Source of the DNA: Jimgerdemannia flammicorona
Lineage: Eukaryota
Assembly: GCA_003990765.1 (NCBI GenBank)
Contig: RBNJ01000008.1
Location: forward strand, 1-64,000
Length of the DNA stretch: 64,000 nucleotides
Direction: 5' to 3'
Part shown: piece after piece, positions 1 to 64,000 of the stretch
Numbering within the stretch: the first letter of the stretch is position 1
Layout of the letters: each line of letters starts with the position of its first letter
Notes under the pieces: model-generated
What the model was told of the DNA's origin: nothing
The model's input: only the letters and a program-made list of their open reading frames with translations
Database searches by the model: none
Program-made: the position numbers and the translations under genes

Positions 1-942
1 GGTTGGACTGCTGGTAGTGGTGTTACTGGTACTACTTGAGGTACTGGTGCAGAGTGTGATGGGGTTCTTTGGGTCTGTGTAAGTTGCTGGAGTAGTAGTT
101 GTGGGTCTGGAGTGAGGGCTTGATAGATAGCTGTTTGTTGCTGTGTAGGTGTATTCTGTCCTGATGGAGGTACTTCTCCTTCAGTGGTATGTCTGGGATC
201 GAATTCACTGAGATACTCCTCCTCTTCTTCAGTTTGGTTCCCGTATAATTGGGTTTGCTCAGCATCAAAGTAGACAGAATCAGTTGTATATCTGATTTCA
301 GATAGACTTAATTCAAAGTCAAGTTCAGGATCAGTATTGGTTTCAGATTCAGGTAGGGCTGTAGCAGGGCCTGCTTCAGGTTCAGGGTCAGGTAGTTGAT
401 GAAGGGTTTCTCTTGCTTCTTCTTTAAGGATATGACAGGCCTTGCTGTTCTGGAATTGGTAGTATAAGGTGGTCTTGGTCCTGGTGCAGTGAAAGTTGGT
501 AGAGTTGAGCCACTTGGCTACAGAGGCTTGGGCTTTGTGAGGAACTAAGGCTAGAAAGACTGCTGCTGGTTGTCCTAGGTCGCTCAGGTTTGTGGAGCTG
601 ACAAAACTCTTGTTGAGAAGCGTAAAGAAGGCTTCAATAAGACCTTCTTCATCTTGACTTGCTGGATGTAGTGTAAGGAGTTCGGTGAATAGGGTTTCGT
701 CTATTTGCTGGTTTAACCAGAGTACTTCTTTCTTTGAATGAAGTTTGTCTCACTTGTTGCAGGTGTGGAGGTCAAATTGTCTTTGTACATCAGGTTCAAT
801 TCTCTCCAGATTGTCAGATAGTTCAGGATAAATTCCAGTTCAGAGGTTGGGCTTTATACCAACTTGTAGGAATCTCAGAGGGGTTTGTAGCGGGGTGAGG
901 AAGCATCTTGAAGCAGAATTGGATTGTAAACTGCTGCTACCA
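1..942 (-). mobile_element. Internal 5' region (PBS + degenerate gag) of Ty3/gypsy chromovirus-family element, copy A; continues off the left edge
   Basis: Follows the LTR end on the minus strand via ACT-TGGTAGCAGCAG (tRNA-iMet-like PBS). Aligns by eye with 50170-50770, the gag region of copy B, which has RT, integrase and a chromodomain. Confidence 0.8.
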
Positions 943-945
943 AGT

Positions 946-3008
946 TGTAAGAGGATTACTTTTTAGAGTAACTGTTACATAGTTCTGGAAAGGTTTTCTG
1001 GATATTCTGGATGTTCTGGAAGACCGTTTTCTTATGATCAAGATCAATTTCATATAGAGTATGTCCTCTACACTTACTGATTTCAAGATCGGGTTGACAT
1101 CTCAACCAAAGTCCTTTTTTGGACTAGTTCTGAATGTTCAGGATTTTTCCGTATTTCAGGAAGTTCAAGAAACTAAGACCAGCTTAGTTGAATTGGTGTA
1201 TCGCTGCAGACAATACCCAATTAGGAAATTTCGCAACGGGGTTAGGAGTAGGATCTAACAGGGAGCAGATTTACTTAAGAGTGATTTGTGGGTTATTAAA
1301 TAGGTTTATTCGCTATTCATGATATTACTATACTAGGAGTAGTTGTGTAAAGGGATATTGTGGGGAAATATTCAGGAATGTTCTTGTGTGTTCGTGTCTA
1401 ACATTCTGAGGTCTGGGGGAGGGAGTATTTATACTAGTGAGGGGCTATCTAGACTATGCTGAATATGGATGTAGCACTAAGTACCTTGCTGAGTTGGAAT
1501 ACAGTCACATAGTACAAGTATGATCTGAAATGTCAAGGGATCGTTTGACTGCTGAGTCAGTTCACAGTCACATCATACAAGGCTAATCTAACTATACTAT
1601 GACTGCTAGGCTATTTATAGGTTTAGGCGCTGTCTGGATAGTCTTCAATGACATCACCATCGATTGCATCATCTCTGATGAAGTAGTCATCTAGGAATAA
1701 TGGTTTGCGGATTACTTCTCCTTGTTCGCTGAGGTAATAATACATTAGAACTTCATCTTCATCCCACAGGATAGCATCATCTGTCTTGTATGCTGGATAA
1801 GGTATTGGTGGGCAAAGGAGGGGTGCATCATTTTCACTTTCGTCGGATTCGCTGTCTGCATACCTTCTATAGGTTATGGCACTGTGAGTTGTGGGGTTAT
1901 AGTATGCTGGTGGCTGTGGTTCATGTCACTCGTACTCAGGTGGTGGAGTGGTTGGTTCGATCTGGAGGATTGTCTGAAGGTACAGGTTGTGTTCTCTAGT
2001 CTCTTCATTGTAGTTGAAGTAATCAGGGGTGAATGCAGGTTGGTATTCATGCCAGTGGTCATTGTCCCAATAAGTCTTGTATGTTGTTATGAATTGTTGT
2101 AAGTTCATCGGCAAAGTTGGTGGAGTGATCAGAGTTGGCAGAGATCCTTGGCTAGAGGTCATATCGGCATCAGAGGGATCATTGTCTTCTGCTTCATCTT
2201 CATCGAAGTGAATTATATTGTAGATATCCTTCATGGCATATCCAACTTGGAGCATTTGCAGGATTTGATCATTGGGGTGTGGGAAGGTTCTGTCTGTAGT
2301 TTTGATGTACTCGAGGTACTTGTGGTTGAGTTCTTGTATCATGTCATCGATTTGGCCATAGGACAGGGTAGCAACAATTTCGCTAGTAGTAACTTGGAGG
2401 CGGGAAATAATGGTGCTGTACTTGTAGAAGAGTTCTCAATGTTTGCGGGCGATGAGCTTCTGGTGTTGAGATATCTGAGTAATGTCTGTATCATGGTAGT
2501 GTTCAACCATATCTTCCAGGAGGTGGCTGATCTGGTAGTAGCTTGAGATTTGTCCAATTCGGTGGGCCTCGCTAAGTATGTTCAGAGCATTCCATTGGGC
2601 TTCCACAAAGTAGAGGGGTGCTAGGCTATGGATATTCATGAGGGGCAGAGGAGGTGTGGCTCGGTTGACAATGGTATTCCAAATGTTAGCGCAGATATGG
2701 TTGTAGATCTCAGTGGTCATGTTTGTGTGTTTGGAAGTTGTGGTTGTTGTTTGTTTTGGTTCTCTGATTTGACGCGTCTTGGTGCTCGGTATATATACAT
2801 TTGATCCTGATTGGTAAGATTCCATTTATATAAATCTTGTGTTCTGTGACTTTGTATTGACTCAGCTTTGTGCGCTATGACTTCGGTTTGACTTAGCTTT
2901 GTGATCAAGCAGGTGATTTCCAGATTTGTTCAGAGGTCGCGTGTGATTTCAGTGGCTTGTTTAGAGGATGACATGTAATTTCAGTGGCTTGGAGGTTGTG
3001 CGCTTACA
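946..3008 (-). repeat. 5' LTR (~2.06 kb) of chromovirus-family element copy A
   Basis: Termini TGTAAG...CTTACA; homologous over its full length to 40354-42377 and 47151-49190; PBS adjacent; TATA-like TATAAATA at ~1425-1432 on the minus strand. Confidence 0.9.
1623..2720 (-). pseudogene. LTR(U3)-embedded orphan ORF, 365 aa when two TGA codons are read as CGA
   Basis: ORF-track fragments 2436-2825 and 1926-2342 and the segment 1623-1925 are all in one frame (MTTEIYNHIC...IEDYPDSA*). The only interruptions are TGA at 2436 and 1926. The same 1098 nt ATG-to-TAA span occurs at 47417-48514. Confidence 0.75.
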
Positions 3009-4909
3009 TAGCCCTCATGCCCTTCAGCCTATGAGGTTCTGCCAGAGCAGCATTCACAGCTACAACCCATGCAGGAAATGATGCTGATGCTATACTGACA
3101 GTACAGAAGACCTGGCTCTGAAATACATATTATATAGATGAGATCAAGTAAGCCCTGAAGGATCAGCTCAATACAATATGCCAAGGAATGAGTGAGGACC
3201 CAAATACATTCTATATCAGAATTCAATATAAGATAGTCCTTACAGATTATGCTGCTGCTATCTGAGATCAAGTAGCCAAAGCAATCTTCATGAAAGGAGT
3301 CCATCCAGAAATAGCCATGGCTATCTGCTCATCACTAGTGATTCTGGATCTGCCACAAAAGATCACCTATGCTCAGTGATACTAGATAGCCAGACATCCA
3401 CAAGACCATACAATGGAGAGAGTTACAGGAGTCAGAATTAAGACACTTAAGTCAACCAGTGTGATCCCCACCACAATGATCAATTGAAACACACCTCAGC
3501 CCAAAGCTACAGAGCAGTAAAAGAACAGTAACCCTTTGGAGGAACTTACCAAGAGGTTCGCAGAAATGACTGCCCACTTGGGGGATGTAGTAAAGGAGAT
3601 CAGAAGAAGAGACCACTGCTCTGTCCAGAAGTTTGCCACTATCTCAGACAAGAAGAAAGACACCTACTATACTTTTAGAGAAGAAGACCACTACTCTTAT
3701 GAATGTATGAGCAAAACTAAGTATAAGGCTCAACCAAGCAATGTTATATAAAACAAGGAGCAGGCCAATACAATTACCTTCAAGGAAATTGGAGATTCTG
3801 ACGAAGAAAAATGGGAGGCCTATCCTACTCAGACTACCAAGAAGGATATTTGCAAGGAACCCTACAAGAGACCTCCAGGAAGACCCAAGAAGAATCCAGT
3901 AGAAAAGCAGATAGAAACAGCCACTGAAAGCCAAGCTGAAGAGATGGACCAAGATATGGAGCTGGAATAAGCAATTCAAGATATTATCTGAGGAACTACC
4001 CCAGCCAGTGAAGGAGAAAAAGAAAAGAAACTTTGCAAGACCAAGACTTTCAAGTACAATATCTTCAAGGACTTTAGTCAATAAAAAGTCAATGCAACCT
4101 TTAGTCAACTTACAGAAATCCCAACATTCAGACAACAAATGAGGTTCAGACTTGCCGAAACAACCAAGGAGTAAGAATGGAAGATAACCGAGGCCAATAA
4201 CATTCAAGAGGACTCAGGAGAAGAAAGTGAAGACAATCACAAAACCTCCGCCTATGCTATCTACCAGATCGAGGACTGAGTCTTTGAAGCCATCATCGAT
4301 ATGAGAGCAGGAGAATGTCTCATCACTAAGAAAGCAGTAGACTGCCTAGGCTGAGAGATAGAAGAAGCCACCAAATTGGTATTTGTTATAGCTGATGGAA
4401 CATGAGCAATATCTCTGGGAAAGATCCAAAATGTATCTATCAAGTTTAGAGAAGCCACCATCCCAGTAGATGTCATCGTCATCAATATAACTAACTATGA
4501 TATCCTCATTAGCAATCAATGGCTTCACAAAGCCAAGGCAATGATCGATCTCAATGCACAGAAGATGCAAATCATCTACTGGGGAAAGAAGATCAGAATT
4601 CTCATTAATGTCCACAAAGGAGTCTGTCTGGAAATGAAGGAAGAGCAAGAAGAAGAAGCCTACATGGTTACCATGAAGAAAGGAAAAGATAAGCAGTGGA
4701 CAGAGGAAGAATGGTACAAAAGAATTATAGATAGATATGTCCCACTAGGAAGGTGCCCCCATGGTGAAAGAATGTACTGCATCCAGCACTTGGATTGCTG
4801 CTACTCCTGCATCATTGAAGTGAAAAAGATCTCCAACAAGTCAAAGAAGAACCAGGAGGAATCAGAAGATGGACCACCAGAGCTATTGAATGACAGTAAT
4901 GATGAAGAA

Positions 4910-5330
4910 GACATCACAGTCAAGATACGAAGAATCCACCCTGATGTAGTCTTGCTACAGTACAAATCAGAGAATGTAGCAGGAATGGACCTATCTACCA
5001 CAATACACACAATCCTCAAACTGCAAACTACTACTATGCTGGGAACAGAAATCGAAGCAACCATCCTACCAAATCATATTGGAATTCTCAAGACAAGGAG
5101 CAGCTTGGTGAAAAGCAAAATATCCATAGAAGGAGGAGTCATTGATTCAGACTATACAGGAGAAATCTTCCTCCTTGCCAGAAATCATAATCCAACAATC
5201 CTATTTGAAGTAAGGAAGAAGGATCAGCTGGTACAAATGCTCATCCTACCTGTCCTTAACCCAAGAATCAAGAAAGTCACAAACATCAGACAAACTCAGC
5301 AAGGAAGAGCTGGATTTGGCTCTATAGGAA
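4910..5330 (+). pseudogene. dUTPase domain within the retrotransposon pol, between protease and RT
   Basis: Trimeric dUTPase motifs AGMDL, TRSSL, GVIDSDYTGEI, DQLVQML and GRAGFGSIG in ORF 4541-5818. Confidence 0.9.
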
Positions 5331-6842
5331 GAGGAGTCCTTGCAGTAACCAAGATTACAGAATTGGAGCACAAGAAGGAGGAAAGCCAAGATAAACACAC
5401 TTATATAATCGGAAAGAACTTTCTTCTCAGGAAGGAGTTGCAGAACCTCTTGCATACATTTGAAGATGTACTGGTCATAGATTTCAAGGACATCAAGACC
5501 AAGAAACCCTTATACTATCATGATGTCAATACTGGAGATGTGAAACCAATCTATCAAAAAGCCCGCCCTATTCCACCAGCATACAGAGAATGGCTCAAGA
5601 CTGAAATTAAGGAAATGGAGGAATCCAGTATCATCAAGGAAGCCAGCAGCCCTTGGTCTTCACCTATTGTCCTTATACCAAAGAAAGGAAGCCAACTAGG
5701 AGAATTTGCACTAAGACTCTGCATAGACTATAGAAGACTCAACGAAGTCATAGAGAAGGATAGACAACTATTGCCCAATATTGGTGACATTCTTATCATG
5801 CTGGAGAATGAATCATGATTTTACACCACTCTGGATCTGTTCTTAGGATTCTACCAAATTGGTCTTACACCTGAAGCCAGAAAAAGATCAGCCTTCATCA
5901 CTCCTAATGGAACCTATGTCTACCTCCACATGCCTTTTGGAATGTGCAATATACTAGCAAGCTTTTAGTGAATGATGAATAGCAACTTCAGGAATGTTAT
6001 GGAAAAATGGATGATGGTATATGTGGATGATGTGATCATCTTCAGCCAAACAGCCAAGGAGCACTTGGAATATATCAAGGAAATCCTCAGAAGGCTTTGC
6101 AAAAATGGCCTCTACATCAAGCCCAAGAAATGCAAATTTGGAGAAGAAGAAATTGCATACCTCAGACACATCATCAACTATGAAGGAACATACACAGATT
6201 CCACAAAGATCAAGGCAGTAGCAGTATACCCAGTACCTACCAGTATTACTGAAGCCCGAGCCTTCATGGGACTAGCATCCTATTACAGGAGATTTATTTA
6301 AAGATTCTCCCACATTGCTAGCCCTATCTACAATCTGTTCAGAAAAGAGGTCAAGTTCCAGTGGACACAACAACAGCAACTAGCCTTTGATGAACTTAAG
6401 ATCAGGCTGACCCAGGTCTCAATCTTGAGAAGATCTGACTGAATATGAGAATTTATTCTACAGACAGATACCAGTACAATGGGACTTGGAGCTGTTCTTG
6501 TACAGAAGAAGAATGGTGCTGAGTATGTAGTAGCCTATCTTAGCCGAGGTACTCACAGAGCGGAGCAGTCCTATGAGTCATACAAGCTAGAATGTCTTGC
6601 AGTCATCTGGGCTGTAGAGAAGTTCCACTATTACCTGGTAGGAAGATACTTCACCATCCAGACAGACTACTCAGCACTCACCTGGTTGCTCACCACCAGT
6701 AAACCCAAAGGAATCTATGCCTGATGGATTATGAAGCTACAAGCATATGATGCCACAATCACTCACTACCCCAGAAGAACCAATGCCAATACCAATGCCC
6801 TCTCATGGATACTCTGAAGGACCCCACCCCTACAAAATCACT

Positions 6843-8036
6843 ATGAATAGGGAGCTGTACTACGGAATCATCAGCTATCTGGGGCAGCAAAAGATACCCC
6901 TGCATCTGGAAGAATGGACAAAAACAATTATTAATTAGACATGGAAACAATTTGAAACTGATAGAGAAATACTCAAGAAAGGATAACAATTAGTCATCCC
7001 CAAGTACCGAAAGAATCAAGTAATGAAAGAAGTATATGAACAAGGCTATGTAGGAGGAACAAATATATATGACAAAGCAAGAAGAACCATGTAGTGGCCT
7101 GGAATGGAAGAAGATATCAGACAATTTATCAGAATCTGTGACAAATGTCAGAAACAGAAACAAGACTAATGAAACCAGGCCCCAGGATCAGCACACATAG
7201 AACCAGTACCATTTGCCTATATAGCAATGGATGTAATTAGCCCCCTACCCTTGACCCTGACTGGTAACTGATATATCATTGTCATCGTAGACCTTTTTAC
7301 GAAGTGGATAGAAGCAGGACCTCTCAAGGAAGCCAATGCACAGTCAATCACCGATTTCTTCTACAAGGAAATCATCTGCTGGTTCAAGACCCCAACACAA
7401 GTAACTATAGATAGAGGAACAGAATTTGTGAACCAGCTCTTTGAGGTTCTCTATAAGAAGTACAAGATCCAGTATATTCAGACCACAGCCTATCACCCCC
7501 AAGGAAATGGACAAGCAGAAAGAACTAACAAGACCCTCAAGAATGTTATCGCTAAGATCTGTGATAACTATGAAAACTGGGATCACTATCTGCCAATAGC
7601 ATTATCTGCTCTCCGAGATATCAGATCACAAAGTACCCACTTTACCCCTCAGGAGATGCTATTCGGAGAAGAAAGTTTTAGTGGAAGTTTGTTAGCAAAT
7701 AATAATGCAGTCTGGAAGCATGTAGACATGGAGATATGGAGATTATATCAAATTAGGAAAAAGGCAGAGGATTACATAATCAAGGTACAGGCACTACAAC
7801 AGAGCAATGCAGAAAAGATCCACAAGCCCCTGGAGATTATTAAGATAGGAGATGAAGTCCTGGTGTACTGGAATATGGTAGAAGCTTCTTGGTCATAAAA
7901 ACTGGAGCCCAAGTGGGAAGGACCTTATCTGGTGCAAGATATAAAAGGGACTACTTTCTGACTATGAAAGCCCTTAGGCACAATAATCCCCACCACCATT
8001 CACCGAAACCAACTCAAGAAATATCATAGCCAGTAA
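6843..8036 (+). pseudogene. Integrase ORF of the dUTPase gypsy element, in a different frame from gag-pol
   Basis: ATG at 6843 (MNRELYYGIISYL), decayed HHCC (CDKC), DDE core and WEGPY; one frame to TAA at 8034-8036 with internal stops. Confidence 0.8.
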
Positions 8037-8049
8037 CAAAAGTACTGCG

Positions 8050-8529
8050 ATGGCACTCAAGATTACTAGTGCTGCCCAAAGAGCCATCAAGAGACAATGG
8101 TATACCACTGAGCCTCTGACCATAGAAGAGTCTTATGATAGTATCCAAAGTATTGTACAGACTCATCTCTCTCAAATCTCATACTTCAAGGCCTATCAGT
8201 ATCAAAATGAATTTCAAGAGTACTTCAAACTTGGCCAAGTACTCAACCAAGACCCAGAAATGACCAAAGAAAATTGGATTACAGAATGCCAGCTCTCCTA
8301 TTCTCAGATCACCATTGCTAAGAGAATTCACAAGCTATTCCGAGAGGATGAACTAGCACTAGCCCACCTGTGAGGAGTGACTCCCTCAGACTTCGACCAA
8401 GTCAGGTGACATCATTGGGAAACAGTAATGCAACAAATTATATAGTATAAGACCATACAGACCATTGAAGCCTGAGAGTTTGAATAGATACTTCAGGGAC
8501 AAGATCATCTATTCAGGAGGAAGTTGTGA
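8050..8529 (+). pseudogene. Accessory ORF3 of the gypsy element between integrase and PPT, unknown function
   Basis: ATG 13 nt after the integrase stop; 107 aa open, and the frame continues through TGA/TAG (probable CGA/CAG decay) towards the LTR. Confidence 0.55.
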
Positions 8530-8991
8530 TAGTATAGCCAGATTTAGAAGAAGGAAATAGGGAACAGACACTTGATTGCACCCAGTCCCAAAGTAGTATA
8601 GCCACATAGTTAGCAGTCCTCAATTTCGCCACTTGCTAAATATTTCGCAAAGTGCGAGATTGAGCTTCTCGATATAGTATAGCATTTCACAACTAGTGAA
8701 ATATTTCACAAAGTGTTAAATGACTCATAAACTTAGCCACATAACTCAGTAACCATCTCATAGCTAGCAAACTTGTATAAATAACCCAGTATCTTCAAGT
8801 GAATAAACCTCAGATCAAAATAGTTCAAAGCAAAGAGATAGCAAAGGAACTAGTAAACCTGTAGGCAGATATACTTCAAACTCACCTACCCTCCCTACAA
8901 CTTCAAGAGACTCTGCGAGAGTCAGAAGAGTCAAGTTTTCAAGATATAGAAATCCGATGTACTTTCAAGAGTAAGTATCTGCTATATTACA
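8525..8991 (+). repeat. 3' LTR of the dUTPase gypsy element (~467 bp)
   Basis: Purine tract AGGAGGAAG immediately upstream; TGTGATA...TATTACA termini; internal TATAAATA and AATAAA. Confidence 0.7.
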
Positions 8992-9027
8992 ATAGATACA
9001 TATGTAGATAATAAAGGAGTCCAAGTC

Positions 9028-9032
<5 letters not shown>

Positions 9033-9103
<71 letters not shown>
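9033..9103 (+). repeat. Poly(A) tract, ~71 nt
   Basis: Seen directly; homopolymer length may be assembly-uncertain. Confidence 0.9.
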
Positions 9104-9105
<2 letters not shown>

Positions 9106-10560
9106 GTATAGAGAGCTAGTATAATAAGAATACTAAATAAAACACCAAACCTTTCTCTGAGATACATTAGATGAGTAGTGTCAGAAAAGAGCAATGAGTA
9201 GTATTGATAAAATAAGCTACTAGATGATATAATGATTAATTATAATATTTAAATGACATTATAATCAAGATATCATATAAGTAGCTTATAGTAACTTACA
9301 GCTTGAATATTAAAAATAAAAATAAAAATAAAAATAAAACCCTTATTAAATATTAACAGTTTTAAGCTGATATGTCTTATTATTATTATAAAACAATTTA
9401 AAATAAATATATTTATTATTAATAAAGTTAGAATTTTTTTTTTTTTTTTGTAAGCAAATTTGTCTACATTATAGTCTAAGAGATAGTATATATTATGAGC
9501 TTCATTTGTGAGTTTGACAATATAAATGTGATCTTGCATAATGCTCAGTAATCATTTATGGTATCATAATCTTGAATTAGTACTTGTGGCTTTATATATT
9601 CTGCTAAGTTATATTCATTGAAAAGATTTATTATATGAAATACTCAAATAGTATAGTCTTTCTTATTAAAGATCAGGATGGACCTCTTAACTATATTTAT
9701 GCTAATAATAAAACTATATTTCTCATACCTGTTGAGGTTATACCTATAGTTGGTAGAATACTTGTAATTGGTACATGTATATCTATTTCTATGCTTATAT
9801 TACTAGACTGATCTTCTGATATTTTTAGTATATATATAGTATATTTAAAGAGATGTTTTACTATAGCTGCTTAGTACTAATAGACTTATAACCTTTGTTA
9901 TAAAGAGAGGACAATTTTATTAAAGTTATATAGGTTATATATTTCTCATATTATTAATGAATAATGTAAATCTGATAGAATGGCATAAGATCATGTGCTG
10001 ATATATTGAGTTACTATCTCAATAAACTGTTGAAATTCTTTTAGCATTCTGATCTTATATAACTGTTAGAAATTATTCCAGTATTCTGATCTTATACAAC
10101 TAATTATATAGATACTTAAATTTATACTTATAACCAAAGTTTTTTATATTTAAATATTTTATTTATTTAATTATTAAAATTTATATTTAGTTTTATAACT
10201 TAGCAACTATTGAATTATATTTTATATAAAATCTCTCTCATTTCTTTTGAAATAAAGTCAGTAGTCAAATATTTAAACACTTAAACATTTAAGTCTCCAA
10301 CTACTCAAGAGTATAGAAGTTTCAGTTCTCTACTCAATTCCAAGCAAACATATCCAAAAGACATAGAATAGTTTAAAGATAAGAAGTTTGAGGACTATAA
10401 GACCTTGGAAAGATACTCCAATAGAACTTGCTTATAAGAAACTTATAGTTGGTCTAAAAAATACACCTTGAAGAGAATCTGATATACTTGAAGAACTTAG
10501 CACCCCCTATGTGACATTATATATAATTTTGAATAGAAAAATAACCTTTTTATATTTAAA
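9104..10560. other. AT-rich, CpG-depleted relic of an unclassified repeat
   Basis: Composition like the eroded TEs; no recognisable protein motif. Confidence 0.4.
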
Positions 10561-10803
10561 AAAAAAAAAAAAAAAAAAAAATGAAAAACCCCCCCCCCAT
10601 AGTTTTAATTTGAAAATTAAAATTTGCAGACAAATTTGCCTGCAAAGCGAATTAATGGATAGTCTTGTTTTGAGCCAGATATATATTATATTTTAAAATA
10701 ATATGGAGTATAAACAAGAGATAATATGCACACTTTGCATGTTGCTTTAAAAGAAAACGATTCGACGGTCCATATTAAATTTATTTCTGGCTTACAAGTG
10801 TCA

Positions 10804-13800
10804 CTATTCCACCAACCCCTTTGCGATTAGCTCTTTACACCGACTAACTTCATTCTCGTACACATCGACTTTTTTCTGGCACGTCTGCAAGCTCTGCAAC
10901 AAGAATTTTTGACGAGTGTCGGTCTCCCGAGGTGGCTTTCCATTGTACATCATGGAGAGGTCGCGCAACTCGTTCTCATAATCGCGGATCTTGACTGTCT
11001 CAAGCATAGAGAGGTACTGATATGATTGCAATTTCATGGTGGCCGTGAAGGTCATGTCAGAGAGAAGTCGCGCAAAAGCAGTCAAATAGACTGGCTTGCC
11101 AGGGCGGATGATGTATGGTCGGCCTGAGTTGAGCCATTTGAGTATGATGGGGTTAACTTAGAGAGGGGATCTGGCTTGACTAGAACAGACGCGAGCAACA
11201 GTGAATTCAATTCACGCTTACCATCTTTGTGAACAATTGTTATCAGCTCCGCGTTTTCCATGCCATGGAAGGGTGCGTCTGCTCCTTTAAAGAATGGTGA
11301 CCACTTCAGCTCGTCATAGCCGACCTGCCGGAAGACAGATGAGAGAAAGATACGATGAGTATGTCGTTTACGAAAGCATATACATTTTATAGGCCTTTGT
11401 AAGGAAAGTGAGAAGATTGATATAGATGAAAATAAAAACCTCTTTTGAGAGGATTACTTGCCACTTCATTTCTCCCTAGTGCGCTCATAACTTGAAAGAA
11501 TTGCACGTCTGTCCAGCGAAACTTGCTGCCTGGCGCGTCCGGTCCGATATCGTCGCCGAAACCGTATTTGCGGATCTCGACGATAGCCCGCTGGACAATA
11601 TCATGTAAAGCGGCTGGTGGTTTTAGGGAAGAAACAATCGAATTGGTTAGCAACATGGGCTTAATAAAAAGTGTGCAAATTCCAGCATTTCGCTTATATG
11701 ATATGCATAGCGGTCGATGGGGAAAAAGAAGCGCGTAAAACCAACCGGATTGCCTTCATAACTTAAAACCGCAAGACAACTCTAATAAGAAAACACTTAC
11801 CATCGGGATCCAATCCCCCACGTATCTTCTGCACGAGCAGCTGTAAATCGGTCAATCTACCACCCAATGCAGCGACAGCATGATCAAGGCCTGCTAGGTT
11901 ACGCTTCAGCTGCACTTCACGCAAACGGCGCTGGACAAATCTCATGGCAGCATCGGACGAGGCGTCGCTGAGCGTAATCGCCTCAATGGTGCGGTCGGGA
12001 AGAGCTAGTGTGCCGAATGCAAAAATGCACGATGGTGAGCTTAGGACATGACAAATATAATATCTCTTATATGTATATGAGGGCAGAAATTCACGATTCT
12101 CCTGAGACGCGCTTAATGTGCCCTTAATTTCCTAAAGAGCTAATACCATACAAAAACTTACCCTTTCCCAAAACTTTTATGGCACCAACATGATTAGTTA
12201 CAAAGATCACGTGTGCCACCCGATTCTCCACCAACAGCGCCGCCCACTCCGCTAGATTTTCCCACAGTTCCTGGTGATCTGGGCCTTTTTCGCGCGCCAA
12301 GAACCCATCAATGACAATTACAGGGATTTCATTCTCGTCCTCGATGCCATTTTCGTTTTTGTCCGACTTTAATCGCGGTTTACCGCTGGTGAGACGTTTG
12401 AGCCGTCGCAATGCTAAGGTAGACGTGCTGGCAGATTCGTCCGATATAGTAACTTCGTGCACCGCGACCGCTACAGTCTCCAAAATTTGTTTGACCTGCG
12501 TTTCAGTCGAAGAAGAGATACCTGTGTAAATTCACGATCCGATTTTATTGGAGCAATAAGAAAGTGGTATTAGTTATGTAGTTCCCGCACACATGCATAG
12601 GGCTGAGCAACTGTTGGTCGTTATAGGTCACGGGAACCAGATGATCCTCACCGGCTTTTTGTCCAGTTGTGGCCGATACTAGTGTATCCACGAGCCCACT
12701 GAGCGAGACCAGCCATGTGAAGACAGGGAAATAACCGAGTTGCCGTGCAAGACTAGCAATCATGTCATTATTGTTGCCCGAGTTGACAAGTTGTTCGCCA
12801 TTGACTATGATTTTGTACCTATATTTGCCATAATGCAGTCATGGTAACACGAATGCACGTAAAACATAAACTTCGGCACTATCCAGATGACGGTTAATCT
12901 TATGGTTTAAGGCCAAGCCAAACTTCGTGTGGTTCATACCGCTTATCCTTAATGACTGACTGAACAAGAGCCGATTTCCCACTGCCTTTTGGACCAGTAA
13001 CAAGGATGAACGTTTCTAAGGAGCGGGGATTAACGGATATTGAATATGGATCGCGGATTATAAGAATAGTTTTGGGAAATCTCAATCTCAACGCAAGAAT
13101 TCTGATCTCTATAGTTGATGTGAGCAGCTTATAGTTCGCCGAAGTCTCTCGTAGCTTACCTGGCTGCTCCTTCAACCATGTTCTCAACATTCGCTCATCC
13201 TGCTCCCTCTCGCTCCACCCTCCTGCTGCTGTACCATCCTTCTCGCCTTCCTCAAGTTGCGCCTGTCTCGCCGTCGATGGCACGATACGCGCCCATGTTT
13301 CCTTGCGCAACCACCGATACACGGCATACTCTTCTGGGTTGAATCGTTGGGTGATTTTAGAGGTGATGCAGAACTTGCGGACGGGGTCGAAGATGGCGTA
13401 GGTAACCCCAGCGGCAGCGAAACCAATTATGGGAAAGGAAATGCGAGGGTGGGAGACGATCCATTGGCTGATAGCGTTGGTGCGCTAGACAGGAAGAGTC
13501 ACAGAAACATGATAAGTAATGGCAATAAGCATTTGTTTCCAATCATCGGAATTCGAAAATGACCGAGAGCTTACAATCTGCCTTTCATAGGTGATATTCA
13601 GCCTTGTCCCATTCACGGTGATACCGTGCAAGCAGTTCCTAGCACTTGTTGCTGCCCGTACCCTTGTGTATTGCACTATCGCATATCGCGGCAATTCCTT
13701 GCTGGCGGGATTGGGCTGTGTAACGTCAAAGATGCGGCCAAACTGACGGAACTCTTTGTAGATCTGCTCGATTGTCAGGTCGGCGCCTTGAAACTCAATA

Positions 13801-14572
13801 CGCAATTTCTGAGAAGGGTATCGCGCTAAGAGATCCTCCATGAATGGTTCGCCACGGACGAGAAAAGCGCGCACGGGTTGAAAATTGAAGGTTGTGATGA
13901 CGTTACGGTCACGGAGGTTCTTGGAGATATGGGACGCAATTTCGTTGGCTATTAATTTGGATTCGGTAGGTAGAGCTTTGTATTGGAATTTTAGGAAGGC
14001 TCCGCCGTCTCGCGATCTGGAGAAGGCAATTCCGAGTCTTTAGTATCAGCGAAGCGAAACTCCTGCCTCTCCAAGGCCCATCTCGTTCCGTGTGCTCTTT
14101 TTTCAGTTTACACATAAATGATCCGTCACTGCTGCCCTTGGCTCACGTTCTCACCTAGGTATCACCTCAGCTATTTCGAACTCAATTGGTATAGCATCCT
14201 TAGGTGCAAAAGATTTTGCTTTTTTTTCGAGCATGTTCCTAGTAGATTGGAACAGGAGCTGTCGAACGTCGAACTGCGAAAATCTGAGCGGCATCATGTT
14301 GTCGAAGTAGACGAGGCCCTCGTGTACAGGAAACTGATGCGTCTACAAGAGTACATGAGGGTTCTGTTGAATTCAAATTTCCACGCACACAACTAAATGA
14401 CTGGCAATCTTTGTCCGTGTTTACATACGGCCTCCCCAGCGGCCTTCTCGCCCTCCCTCGCAACGTGGGATGCCGACGCCCATCGCACTGGTTGGCGTGA
14501 ACGAAGAATGGCAGTCGGACGGACGGGTGTGATGTTGCGAAACGCAACGGCAGTGCGTTGCAGTCTGTACAT
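10804..14572 (-). CDS. YME2: Mitochondrial escape protein 2 (RRM + RNA12 P-loop domain), multi-exon
   Basis: Presequence-like start MYRLQRTAVAFRNITPVR at 14572; AFLVRGEPFMEDL, RRM (FRQFGRIFDV...AATSARNCLHG), Walker A GPKGSGKS, LARQLGYFPVF, LGGRLTDL, IRPGKPVYLTAF; GT-AG introns. Confidence 0.92.
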
Positions 14573-14649
14573 TATTGGGGTGAAAGTAGCGTCATGAAGC
14601 GAAGAGAATGGTGTTTGTAGGTTGGGTGTTTTCGCCCAGGGTGACTGCC

Positions 14650-15055
14650 ATTATAATAATTAAAATAGTTATTAAAAAAAAAAAAGTCACTAAATATAAT
14701 ACTAATAATATCTTTATTTTTGTAAATAAACTAATGTTAAAATATACTAATAATTAGTAATTAAATTATTAAGTTTTAATTTAAATATATCTTATCTATA
14801 ATTTATTGTTATTATTATTATATTACTTTATAATATTAAATATAATAAATTATAAAATTGACTTATATAATAATATATAAAATATCAATTAAATCTACTA
14901 ATGTCAGAGATATGGCAATATTTAAATAGAATTTGTACAGATTTATATAAACCATCATGACACTTTAGAGTATGACTATATGATATATACATATATTAAG
15001 AGTTGATTAATTTGTCTATATTGATAGTAAAATTCATCTATAATATAGACAGTAC
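14650..15055. other. Very AT-rich intergenic islet (probable eroded TE/MITE relic)
   Basis: Abrupt switch to almost pure A/T between GC-balanced genes. Confidence 0.45.
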
Positions 15056-15060
15056 ATTTA

Positions 15061-17055
15061 TTAAGATATGCTATTTTTATCCTTTACCAGCTCGTACAAT
15101 CTCAGTAGCGACAGGTTCCTGATTTCATACCCATCCTCACTGATTTGCTCCATGATCTCCCCTCCTTCTTTCCACCTTTCCTGTGTCACCACTGCAGTCA
15201 GCAATACAAAATATGTATCCTTGGACGGTATCAACTTCATATCCCTCATCCTCCTAAAGCACACCATCGCCTCCTCGAATCGGTCGTGGCCCAAAAATCC
15301 ATCAATCATAAAGTGAAATGTGGCCCGATCCGGCATCACATTGTCGCATTGCATCATATCTCGGAATGTCAGCGTCGCCATGGCTAGCTGCCCGGATTGC
15401 ACAAATCCTTGAATCAGGCTCGTGTAGGTGATTACGTTGGGCGTCACCTTGTGCTTGCGCATCATGGTGAATGTCTGTACCGCCTGCGTCATGTTTCCCA
15501 GCCGGACCCAGCCATTGATCATCGCGCCAAACATCACAACGTTGGGTTGAAGGTTGTACGGCTGCATCGCGTCAAACAAGGATTGCGCTGTTTTAGTTTC
15601 CGTGGTACTGAGAAGCGAATCGATAAGAATGGTTACGGTAATAACGTCGGGCTCTATGTTGGCGGCTCGCATTTCGCGGATTACGTTGATGGCGGCAGGC
15701 ATATCTTTGTTGTAGACAAAGCCCTTGAGGAGGCTATTGAAGGTGATCAGATCCGGCTGCATACCGATGTGAATCATCTGTTTGTAGAATTCTTGGGCGG
15801 CGACGGGCTCATGGTTCATCATGAGGCCATTGATCATGATGTTGCAGACAACGTCGTTGATACAGATGGCATTGTCTCGCTGCATTTCGGAGAAAACGGC
15901 GAGAGCACGAGAGACTTCTCGGTTGCGAAAGTAGAGGTTGAGGAGAGTGGAGTAGGTGTAGATGTCGGGGACGAGGCCAGATCGAACCATGTCGCGAAAG
16001 GTTTGTTCTGTGCCAACGGCGTCCAAGAGGCCGGCTTTGAGGTTTATAATCATGTTATACATTTTTTGTGTGGGTTGCATGCCTTGAGCCATCACGTCTT
16101 GATACATGATGAAGGCGGATTTGGGACGGTATGTCTTTGAAAAACCATCGATTAAAATCTCGTATGTTGAGAGGTCGTGTTGGATGCCGGCAGCCTTGTT
16201 CTGCTGGTAGTATTCGAGTGCGTCATCCGGTCGTTCATTAAAGAAAAGGTGCGTCAAGTACAGGTTGTAAGCTTTTGTATTTTGTCTCGCCGCGTCAACC
16301 AACATATTTCGCACAACGGACACTATTTCGTGGGAAAATGTGAGGTATTGTTTTGAAAAATCCTCCCAGATACTCAGATCGGGTAGTACTTCCTTCACCA
16401 GCGCTTCACGTAATAAGATCTTCGCGTCATCCACCATGTCAAGTTTCACGTAAATCGCCAGCATGATGTTTAGTATCCACGGTGTCAAGCCCTTCCTCTC
16501 AAAATGAGTGGAATACAGTTGAATCACATCTTGGTGCTGCCCGCAGGCGAACTTGATTGTGACAAACTCTTCGTAATCCTTTAGATCCCAGGCAATCCGA
16601 TACTTCTGCATGTCCTCGAAAGATTGGAGAATCTTTCCATCGATGCCCCAATCCCTTGACGAGTCTAGCGCTCTGCGGAGCCTGTTATAATCAGGCTTGG
16701 TTAGATGTTGGGAGAGGCTATTATCGTGCAGATGGCTGTATTCTTGCCATATAATGTTGCTATGTTTCTTTTCTTCAAATAATTTGCGAAAACGTAATAT
16801 TTCAGGCGGCTCGGGGACAGGCGTCGAAGGCTCGCCTTTCGCTGCTTCGGGGACAGGCGTCGAAGGTTCGCCTTTCGCTGCTTCGGGGGGCGTCGAAGTC
16901 ATTATTCTTCGTATGGGCCGCGTAAAGATGGTGGTACCTCGGTGTGTAATGGAAGATGTTGACAGACGGATAGGTGGTGGAATGGTAGCATTGGGCAGTG
17001 GAATAAGCAGCCGAGCGCTGTGGTGGAAGAATGAGGCCAACAGTGCGTTGCGCAT
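15061..17055 (-). CDS. Mitochondrial pentatricopeptide repeat (PPR) protein, intronless, 664 aa
   Basis: Tandem 35-aa repeats (PDIYTYSTLLNLY, PDLITFNSLLKGF, PNVVMFGAMINGW, PNVITYTSLIQGF, PDRATFHFMIDGF); Arg/Ser/Leu-rich N-terminus lacking acidic residues. Confidence 0.95.
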   Translation of the reverse strand: MRNALLASFFHHSARLLIPLPNATIPPPIRLSTSSITHRGTTIFTRPIRRIMTSTPPEAAKGEPSTPVPEAAKGEPSTPVPEPPEILRFRKLFEEKKHSNIIWQEYSHLHDNSLSQHLTKPDYNRLRRALDSSRDWGIDGKILQSFEDMQKYRIAWDLKDYEEFVTIKFACGQHQDVIQLYSTHFERKGLTPWILNIMLAIYVKLDMVDDAKILLREALVKEVLPDLSIWEDFSKQYLTFSHEIVSVVRNMLVDAARQNTKAYNLYLTHLFFNERPDDALEYYQQNKAAGIQHDLSTYEILIDGFSKTYRPKSAFIMYQDVMAQGMQPTQKMYNMIINLKAGLLDAVGTEQTFRDMVRSGLVPDIYTYSTLLNLYFRNREVSRALAVFSEMQRDNAICINDVVCNIMINGLMMNHEPVAAQEFYKQMIHIGMQPDLITFNSLLKGFVYNKDMPAAINVIREMRAANIEPDVITVTILIDSLLSTTETKTAQSLFDAMQPYNLQPNVVMFGAMINGWVRLGNMTQAVQTFTMMRKHKVTPNVITYTSLIQGFVQSGQLAMATLTFRDMMQCDNVMPDRATFHFMIDGFLGHDRFEEAMVCFRRMRDMKLIPSKDTYFVLLTAVVTQERWKEGGEIMEQISEDGYEIRNLSLLRLYELVKDKNSIS
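16811..16888 (-). repeat. 36-bp coding tandem duplication (PEAAKGEPSTPV x2) in the PPR gene
   Basis: Two copies differing at one base, plus a partial third. Confidence 0.9.
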
Positions 17056-17171
17056 TGCGCATTGTTCACGTTGGATACAGAAACGGCCTGCGTCACCGCG
17101 TCAGCCACCATTTCCAAATGTGTCACGTGCATTGTGTGGAATTATGTACGTATTCAAGCCAAACCTAATGT

Positions 17172-18900
17172 CTACATCGTACTCCGCCGTCCATCCCCAA
17201 AAAACTTGCGCACCCTCCCTCGAAACTCATTTGGTAACAACGGCGGATCTCGCACTATCACTCGCCCGTCCTCCAAACTGCCACCGCCAGGGCACCACAC
17301 TTGGATGTCGGCTCGGTCAAAAACACCGCCAATGCTCACCCACCCGACGCTAGAAAATACGATGTCGAGTATCGCATGTGACGCGTGGCGGCCGTGGTGG
17401 CCGTGGAGCGTCAGTTTACCAGTTAGAGGTTGAAGGGTTGGGAATGGACGACGCGTGGGGGTTATGATAGGAGGCTGGAGTATGTGGTAACTGGGGGAGA
17501 CTTTATCAAAAAGGTGATTAACTTTTGAGGTGGAAGTAATATGGGGAGGGATTTTGGAAAAGAGGGTGATAAGTGGCGGGGATGTAGCAGAGAGGATGTC
17601 GAGGCGGCCAAGGCTTCCGATGAGAAGGGATTTTCCTGCATATATTGATTGGACCGAAAAAAAAAAAAAAAGAAAAAAAGGGGGGAGGGCCAAATGGGCG
17701 CAAATGGGCGAGTACCCAAAGTTTCAGTTACAAGATCAGGCGTGAATTAGGCAAACAGAAGGTAGTAGACGCACCAGCTTCAAGGCTATACGTCGCCGGC
17801 CGAATCGGTTGATTGGGGATGACCATCTTGAGTTCCTCATAATCCAGCAAGTTTATGAGCTGCCGCTCGTTAACGATACCAGGTGTATCATACAGGTGCC
17901 GTTGACCTATTTTCCCCACGGACACTTCCGTATCTTTTGTACGGTCCAGCACATTTCCAAATGTTGTCAAGGGAATCCCCACCATTCCTATCGTTGTCCC
18001 TGGTACAATCGAGCTCGTGACTTTGTGCTTCGACCCTCCGATCCCAAGCCTAAGCAATGCATTGACTAACTCCGATTTGCCGACGTTGGTGCAGCCAACA
18101 AGATAAACATCATCCACTGCGCGGCACACGCTTGCAATGGACATTCCAAGTTCGCGGATGCCTAGATTCTTCTTCGCGCTGATCAGATGCACGTCCTTCA
18201 AATGGGCAATGCCCAATTTCTTGGCTTGAGTGCGGACCCAATCGCGGATGCGTTGCTGGTGAGCCAGTGCCGTCTTGGGGAGCAAGTCGACCTTGTTGAC
18301 AGCCAAAATGATGGGATGACTGTCGCCTATGAGGTGTTGTAAATCCGGTATAAAGGAACCTGGAAAGTCGAAAATGTCCACGACTTTGACGACGACAGCA
18401 TTCTGGCGCTTGCGGAGGAAACTTAGGAAGGTGTGATCATTGGTCACGAGTGTGTCTTGCCAGGGCGAGGCCGGGATGGTAGGCTTGTTTTGGTGGATCA
18501 GGGAGTGACAACGATTACAGAGGTTGCGTGGCTCGGGATGTCGACGAAAGGGTGCGGCATTGTTGTTGTCTGTTTTGTCGGTGGTATCGTCTTCAAGCAG
18601 AAGCTGCTCATCTAGTTTCGCTATGGCTTTCTCAATGTCAGCTTTGGTCATGACCTTGGGGCTCCTAGGAATCTTTTCCCAATGTGTTGGATCGCGTGGT
18701 TTCTTTTCGGGAAAAAACCCTGGTTTCGATGAATCGGCAGTTTGGATCTTGGCACCGCAACCTGGACAGTGAGCGGGTATCGCTGGGGCCGTGTATGTGA
18801 CATTGGTATGCACGAGTAGCATGGAGGGGCCGGACGAAAGACGGACGGACAATGGCAGAGCTGAACGGCGAAAAGGGAGGAGCAGGGTGGGGAGAAACAT
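17172..18900 (-). CDS. GEP3: Circularly permuted YqeH/NOA1/Gep3(Mtg3)-family mitochondrial GTPase, two exons
   Basis: CPGCG...CNRC zinc finger, VDIFDFPGS, NKVD (G4), ISAK (G5), GCTNVGKS (G1), PGTT (G2), DTPG (G3); intron ~17637-17773; exon 2 has DIVFSSVGWV; presequence-like start at 18900. Confidence 0.9.
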
Positions 18901-19201
18901 GAGTGCAGAGGAAGGGTGGCAGGGTGGTGTTTCTCGCGTGGGTGGCGGGGTGGCTTGGAGGACAATGGGGCACGTCACTGGGGGGGACGATTGGCCAGGA
19001 AAAGGATAACAGCGTGACAAGCCCCCCACCGCTCCTTCCCCACCGTTGCCCTGCGAAGAACGACACCCTCCAGCCGCGCACCCTTCCACCTGCTCGCCCC
19101 GACCATCCCCCGCTTCGTCGACTTTCCCCTCCCCTATTCCGTTTACGCGAGTCCCAACTTTGTGCATCCTCCCGGTCCCAGGACCCCCCGCCAGGATTGA
19201 C
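18901..19201. promoter_or_regulatory. Probable bidirectional promoter between GEP3 and SIN3
   Basis: 301 bp GC/CpG-rich gap between divergent start codons. Confidence 0.6.
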
Positions 19202-25653
<6,452 letters not shown>

Positions 25654-26015
25654 ATCTCATAGATATCGAGGAATCATTTAATTAGACGGATGATGGTCTC
25701 GATAAGTAGTAGCAATCGAGGACAATTGATGTAGGACTGATGGGGCGAAGTCTGTCTGTTTTGATGCGCATTTTTCACTGAAGATTCGACCATGTTTTAT
25801 AATCATGTACAGTTTTTTTTTTTTAGAAAAAAAAAGAAGAAAAAAAAATTGTTTATTCGTATCCCCCCCCTGCAATCATGACCTTCTCGTTGGTGCGCAT
25901 GATATTAGCAAATAAAATTACGTCATGAAGCACGGGACAGGATGACGTCATCGACATATACGGATTCCAACTTAGCTATGGCGTCTTGTCCACGACGCCT
26001 TTTTCGTCCATTCCA

Positions 26016-29000
26016 ATGTCAAACCATGTCTCTCACACTGTTCAAGACGACTCATTATTCAAGAACAAGACGAAAGGCAGAAAACCCCGCAACATTGGCC
26101 CCTCTGGCCTTGGCAGTAGTACTTCCAGAATTCCCAAGAATTCGTCAACTATGACCTCTTCGCGAAAGGTAATTGTGTTTCAGTTTTGCCACCTATTTCG
26201 ACATTGCGCAGGTAGACTGAATTAATCCGAAAAATAAAAACAACAGTTATCCATCTCCTCGATGACTTCCGACCATTCCAACGCATCCAAAGCCTCTTCC
26301 ACCAAACTCTCCAGCTCGGTTGAAGACTCTGAATACGAAAATATTACGATAACTGACATTAGGCGGACCAAAAAGTCTCCGCGATCTATGAACTCAAACT
26401 TTTCTGCCTCAGCAACCAACAGTGGTGCTATTGCTTCCTTGTCTGACTCTCCGAAGCTCTCTTTGTCAAACGATTTTCTTCAGCGGATGGGGTTCTGGCT
26501 ATACAGCACGATACCCAAATCTCGTAGTCGGACTAAAACAGTTTACTCATCGGATACTATATGGATGCTTGGAATTTGTTACAATTTCGCGGAGGATGGT
26601 GGCGACGTCAACTTATCTAGATTCTATCCGTCTGCACGTCCCAAGAGAGCTTCTTCGATATTCAATTTCAACCCGTGGGGAGACGATCAGGAGCCTGATC
26701 AGGTGTCAAATAATGATGACTTGCTTGACAACGTGAAGAACCCGTCTGCTTCCAAAAAACGATCCTACTCGCTTAATGTCTTCGCACCGCCATTATTAGC
26801 GCCAACCGCAGTTGATATTCGCCCGAGTATCTCAGAAAATGCGAGCTCCTCCCATGGGAGATTGAGCCCAACATTGCCACAACATATTGACTCTGGATCG
26901 ACCATGATGCACAGACTCAGAGCTATCTCGCTTACAAACAAAAGAGCCTCGGATTCAACGACATCATTTTTCAGAGCAGCCCCAAAATCCAAACAATCCC
27001 CTTCCAATTTCACTGGCATGACACTTAGCTCCTCTCCATCGCAGTTTTCACCGCTTAACGATACATTTCTGCCGACTTCTCCGCAAAAGCGATCTTCTCT
27101 CGATAATACTGGCAAACTATCTCTCGTTCGTTCCGGCCCCTCCACTTCGGAGATGGTTGAGGTAAAGCGCCGCCCGAGTACAAATCGATCTCTTTCCAGC
27201 GGCAGCTCAGTATCGACGACGAAGCTAAAGGATAGTCTCACCCATCAGAGACCCAAGCGCACCGAAAAGGGCACCGGGGCAGTCGGCGAAGGCTTTATAA
27301 ACGTGAGTTCTCCGCGATCTCTACATAGCCCAGTGCGTATTGGGAAACCTGCATCAACTTCCGGGGGTTACGAGGTTGCCAAGACACCGAATCCCATAGA
27401 GAGCGAGAGTGCGGTTCTAGTTGAACGACCCAAGGCCCCGCCTAGTATCCAGGTGTCGCTATCGAACGGATCCGAATGGCTTGATTCTTCCTGGGTCAAT
27501 GGAGCGCTCGAAGGAGCGAACACTAGCAACCGACCTCACGATGTCAAAAGCGACAACGGCAACGGTGATAGCTTTCCCTATGTCCAGCATACCGAACCCG
27601 ACTCTACACCAACATGGGAAAAGGTTATGAACCCCTTGGATGACATGCTTGCCACCGAGAATGACAACGAGAGCATTACCGACAATGATATTGGAGGCGA
27701 AACTATTTTACTCGAGGGACAGGATTCATCTGCAAATTTGCCACCATCGTCGTGGATGATTGGCAATCCTACTCAGCTGTTTTTTGAGCCTACTTCCGCA
27801 AATTTGGAAGGAAGCCCTCCGCTCTGTTCTGATGCTCCTCCTGTCAGTACCGACGGTGGTGCCGATCTCGACTCTATTTTCCAATCAGGAGAGAAGGAAG
27901 GTCAACTTTCGCGCACGCCAATACCCGATACTAGCAGTGACACAATATCACCGCAGCTGCCACATCCACGCCTCCTTAATAAGAACTCATCTGCGTCATT
28001 ATCCGGCGCAGGCACCCCTTTGTCCATGTTTTTGCAGGACCAGTCCGTTTCAGTCAGTTTGACGCCGAATCAGCGTAAATTGCTCGAGTTCCTGTCCGAC
28101 TTCCGCTCGCGCGTGGCCTTTACTTACCGTAAGGACTTTACCCGCATTGAACCATCATTCTACACCTCCGATTTTGGGTGGGGCTGCATGCATCGGTGCA
28201 GCCAGAGCCTGTTATGTAACGCATTGCTGATACAGGCCTTAGGGAGAGGTAAGTTTTCGTCGAATCCGATGTTCGAGAAATAATACCATTGAGGGTCTCC
28301 AGGTATTGACCATCAACATCATATCGCACTGCTTCTGGCTATTTATCATGCACCTTACATGATCGATGTCATTGACCAGGTTGGAGACGGGATGACCTCT
28401 CCGATCCCTCTCGTTGGGAACTTTATTGCAGGGTATGTAAACATGATATGTGTTTTTATTGGCATTTCTGGGAAAGAGATACCTCCACCCTGGCTGGCTA
28501 TGATTTTGAGCAACGAACATGTATGATTGCTTAGATTATTATCATGTTTCTCGATGAACCATCCTCGCGGAGTCCTTTCTCTATTCACAACCTGGCGTTG
28601 GCGGGCAAGCGGCTTGGAACGAACGTTGGAGAATGGTTTGGTCCTACAATATCAGCGAAGGCAATGAGGTATTTGATAAGTTTCCTATCCAATATCATTG
28701 CACTTAAAATGTGTGAGCTCATCAAGGTTTTCATTTCGCTTTAGAGAATTGGTGGCCCATTACAACGAGCTGGACGTGAGCGTGTATGTGTCGACTGACG
28801 GCGTTGTTTACAAGAACGATGTCTATAAAATAGCCCACCGTAGGAGGAATGCTCGGTTTGGCCCCGTCCTTGTGCTTGTTGCCACGCGGCTCGGCCTAGA
28901 CAATTTGAATCCAGTTTATTACAGTGGGGTACAGGTTAGTGGGCAGTTCAATGATCACATTGACATCCAACGAAATTGTTCATGGACTCATCACGCGAGG

Positions 29001-29780
29001 ATATTCCATGTCTTCTATTGGCCATTTATAGGCATGTTTCGAGTTTGCGCAATGTGTCGGGATCGTTGGGTATGTACTGTGTTCATTCGTTTATATCAGT
29101 TCGCATCAATTCGCAAACGGAAACGATGGTATATTAGATGTTTAACATGATCATGGGTCTTGCTCATCAGGGGAAGACCGAACTCCGCTTTGTATTTTGT
29201 TGGCGTGCAAGGTAAGAGTCAATTTTTGTTTACACTTGTCTGATTTTTGCAAGGTATCCATCCACCCTAATAAATTTCTGAGGATAACCCTGGATGGTAT
29301 TTTCCTTACACAAGGGGACGAGTTGCTCTGCATTGACCCACACACTACTCAACCCACACTGGAACGAAAGGAAACGACTCGATACACTGAGGCGGTGGGT
29401 AATTCTGGTGCTATCAAACTTCATTGTTCACCTTGCACTTGTACGTGTGCTCTGATGCCTCTTCAATTGTAGGATTTCGCAACCTTTCATATCGATACTC
29501 CACAATGTGTTTCAATCTCGCAACTGGATCCGTCAATGCTTGCCGGATTTCTAATTAAAGATGGTGCAGACTTCGAAAATTTTTGCAACAAGGCGTCGGA
29601 GGTGAGAAGTTGGATGAGGTAAAATTAGCATCGTCAAGGGTTCACTCACTGACAGTTGGTTTACCCTCTGGCGCCCGATACACGCAGATTGCCACGCGGT
29701 TCACCCCAGTGTTCACCATCGAGTATGAGGCTCCAGTATACTCGGATAATTTTGGCGAATCTTTAGATCATGAGGAATGA
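26016..29780 (+). CDS. ATG4: Autophagy cysteine protease Atg4 (peptidase C54), multi-exon
   Basis: [24 protein letters not shown] (catalytic Cys), [41 protein letters not shown] (Asp/His), LDPSML. Confidence 0.93.
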
Positions 29781-30212
29781 TGATTCCCACTTTTCGTATA
29801 TTTTCATCAGACGCAACACTCATTGTAATGTAGAGTTTATCGATGTATATACAATATGATCATTGCATTTTCGATCGGATAAATGATGGTTTTAAAACAA
29901 ACACAGCTAGACTCTTGTTGCATTGTTTTCCTTGTCACGATCAGCTGACTTTTGAGAAGCATTACGAAGGAGACAACACAAGAATTCGGAAAAGTTGACA
30001 GCACGAAATCTCACTGAGACAAAGACCAAGCTGTAAGGCGTTGCAATTTATCTAACTTGTGGGACAGTCACGCACACATCAATCCCTTTCTCCGCAGAAC
30101 GTTCATAAGTCACAGAACAAACTACAAAGCGCCCTTACCACAGGAGCGAAATGCTTATTCCGATACACGCTCTTGGGTCATTCTTCATAAAAGTCCTCTC
30201 AAAATCACCGTG

Positions 30213-33179
30213 ATGACCTCGCCACATGACGCAGACCTTGACCTTGACGAGATCCTCGTTGACGATGGTTGGCCTACTTCCGTTCAAAACCTCACGTCTA
30301 CGATTACAACCGTAACTCCATAACTGACGGTATATTTTTTTTTTTTTTTCTCTTTCGAACAAAGACTCAGACAATGAAGACTCGTACGAACATGAGGTGA
30401 GCCACTAACCACGTTTTAAAATCGCCTTTGCTCATGACTGGTCACTCGCCAGCAAGGTACTGGGTGCTCGCAAATGGAAACCGAGGAGCAGAAAACGTGC
30501 GCATATCAACGGAGACTCCTAACAAATTTCTTCGAACGTACCTGGATGGAGAACTGGTATACGTCTTGTTAGCAAGCAGCAAACGTTTGAAAAACGGGCG
30601 AACTAACTATATTGGTACGTTGTTTAAGCAGATTACAGAAGTAACGGAAGAAGACGTAGAACGTGGAGTTGATGTCGTAAGCTTCCGAGCACATTTTCGT
30701 ATATTGTTGTGTTCGAATTATTTACCCACAACTTATTACTAATCCTGGACTTGTCATAACTCCGTTCTTTAGCAAGGCATTCCATGGAGCCAATTGCCAG
30801 TCACAAGAGAAAAATACAGAGATACCAGGTACGGAGGCTAGAAATCACACATGTAGGCGAGGAAGGGGTGGTGGACTGTCCTGTCCTGTCCTGTCCTGTC
30901 CTGTCCTGTCCTGTCCTGTTGTCACTGAAGCAAAGCTTTTCGTTAATCACCATAATGATGTAGACTACAAGACTATCAGAATTATGAGAACTTGCGTGCG
31001 CCACATGACGAAATCAACAAAGTGAGCGTGTTGCATTTTTTTGGGTCTTTTTTCCTAGGACCCTTGAGTTGCTAAAGATCGGTTCTCTTCCACAATCCAA
31101 ACCAAGGAAATCAAACCGGTAGCGGCCGACGCTCAATTCTATAAATTCAAGTATACAAAGCTGACGGAAAAGTGCTCGATCGCGCATTTTCAGCTCTGTA
31201 ATCTGCTATGGGCGACAAGCAAAAATGATATTTTCTATACATGTGAGTACTATTGTAGTAGAAGCCATGATAATAAGAATACGTGGATGCGTGTGTTACC
31301 CGCAGTTCGGGCGAAGGTCTTGGGGGATACAGAATCGATTGAGAGCAATAAGGGCGTGAGAGAGTTCGGTTGGGAAAGTGATCTGGCACATTACTGAAGC
31401 TCAGTATATTAATACTCCCTGTTTTCCCACACTTCTTGTCTAATGTCAATTTATTTGCTGCCACTTAAATCTCCGCGTGCGGGTTGCGTACCCAATTTAA
31501 GATGCCTCATGCGTTCGTCAATGGTCCCCACACCTCCGCACTTCCCGTTCCGTAATGGACTTGCACCACACAGATAATCCTGCCAGTTTCCCGATCAAAG
31601 TTAGCACGATGGCTTGTCGGGATGATGTTATGCTCGTTGGCGGCTTCTGTGGCGAGTACGCTTTCCAACGGCTGGATTCACAATATTCGCCTGCCAACTA
31701 CGGCATCATTACATCGGACAATAATGGTATTACGAATCATATGGACATTATTCAGGGAAGAAGTGGTGGTAAGTTTGACTATTACCGGTTCAGTCGGGAC
31801 AGGACTGGGCATAGTAAGGGTGTAGTTGAGACTTGATCTTGGATCTTTAGGCTAGTTTTAAATTAAGAGGATGATGAATCGAATATGGGATTCGCTTTGT
31901 ACCTTATTTTCCATGAAGCGGAAGAATTAACCGATGAATGGCTGCGTTTGGCTCAGGTTATCGCGATGTATTGATTACTTTATGTGTGATGTCTTTAGAC
32001 TGTCATAATAGCTAATGAGTATGTTTGATTATTCTCCCAGCCACCCAAGCCGTTATTTCCAGCAACGACGACCGATCACGTATTATGGACCTAGCAACGC
32101 TGAAGATAGCTTCTACTTATTGCTTCCCATGGGCAGTCAACGTACGCATAGGGCCATCCTGATTCACCAGTTTTTACTTTATTGTGACTGCTCGCTGACG
32201 ATTGCGTGCTCGATGTCTTTGGTGTATTCCCTTCCCTATAGTGTACGACGCTAAGTCCCGATAAGCGTATGCTTTGCGTCGTGGGTGACTCGACAGAGAC
32301 ATTTATTGCCAATGCAGATACGGGCGAAGGTGAATCTAGGCGATATTTTTCTACCTGTCACTTAATGACGGTACCTCCCGGCTTATTTATGTTGTTCCAT
32401 TTTGTACAATCATTCGACAGTTATCACTACTCTGAAAGGCCACATCGACTATTCGTTCGCGTGCTGCTGGAGCCCGGACGGTCGAATCGTTTGCACAGGT
32501 AACCAAGATATGACGACAAGGTGAGCAGATTCGTGGTTATTGAGTGGCACAGGTGGGTATATACCAAATATGTGGCGCATGTGACCAACTCTCCTCCTTC
32601 GTAACGACCTCCCCAATCCCTAGATTGTACGATACGCGCAACCTCTCGAAAGCATTCTGTGTACTGGGCGCCAAGCTTGGAGCTATTCGGTCATTGCATT
32701 TCTCGGCGGATGGGCGATATCTTGCTATGGCAGGTTCGTTTTGATTTTAATTGTTAATGTTAGTGAAGCATCACCATTACTTTCTGTGTGATTTACATGC
32801 GTGCGTAAGATTCGTCGATTGATCTTGATGCAAATTGCATTGTAACTTCTTTGCTTGAATCGAAATCGTGATATGTACGAAATCTACAGAGCCAGCCGAC
32901 TTCGTCCACATCTTCGACACCAATACCTTTGACCGATCACAGGTCATTGATTTGTTTGGCGATATTGCTGGCGTGAACTTCACTCCGGATGCGCAATCGC
33001 TCTATATTGCAAACGCGGACGAAGCGTACGGGTTCGTATCAATAGGCTGCACGACAATGTAGGAATGATAAGTTGAATGAGCTGACTAATTTTGTCCTTC
33101 TTCTACATCACACAGATCAATTCTTGAATATGATGTATCCAACGATTGTAGGAACTGGATGGGTCATTTGACGACATAG
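30213..33179 (+). CDS. WD40-repeat protein of the DUF2415 / S. pombe SPBC2A9.03-like family, multi-exon
   Basis: DV-QGIPWSQLPVTREKYR, HFQLCNLLWATSKNDIFY, NGITNHM, GHIDYSFACCWSPDG, GNQDMTT, LGAIRSLHFSADGRYLAMAEPADFVHIFD, QVIDLFGDIAG. Confidence 0.85.
30876..30918 (+). repeat. (CTGTC)n intronic microsatellite
   Basis: About 8 perfect pentamer units. Confidence 0.9.
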
Positions 33180-33679
33180 ATAGATTTATATAATTAGGGG
33201 GGGTATATGCAATAAAACCGCTTGTGACGTCATCATTATTGTTAATAAAATTTCTTGGTGTTCGACTTTGTGAGTATTCTTGTTTTTTACCTTCGCGTTG
33301 GCGCTGTACTCAAGCTATTTGAACATATGCTTCGTTGCCTGTAGATTCTGTTGATAAAAATCACCACCACTGAAGGTAAGCTTTTTTCATTCAACCGCCC
33401 GTTTGCCTGTCGAGGCCAGCAACACGTAGTTTTTTACCCGCGATTTCGGTATTGGGCTGCCGCCATTCTTTGATCTCCCCTTGCTCTTTTTTTGATACCT
33501 CGTTTACCCGTTCGCCCTTTGCGCCGCTTTCGTTACGTTTTTGATACTTTTTACCTCCTTATCCCATCGGCCCAAAATCTCATTGGTGCTGCTCACTTGA
33601 CTCATCAAATGTGTTTATCTGTTGGTTCAAAAACATAAAATGTTGAGATATTGAAGGTGAAGAAATGGTTTCTAGGTCG

Positions 33680-34081
33680 TGCTTAAATTAGTTATAAGAA
33701 TATTAAATATATTATAATATAAGAGTTAAAAATATTTTAATAGATAAAATTAATACTCTCAAATATCTATTAATTTGAATAATTTAAATTATTCAAAAAA
33801 TTATTATTATTATAATAAATATTATAAACTTAAGTATTTGATCATTAGAGTTAAATTACTTAAATTAAATTAAATTATTATTTATTATAAAGTATAATTT
33901 CAATTTATAACATATTTTATCCTATAATTTATTTTATAGTTTTTCTTATAATTCTATGTTATTTCTATCTCAAGGTTATTTCTAATTTATAGTGATTTTA
34001 AAATTTAAGTATTTTATCTTAATATCTTAAAGCTAATAGACAATACTTAGTTTAATACTTATAATACTCACTCACATTTTA

Positions 34082-34114
<33 letters not shown>

Positions 34115-34115
34115 C
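33680..34115. other. Very AT-rich islet (probable eroded TE relic)
   Basis: Abrupt compositional shift, ends in T and A runs. Confidence 0.45.
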
Positions 34116-34863
34116 ATATTCGTTGTCAACCATAAAGGCATTTTAATATGCTTGTAATTGGTTTCTAGGACTGATTTCTCAGACCTTGGTGCCAACGCGT
34201 CGTACAAAGTGTTGGACTCTCCATCAAACCCATCGTTGATAGCATCATACAATGGCAAGTGCATGCAATGTCCGGAACGACTTATGTGAAGTGGCAGGAG
34301 CTTAGAGTGACCATCGTTCACTACCAACTATGCACTGTGGTGAAATAATAAAAAACCCCCCTAATGTTGAATCAGTAAAATGATGTTTTCGCTTGTATTT
34401 TCATCACCAGACCCTCTCGATACAGACTTTCATTTGATACTTCACTGCCAGGATCAAAGGCAAAACATATATATATTTAAAAAAAAAAAAAAAAAACACA
34501 GCCAGGGAATCAATGCCTATGCCTATTGATCCATGTTTCGACGCCAGAGGCGTATCGACAACAGGCGACGACTTCACAACACTGGGACCCATGAAGGCGC
34601 ATTATGTACTGAGTTTCTCATGGCCCGTTAGAAATAAATACTGGAATAGATCTTTGCGATGAATGTTAGCTCATTTTCCGCCAAGCCGACCAGCTAACCT
34701 GTTTCGTGCCTGACCGGCAAGACAGTCACCATTGCAAATTGGTGGCCACTCAACACTCCTTCCGACTCTACAACCCCCCCCCCCCCATACGCTCTTTACA
34801 ACAACACATCCTCTATCTCCCTCCTTTCACCTTCCTCACCGACACCGACTCTCCTTTAAAACA

Positions 34864-35257
34864 ATGGCGGAACGACAGAAACGAGTTTTGCAAGAGAAGA
34901 ATGAGCGTTTACTTCTCGAGATGATCTCCCTCTCAGGCAACAATCAGTGTGCAGACTGTGGCGCCAAAGGTTTGTAAGACAGCTGTTGTCTAACTTCGTG
35001 CCAATTCGCTTTAACTTTGCACGTTCCCGGAAACGTCCGTTCCCACTGTCTCATTGTCTTTCTTTCTTTGCTTTCGTAGGACCCCGCTGGGCATCCTTCA
35101 ATCTTGGAGTCTTTCTCTGTATTCGATGTGGCGGCCTTCACAGGAAGATGGGCACTCACATTTCGAAGGTCAAGTCTGTGACACTAGATTCATGGACACC
35201 TGAGCAAATCGAGGTGTGTAAATGAACTAACTATATCATCGAAACCGAATAAACCAA

Positions 35258-35296
<39 letters not shown>

Positions 35297-36378
35297 TGTT
35301 TTCCCATTATTAATTGAAGCAAGAAGCATGTTTGCATACTTGTCAATGATTTTTTTTCACTCCAATCCTTAACCGCCTCTCTCTTTTCTTTTCTTTTCTT
35401 TTTTTCCTTCGTCATCGCTTCCCAGATGATGAAACAAGGAGGGAATTCAAAAGCTAACGCTAAATATAATCCGCACCCAGAGCAGCACCCGCTGCCTCTT
35501 GCAGAAGATGATAGGTTCAAATCGCTATTATACCCTATTTCACGCTACGCCTAAATCTTCTGGTTAGAAAAAAGTTATAAGGGAGACGATCATACTAACA
35601 AGAACTGATTTGTATAATTTTATTCAGCGGGATGGAGCGATACATTCGAAGTAAATGGGAGAAGAAGGCGTTTATGGAACGTGAGGAGCGTGAAAAAGAA
35701 AGTGTAAGTCGAGTTTTAATCCTTGATACCGGATTGAGGACGTTGTCAACGAGTCCATCTCTAAAAACTTCTGTCATGCAGTTATAATACCCGCTCGTTC
35801 ATTCCCTCATACTCTCCCAATCTGTTCATAAATTTGTAGCCAAAACCGCAATCATCACGTCAACTACAAGTTGTCTCCGCACCTGTTCGCTCGTCTTCTG
35901 TTCCCGTCGTCTACCAAGGTTCAAATCACGGTCCCGCGCTGCAACGCCTTCGCGACATGGGCTTCCACGACCAGGATCGCAACCGTCAGGTGTTGACGCA
36001 AACTCAGGGCGATATTGACGCCGCCGCCGAAATTCTTCTCCGCCTGCCCGGAGCACGCGCTCCCAGCAGCCAACCATCCTCGGCGCAAGTCTCCGACGAG
36101 CACAAACTCACTCAGCTCTGGAACATGGGTTTCCAGGATGATGCGAAAAGCCGCGAGGCGCTACGTCGTACGGGTGGTAATGTGGATGTGGCTGCGGCGA
36201 TTCTCCTTGAGGAGCGGAAGAATAATCAACACCGCCTCTCGCCCGCCTCGACTCCCAGCCCGACGCGCGATACTTTCGATCGCGCAGAAAATAGTGGGCG
36301 TACGCAGACAAACCAAGAGAGGCAGAACCACAAATTGTCTGGTGCACAGCCATCTCTACAACAACAGCAACAGCAGCA

Positions 36379-36445
<67 letters not shown>

Positions 36446-38098
36446 CAGCAACAACAGCAACAACAACAGCAACAACAACAGCAACAACAGCAACAGCAAC
36501 AGCAACAGCAACAAGCTCAATTGCTCAATGCAAATGCTGTCTCATCGGCAAATAATCCGTTCTACCCGCAAAGCGCTTTTGGGCAGTCAGGAACTATTTA
36601 TGGTAGGATGTAATTTTCTAACAGTCGTTGGGTACGATGACCAATATCTCGTAATTTTGTATTAATATTCTCTAATTCATAACGTGCATCGGATACCAAT
36701 TCATCTCACCAGCTGGGTTACAGCAGCAGCAGCAGCAACCCTTCCAGAATAATATCAACAATCCCCAAAATCCCTCAAATTTCTCACTCTATGGCACTTC
36801 CTCTCAACAGCAGCAATCTCCACAACAGGCATCCAATGGCATCTCTCTTTTCAACAACACCAACAACACGTTTGCTCAACAACTCCAGCAGCAACCAGCC
36901 TTAGCTTCTCCATTTAACCAGCAGCAGACCCCGTTCTCGTCCTTGACCACTCTCACTCCTACCACGCCTGCCGGTAACGCTGGCATGAGCGGATACTTTG
37001 GTGCTGGAAGCGTGTCCTCGGCGGTTACGGGAAATACAACCCCTGGGGGGGCTGGGTTTGGCGGGTTGGGTGCACAGCAGCAACAACCCCATCTTACCGG
37101 TTTTAATGGGTTGACCTCGCAGCAGCACCAGCCACAGCTTACTGGTTTCAGTGGGTTGGCCTCGCAGCAACAGCCGCAGCTTACGGGTTTCAATGGGTCG
37201 GGGCATCAGCAAGTATTGAGTGGCGTGCCCATGTTTGGTGGAATGAGTGTGCAACAGACGGGATTTGGGGTATGTATGATGAATTCAAAAGTTGTCATCG
37301 TGATGTAATTATGTGACTGAAATCGCACACACAGGTGTTATGTTTGTTTAACTTTCTCGATTTCGAAAACATTCATACACGTTTTGATATATCTTTTTTC
37401 AATTCGTAGCAGCAGGCTGGGCTTTCCTCGAATGCCTCAAGTATCGGGTTTAGCAAGTAGGTGTTAATCGGGTTTCTTCTCTTTTTCGGCTTCTTTTCCA
37501 TGTCCCTGCAACCTATGTTTTCTTCTGTTTTATGGGAAGACTCGTGGCATGAAGTTGGCATGGACATTACTGGCAGTGCTCTAGAGGGGAGATGAGTGTT
37601 TGGAAATGAGGCGGAACGGCTTTAGACTTTGGGAAATCAGCATTCTATACCAAGATGCTGGTCAATACTTAAAACACCTTGGCCAATTTCCTTTCTCTGA
37701 CTCGTTTCCGATTCTCGAATTCTCAACCCACCCTCAGCTCCCAACATCTATCTACACCGACTCGCTCCAACACGATACCTTCCACATCTACCACCAACTT
37801 TCAGTTCGGGTCCAACTCCCCACATTCGAGCTGGAGCTCCGCCGTTAACACGCTATTAACTTCAGCTGGTAGTACCAACCCGTTCGGCATGTCTCCGAAC
37901 ATGGCCGTGGGTGGTAATGGATTGGGATTCCCGGCAGTCAATTCGGCGAATGTCTCTACTGCCGGCCAGTTTGGTGGATTTAGTGCACCTTTGCAACCCA
38001 ATGTGGGCACACCAGTAATGTCCACGAACGGACAACCCGTAGTGACTCCTGGGTCAAATAACCCGTGGGGAAGTAGCCAGGGTGGAAGTTATTTTTAA
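34864..38098 (+). CDS. ArfGAP-domain protein with two UBA domains (Gts1/Ucp3/SMAP-like endocytic adaptor), multi-exon
   Basis: [37 protein letters not shown]rfGAP zinc finger, RYIRSKWE, two UBA motifs (MGF...[13 protein letters not shown]...[11 protein letters not shown]), NPF motifs. Confidence 0.9.
36359..36514 (+). repeat. Polyglutamine tract, 52 codons, in the ArfGAP-UBA gene
   Basis: Counted in frame. Confidence 0.93.
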
Positions 38099-38318
38099 GG
38101 GATAGCCGCTAGTTTTCGTTGGCGGGAAAAAAGGCAACAAAAGAGAGTTGAACATGGACTCTAGCATGTAGACTTTTTTTTTTTTTTTTTTTGTATTATG
38201 TGTAGTAATGATAGACTTTCGTGTCTCTTAAGGACCTTCATGACATAATTGTGTCCAAGCCACTGCGAAAATATCTCAATTTCCTTGTGCCAACAATCTT
38301 GCATTCACTCTTCAAACA

Positions 38319-39454
38319 ATGGACCCCCAAACCTCCGCAAATCCCTCCAGTGAGGAGGCCTTCCGCATCATTCTCGCCGATGCTCCGAGATTGATTCGCA
38401 AAGCCATCGAGCTCGAATGGACCGTTGTTCGCTTCTTCGTTCTTGGCACCATTGTCGCAACTGCCCTTACTGCTGCTTACCTAATGTTCGTTCTGCGAAA
38501 TTCCAAGGCGCCTCTCAAAGTTTGGGAGTCCCTCGGGGGGCCTGCCATTAAGTTATTTAGACCTTGGTTATTTGCAGTCTTACTCACAAACGCGAATCCT
38601 TTCTCTGGTTCAATTCGTACGTACGCCGTGCTAGTTTCTTGTTTTGTATTTTTCTAGTTTAAATAGACCACATTTTTCCAAAGACAAAATGTGAAATTGA
38701 CCTGCGAGTGTCCCTTCTCATCCTCGTAGATGTTCGCATCACAACGCTCACAAAAGGCAGCTGCAGCGGTTTTTTGAAGGTGAGAATAATTCACCGCCGC
38801 GTTACGACTATTTCATCTTTACGTCTCGAATACTGACATGTAAATTCGGCCCCGCCGTTTCCAGGATCAACGCAAAATCCGGAACCCGTTTAGCAGGTGT
38901 TTAGCACACCACAATTTTTACAAAAATGTCTGAAGGAATGTTGACAATTTTTTGCTTCTCGTTTTCTAGTATCCACGCCGGCGCGCTTGTTACGTTTGCC
39001 GAAACAATCGGGGGACTGGCTGCCATTTCAACCTTAAATATTAAGGATAGAGCTATCCTAATTTCGCTCAAGATCGATGTATGTTTACATACGCTATGAG
39101 AACGCATAATATAAGATGAACGGGAAAATGCAATGGAAACTACATCAATATTGACGCCGTTTGTTACTAATATTCACCCCATTTTTTACCTTGCCTCCAC
39201 CCAGTATAAAAAGAAGGCTCGTGGTAAGTTATCAAACATATTCGTCCGTGTCTGACTCCAACACGCCCAACCTCATACAATTCAATTTTCTCCCTTCATC
39301 ATCCGCAGGCTTGATCACTGCCTCATCCCAATTCTCTCTAGGCACAGACATTGGCCAGCGTGAGATTGATCATGAAGTTGTCCTCAAGGATGCAGGTCTT
39401 GACACCGTCGCTGTTGCACGCCTCACGTGGGCGGTGGAAACCAAGGACGCGTGA
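38319..39454 (+). CDS. Hotdog-fold thioesterase-like protein (PaaI/DUF4442-like) with an N-terminal transmembrane segment, multi-exon
   Basis: Hydrophobic FFVLGTIVATALTAAYLMFVL; NPFSGSI; NPFS-SIHAGALVTFAETIGGLA; YKKKARG; ends VARLTWAVETKDA*. Confidence 0.7.
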
Positions 39455-40353
39455 TTGCCAATGAAAAACAATTCAGCACATCACGGACTTTGCCCGGGTT
39501 TCCCTCGGTCACGCACCTATCTCAATGTGTCACCTCGTTACTGGTTATTTGAGTATTTACTCAATATCTCCATCTTCTGCTCTTATAAAGTTCACATCCT
39601 TCTTTGACATGTTACAAAACCATTGACCGTGACATCGCTGTCAACTTCCCGATATGGGCATTATAATATTGTGGCAGTCGGAGCGTTGGCTCGTAAATTG
39701 GCATAGAATTCTTAAGACTATCACTGATAGTACTTTTGGTCGTTCCACCTTTAGGTGCATACTTGAAAGCTACAATAGGAAATACACGTGACTGATTCAG
39801 GGCATTGAACAAATTATGAAAAAAGGACGATTGAATATGACTCAACACATACTATCTGTCCCAATACACCTGCTTGTGCTTTAACATCGGGAGGTATGGA
39901 TCAGGAATACATACGGGCGAAGTGCAAGACCGTCTTTGCGGTTCCTAGTGTTAGTAGTGATGGATCACGAAGGAGTGGTTTGCTTTATTGAGCATAGCAC
40001 CAGCAACTTGGGAAAATTTTTTCTGATACACCCTCGCGGATGGATTGAGTCGGACATTGATAGACAACATTGGCCATTGCTAGCCGACATCACCAGAGCA
40101 GTGCCAAACTGGTGCCCCTGAGGACAGCTCTACCCAACAAAGCCTGGCAAACTCACAGGTGCATGGACTCATTCGAGTCTAATATGATGCAAAAAAGATG
40201 TAGTTAGCAATATTCTTTATAAGATATTGTTATTTAATATCACTTTGCCATGTCCACACTGCCTGTCACATCCATACTGCTTCTGCTTATATCATTCAGA
40301 CAACTCCAAGCAACTATCTAACATTTCACTAAGAAATATATCCTGGGTTCTAT

Positions 40354-42377
40354 TGTAAGAGAGTTACTTTATTAGAATACTGTTACATAGTTCTGAAAGG
40401 GTTTTCTGGAAGTTCTGGATATTCTGAAAGACTGTTTTCTTTTAGGTCAAGATCAATTTTATATGGAGTACATTCTCTATACTTATTGATTGCAAGATTG
40501 ATCAGATTGACATCTCAACTAAAGTTCTTTTTCAGACTAGTTCTAGATGTTCAGGATTTTTCATATTTCAGAAAGTTTAAAAAACTAAGACTAGCTTAGT
40601 TGAATTGGTGTATCACTATAGACAATACTCAATTAGGAAATTTTGAGATTTAGTTAGGAGTGGAATCTAATATAGTATAGATTTACTTAAAAGTAGTTTG
40701 TAGATTATTAAATAGATTTATTCACTATTTATAATATTGTTATACTAGAAGTAGTATATAAAGAAATATTGTGGAGAAGTGTTCAGAAGTTCTTATCTAT
40801 ATTTCTGTCTATTTATATCTGAGTTTCTGAGGTCTGGAGGAGTGGATATTTATATGTACTAATGGAAGGCTATCTAAACTATACTAAATATAGATATAGT
40901 ACTTAAGTCAGAATACAGTCATATAGTATAAGTATGAACTGATATATCAAGAAGTCATCTAATTGCTAAGTCAGTATACAGTTATATAGTATAAGATTAA
41001 TTTAACTATATTAATAACTGCTAAGCTATCTATAGATTTAGATACTATCTGGATATTCTTCAATGAGGTCACCATTGATAATATTATCTCTAATAAAGTA
41101 GTTATCTAAGAAGAGTAGTTCTTGAATGATGTCTTTCTATTCATTTATATAGTAATAGATTGAAACTATATTACTATCTTATAGGATAGTATCATCTGTC
41201 TCATATACTAGATAGGGTATTGGTAGACAGAGAAGGAGTATATTATTTTTGCTTTCATCAGATTTGCTATTAATATATCTTTGATAGATTATGATACTAT
41301 ATATTATAAAGTTATAGTATACTAGTAGCTATGGTTTATTTCATTCATACTCAAGAGGTGAGATTATTAGTTTGATCTTGAGAGTTGTTGAAGATATAGA
41401 TTATATTCTCTGATCTCTTCATTGTAGTTGAAGTAATCAGACATAAATATAAGTTAGTACTTATGCCAGTGATCATTATTTCAATAGGTCTCATAGATAG
41501 TTATGAACTATTATAAGTTTATTAGTAAGGTTAGTAGAGTGATTGAGATTGGTAGAAATTCTTAGCTGGAGATCATATCAGTATCAGAGAGATTATTATC
41601 TTCTACTTTATTATTATTAAACTGAATTATATTATAAATATCTTTCATAGTACATATATCTAACTTAGAGCATTTGCAGAATGTGATTATTGGGGTATGG
41701 AAAGGGTCTATTTGTAGTTTAGATATACTTGATATACATACTTATAGTTGAGTTCTTATACTATATTATCAATTTGATTATAAGATAAAGTAATAACTAT
41801 TTCAACAGTAGTAACTCAGAAGTAAGAAATAAAGATACTATATTTATAAAAGAGTTCTCAGTATTTACAAGCAATGAGTTTCTAATATTGGAACATTTTG
41901 GTAATATCTATATTATAGTGATAATTGATCATATCTTCCAGGAGACAGCTGATCTGATAGTAGTTTGAGATTTGTCTAATTTAGTAGACCTTACTAAATA
42001 TATTCAGAGTATTCTATTGGGCTTTTACAAAATAGAAGAGTGCTAGACTATGGATATTCATAAGGGGTAGAGAAGCTATAGCTCAGTTGATAATAGTATT
42101 CTAAATATCGGTATAGATATAATTATAGATTTCAGTAGTTATGTTTAGTATATATTTGAGAGTTGTAGTTATTTGTTTAGTTTGTTATAGTTCTCTATTT
42201 TGATATATCTATATATTCAGTATATATGTTTTTGATCCTAATTAGTAATATTTAATTTTTGTAAATCTTGTATTCTATAACTTTAAGTTGACTCAGCTTC
42301 ATAATCTTGTAAATGATTTCCAAATTTATTCTGAGAGTGATGCATAATTTTGATAGCTTGGAGGTTGCATACTTACA
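40354..42377 (-). repeat. 3' LTR of chromovirus-family element copy B
   Basis: Homologous to 946-3008; TGTAAG/CTTACA ends; polypurine tract AAGAAAGAGAGAG directly upstream on the minus strand (~42379-42391). Confidence 0.9.
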
Positions 42378-45300
42378 ACTCTCTCTTTCTTAGCTTTTGA
42401 TGTTCTCATTGAGATCTTCTAATTTGGTCTAGTATTGTTATACTATTTAGATGATCAAAAGTCCAGTAATGTCTATTTTTCTCAAAAAGTAGTATACTTA
42501 TAGTACAGTTACCTAATATATTAGATTTATATGTTAAAGAGTTATGTGTTTAATACTATATATCAGAAGTAATTTTAATATCATTTACTACTGAAGAATT
42601 TCCTCTAAGAAATCTTTTTAAATATCTATATCTTATTTCCTATCAATGGTATGAGAAGAATAGGCTGGCTTTCAGTTTTTTTATTTTTTAAAGAGTCAGT
42701 ATTCCTTTTGTCTTAACTTGTTGAGTTCTTAATTATTCATAATAATTATAAGAGTACTTTTAATAATGTCCAGGAGAGGTAATATATGGTATAAGACTGA
42801 TAGATATTAGAGTATTTGAGTTTTAGTTATTAAAAGAATTATATTCTTGAACTAAGTCAGTGATATTCTGAAGATTAGTTTTGAGTTCCCATATTACATT
42901 ATAGATCAGATAACCTTTCCATTTGATAAGGTATTCTGGATAGTTCTTATAGTCATATTTGTTTAGGATTTGTTTGACTTTGTATTCTTTCTAATTATTA
43001 ATGATAACAGATACTGATAGTTTTGTAATTCAATTTGAGAATAGCTCATCATCATTTCATTATATTACTTGAGATGTTGAATATTGAAGATAGGATGAAT
43101 CTTGATAATATCTAGTAGTACCAATTTATAGGAAATTGGAGAGACTTGTACAATGACTTTAAATGGTTTAATGAATTTACTATTTAGCTTTATAGAGAGT
43201 CTATACTTAAGGTTGTCAACTTAGTATCCTTAGATATCTAGTAGAACTTTTTCTCAAATATTAAAGTTTCTTCTCAGCAATACTGATTAATATACTATGG
43301 TTATTATTCTTAAGTTCAAGATAAATTATCAATTATAATCTAGCTTAAGTTGTATATTCAGAGCAAGAATTCTTCAATAGCTTCAATAGTAGAGAGTTCA
43401 TCAGTAATTCTGATAAGAGTCAGAAAAGTATGCAGATTTTATTTTATATTAGTGAAGAACAGAATCATTCTAAGAGAGGCTTGCTTGCTATTCTTATAGA
43501 TAAACTTGATTGCAGTAAGATATTTATGTCAATTATCTTATCTATAGAAAATATAGTTACTTAGTATTTGCTCTAGAGTTCAGTTCATCCTTTTAGTTTA
43601 GCTATTAGTTTTAGGATAAAAGTCTATAGATAGTATAAGTTTTATCCCAAAGTATACATATAGAGTTTTTCAAAAATAGTTGGTGAATTTCAGATCTCAA
43701 TTACTAATAATGATCTTGGAAAGATCATAATAGTAGAAGATATTATCAAATAAGAGTATAGTGATTTCCAGTACTATTATAGTTATAGTAGTAGATATAA
43801 AGTGAGCTTATTTGCTGAGATAGTCTATAAGACAGCAATTAGATTCTTCTCATTCTTGGTTTAGAGTAGTTGTACAATGAAGTCTATAGAGATTTATTTC
43901 CAATTAGTAGATAATACTGAGATAGAGTAGAGTAGTCTAGGTTTTACTAGAGTTGAGAACTTGTTGTATTAATAGATATTATAAAAAGTAATATAGATCT
44001 TTAACTGATCTGCCATATAGAGTCAATAGAAGTTTTAAGAAATAACTTTATAGTATTTATCAAATCCTAAATATCTGGTCATAGGAGTATTATAATATTT
44101 AAATAGGATAGTCCTTTGGAGATTTCAATTATTAGAGATATATAATCTATCCTTATAGTAGATAATATTATTCTTATTAGTATTAATGGTACTAGAAGTA
44201 CTTGTTAATATTGTTACTACTCAGGATTTCTTAGAGTGCTCGAGCTTCTTTATCATTAGTATATCCTATGATAATTTATTCTATAATGGAGTTGGTAACT
44301 AAGGTAAGAGTTTGTATAACTTCTTTGATTAGTGGTCAGGAAATTGCATCAGTAACAATATTTTTCTTACCAGAGTGATACTGGATTTTGTAGTCAAAAT
44401 TAGTGAGGACTTTCATCTATCTGACTTACTTTTGGAAAAAAGTAGCCTGGGTCTTGATGTTAACTAATAATTTGTGGTCTGTCAATATAGTGAAGTATGC
44501 TCCTTCAAGATATGATCACTATTTGATCAGAGTATTTACAATAGCTAATATTTCCTTTTTGTGAGTTATATAGTTAATTTCAGCATCATTAAACTTATAA
44601 GAGTAGTAGACCACAGGGTGTCCTTCTTGTATGAGTATTACTCTAAGAGCTAGATCAGAGGTATCAGTAATAACTTCATATAGTAGAGCAGAATTCACTA
44701 CTTGAAGTACAGGAGTAGTTATCAAGATATCTTTCAGTACTTGAAAGGCTATATCTTATTCAGATTCCCAATTTACAAGATTGTTGAAATCTTTTTCTTA
44801 CTTTATGGTCTAGAGTTATTCTTCTTTTTTACTATACTTGGTTATTTAGATAAGGACAGTAGTGATCTTAGCAAAGTTTGTGACAAATTACTAATAATAA
44901 TTTGCTAGTTCTAGGAATGACTAAAGATCTCTCAGTTTTGGGGGTCTGGGCTATTTCTTAATTATAGAGATTTTGCTAAAGTCTACTTTGATTCTATTGA
45001 GAGTGATAATATATCTAAGAAATTGAATTTCCTTCAGAAGAAATTCACATTTGCTGAGTTTTACAAAGAGTCAGTTTTCTCAAAGTTTCAGTAGTACTAG
45101 TTCAAGATATTTGAGATATTTCTCCAGAGTTTTGCTGAAGACTAGTATATTATCAATATAGATAATAATAAATTTGTCTAGGTATAGATATAGGATAGTA
45201 TTCATCAGTATCTGAAAAATTACAAGAGTACTAGTTAAGTCAAAGGGTATAACTAAGAACTTGAAATATCTATAACAAGTTCAGAAGGCAGTTTTGTAGA

Positions 45301-47150
45301 TATCTTCTTCTTTTATGGCAATTTGCCAGTAGTCATTATATAGATCAAAAAAGCTCATAAATTGTGAGTTAGTAAGTCTATCAAATATTTCATTGATTTG
45401 AGATAGTGAGTAATAGTTCTTGATAGTCTATTCATTGAGATCATTATAATCAATATACATTTGTAGGTCTTCTTCTTTCTTGATAACAAAGAGAACTGGT
45501 ATACTATATAGTAATATACTAGGTCTAATAAATCCTTATTCTAGAAATTCATCAATTTCTTTTTTAAATACATCAATTTCTTTAGAAGATATGTGGTAGA
45601 TTGACTTGAAGGTTGGCTTAGCATCTGAAATGGTCTTAATGGTGTGGTCTACTACTTATTTAGGTAATGGACCTTTTGGAAGTTTTTTTGAGAATATATC
45701 TCAGAATTTCTGAAGTAAGGGTCTAATATGACTATCAACTTTGGAAAAGTCTTCTTCAAGATTCTTGAGTTCTCCTTTGGGTGGCTATATGAAGATAGTA
45801 AAGAGAGGGCATTTCTTGGCCAATTTCTTTAGTTGTAGTTTATTGATATGGGTGATCTTTGGGTCTAAGTTATTAGAACTGAGTGGGTCTCTTTTATCTT
45901 GGAGTTTGAAATTGTGACATCCTTTCTTAATGGTCAGAAAATGATTTACTCAATCAATCATAAGATTTTCTTATTTTAACCATAGAGTTCCAGAGATGAT
46001 TTCATTGTTAGAAAGTAGTATAATTTGAAGTATAATATATACTTAGTAGTTGTCAATTCTGAAGAGTAGATTGCAGACTTTCTTATTGACAATATATGAG
46101 ATTCCATTAGTTATAACAACTCTTGAGTTTGTTGTACTAGAGAGGTCAGGACCTTGAGTCTATTGGCTGTTTCTTTATTGATGAAATTGCTTAAAGCACT
46201 TAATCTTAACTTAATAAAAACTTAGAGAGTAAGCAGTTTGTCTAATCTAATAGTAGTGATTTCAGTTATAAGAGAATTCTTTCTATTAGTTCTCCTTTGG
46301 GCCAGTTTATTGATACATATAAGAGAAACAATTATCAATCATTCAGAAAGAGTATATTCTAATACCATAGGAGTATTGATCACTTGGTACAAATCTATCT
46401 TCAATTTTCTTATAGAATTATTTCTTCTTATTTATAGTAGATTGGGCTGGAGCCTTGTTTGATAAGCCAAATCCTTTAGATCTTTGAATAGTAGATAGTA
46501 GTTCAGGAACTTCTTTAACTATTAGAGTTAACTCAATTTTCTTGAATAATATCTATATTATATAAAACTCAATAGAGATCTTGAATGGTATTCAACTATG
46601 GTTTCAGATGAGAATAATGATTTCACCTATATAATCTATTTCTCCTTCTACTGAGAGTCCTTTTAATGCTAGACTACTGTAACAGCATATTCTTCTAATA
46701 TATTCTTTAGAAATTTGAATGCTAATCTCTATATAGACTTATTTGACTTCTTGGTTAGAAACTATAGCTTCTTTAGCTACATATAGATCATATCTAGCTG
46801 CTTTTTGACTTTCTTTAATTGGGGCCATAGCAGTTGTTCTCAGCTTGACAAAGTTCAGTATCTTAGTGATCAGATTGTTGAGGTGATACAGAATAGTAAC
46901 AGTTGCTTATATTATTATTCAGAGTTTTTAGTTAGGGCAGATACTGGCTATATATCCTGTCTTTCAGTAATAGAAGTATACTCTGCTTCTTCAGAGTTTA
47001 TTTCTTTCTCCTTCAGTAAGTCTCTTAAAGATACTTGGCTGAATGGGTTTAGAATTTTGAGATATTTAAGAGATGGATATAGAGAGAGCTCAGGATGCTT
47101 TATGTTTGGGTTCTTTTTTTTGGGTCCAAGATTTTTTCTTATTGTTGAAT

Positions 47151-49190
47151 TATAAGTGCATAACCTCTAAGCTACTAAAATCACATATCACCTCTAAACA
47201 AATCTGGAAATCACATACAAGATCATGAAGCTGAGTCAAACTAAAGTTATAGAGTACAAAGTTGAGTAAACTTGAAGTCACAGAACATAAGATTTATACA
47301 AATAGAATCTTATCAATCAGGACCAAATATATATATACTAAGTACTTAGATACATCAAAATAGAAAACTACAACAAACCAAATAAATAATTATAACTCTT
47401 GAACATATATACAAACATGACCACTGAGATTTACAACTATATCTGGGCTGATATTTAGAATGTCATTGTCAACTGAGTCACCCCTCCTCTACTCCTTATG
47501 AATATCCATAGCCTAGTACCTCTTTACTTTGTAGAAGCCTGATAGAATACCCTGAATATACTTAGTAAAGCCTACTGAATTGGACAAATCTCAAGCTACT
47601 ACCAGATTAGCTATCTCCTAAAAGATATAGTTGAATACTACTATAATATAGACATTATTCAAATATCTCAATACCAGAAACTCATTACCTGCAAACACTG
47701 AGAACTCTTCTATGAGTATAGTACCTTTATTTTCTATCTCTAAGTTACTACTACTGAAATGATTGCCACTCTGTCCTATAGCCAAATTGATAATATAGTA
47801 TAAGAACTCAACTATAAGTATATTGAGTATATTCAAACTATAAACAGAACCTTCCTATATCCTGATGACCACATTCTATAAATACTCCAAGTTGGATATA
47901 CCATGAAGGATATCTACAATATAATTTAGTTCAATAATGATAAAGCAGAAGATAATGATCTCTCTAATACTAATATGATCTTTAGCTAAGGATCTCTACC
48001 AGCCCTAATCACTCTACCAATCTTGCTGATGAACTTACAATAGTTTATAATCACCTATAAGACCTATTGGGATAATGATCACTAGTATAAGTATCAATCT
48101 ATATTCATATTTAATTACTTCAACTATAATGAAGAGACCAAAGAATATAATTTATACCTCTAGACAACTTTTGAGATTGAACTAACAACTTCACTACCCA
48201 AGTATGAGTGATATAAATAACAGCCACTAGCTTATTACAATCCAGCAACACATAGTACCATAACCTATAGAAGATATACAGATAGCAAATTTGATAAAAG
48301 CAAAGATAATATATTCTTTCTTTGCCCACTAACTCTATATTCAGTATATGAGACAGATAATGCTATCTTATAAGATAATAATGAGGTCTCAATGTATTAT
48401 TATCTGAGTGAATAGAGAGAAGTGATCTGAGAACCACTCTTTCTAGATGACTACTTCATCAGAGATGATGTCATTAATAGTAATGTCATTGAAAATTACT
48501 CAGATAGTATCTAAATCTATAGATAGCTTAGCAGTTATTAGTATAGTTAGATTAGTCTTGTACAATATAACTGTATACTAACTCAGTAGTCAGACAATCT
48601 CTTGATATGTCAGTTCACACTTATACTATATGACTGCATTCTGACTTAGCAAGACACTAAGTATTATATTCATATCTAGTATAGTTCAGATAGTCTTCTA
48701 TTAGTATAAATACCCTCTCTCTCAGACCTCAGAATCTCAGACTTGAACAATCTAAATACAACTTTTGAAAACTTTCCCACAATATCTCTTCACACAACTA
48801 CTCCTAGTATAGTAATATCATGAATAGTAAATAAACCTATTTAATAACCCACAAATTACTCTTAAGTAAATCTGTACTCTATTTGGTCTCACTCTTAACT
48901 ATATCATAAAATTTCCTAATTAGATATTGTCTGCAGCAATATACCAATTCAACTAAGCTGGTCTTAGTTTCTTAAACTTCTTGAAATATGAAAAATCCTG
49001 AATATCCAGAACTAGTCTGAATAAGGACTTTAATTGAGATATTAACCTGATCTTGAAATCAATAAGTATAAAGGATGTACTCTATGAAATTGATCTTGAC
49101 CTAAAGAAAATAGTCTCCCAGAATACCCAGAACTTTCAGAAAACTCTTTCAGAACTATGTAATAGTACTTTTATAAGTAACTCTCTTATA
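47151..49190 (+). mobile_element. Solo LTR of the same family inserted antisense into copy B gag, with 5-bp TSD TGAAT
   Basis: Full-length LTR homology; termini eroded to TATAAG...CTTATA; TGAAT at 47146-47150 and 49191-49195. Confidence 0.92.
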
Positions 49191-50770
49191 TGAATTGTCT
49201 TTAAGGCAGAATTAGTTCAGCAGTTAGGATTTACTTAACTATAGTCTTGATTTTTACCAGATATCATTATTGGTAATTATAACTAACTAGATATCCTTGT
49301 TCTTGGATCTTTCTTGTGAACCATTCTGATAGTATATCAAATAAATAGTCTGCTCTTATACTATTTTATGCTTCATCATTAGCAATATATCTTAGGCCAA
49401 TAGTATTCAGGAGTAACTTAAGTTTTATATAGAAGGTTTCAAATTTCTCCTTACTATATATATCAAATTTGAGATTGCAGAGTTTTACTTGGGATTTGGT
49501 AATTAGAGTTTTACTATGATATTGAGTAATTATAAGTTATTTGAGCTCAGGGGTTGTAGAGTGGTCTCTATATTCTGGAGTATTATTTGCTATATTTTGA
49601 GCAATAACTACAGATTGAGTATCCTATGTGAGGAGTTTTTCAGGAAGAGTTTACTACTATTCTTCAGCAAGTCCTTGGAAGAATGTAACAACTTGATGAA
49701 TATAGACTATAGTAGTAGCAAAAAGTTATTTGATAGTGTGGTCTTAGTTGTTTGTTAAGAGGTAGTCAGTAACTTACTTATTGCTCTATTGATTGGCTTT
49801 AAAATTGATATCAACTATACTAATAAAGCTTTGGACTTTCTGTACAATACCATTGAAGGTAAATAGGTTCAGACTTTTTATAAGTTGGGTCTGTTTGGCT
49901 AAGATAGTAATAGTTACTACCATTATGACTATCTGGGCTATAAGGTCTAGAATCTATTAGTTTGCCATATTGTTTACTAAAAATAGTTATACTATTAGTA
50001 ATAGTATTACTGATATGACTTGAGATACTGATACAGAGTGTAATGGTATTCTTTGAGTCTATATAAGTTGCTAAAGTAACTATTGTTGGTCTGGTATAAG
50101 AGCTTGATAAATAACTATCTATTGCTCTATAGGTGTATTTTGTCCTGAGGGAGATATGTCTTCTTTGGTAGTATATATATCTAGGATTGAATTCAGTGAG
50201 ATACTCCTCCTTCTCTTTGCTTAGGTTCTCTTGTAGTTGAGTTTATTCAATATTAAAGTAGATAGTATCAGTTATATATTGGATTTCAGATAAGCTTAAT
50301 TCAAAATCTAGTTCTGGTTCAGTGTTAGCTTTGGTTTTAGATAGAGTTATTATAGGGCCTGCTTCTAGTTTAGAGTTAGGTTATTGATGAAGAGTTTCTC
50401 TTACTTCTTTTTTAAGAATATAATGGGTCTTACAATTCTGAAAATAGTAATATAAGGCAATCTTGGTCCTGGTATGGTGATAGTCAGTAAAGTTGAGCTA
50501 CTTAGCTACAGAGACTTGTGCTTTATAAGAAACTTAGGCTAGAAAGATAGCTGCTAGTTGTCCTAGATCACTCAGATTTATAGAGCTAACAAAATTCTTA
50601 TTGAGAAAAGTAAAGAAGACTTCAATAAGACCTTCTTTGTCTTGACTTGCATAGTGTAGAGTAAGGAGTTCAGTATATAGAGTTTTATCTATCTGCTGAT
50701 TTAATTAGAGTACTTCTTTTTATAGATGAAGCCTGTCTCACTTATTGTAGATATAGAGGTCAAATTGTCC

Positions 50771-52360
50771 CAAAATAGTATTTCTTTACTCAACTAACTA
50801 CTGTTTCTACCATTCTTGATGCAGTAGAGATTCATATATAGAGAAGTAGATTTCCAGATAACAGACCATCTCTCTTACTAGAACAACTGCTCCAATCACA
50901 TCTCTCTCTACTATTCCTTCTCCTAACATCAGAGTCTTATATATACTTATATCAGTTCAACTTGATACCAGAGTATCCCTCATACTATTCTATGGTCCCC
51001 TTCAGTATAGCCATATCTTCTATAGAGCTCAGTCTAACCACCATATTATCAACAAAGACCCCTACCTTCCAATTGACTCTAAGAATATTTAACTCCCCCA
51101 CTTTATATCTAAATCTGTTCAATAGAGACTCCAGAGAGAGGGTATAAAGAATCAGTAACAGCAGATTCTCTTGTAGCACTCCTTTGCCCAGGGGAAATAA
51201 ACTCTTCTTATACCTATTAATCAATATTGTTGTCTGACTCTCCTCTAATAGCCTGATCAATGATTGTCTAAACTCTGAGAGAATACCTATATACTTCAGT
51301 ACTCTCACCAGCTACACTTGCTGGACCCTATCATATGTATGCCTTCTCTTAGTTCAGAAAAACTAGCTAACCATCTACCCCTATAACTCATACTCTTTCA
51401 ATAACTCTATACATCTATGTCATCTCATCTCATATCAAGTATCTCTCAATAAAGTTCCTCTGTTCAGCCCCCAGTACCTACAGAGCTACCTTTTATAATC
51501 TAGCTATTAATATCTTTATAACTAACTTATAATTTATATCCAAAAGTATAATCAGCCTCTAGTTCTTCTACTCCTCCTATCTCCTCTTATTCTTATACAA
51601 CAGAGCTACCAGTTCTAGATACTGTCCCCCAATCCACTCCTCTGATCCAATAATCTCATCATATATCTACATCATCTCCTCTAGAGCCAGCTCCATATCT
51701 GCCATCTTCTTTTAGAAATTCTAAGATAGGTCATCCTTCCCAAGAGTTATCCTGAGACTTGTTGTTGTCAAAACCCTATATACATATCTCTCCACTTTGG
51801 ACAGATACTTTCAGATCTCTAAGACTCTCTGTTGGGTCTGGATACTAATTCTCCAGATGCTATTCAATGTCTAGAACATCTTCTCTACTCTCTTTCTTGC
51901 TCTATAAATACCCTCACCTTGAACTCAACTAGTCTAAGATCTCTGAATTTCTAACCACTATCTCTTCTATCTCATTCAATACTCTCTTCCACTATTGTCT
52001 CACTCTCTTTGCCTAAAGAAGTCATGATATAAACTTCATAGATTACTTCTCTCTTTGATACTCTATCATCTCAACCAGACAGCCATACCCTTTACCTGTA
52101 GATCTTTCTTCTATTTCAGTATCTCCTTTAGCTTCTCTACCTTAAGTTAGATCTACTGAATCCTCTAATCTCTCTTCTCTCTATTATTCAGCAAATCTAC
52201 CTAGATCAATAACAACTTCTCCAAACTCTGAGAGGCCCACCATAATTGAATCCTTTTCTCATTATCTCTCATCTTCTCTTCCTTCCTTCAGAACCTTTGA
52301 GCATCTGATTTCAAATACCACTACTAGTCTCTGATCTCTAGTCTCCTTGCTAGTACTCTG
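50771..52360 (-). mobile_element. LINE (L1/Tx1-like) ORF2 reverse transcriptase fragment
   Basis: GVLQENLLLLILYTLSLESLL (decayed GVRQGDPLSP), GVFVDN (decayed YADD region); related to 60600-62700. Confidence 0.85.
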
Positions 52361-52538
52361 AATGAGTCAGTTTGAACTAGTTTAAATTGTAACTATTCCT
52401 GATTCAAACTGATTTAAATTAATCATATAATCAATTTAAACTAATCTGAATTAGTTCAAATTCATTATATAATTAATTTGAATCAGTTTGAATTGTGACT
52501 TCTCTGATCCAAACCTCCAAACTAGTGATTCATATTAC

Positions 52539-52620
52539 TGAATTCAAATTACTGAATTTGAATTACTGAATTTGAATTATTGAATTCAAATTACTAGATT
52601 TGAATTATCTGATTTGAATC
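52539..52620. repeat. 14-bp tandem array (inferred ancestral TGAATTCGAATTAC, ~6 units), probably hAT subterminal repeats
   Basis: Units alternate TTCAAA/TTTGAA, both single CpG-deamination products of TTCGAA. Confidence 0.7.
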
Positions 52621-52763
52621 CTATGAACAAATAAAACTTATTACATGATTTACTTATATGTATAAATAGAGGAACATGAGAGAAAAATATTTATAGACAT
52701 ATTCATAAATACAAATATAAATAAATATATATATATATACATGTATATATATATATATATGCT

Positions 52764-53435
52764 ATGTCAATATCAATATCAATAGATCAGTTATAAGTAT
52801 TTTCCAATACTGGTAATACTTCAAGTCAGACTTCTTCTTTAAATAATATTTCATACTATACTCCTCATTCCAAAGTTTAGCAATATTATATCAAAACTAG
52901 GAAAAATGAAGTTACTTACAAGTATTATAGGTAATTTTTTTTTTTTTTTTTTTAAAAAATAATAAAACTTATAATTGCATTGAATATATTTATAGTTTAT
53001 TTGATATAAATATAAAAAATTTAAAATATAGGCAGAAATATAAAATATATAGTGGTTTTATAACAAATATGATAAAGTATATAAAGGCTCAACATTTAGA
53101 TAAAATGGAGTTAAACATAGTATTAAGTAAAATTGATATTCTAGCTATAGTAAGTGGGTGATCTCTTTTTTATCTAAATATAAATTTGAAAATATATCTT
53201 TTATACTTAAAAAAAACCCCCCTAAATTTAGCTATATTCTGCCTTAGAGTTTCAAAATTGACTTATTCATTGGATTATATATAATGATCAACTATTTACT
53301 ATAATTGAGAGTACTTTCTTATAAAGTCTCTTTGGTCTTCTCAAGTCTGATTTATACACTCCAAGTACTGATACTATTTATAATGATATTATGGAGACTT
53401 ATAAAAAAGAATATAATAATCTCCATCAAAAGCTT
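52764..53435 (+). mobile_element. hAT-family transposase 5' fragment (BED finger), apparently intron-containing, truncated by the Penelope element
   Basis: HSKV*QYYIK...TYKY...TNMIKYIKAQH (decayed BED finger); LIHWIIYNDQLFTIIE...LYTPSTDTI (hAT motif); T-rich GT-AG introns. Confidence 0.7.
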
Positions 53436-53942
53436 TAGGTAAAATAGAGGAAGAAGAAGACCCAGTGGGAGCCAAGAGAGCAAACCCAGAGCCAGTGTCA
53501 AAGTGAATAGAAGATATGTGGAAAGGTGTGTATAAGAGGGATGAACAAAGAACATAACTGAAAATGTATCAGCCATTTATTGCTACATAAAAATGAGGTC
53601 CTTATATACAAAATATGATATTCCAAAAGAGAGGACATGCCACAACTTGAGGCAAACTGAATTAGGAACCACATGACTACCAGAGATAGGTGGAGATAAA
53701 GGGGGAGCCAATCCCAGTTGCAGGATAAAAATCACAAATAAACACAAACAAAACAAATCCAAATCGAGATTAAAAAACATCTGCAGACCCTGGAGAGGTG
53801 AGTGTGAGTGAGGGGTGAGACCGAAATGGAGTGAGCCACAGTGAGCCCAAGCAAAGCAAGAGGCTGAAGACAGCAGAGGAGAGTGGAGTAAGACCGAGAC
53901 CCTGGAGTAAGTGCAAGACTCCAGAGGGAGCAAGGATGTTTT

Positions 53943-55850
53943 TTAATCCTCTCCAGCAGAGCTAGAGGCACTAGAAGGTGACAAAAATGCAAAATGAGAG
54001 TGATAGATTAAAGAAGAAATAGAAGAAAGATGTGAACAAGCAATCAGAGGGCATCAAGAAAGAGATGAAAGTCTATGGTGTGAAAGAGAAGAGCACAGGA
54101 CAGAATCAGGGTATTGAGCAATCCAATAAGCATGATCAAATGGTATGATAAGAATCAGGGATGGAAAAGAAGAGGGGATATAGAGAGGGTAAGGGGGGAG
54201 GGAGAGAAGGGAGGGGGGATAAAGAGGAGAGAGTAGGGAAGAGCAAACAACAGACCATTCAACAGAAGCAAGCAGATTGCAAATGATAGAAATAGGGTAG
54301 GCATGATGATAGACCATGAAGTTGCTAAGAACCCGAACAGCAGACACCCAGTCAGAACAATGGGAGCAGCATAGTGTAAGACAACAAGCCTCATCATGAA
54401 TGCATTCAAGAAGAGTACGATGAGGATAATTGGACAAGAAGTCAGAGAACTGTTGGGAATGGGGAAAACAGGAATAAACAATAGTTTGGAAAGGAGAAAG
54501 AGAAATGAAAAGGTCCAAAAAGGGGATACTAGTCATACCACATACCCAGATAATAGAATGGTGGGGAGGGTAGATACCCAGGAATACACTAGAGATATCA
54601 ACACTAGTAATAGTGAAGATGATAAAGTCATCAATATATCGGCAAAAGAAGATATCCCTAGCCCAGAATGCAATGGAAAGAGGTGAAGAAGTATTACATA
54701 TCACATGCAATTCATGGGCCAGACCAATGAGGTTGGCAAGAGTGGGGGCACAATTTGTTCCCATGGTAATACCAGAAGTCTGGTGAAAGGAGCTAAGGAC
54801 TGACTCAAAATAATTGGAGCCACAGACAAGGAGTATAAGCTCAACAATGGAAGCTAGCAAAACTGGAGAGTCCAAAGGAAAAACAATGGAACCCAAAAAG
54901 CAAAGGCAAGCATTGATCTCATCAAAATGAATAGTAATATAAAAGGAGGAGAAATCACCAGAGACCAAATGGGAAAAATGGTGAATAAGCACAATGGTGG
55001 AGCAGAGAAGGGTGAGCTCCTGAGTATTATGAAGAATAGTATACTCAGACCCAAGATGGTGTTGTAGGAGAGCCATCCAGGAGAGGAAGAAGCAGGATAA
55101 CCACTTTGAAATCTCAGTGGTAAGGGAACTATAAGCAGCCATAATGGGATGCCAAGCCAAAGTAGGCTTGTGAACTTTAGGAAGAACATAGAAAACTGGA
55201 AGAGAAATATCTGGAGAGGACAAAGAGTCCTGGAAGAAGTTAAAAATGGGGTTCACAAATGGAGAATCCAAAAGTGATCTGGCGCAAGTCAGAGAAACCT
55301 GAAGAAGAGTGAGAATCTCATCCAATCCAAGAGTGCTAGGCTCATAAGCCATGGCTCGAAGGAGGGCAGAAAGGCCATCAAGGTAGAGCAACTTAGGAAT
55401 AAGTACAAAACCCTAATTCTTATCAGTGACTATGAGCAAGTACATGGGCAACTGCTTGACCAATTTAAGTGTGGTATGCATGACACAGTCCAAAACCAAG
55501 CAAGAGTGAGTGTGTCTGGGAATGGACAGCAAGCAAGCCATGTTGAGGAATATACAGTATGAAGAGACATTAGGAGGGGGGACCTAATCACTAGGAACAA
55601 AATAGTGAGAGAGCATCTCACCACAATCTTGAAAGAATATGGTAAGGTCAAGAGTATGACAAAAATGTGCAAGACAGGCCAGATCGGTGAAAGAAAATTG
55701 TGAGGGAGTCACAGGAAAAATGAAGTGAGGACTCAAGGATAAGGCAAAGACTTGAAGGGGAGAAAGGGGGCAGTCAGTTGAAGAAAAAGGAGGAGACAAA
55801 AGAGTTCCAAGAGAAGAGTAAACCCAAAAGTTTGGGACAAGCAACTGGGA
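53943..55850 (-). pseudogene. Penelope-type reverse transcriptase
   Basis: ORF-track 54054-55391 and 55584-55844 are in one frame with a few stops; PLE RT motifs as listed for the element. Confidence 0.85.
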
Positions 55851-55957
55851 AAGGTGAAGGGAGAATAATATGAGAAACTACTCAAGACACACCAGAAGTG
55901 ATGACAGAATCTGAGAAGGGACAGGGACACTGGGGGAGAACTACACCAGGGGGAAGT

Positions 55958-57058
55958 TTAAGAGCAGGAGACCTTCCCCTTCCCTCTGACTTTTTTTGAA
56001 GGCAGTGAGCCCAATGAACAGGAGCACACCCCGTCAGAGTGCCAGACCTTATGGCCACAGGCTTTTATACAGCCCTTACATTCAGGGGCATGGGTGGAGG
56101 AGGTGGAGGAGGAACTGACAGAGGAGGCTGAAGGCAAGCGAGCAGCTGAAGAGGCAGCAGCACAAGAAACACCACTGTGAGGACAGATGGACTTGGCTGG
56201 GTACCAGTAGGCATGGTGGAGGTGACTGAAGCAGACAGCACAAGGCCAGGCCCTGACAGGGTGAGAACCAAGTTGGCGGTCATACTTGGGGGCAGGGGAA
56301 ATAGAGGAGGAAGCCTTGGTGGGAGAGGGAAACTGAGAAGAGACCAATGAAGCCTGGTTCGGCTTGGTGGGGGTCTTAGTGGGGGTCTTGGAGGGGGCCT
56401 TGGCAGTGGTGGTGGCGAAGGAATAGACCTCAGTATGAGCAGCAGTACAAGCTTCGGCATGAATGGCCTCAGAGACTGAAACCTTGGGGGAGGCAGGCAG
56501 GGGAGCAGTGGTGGTGGTGCAGGCAGCAGCAGCAGTATGTGATGTCTCTTGCTTGTGAAGGTGAGCAACAAAAGAAGTGCTGGCAAGGAGAAAATGATGC
56601 ACAGCATCGATGTCAGCAGTGACAGAAGGAATATCTTGGATGGTGAAGCCACAAAAGAGGGCAGCATCCAAAAGGCAAGAGGAGGTAAAGGCCATGAAGG
56701 TGGCACAGGCATGGTGGAAAGAGGCAGAAGTGGTGGCAGCAGAAGTGGTGGCAGCATCAGCAGTAGCAAGCTTGGTGGTAGCAGTGGCAGTATGAACCTC
56801 TTTGGAGAGAGCTTGGTGGTAGGCCTCAGGGAGAACAGAGTAGCAGATGGCAGGCAGAGCAATGACATCAATGTCATGGCAGAGATGAGCCTCCTTGACA
56901 GAGAGGACAAGAACCAACTGAAACTGAGAGAGGAGTGGACAACCAGAGGGACGAAGGTTCAGGGGGAGGGAAAGGATGGCAGTCAAGATATAGGTCTCAA
57001 ACAAGACAGTGGTGGGGGTGAAGGTAGGGGGGGGAGGAGGAGGAAGAGTCTCATCCAT
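55958..57058 (-). CDS. ORF1 of the Penelope-like element (Ala/Thr/Pro-rich, Cys/His clusters), open but mutation-eroded
   Basis: Long open frame 55958-57211 with likely ATG (MDETLPPPP) just after the pLTR; CAVCFSHLHHAYWYP resembles a decayed CCHC knuckle. Confidence 0.55.
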   Translation of the reverse strand: MDETLPPPPPPTFTPTTVLFETYILTAILSLPLNLRPSGCPLLSQFQLVLVLSVKEAHLCHDIDVIALPAICYSVLPEAYHQALSKEVHTATATTKLATADAATTSAATTSASFHHACATFMAFTSSCLLDAALFCGFTIQDIPSVTADIDAVHHFLLASTSFVAHLHKQETSHTAAAACTTTTAPLPASPKVSVSEAIHAEACTAAHTEVYSFATTTAKAPSKTPTKTPTKPNQASLVSSQFPSPTKASSSISPAPKYDRQLGSHPVRAWPCAVCFSHLHHAYWYPAKSICPHSGVSCAAASSAARLPSASSVSSSSTSSTHAPECKGCIKACGHKVWHSDGVCSCSLGSLPSKKVRGKGKVSCS

Positions 57059-57449
57059 GAGCTCATATGAGAACAGAGGCCCTGAGGGCAGGCAGTATAG
57101 CAGAGGAAGAAGAAGGCCCAGCAGGAGCCAAGAGAGTGAACCCAGAGCCAGTGTCAAAGTGAATGGAAGATATGTGGAAAGGCATATATAAGGGAAATGA
57201 ATAAAGAACATAACTGAAAATGTATCAGCTGTTTATTGCTATATAAAAACAAGGTCCTTATATATAAAATATGACATCCCAAAAGGGAGGACATGCCATA
57301 ACTCAGGGCGAACTGAATTAGGAATCAATGACTGCTGAAGATAGGTGGAGATAAAGGGGGAGCCAATCCCAGTTACAGGATAAAAATCACAAACAAACAC
57401 AAATAAAACAAATCCAAATTGAGATTAAAAAACATCTGCAGACCCTGGA

Positions 57450-57960
57450 TCAGACCAGGTCCCTGGCATTTTCCACACCCATTGTCGTCCATCAGACCCA
57501 AATCAATTGATCTTCATCTCATCCAAGAATATTACACATTTCCAATTGTCGATCATCCAGTCTTTATACTTACATGCAAAATCATATTGAGCTTTGGTAT
57601 GCTGGCATAGTAGTCTGGGCTTTTTTTGCTTGACGGCGACTTTCAAACTGGCCTCTTTCAGGGCCCGATGTATGGTTTGAGTGCTTACAATTGGTTTGCT
57701 ATCTTCTTGGAGTAATTTTGAGGCCTTTGGCAGTGTATCCATCTTGCCACCAGTCACTTGATGAATGAGCCATGATTTATCATGAGCTGAGAGTTTGCTC
57801 AGATAGCCTCCTTTCAAGATGACATTGTCATCATAATAATCCCTTCTAATATAGATGATCAATGTTTGGCTAATGCCCATCTCATTTGTGATTTTTCATG
57901 TCATTATGCCAGAATTCAGCATATTGATGATGGTGTTGTATATATCCAAGGAGAGTTTCT
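57450..57960 (-). mobile_element. Tc1/mariner (Tc3-type HTH + start of DDE) transposase fragment
   Basis: VSTQTIHRALKEA...KKPRL...FACKYKDWMIDNWKCVIFLDEMKIN*FGSDGRQW; cut by the PLE. Confidence 0.88.
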
Positions 57961-58267
57961 TCATAGTTTTATAAAAGGAAATAAACTGTACAGGGAGGCA
58001 GAGAATCGATCAAAGAACAACCAGACAATGTTTCAGATGTGTATACCAATTTTATGCCAGTTTATAACCCAAAGAATGAAAATCAACAATGATATTACAA
58101 AACTGAACCAATAAATTTTTTTTTTTGAAAATTCATTTTAAGGTTAAATTAATATTAATTAAACTAAATTTAGTATCCTTGGATACCTCTGATATAGGGC
58201 TACAATATAGTATAATTATATATATTTATATATAACATATATATTTAAAATAATTAAAATGTAAAAT

Positions 58268-59850
58268 TTAATGAAACATTGGTTCAGTTTTGGAATACAC
58301 TATATCCAGCATTTTGGTATCTGCCCCTATACTGGCAGTCTCATCCCACCCCTCCTCTGGGACATCCACTAGCTCATCCTTGCCAACTGCCACCACCTGT
58401 CCACCTTTTGTAACATCAGAAACCCCAAAGTATACCTGCTGAGCACTCTTCATCAATACATCCTCTGCCACCTGACCTCTTGCAGCTGGACCCCACCAGA
58501 CCAGAGAGAGAGTGTCATTCAAGGCTGGTTCCTAGACTTCAAATGTACCATCAGCAAATGGGTCCACATATAGTGTCTTCCCAGCCCCCTCCAGGTCCTC
58601 TACTACATCACCTCCTCCCTTACTAACCCAGACACTTGCCTCTATGCCCTCAGACTTCTCAGAGCTTCTAGTCTTCATCTTCTCCCCTCTTTCTATGCTT
58701 ACTAGCATCTCCCTCTGTCTCCTACATCCTTGAGCCCTCTTCTACTACTTCTTATCAGTGTGAATATATTTCTCATCTATAATCTCTAGATATATCAACT
58801 CCTCATACAACTTTCTGGCTTTTGCCCTCTACTCGACAGCACCACTCAACTCCTCCAAAGCCTCTAACAAGTTCTTCTCCTCCTCTTCACCCCCTTTCAC
58901 CCTTGATACCTTATAGATAAAGGCCCCCCATATTAATACTGAAGACCAGTTACTTGTCTTCCCCATGGCCTCTCTCTCAGCCAGTCTAATTCTGACATCT
59001 ACATCACTCATCCTGAAGGTAGTCCTCTCCTACATCTGGAAACTGATATCTACCACATTACTATACTCTACCATCACCTCCTCCACCCTCCTTCTAGTCT
59101 CATCCTTCATCACTGTAGACACTCCCTTTATCAGTAACTACACCACCCTGGGGTCCCACCTCAAGCACTGCACCATAGAGACCACTTCTCCCCTACTACC
59201 ACTCCAGACCTCAAAGTTTCCTCCAATGAGCCCACCTCCTCAAAGCCCACCTCAACTCCCTCCAGACTCTTCAGGAACTTCACCAAGGTGGCCCCAGCCA
59301 TCTGCTTCAAGATAAGCCTCAGGACCATCCTCACTATTACTGCTAAGCCCTGGAAGTACAAAGTAGTTACAAATTCCAAAATTGACTTCTTGAGCAACAG
59401 TGTCACTGCTAACTCTGTCACACTATTTACCAGATCTTCCTTCTATATTGGGAACCCCTGCCCTATCTGGCCATCAGCCATTACATTTTTTTTTTTTTTC
59501 CTAATTCTCTATTATACTTCCATCAACAGTCACTCCCCCAGCCACAGCACTCCCAGCATCTATACTTGCATCTCCTGCCTGAGTACCACTCCCCCTCCTG
59601 ATACTAGTCTTACCCTTCCCCTTAGCAGCACCAGCCCTAGTCCTAGCCAACCATCCACTTGCTTTCACCTTATCTGCAAAGCTGGAGGGGCCAGGCCTTC
59701 CCTTAGTTCCACCTGATACTAGTCCTCCTTCAGAGCCATCTCCACCCTTCAAACCTCCAAAAACCCCCATTCCCAATCCATAACCTCTATCCACATGCTG
59801 CCAGCTGAATGCCCTGGGTCTACCTGACCCAGCATGCCCATTGGAACTCT
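58268..59850 (-). mobile_element. LINE ORF1-like remnant of a second copy downstream of the LINE at 59960-64000
   Basis: SFADKVKA motif, Gly/Glu/Lys-rich purine-biased frame like the adjacent LINE, decayed knuckle near 58600-58640. Confidence 0.5.
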
Positions 59851-59959
59851 TACTTAATGATATTTTTATAGTACCTTTTCTCTGAGTTGTGTCAAAAACC
59901 ATTGCTTGAAGTTGGTGTAATGTGAATTGTACAGGAGAAAGGTGTGATCTACATATTCT

Positions 59960-62900
59960 CTCTACCAAACAATACTACTAACTACTCTACAGTCCCCAAC
60001 CATGCCACCAGCCTATCAGAGTATCTTTCATCAATCCTTTCTATTGCAACAGTTGCACCTCCAAGCTCTGATATTGCCTATTCTCAAATACAAATAACTA
60101 GTAATCTACCAACCCCACCCATATAGCCAGTGTCTATTCTAAAGTAAGCTACTCCTTCTCAATCCCTCTCACCAATCTATCCCACAAATCCTCCCACCAA
60201 CCCCTCACACCATTCCTCCTCCACATAATACCTAACCTCTTTCCAACCACTATCCAGAAGTCACTAAGCACCTCACACTCCCCTAGCCAATATTCAGGCA
60301 TCTATACAAAGCCCCCTTCCTGTCTAACATTGTAACACTCCTCACAGTCAAAGTTTCCCTCTTCCATCAGGTGGCCAGAGTGAAAGTTGAATATGATATT
60401 TCTCCTCAATATGTACCACCAGACCACTCAATACTTCAGTGGTAGCCACCACTGAATCTCAGCACTCTAGGCCTAGATTTTATTCTAGTCTCACTCTTCT
60501 TTAATATCCATCAACTGCCATCTGCTGGGCCATAGATCCTGCCCCAACCTCCTTTGGCACTCAACTCCATCACCAATATCAAAGTCATCAAGGAAGATGC
60601 CCTCTAGCAACACTCAGTCCTATCTCTATATTTCTGGGCCCCAAGGCCTTTCTCTCTCATCTCTTTGCCAATAAATACCAATATGATATACCCCATTGGT
60701 GACTCTCCACCAGAAGTCCTTAAACTGCATATGCTCATTGTTCTGAAGCCCAACTAAGGACAGAAGATCTCCTGTAAAGCCTCTCAGTAAGAATCTCATC
60801 TTCCAGACCTTCTTCAACAGAGGAACCCAGCTATCTCTCTCCAGCTCAATAGCTCTCTTTAGCCACCATGCTCTCAGATAGTACAACCTCTTTGAAAAGT
60901 CAACCAGCCCAAGTCCCTCTCTAGTTACTAGTAAGAACAAGATTTCCCAGCCAATCTGACTCCTCTTCTCAGCCCAGATCCACCCCTTGGCCAGTTTTAG
61001 CAGTTTCTTCACCACCCAGGCTGAGAAGTCCAGATGATAAGCCAAATACCACAACTTTGGTAGCCAGTAAGCATTCAAGATGGAACACACCCTGCCAGAG
61101 ATAAGTAGCAGCCTCCCCAGCTTTGCAGGGCCTCTCTCTCAGATAATAATCCACTGCTTTCACCAGAGTTTTGGAAGAACTGACCCATATACTGAGAGAT
61201 AGATGCCCAAGTATCTCACTGCCTCTCTAGTAGAAACAATTGTTCTGATGATATCCTCCCCCACCAGACTATTATTCAGCACTATTATTTTATACTTGTG
61301 CTAATTTAGTTTAGCTCCAGAGTATACCTCATATTACTCTATAGTCTCTTTTAGTTCCTTAATATTGGCAATCAAGCCCAGACCAACCACCATATTATCT
61401 ACAAAGGTGCCAACTTTCTACTCAATGCCAAATACTAAAAGTTCTCCTATCTTTTGCCAAATTCTATCTATTAAAAGCTCTAATAAGAGCACATACAGAA
61501 TGGGAGACAGCAGGTCCCCCTGGAGAACACTCCTACCCAAAGAGAAAGCCACCCCTCAATGTCCATTACATATGAGCACAGCCCTGCTCTCTTCCAGTAA
61601 GCTGACCATTACCACTCAGAACTATTGAGGGACACCAATCCTATCTAGCACCTTTATCAACCAGACTCTCTAAACATAGTTGTATGCCTTCTTCTGATCT
61701 AAGAAGACCAGGTACCTATCCAGTCTACAGGCTTGTGTCCCTTCAATAACACTATGTATCCAAGCTATTCCATCCTGAATGAGCTTGCCCCCAACAAATC
61801 CTCACTACTCCACCCCTAAGGCCTATTGGGCCACCTTCTGCAGCCTCACTACCACTATCTTAGTAGTCAACTTCCTGTCTATTTCCAGTAGTATGATTGG
61901 CCTCCAGTTCTTCCAGTCCTCCCTCCTACTTTTGTTCTTATATAGTAGTGCCACCAGCCCCAGATTCTGCTCATATATTTATCTTCCAGACTGTAGTACT
62001 AAGTCAAAAAGTTCCCTCAGCTCTCCCAGTACACCAGAAACATCTACCATCTTCTTTCAGAAATCCCAGGGCAGGCCATCCTCCTCTGGTATTATACTCA
62101 GTATAGTTGCAACAAGAATCTAGTAAATCTCCTCCTCCTATACCAGTAACATCAGATTGCCCAGCCCTTCTACCTGTAGTGAGTACCAATCCTCTAAGGT
62201 GAGATCAATGGTAACAGCCTCAGCTCCACCCTTCTCCTCACTCAACAAGTCACTCCACCTCTTCTTCAATAATCTGAGAATATCTTGTATACTATGCACC
62301 AATAGCCTCTCAGAATTAAGAACCCTCTCCCACCTCTGTTGAATCCTTCTTGCTCTAAGGGCCCTCATGAGAAACTTAGAGGGTCTCTCTCCATTCTCCA
62401 GCCCCTGCCAATATAGATATGTCACCATACTCTGTATCTGTGCTTTCTCCTCCTCTTGTAATATCTGTTACAACTCCACAACCTCCTTTTTCATCCATAA
62501 TAATCTCCAATTCTCCACCCTCTCCAGGGTCAACAAATCTGCCCAATCTTCCAACAGCCTCATCAATCTAACAGAGGCCCACAACATCTTCTTCCTCCTC
62601 TGTCTATCAGTCACCTTACTGGCCTCTCTCCAATAGACTCTAGCAGCCTCTTTTAGTCTCATCTACTTAACTCTAACTGGAGTACCTTTCTATATCCACC
62701 CCTCTACCCTCTGCTGAATATCCACAGCCCACTTGTCCCACAGTATCTTATTGTTTAACAGAGAGGAGTTGAGACACCAATGTCCCATACCATCCCCACT
62801 CCCCCCAAAATGGCCCTGTCCCAGCAATCTCCAATAATCAGACCACAGACACTATTCAGTCTCTAGTAATCTCCAAACATTTAGGCCCTAGCAGTCTGCT

Positions 62901-64000
62901 GTTAAAATCCAGTCAATTCTTGTCTCCAGGCCACTCACCCAATGTGTATATACTCTTCTGTCACCCTAAAACCCTCTGCCAGTATCTACCAAAGCACTCA
63001 GCCTCTCTACTTTCTCCTATATCTCCAAACCTCCACTCTTATCCTCTGCCCCCTGCCCTTCATCAGTTCTATCCAACAGTGTACCTCTGACCATATTAAA
63101 GTCCCCACCAAGTATGTCTACTCTAGCCTCAGTCAGAACCCCTCCCTTCTGGAGACTCTTCACCCACTCTATATGCTCATCCCATACTACAGGACAGTAG
63201 TAGAATCTCACTATAACTGGTTTCTAATCAGTGTGAATCCACTCTCCCCAAACTAGCCTGTCTTCCCAGTTCTACATATCTTGTACCTCCTCTCTACCCT
63301 TCCTGATCAGAATTCCAACCTTGTCCTCTCAAACTACCTCCCCTCTCCATTTCTTCATCTATTCTAGTTTATCCAAATTATCCTTGCATCTGACATCCTG
63401 CAAAAGAAAGAAATTGGCCTCTAATTCCTTCAGCCAAGCAAAAATCTTCTATCAATAAAACAAACCCCATAACCCATTCACATTTAAAGAAAAAATGTTG
63501 GTTGTACTATTTATAAGGAATAATGTATAATAGCAAGTGTATCCTCTACTGCTCCATGTTCATCTCCTCCTGAGCTGAGTCCAGATCATATTTCATAGCT
63601 ATCTTCTTCTCTTCAGTCCTCTTAGCCTCCAGTTTAACCAGAAGTTCTGTGAGCTCCCTATCCTCTTCTTTAAATTCTCATGATATTCCAGACAGACCTC
63701 TTGTCAGAGCTGCAACTCCCTTTTCTTATCAACCTCATACCCTTTCTTCTCCAGGAAAACTGCAAGAATTTCCACCTTCAGTACCTCTACCACTCTCTTG
63801 CTATATAAGATATATATCCAATACTTATCACTCATCACTTGCAGATCCACCTCCCCCAACTCCTCTGCTGCAAAGTTATTCGTTATCTTACACATCTATA
63901 GCAGATTTCCCACCTCCTTCCCCCCAGGAGTCACTGGCCTCCCTCTATCCAGTATTGAAATATCAGTTCCTGTACTTGCAATCTCATCTCACTCCTCTCT
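59960..64000 (-). mobile_element. Degenerate LINE (L1/Tx1-like): ORF1 3' end and ORF2 with APE endonuclease, RT and C-terminal domain
   Basis: IFSLNVNGL (~63480), LGGDFN, ENGERPSKF, DWRPIILL, FLDQKKAYN, GVLQGDLLSPILY, RYLGI, LPKLWY, EGLGLVDF. Confidence 0.92.

Follow-up and report, generated by a model that had tools for sequence, protein, structure and literature searches.

A 365-codon frame inside the long terminal repeat of a fungal chromovirus: evidence for purifying selection and a probable accessory gene

A 1098-nt frame within the 2.06-kb long terminal repeat (LTR) of a dUTPase-bearing fungal chromovirus is probably a genuine accessory gene, read in the sense direction of its element and plausibly organized as a cassette in the U3 part of the repeat. 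LTRs are usually seen as non-coding control regions; additional genes of LTR retrotransposons are known from the internal region, and U3 genes from a few retroviruses. A selection-constrained LTR gene of 365 codons in a fungal element would extend this retroviral trick to plain retrotransposons and set an orphan protein family in a well-defined genetic setting. Such a gene prompts the question of what an element gains from a gene that is doubled with each insertion and left in every solo LTR, and it carries a warning for annotation, as genes in long LTRs can be lost through repeat masking.

Self-BLAST and alignments of the window (the whole stretch of DNA analysed, 64 kb) located three copies of a repeat of ~2.06 kb with TGTAAG...CTTACA ends, as the original prediction had claimed. 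These copies and the surrounding parts of three elements are as follows.

3..920, minus strand: start of the element 1 internal region, with a long open frame (P0004) that runs off the window
931..942, minus strand: PBS-like TGGTAGCAGCAG, 3 nt past the terminal CA of LTR A
946..3008, minus strand: LTR copy A, 2063 nt, GC 0.42, little hypermutation (self-BLAST, end alignments, and composition)
3009..8035, plus strand: element 3, a different Ty3/gypsy element with protease, dUTPase, reverse transcriptase, RNase H, and integrase, abutting LTR A
40354..42377, minus strand: LTR copy C, direct relative to A, GC 0.27, hypermutated
42379..42397, minus strand: polypurine tract adjoining LTR C
42398..47145, minus strand: element 2 internal region, with dUTPase, reverse transcriptase, RNase H, integrase SH3, and chromodomain (Pfam, read-through frames), heavily hypermutated
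47151..49190, plus strand: LTR copy B, inverted relative to A, a solo LTR, GC 0.30
49196..50770, minus strand: gag-side part of element 2

Copy A serves as the 5' LTR of element 1 and copy C as the 3' LTR of element 2. Copy B, which sits in the opposite orientation inside element 2, is a solo LTR, because the 5-bp target-site duplication TGAAT flanks it on both sides (47146-47150 and 49191-49195). Terminal TG..CA repeats, a short target-site duplication, a PBS after the 5' LTR, and a polypurine tract before the 3' LTR were all present, pieced together across copies in a window without a single complete element having both LTRs. A contig from a soil metagenome (loose end at 2959/3008) carries the polypurine tract in un-mutated form, AGAAGGGGAGAG, directly joined to TGTAAG. 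In element 2, the Pfam domains dUTPase (E = 1.2e-13), RVT_1 (4.5e-16), RT_RNaseH_2 (5.7e-20), SH3_Tf2-1 (4.1e-9), and Chromo (4.9e-6) followed one another in this order towards LTR C on the minus strand, as in chromovirus pol; the integrase core went undetected by Pfam in the read-through frames of this hypermutated element. Positions 14-781 of element 1 matched 49998-50769 of element 2, and this homology ended at ~50770; element 2 is therefore without a 5' LTR and PBS. The features described above identify the repeat as a genuine chromovirus LTR, with the ORF wholly within it. P0004, the frame after the PBS, contains two TGAs, has no methionine, belongs to no Pfam family, and yielded no longer relatives. 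Self-priming of the Tf1 type was rejected, as the LTR sense strand holds no complement of the PBS, and the window contains no tRNA gene.

The sense of the ORF had to be checked, because the adjoining gag-pol of element 3 runs opposite to the ORF of copy A. The PBS after A, together with the polypurine tract and minus-strand pol before C, places the ORF on the sense strand of its own element, and the antisense reading suggested by the plus-strand gag-pol is ruled out by the PBS, the polypurine tract, and the orientation of element 2. Element 3 is not the owner of LTR A; no chromodomain was found in it, and self-BLAST of the window detected no DNA similarity between elements 3 and 2. A tblastn search of the window found no copy of the LTR protein beyond A, B, and C, and this protein showed no significant similarity to P0004 or to P0010, the ORF after the element 3 pol.

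The frame and its remnants occupy the following positions.

1623..2720, minus strand: ORF in A, 365 codons plus TAA, wholly inside the LTR
1926..1928, minus strand: in-frame TGA at codon 265, where the database relative P0003 has Gln
2436..2438, minus strand: in-frame TGA at codon 95, where the database relative P0006 has Arg
41038-42142, minus strand: ORF remnant in C, with 19 internal stops, ATG changed to ATA, 8 extra nt, and a 1-nt deletion
47417-48514, plus strand: ORF remnant in B, with 19 internal stops, the same length, and no indel relative to A

In copy A, just two TGAs interrupt the frame, as originally described, whereas the other five frames over the same 1098 nt contain 6-32 stops each. 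In 5000 first-order Markov resamples the number of stops averaged 21.8 and never fell below 6, let alone to two; the openness of the A frame is far beyond chance. Within all three LTRs the frame has 266-288 nt upstream (288 nt in A) and ~677 nt downstream. Its start is placed at 2720 because the copies differ by indels upstream of the ATG, and the two relatives corroborate both ends, P0006 beginning MTTEIYN and P0003 ending ...YPDSI. All three copies are dead in this window, B and C via RIP-like C-to-T hypermutation and A via its two TGAs. Thus, the proposal that every copy carries the gene holds for a collinear frame in all three, but no copy is intact. The span in the solo LTR, which had been called identical to that in A, actually matches it at 857 of 1098 bases (78.1%), and the solo LTR is no surviving autonomous cassette as had been envisaged, being hypermutated and not working; even in A, the best-preserved copy, two codons are nonsense.

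Several features of the mutational spectrum resemble RIP: C>T/G>A changes, a dinucleotide preference, low GC, high TpA, and spared single-copy genes. From A to B, there were 300 G>A/C>T changes versus 71 in the reverse direction, and CpA was the leading context (139 in B, 171 in C). The CpG observed/expected ratio was 0.47 in A, 0.0 in B, and 0.03 in C, compared to 0.99 in host genes, and the TpA ratio was raised (1.16-1.19 versus 0.73). Because P0006 has Arg at codon 95, the TGA of A at this position probably arose from CGA, and both TGAs of A are most simply explained by CGA>TGA changes at CpG. Parallel CGA>TGA changes across copies are credible, to judge from codon 20 (CGA in A, TGA in both B and C) and codon 54 (CGA in A, TGA in B, TAA in C). 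Both TGAs of A are also common to B and C. By a rough estimate, independent triple hits at both sites have a chance of a few percent only, and the source copy of the subfamily may therefore have been defective already. Two other accounts of the TGAs were rejected: introns concealing them, as P0006 and P0003 run in frame straight across the two sites, and reassignment of TGA, as the standard code leaves host ORFs of 504-681 codons uninterrupted.

Multiple comparisons show that purifying selection acted on the protein encoded by the ORF during the divergence of the LTR lineages. Codon-position tests were based on transversions, a class of change that RIP does not produce. First, ORF transversions at codon positions 1/2/3 numbered 4/2/20 between A and B (p = 1.3e-5), 11/2/21 between A and C, and 7/2/13 between B and C, whereas the corresponding numbers by phase in the non-ORF part of the LTR were 11/9/10, 11/11/11, and 9/8/6. 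Downstream of both TGAs (codons 266-365), the A-B transversions were still distributed 0/1/10. Second, 14 of the 26 A-B transversions were synonymous versus 14.2% expected (p = 2e-6). The original prediction had proposed dN/dS < 1 as a test, and a rough omega of 0.14 from the A-B transversions is in line with it. Third, codon positions 1 and 2 carried 6 transversions in 732 sites, compared to 30 in 928 sites of the non-coding LTR (p = 6e-4). Fourth, no indel separated A from B in 1098 ORF columns, but nine events occurred in the 979 other LTR columns. Fifth, 47 of the 89 mismatches to P0003 were BLOSUM-positive, compared to 29-31% in neutral simulation, where the observed value was reached in 0 of 600 runs. 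Finally, among the listed variant letters against Logan contigs (40 of 532; contigs from four runs in two studies), 19 fell in the ORF at codon positions 6/3/10, a suggestive distribution.

These results bear on the reading that the ORF is no gene at all, being either an accidental open frame or the by-product of constraint on LTR DNA or RNA, as in a promoter, enhancers, or a packaging signal. A largely unfoldable-looking AlphaFold2 model and the broken state of every local copy would fit such a reading, which we nevertheless judge extremely improbable: the 3-base periodicity of transversions is confined to the ORF, synonymous changes are in excess, indels between A and B are absent from it, replacements in P0003 are conservative, start and stop are kept, and so open a frame never arose in the resamples.

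Database relatives of the predicted protein were few. A phmmer search of 1.84 billion representatives returned P0003, P0006, and three low-complexity rows only, and word-index protein searches for close or shorter relatives gave nothing besides the same two proteins. Both are fragments from contigs of ~1 kb and form clusters of one member each. P0006 (128 amino acids) is 84% identical to residues 1-128, and P0003 (247 amino acids) is 63% identical and 82% positive over residues 115-364, with two gaps of 2 amino acids, both in frame. The frame, the start (in P0006), and the end (in P0003) are thus maintained in the two relatives. That P0003 has an open frame is in part a matter of ascertainment, as protein databases take in open frames only. 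Scans of metagenome, viral, and genome contigs for the DNA of the two proteins gave no confirmed relative.

The scarcity of relatives also bears on whether a cellular gene, or part of one, was captured by the LTR and is carried there as a passenger that does the element no service. LTR retrotransposons do capture host sequence, and transduction could in this way have brought a gene into the repeat. Such captures, according to a passage in PMC7264820, mostly occur at a copy number of one or a few. No cellular homolog emerged, however, from the phmmer search or from Pfam, PDB, and Atlas, and the frame is present in all three diverged LTRs and appears to have been under purifying selection during their divergence as LTRs. 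We consider transduction very unlikely.

The predicted product is an acidic protein of 42.6 kDa (pI 4.4, GRAVY -0.6) without an evident hydrophobic anchor. Its C-terminal half, with a pI of 4.05 and 22 prolines and 18 tyrosines in 195 amino acids, agrees with the acidic, Pro/Tyr-rich composition originally noted, and the helical-looking N-terminal half reappeared as helices in the model, at low confidence. Conserved segments include FTPDYFNYNE and YFIRDD, whereas the PPxY motifs PPEY and PPAY, found in A, are missing from P0003. Pfam at E <= 10 gave no family save two chance-level rows, the best match of a PDB profile search had E = 0.43, and P0003 and P0006, when compared with the ESM Atlas, reached TM scores of <=0.30 at most and feature matches below the recognition bar. 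Accordingly, the earlier statement that no family could be recognised stands, phmmer adding only the two fragments, and a match to an already described LTR-encoded family, which would have spoken against the prediction, did not appear in Pfam, PDB, or Atlas. AlphaFold2 run from a 3-row alignment gave a mean pLDDT of 32, too poor for a usable fold comparison of the LTR protein, and the ESM Atlas model of P0003 had a pLDDT of 0.39; with predictions of this quality, structure lends no support to any specific biochemical role.

Candidate transcription signals in the LTR, with coordinates from copy A, are listed here.

1305..1310, minus strand: AATAAA, candidate poly(A) signal at the R/U5 border, in the best-conserved LTR block, kept in 3/3 copies
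1426..1433, minus strand: TATAAATA, candidate promoter for genomic RNA, ~190 nt 3' of the stop, kept in 3/3 copies
1612..1619, minus strand: TATAAATA, 4 nt past the stop, in A only, with TATAGATA in B and C
2790..2797, minus strand: TATATATA, candidate ORF promoter, 70 nt upstream of the start codon, kept in 3/3 copies

The motif reported at ~70 bp upstream of the ATG was thus found as TATATATA, and a CA-rich leader that ends in CAAAC-ATG lies between it and the start; the upstream TATATAAA was not conserved among copies. A TATA box after the stop, which had been proposed as the element promoter, is present at 1619-1612 but only in A, where a G>A change probably gave rise to it, because B and C read TATAGATA; the second TATAAATA, at 1433-1426, is the conserved one. 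The conserved TATA boxes and AATAAA make placement of the ORF in U3 with a promoter of its own plausible. In the cassette model, the gene would lie in U3 and be transcribed into its own mRNA from TATATATA, this mRNA would end at the AATAAA of the LTR, a signal shared with the element, and genomic RNA would start at the conserved TATAAATA, past the 3' end of the gene. On this model, each intact LTR would by itself express an acidic cytosolic or nuclear protein composed of a helical N-terminal domain and a conserved C-terminal domain rich in Tyr, Trp, Pro, and acidic residues.

A genuine gene could also be expressed without an independent U3 cassette, either as the first cistron of a genomic RNA that starts at the upstream TATA box and has a very long R/U5 leader, or through splicing of a subgenomic RNA extending into the 3' LTR, a route also open to MMTV sag. 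The evidence for coding selection fits this arrangement equally well, and the TATA box at 2797-2790, the only conserved one upstream of the ORF, could equally serve as the element promoter; a solo LTR would then not express the gene on its own. On the other hand, the conserved, canonical TATAAATA stands ~120 nt upstream of the conserved AATAAA, the usual U3/R/U5 spacing, and a start at 2760 would give an R of ~1.5 kb and require that transcription pass the 5' poly(A) signal at 1.4 kb from the cap, which is uncommon in retroelements. We regard expression by either of these routes as distinctly unlikely. Returning to the U3 cassette, a fuller version of that model holds that this is a retrovirus-style gene, entirely inside U3 and with its own promoter, that every LTR including a solo LTR is a dispersible cassette, and that the protein acts in trans, for example against silencing or hypermutation. 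This version is rather unlikely; if true, no earlier gene of this type would be known from retrotransposons other than retroviruses, and it would be a new route by which a mobile element multiplies the dosage of a helper gene. As to the role of the protein, our tentative guess, the likeliest of several alternatives but more likely wrong than right, is a trans-acting helper whose C-terminal domain binds host or element proteins and so aids expression of the element or blunts genome defence.

The closest known parallel is MMTV sag (the "LTR ORF"), a frame of ~320-365 codons that lies in U3 and hence in both LTRs. The present ORF shares with it a position wholly within the LTR, here in three copies. 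MMTV Sag, however, is a membrane-anchored superantigen of a vertebrate retrovirus, whereas the present ORF belongs to a chromovirus without env in a fungal host and has an acidic product without an evident anchor. No relation in sequence to Sag or Nef was found in Pfam, which gave noise only, or in PDB, where no match fell below E = 0.43. The nef gene of HIV/SIV and bel/bet of foamy viruses are accessory genes that reach into U3 of the 3' LTR, overlap the LTR only partly, and are expressed from spliced viral RNAs; unlike these genes, the present ORF lies entirely inside the LTR together with 288 nt upstream of it, and the frame also occurs in a solo LTR. A literature search for LTR-internal ORFs of fungal retrotransposons returned only papers on the MMTV "LTR ORF" and unrelated usages of the term, which is no proof of absence in print.

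Additional ORFs (aORFs) of plant LTR retrotransposons offer another comparison. In the relevant passages of PMC7264820, these frames are described as family-specific, obscure in function, and present in all or most copies, some with their own promoter, such as gene23 of Grande, and they are placed in the internal region, either ahead of gag or after pol and before the 3' LTR, in sense or antisense. Like the aORFs in that account, the present ORF is an extra frame, here carried by all three LTR copies in the window; unlike them, it is inside the LTR. Passages of PMC2864245 make no mention of long LTRs or LTR length, and a figure legend there includes a label for an additional ORF of unknown function. 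The same passages describe dUTPase-bearing Ty3/gypsy elements in fungi, namely PosPlaTy3-5 of Postia, elements of Phanerochaete, and Tmt1 of Tuber. The chromodomain Ty3/gypsy elements described there have dUTPase between protease and reverse transcriptase, a likeness to the present window, where dUTPase occurs in both element 2 and element 3.

Self-comparison of the window and alignment of repeat ends placed a ~2-kb LTR with the borders TGTAAG...CTTACA at three sites, as the original prediction had stated:

946-3008, LTR copy A, minus-strand element; 5' LTR of element 1, which extends beyond the window
40354-42377, LTR copy C, orientation as A; 3' LTR of element 2
47151-49190, LTR copy B, inverted relative to A; solo LTR nested in element 2

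We classify copy B as a solo LTR because it is flanked on both sides by the 5-bp duplication TGAAT (47146-47150 and 49191-49195). In copy A, an ORF of 365 codons plus TAA runs from 2720 to 1623 on the minus strand and, as predicted, has just two interruptions, both TGA (codons 95 and 265). Stops number 6-32 in each of the remaining five frames, and two or fewer stops occurred in none of 5000 first-order Markov resamples (mean 21.8); that there is no gene at all is highly improbable. The claim that the ORF is identical in the solo LTR was wrong, however, because ORF identity is only 78.1% (857/1098) between A and B and 73.4% between A and C (78.9% and 75.3%, respectively, over the whole LTR). 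G>A and C>T dominate the changes from A to the other copies (300 versus 71 in reverse for A to B), and CpA is the leading context. GC content declines across A, B, and C (0.42, 0.30, and 0.27), and CpG observed/expected is 0.47, 0.0, and 0.03 in the same order and 0.99 in host genes. B and C carry RIP-like hypermutation, and A mainly CpG decay. The ORF has 19 internal stops in each of B and C, and that of C additionally lacks the ATG and differs by +8 and -1 nt. The original observation holds in part, as does its interpretation; the gene is real, yet dead in this window.

As RIP produces only transitions, we assessed selection from transversions and indels. First, A-B transversions at codon positions 1/2/3 numbered 4/2/20 in the ORF (chi-square p=1.3e-5) versus 11/9/10 by phase in the non-ORF LTR, with A-C counts of 11/2/21 versus 11/11/11 and B-C counts of 7/2/13 versus 9/8/6. 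Second, 14 of the 26 A-B transversions were synonymous versus 14.2% expected if random (p=2e-6), and, on the proposed question of dN/dS, rough transversion-based omega values among the three copies were 0.14 (A-B), 0.24 (A-C), and 0.21 (B-C) by the same arithmetic. Third, on the proposed question of whether indels preserve the frame, A and B were separated by none in 1098 ORF columns versus nine events in 979 other LTR columns. Finally, exhaustive phmmer searching of 1.84 billion representatives yielded two real relatives, both fragments. P0006, of 128 aa, is 84% identical and shares the Met start; P0003, of 247 aa, is 63% identical and 82% positive, shares the C-terminus, and has two in-frame gaps of 2 aa. 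Mismatches with P0003 were conservative in 47 of 89 cases versus 29-31% in neutral simulations, none of whose 600 runs reached 47/89, and new stops were absent where these simulations expect 4-5, a comparison subject to ascertainment. Together, the transversion bias, synonymous excess, lack of indels, and conservative P0003 changes show, at the level of sequence, that the encoded protein was under purifying selection during divergence of the LTR lineages. The frame very probably constitutes, or did until recently, a functional protein gene carried by the LTR; capture of a host gene of no use to the element is improbable.

Contigs at least 80% alike to the LTR A stretch numbered 3374, 490, 420, and 426 in four sequencing runs of two studies, including 392 in run X1 that were at least 99% alike. 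Among the variants listed, 2 of 12 indels relative to this stretch (700-3100) fell in the ORF; the ORF accounts for 46% of the stretch. These hundreds to thousands of contigs and their variants show that the LTR family is abundant and polymorphic where present. The best run contained only 0.21 of the sampled words of LTR A. The label is soil metagenome for runs X1 and X2 and 'organism A' for X3 and X4; their contigs are short, 80-100% alike to LTR A, and vary from it mostly by transitions in both directions.

Both TGAs of A also occur in B and C. We interpret them as repeated CGA>TGA mutation at hypermutable CpGs, not as an ancestral defect, because the residue at codon 95 is Arg in P0006 and that at codon 265 is Gln in P0003, because the two CGA codons surviving in A are lost in B/C (codon 20, TGA/TGA; codon 54, TGA/TAA), and because the codon-position bias of substitutions persists downstream of both TGAs. 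Alternatively, the source copy may already have been defective, given rough odds of only a few percent that all three copies were hit independently at the two codons.

The 288 nt before the ATG in A (sense strand) contain short repeats and a TGAGTCA-type site. The predicted TATA-type TATATATA is present at 2797-2790 in all copies, followed by a CA-rich leader ending CAAAC-ATG. An in-frame upstream ATG at 2825 was rejected as the gene start because indels separate the copies between TATA and ATG. Just after the stop lies TATAAATA, canonical in A only; a second TATAAATA (1433-1426) is kept in all copies, with AATAAA ~120 nt beyond it (1310-1305) in the best-conserved LTR block and ~360 nt from there to the terminal CA. 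The simplest reading gives candidate U3 (~3008-1400), R (~1400-1285), and U5 (~1285-946) regions. U3 would then contain the gene with its own putative promoter, and its mRNA would use the poly(A) signal of the LTR. We give roughly even chances to a gene located in U3, with every LTR producing its own mRNA for it; expression from genomic leader or spliced RNA seems rather unlikely.

An antisense ORF was first suggested by the plus-strand gag-pol at 3009-8035, which adjoins A on the right and encodes protease, dUTPase, RT, RNase H, and integrase, but this region belongs to element 3. The LTR-owning element lies on the minus strand, as judged from a typical primer-binding start, TGGTAGCAGCAG, 3 bases past the terminal CA of A; repetition of 14-781, internal to element 1, at 49998-50769 (77.6% over 772 nt); dUTPase, RT, RNase H, integrase SH3, and chromodomain coding on the minus strand between C and B, in that order towards C; and a polypurine tract preceding LTR C. 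The ORF is therefore sense to its element, as had been assumed. The un-mutated junction of such a tract with the LTR, AGAAGGGGAGAG-T-TGTAAG, was seen in a soil-metagenome contig. Element 2 is truncated at ~50770 and split by solo LTR B. After TGGTAGCAGCAG, element 1 has an open frame, P0004 (920-3), which matched none of the Pfam gag families and retrieved no relative of greater length from the protein index; presumably it represents the N-terminal portion of an unusual gag. This frame (region 3-920, repeated at 49998-50769, both minus strand) is open for ~250 codons without any Met.

The predicted product (42.6 kDa, pI 4.4) has 60 acidic, 19 basic, 30 Tyr, and 28 Pro residues and no evident long hydrophobic segment. 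Its N-terminal 170 residues were modelled as helices, in line with the helical N half proposed, and the remainder mostly as coil, with confidence very low throughout (mean pLDDT 32). Despite this, the C half is well conserved in P0003 (blocks LITPPTLP, FTPDYFNYNE, PYPAYK, and YFIRDD); neither of the two PPxY motifs of A is. Most Trp residues precede Asn, Asp, or Gly, a pattern we take to be reminiscent of Argonaute-hook motifs. Pfam, PDB sequences, and ESM Atlas gave nothing usable, in agreement with the absence of a recognized family, and the protein is seemingly an orphan family. Tentatively, it might serve the element in trans, with its C domain making protein-protein contacts, as an expression helper or in counter-defence, with no specific partner supported.

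The element is an ordinary member of the dUTPase-bearing chromoviruses, a type known in fungi according to sections of PMC2864245. In sections of PMC7264820, extra ORFs of plant LTR retrotransposons sit in the internal region, whereas the present ORF sits within the LTR. Our full-text literature search found no LTR-internal protein gene of a fungal retrotransposon, which does not prove that none is in print; MMTV 'LTR ORF' literature was among its results. Among retroviral genes, MMTV sag lies inside U3, and nef and bel/bet do so partly.

Host genes of ordinary composition (RNA12/YME2-like, RRM, PPR, GTPase, PAH-repeat protein, Atg4-type peptidase, and UBA protein) sit between the two repeat-rich flanks of the window, and a fungal source agrees with both this gene set and the mutation pattern. 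Element 3, a second dUTPase-bearing Ty3/gypsy element (CpG observed/expected 0.12), had no detected chromodomain and is not similar to element 2 in DNA sequence. LTR A interrupts its 5' end, and there is no target-site duplication around LTR A (CAAGT versus TAGCC). Directly after the element 3 integrase (pol stop near 8035), a 107-codon plus-strand ORF in another frame (8050-8373) runs on to ~8600 with TGA and TAG stops only. It matched no Pfam family and did not resemble the LTR protein significantly. This may be another, unrelated extra ORF, situated either behind pol or within the 3' LTR of element 3; the borders of that LTR cannot be seen in the window. Within a GC-poor stretch (GC 0.30), a run of ~74 A (9033-9106), with a matching T-run at 35257-35302, may be a non-LTR element tail or simple sequence. 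Direct repeats of ~350 nt (53439-53794 and 57095-57449; 87-89% identical, 3.66 kb apart) bracket minus-strand ORFs 54054-55412 and 55958-57232, one with a weak RVT_1 match (E=4.7e-4), in a region of very strong GC and AT skew that may be another retroelement. Short-period repeats at 19722-19969 and 36358-36514, 82-91% identical to one another and within the PAH-repeat and UBA protein coding regions, probably represent one low-complexity coding repeat common to both.
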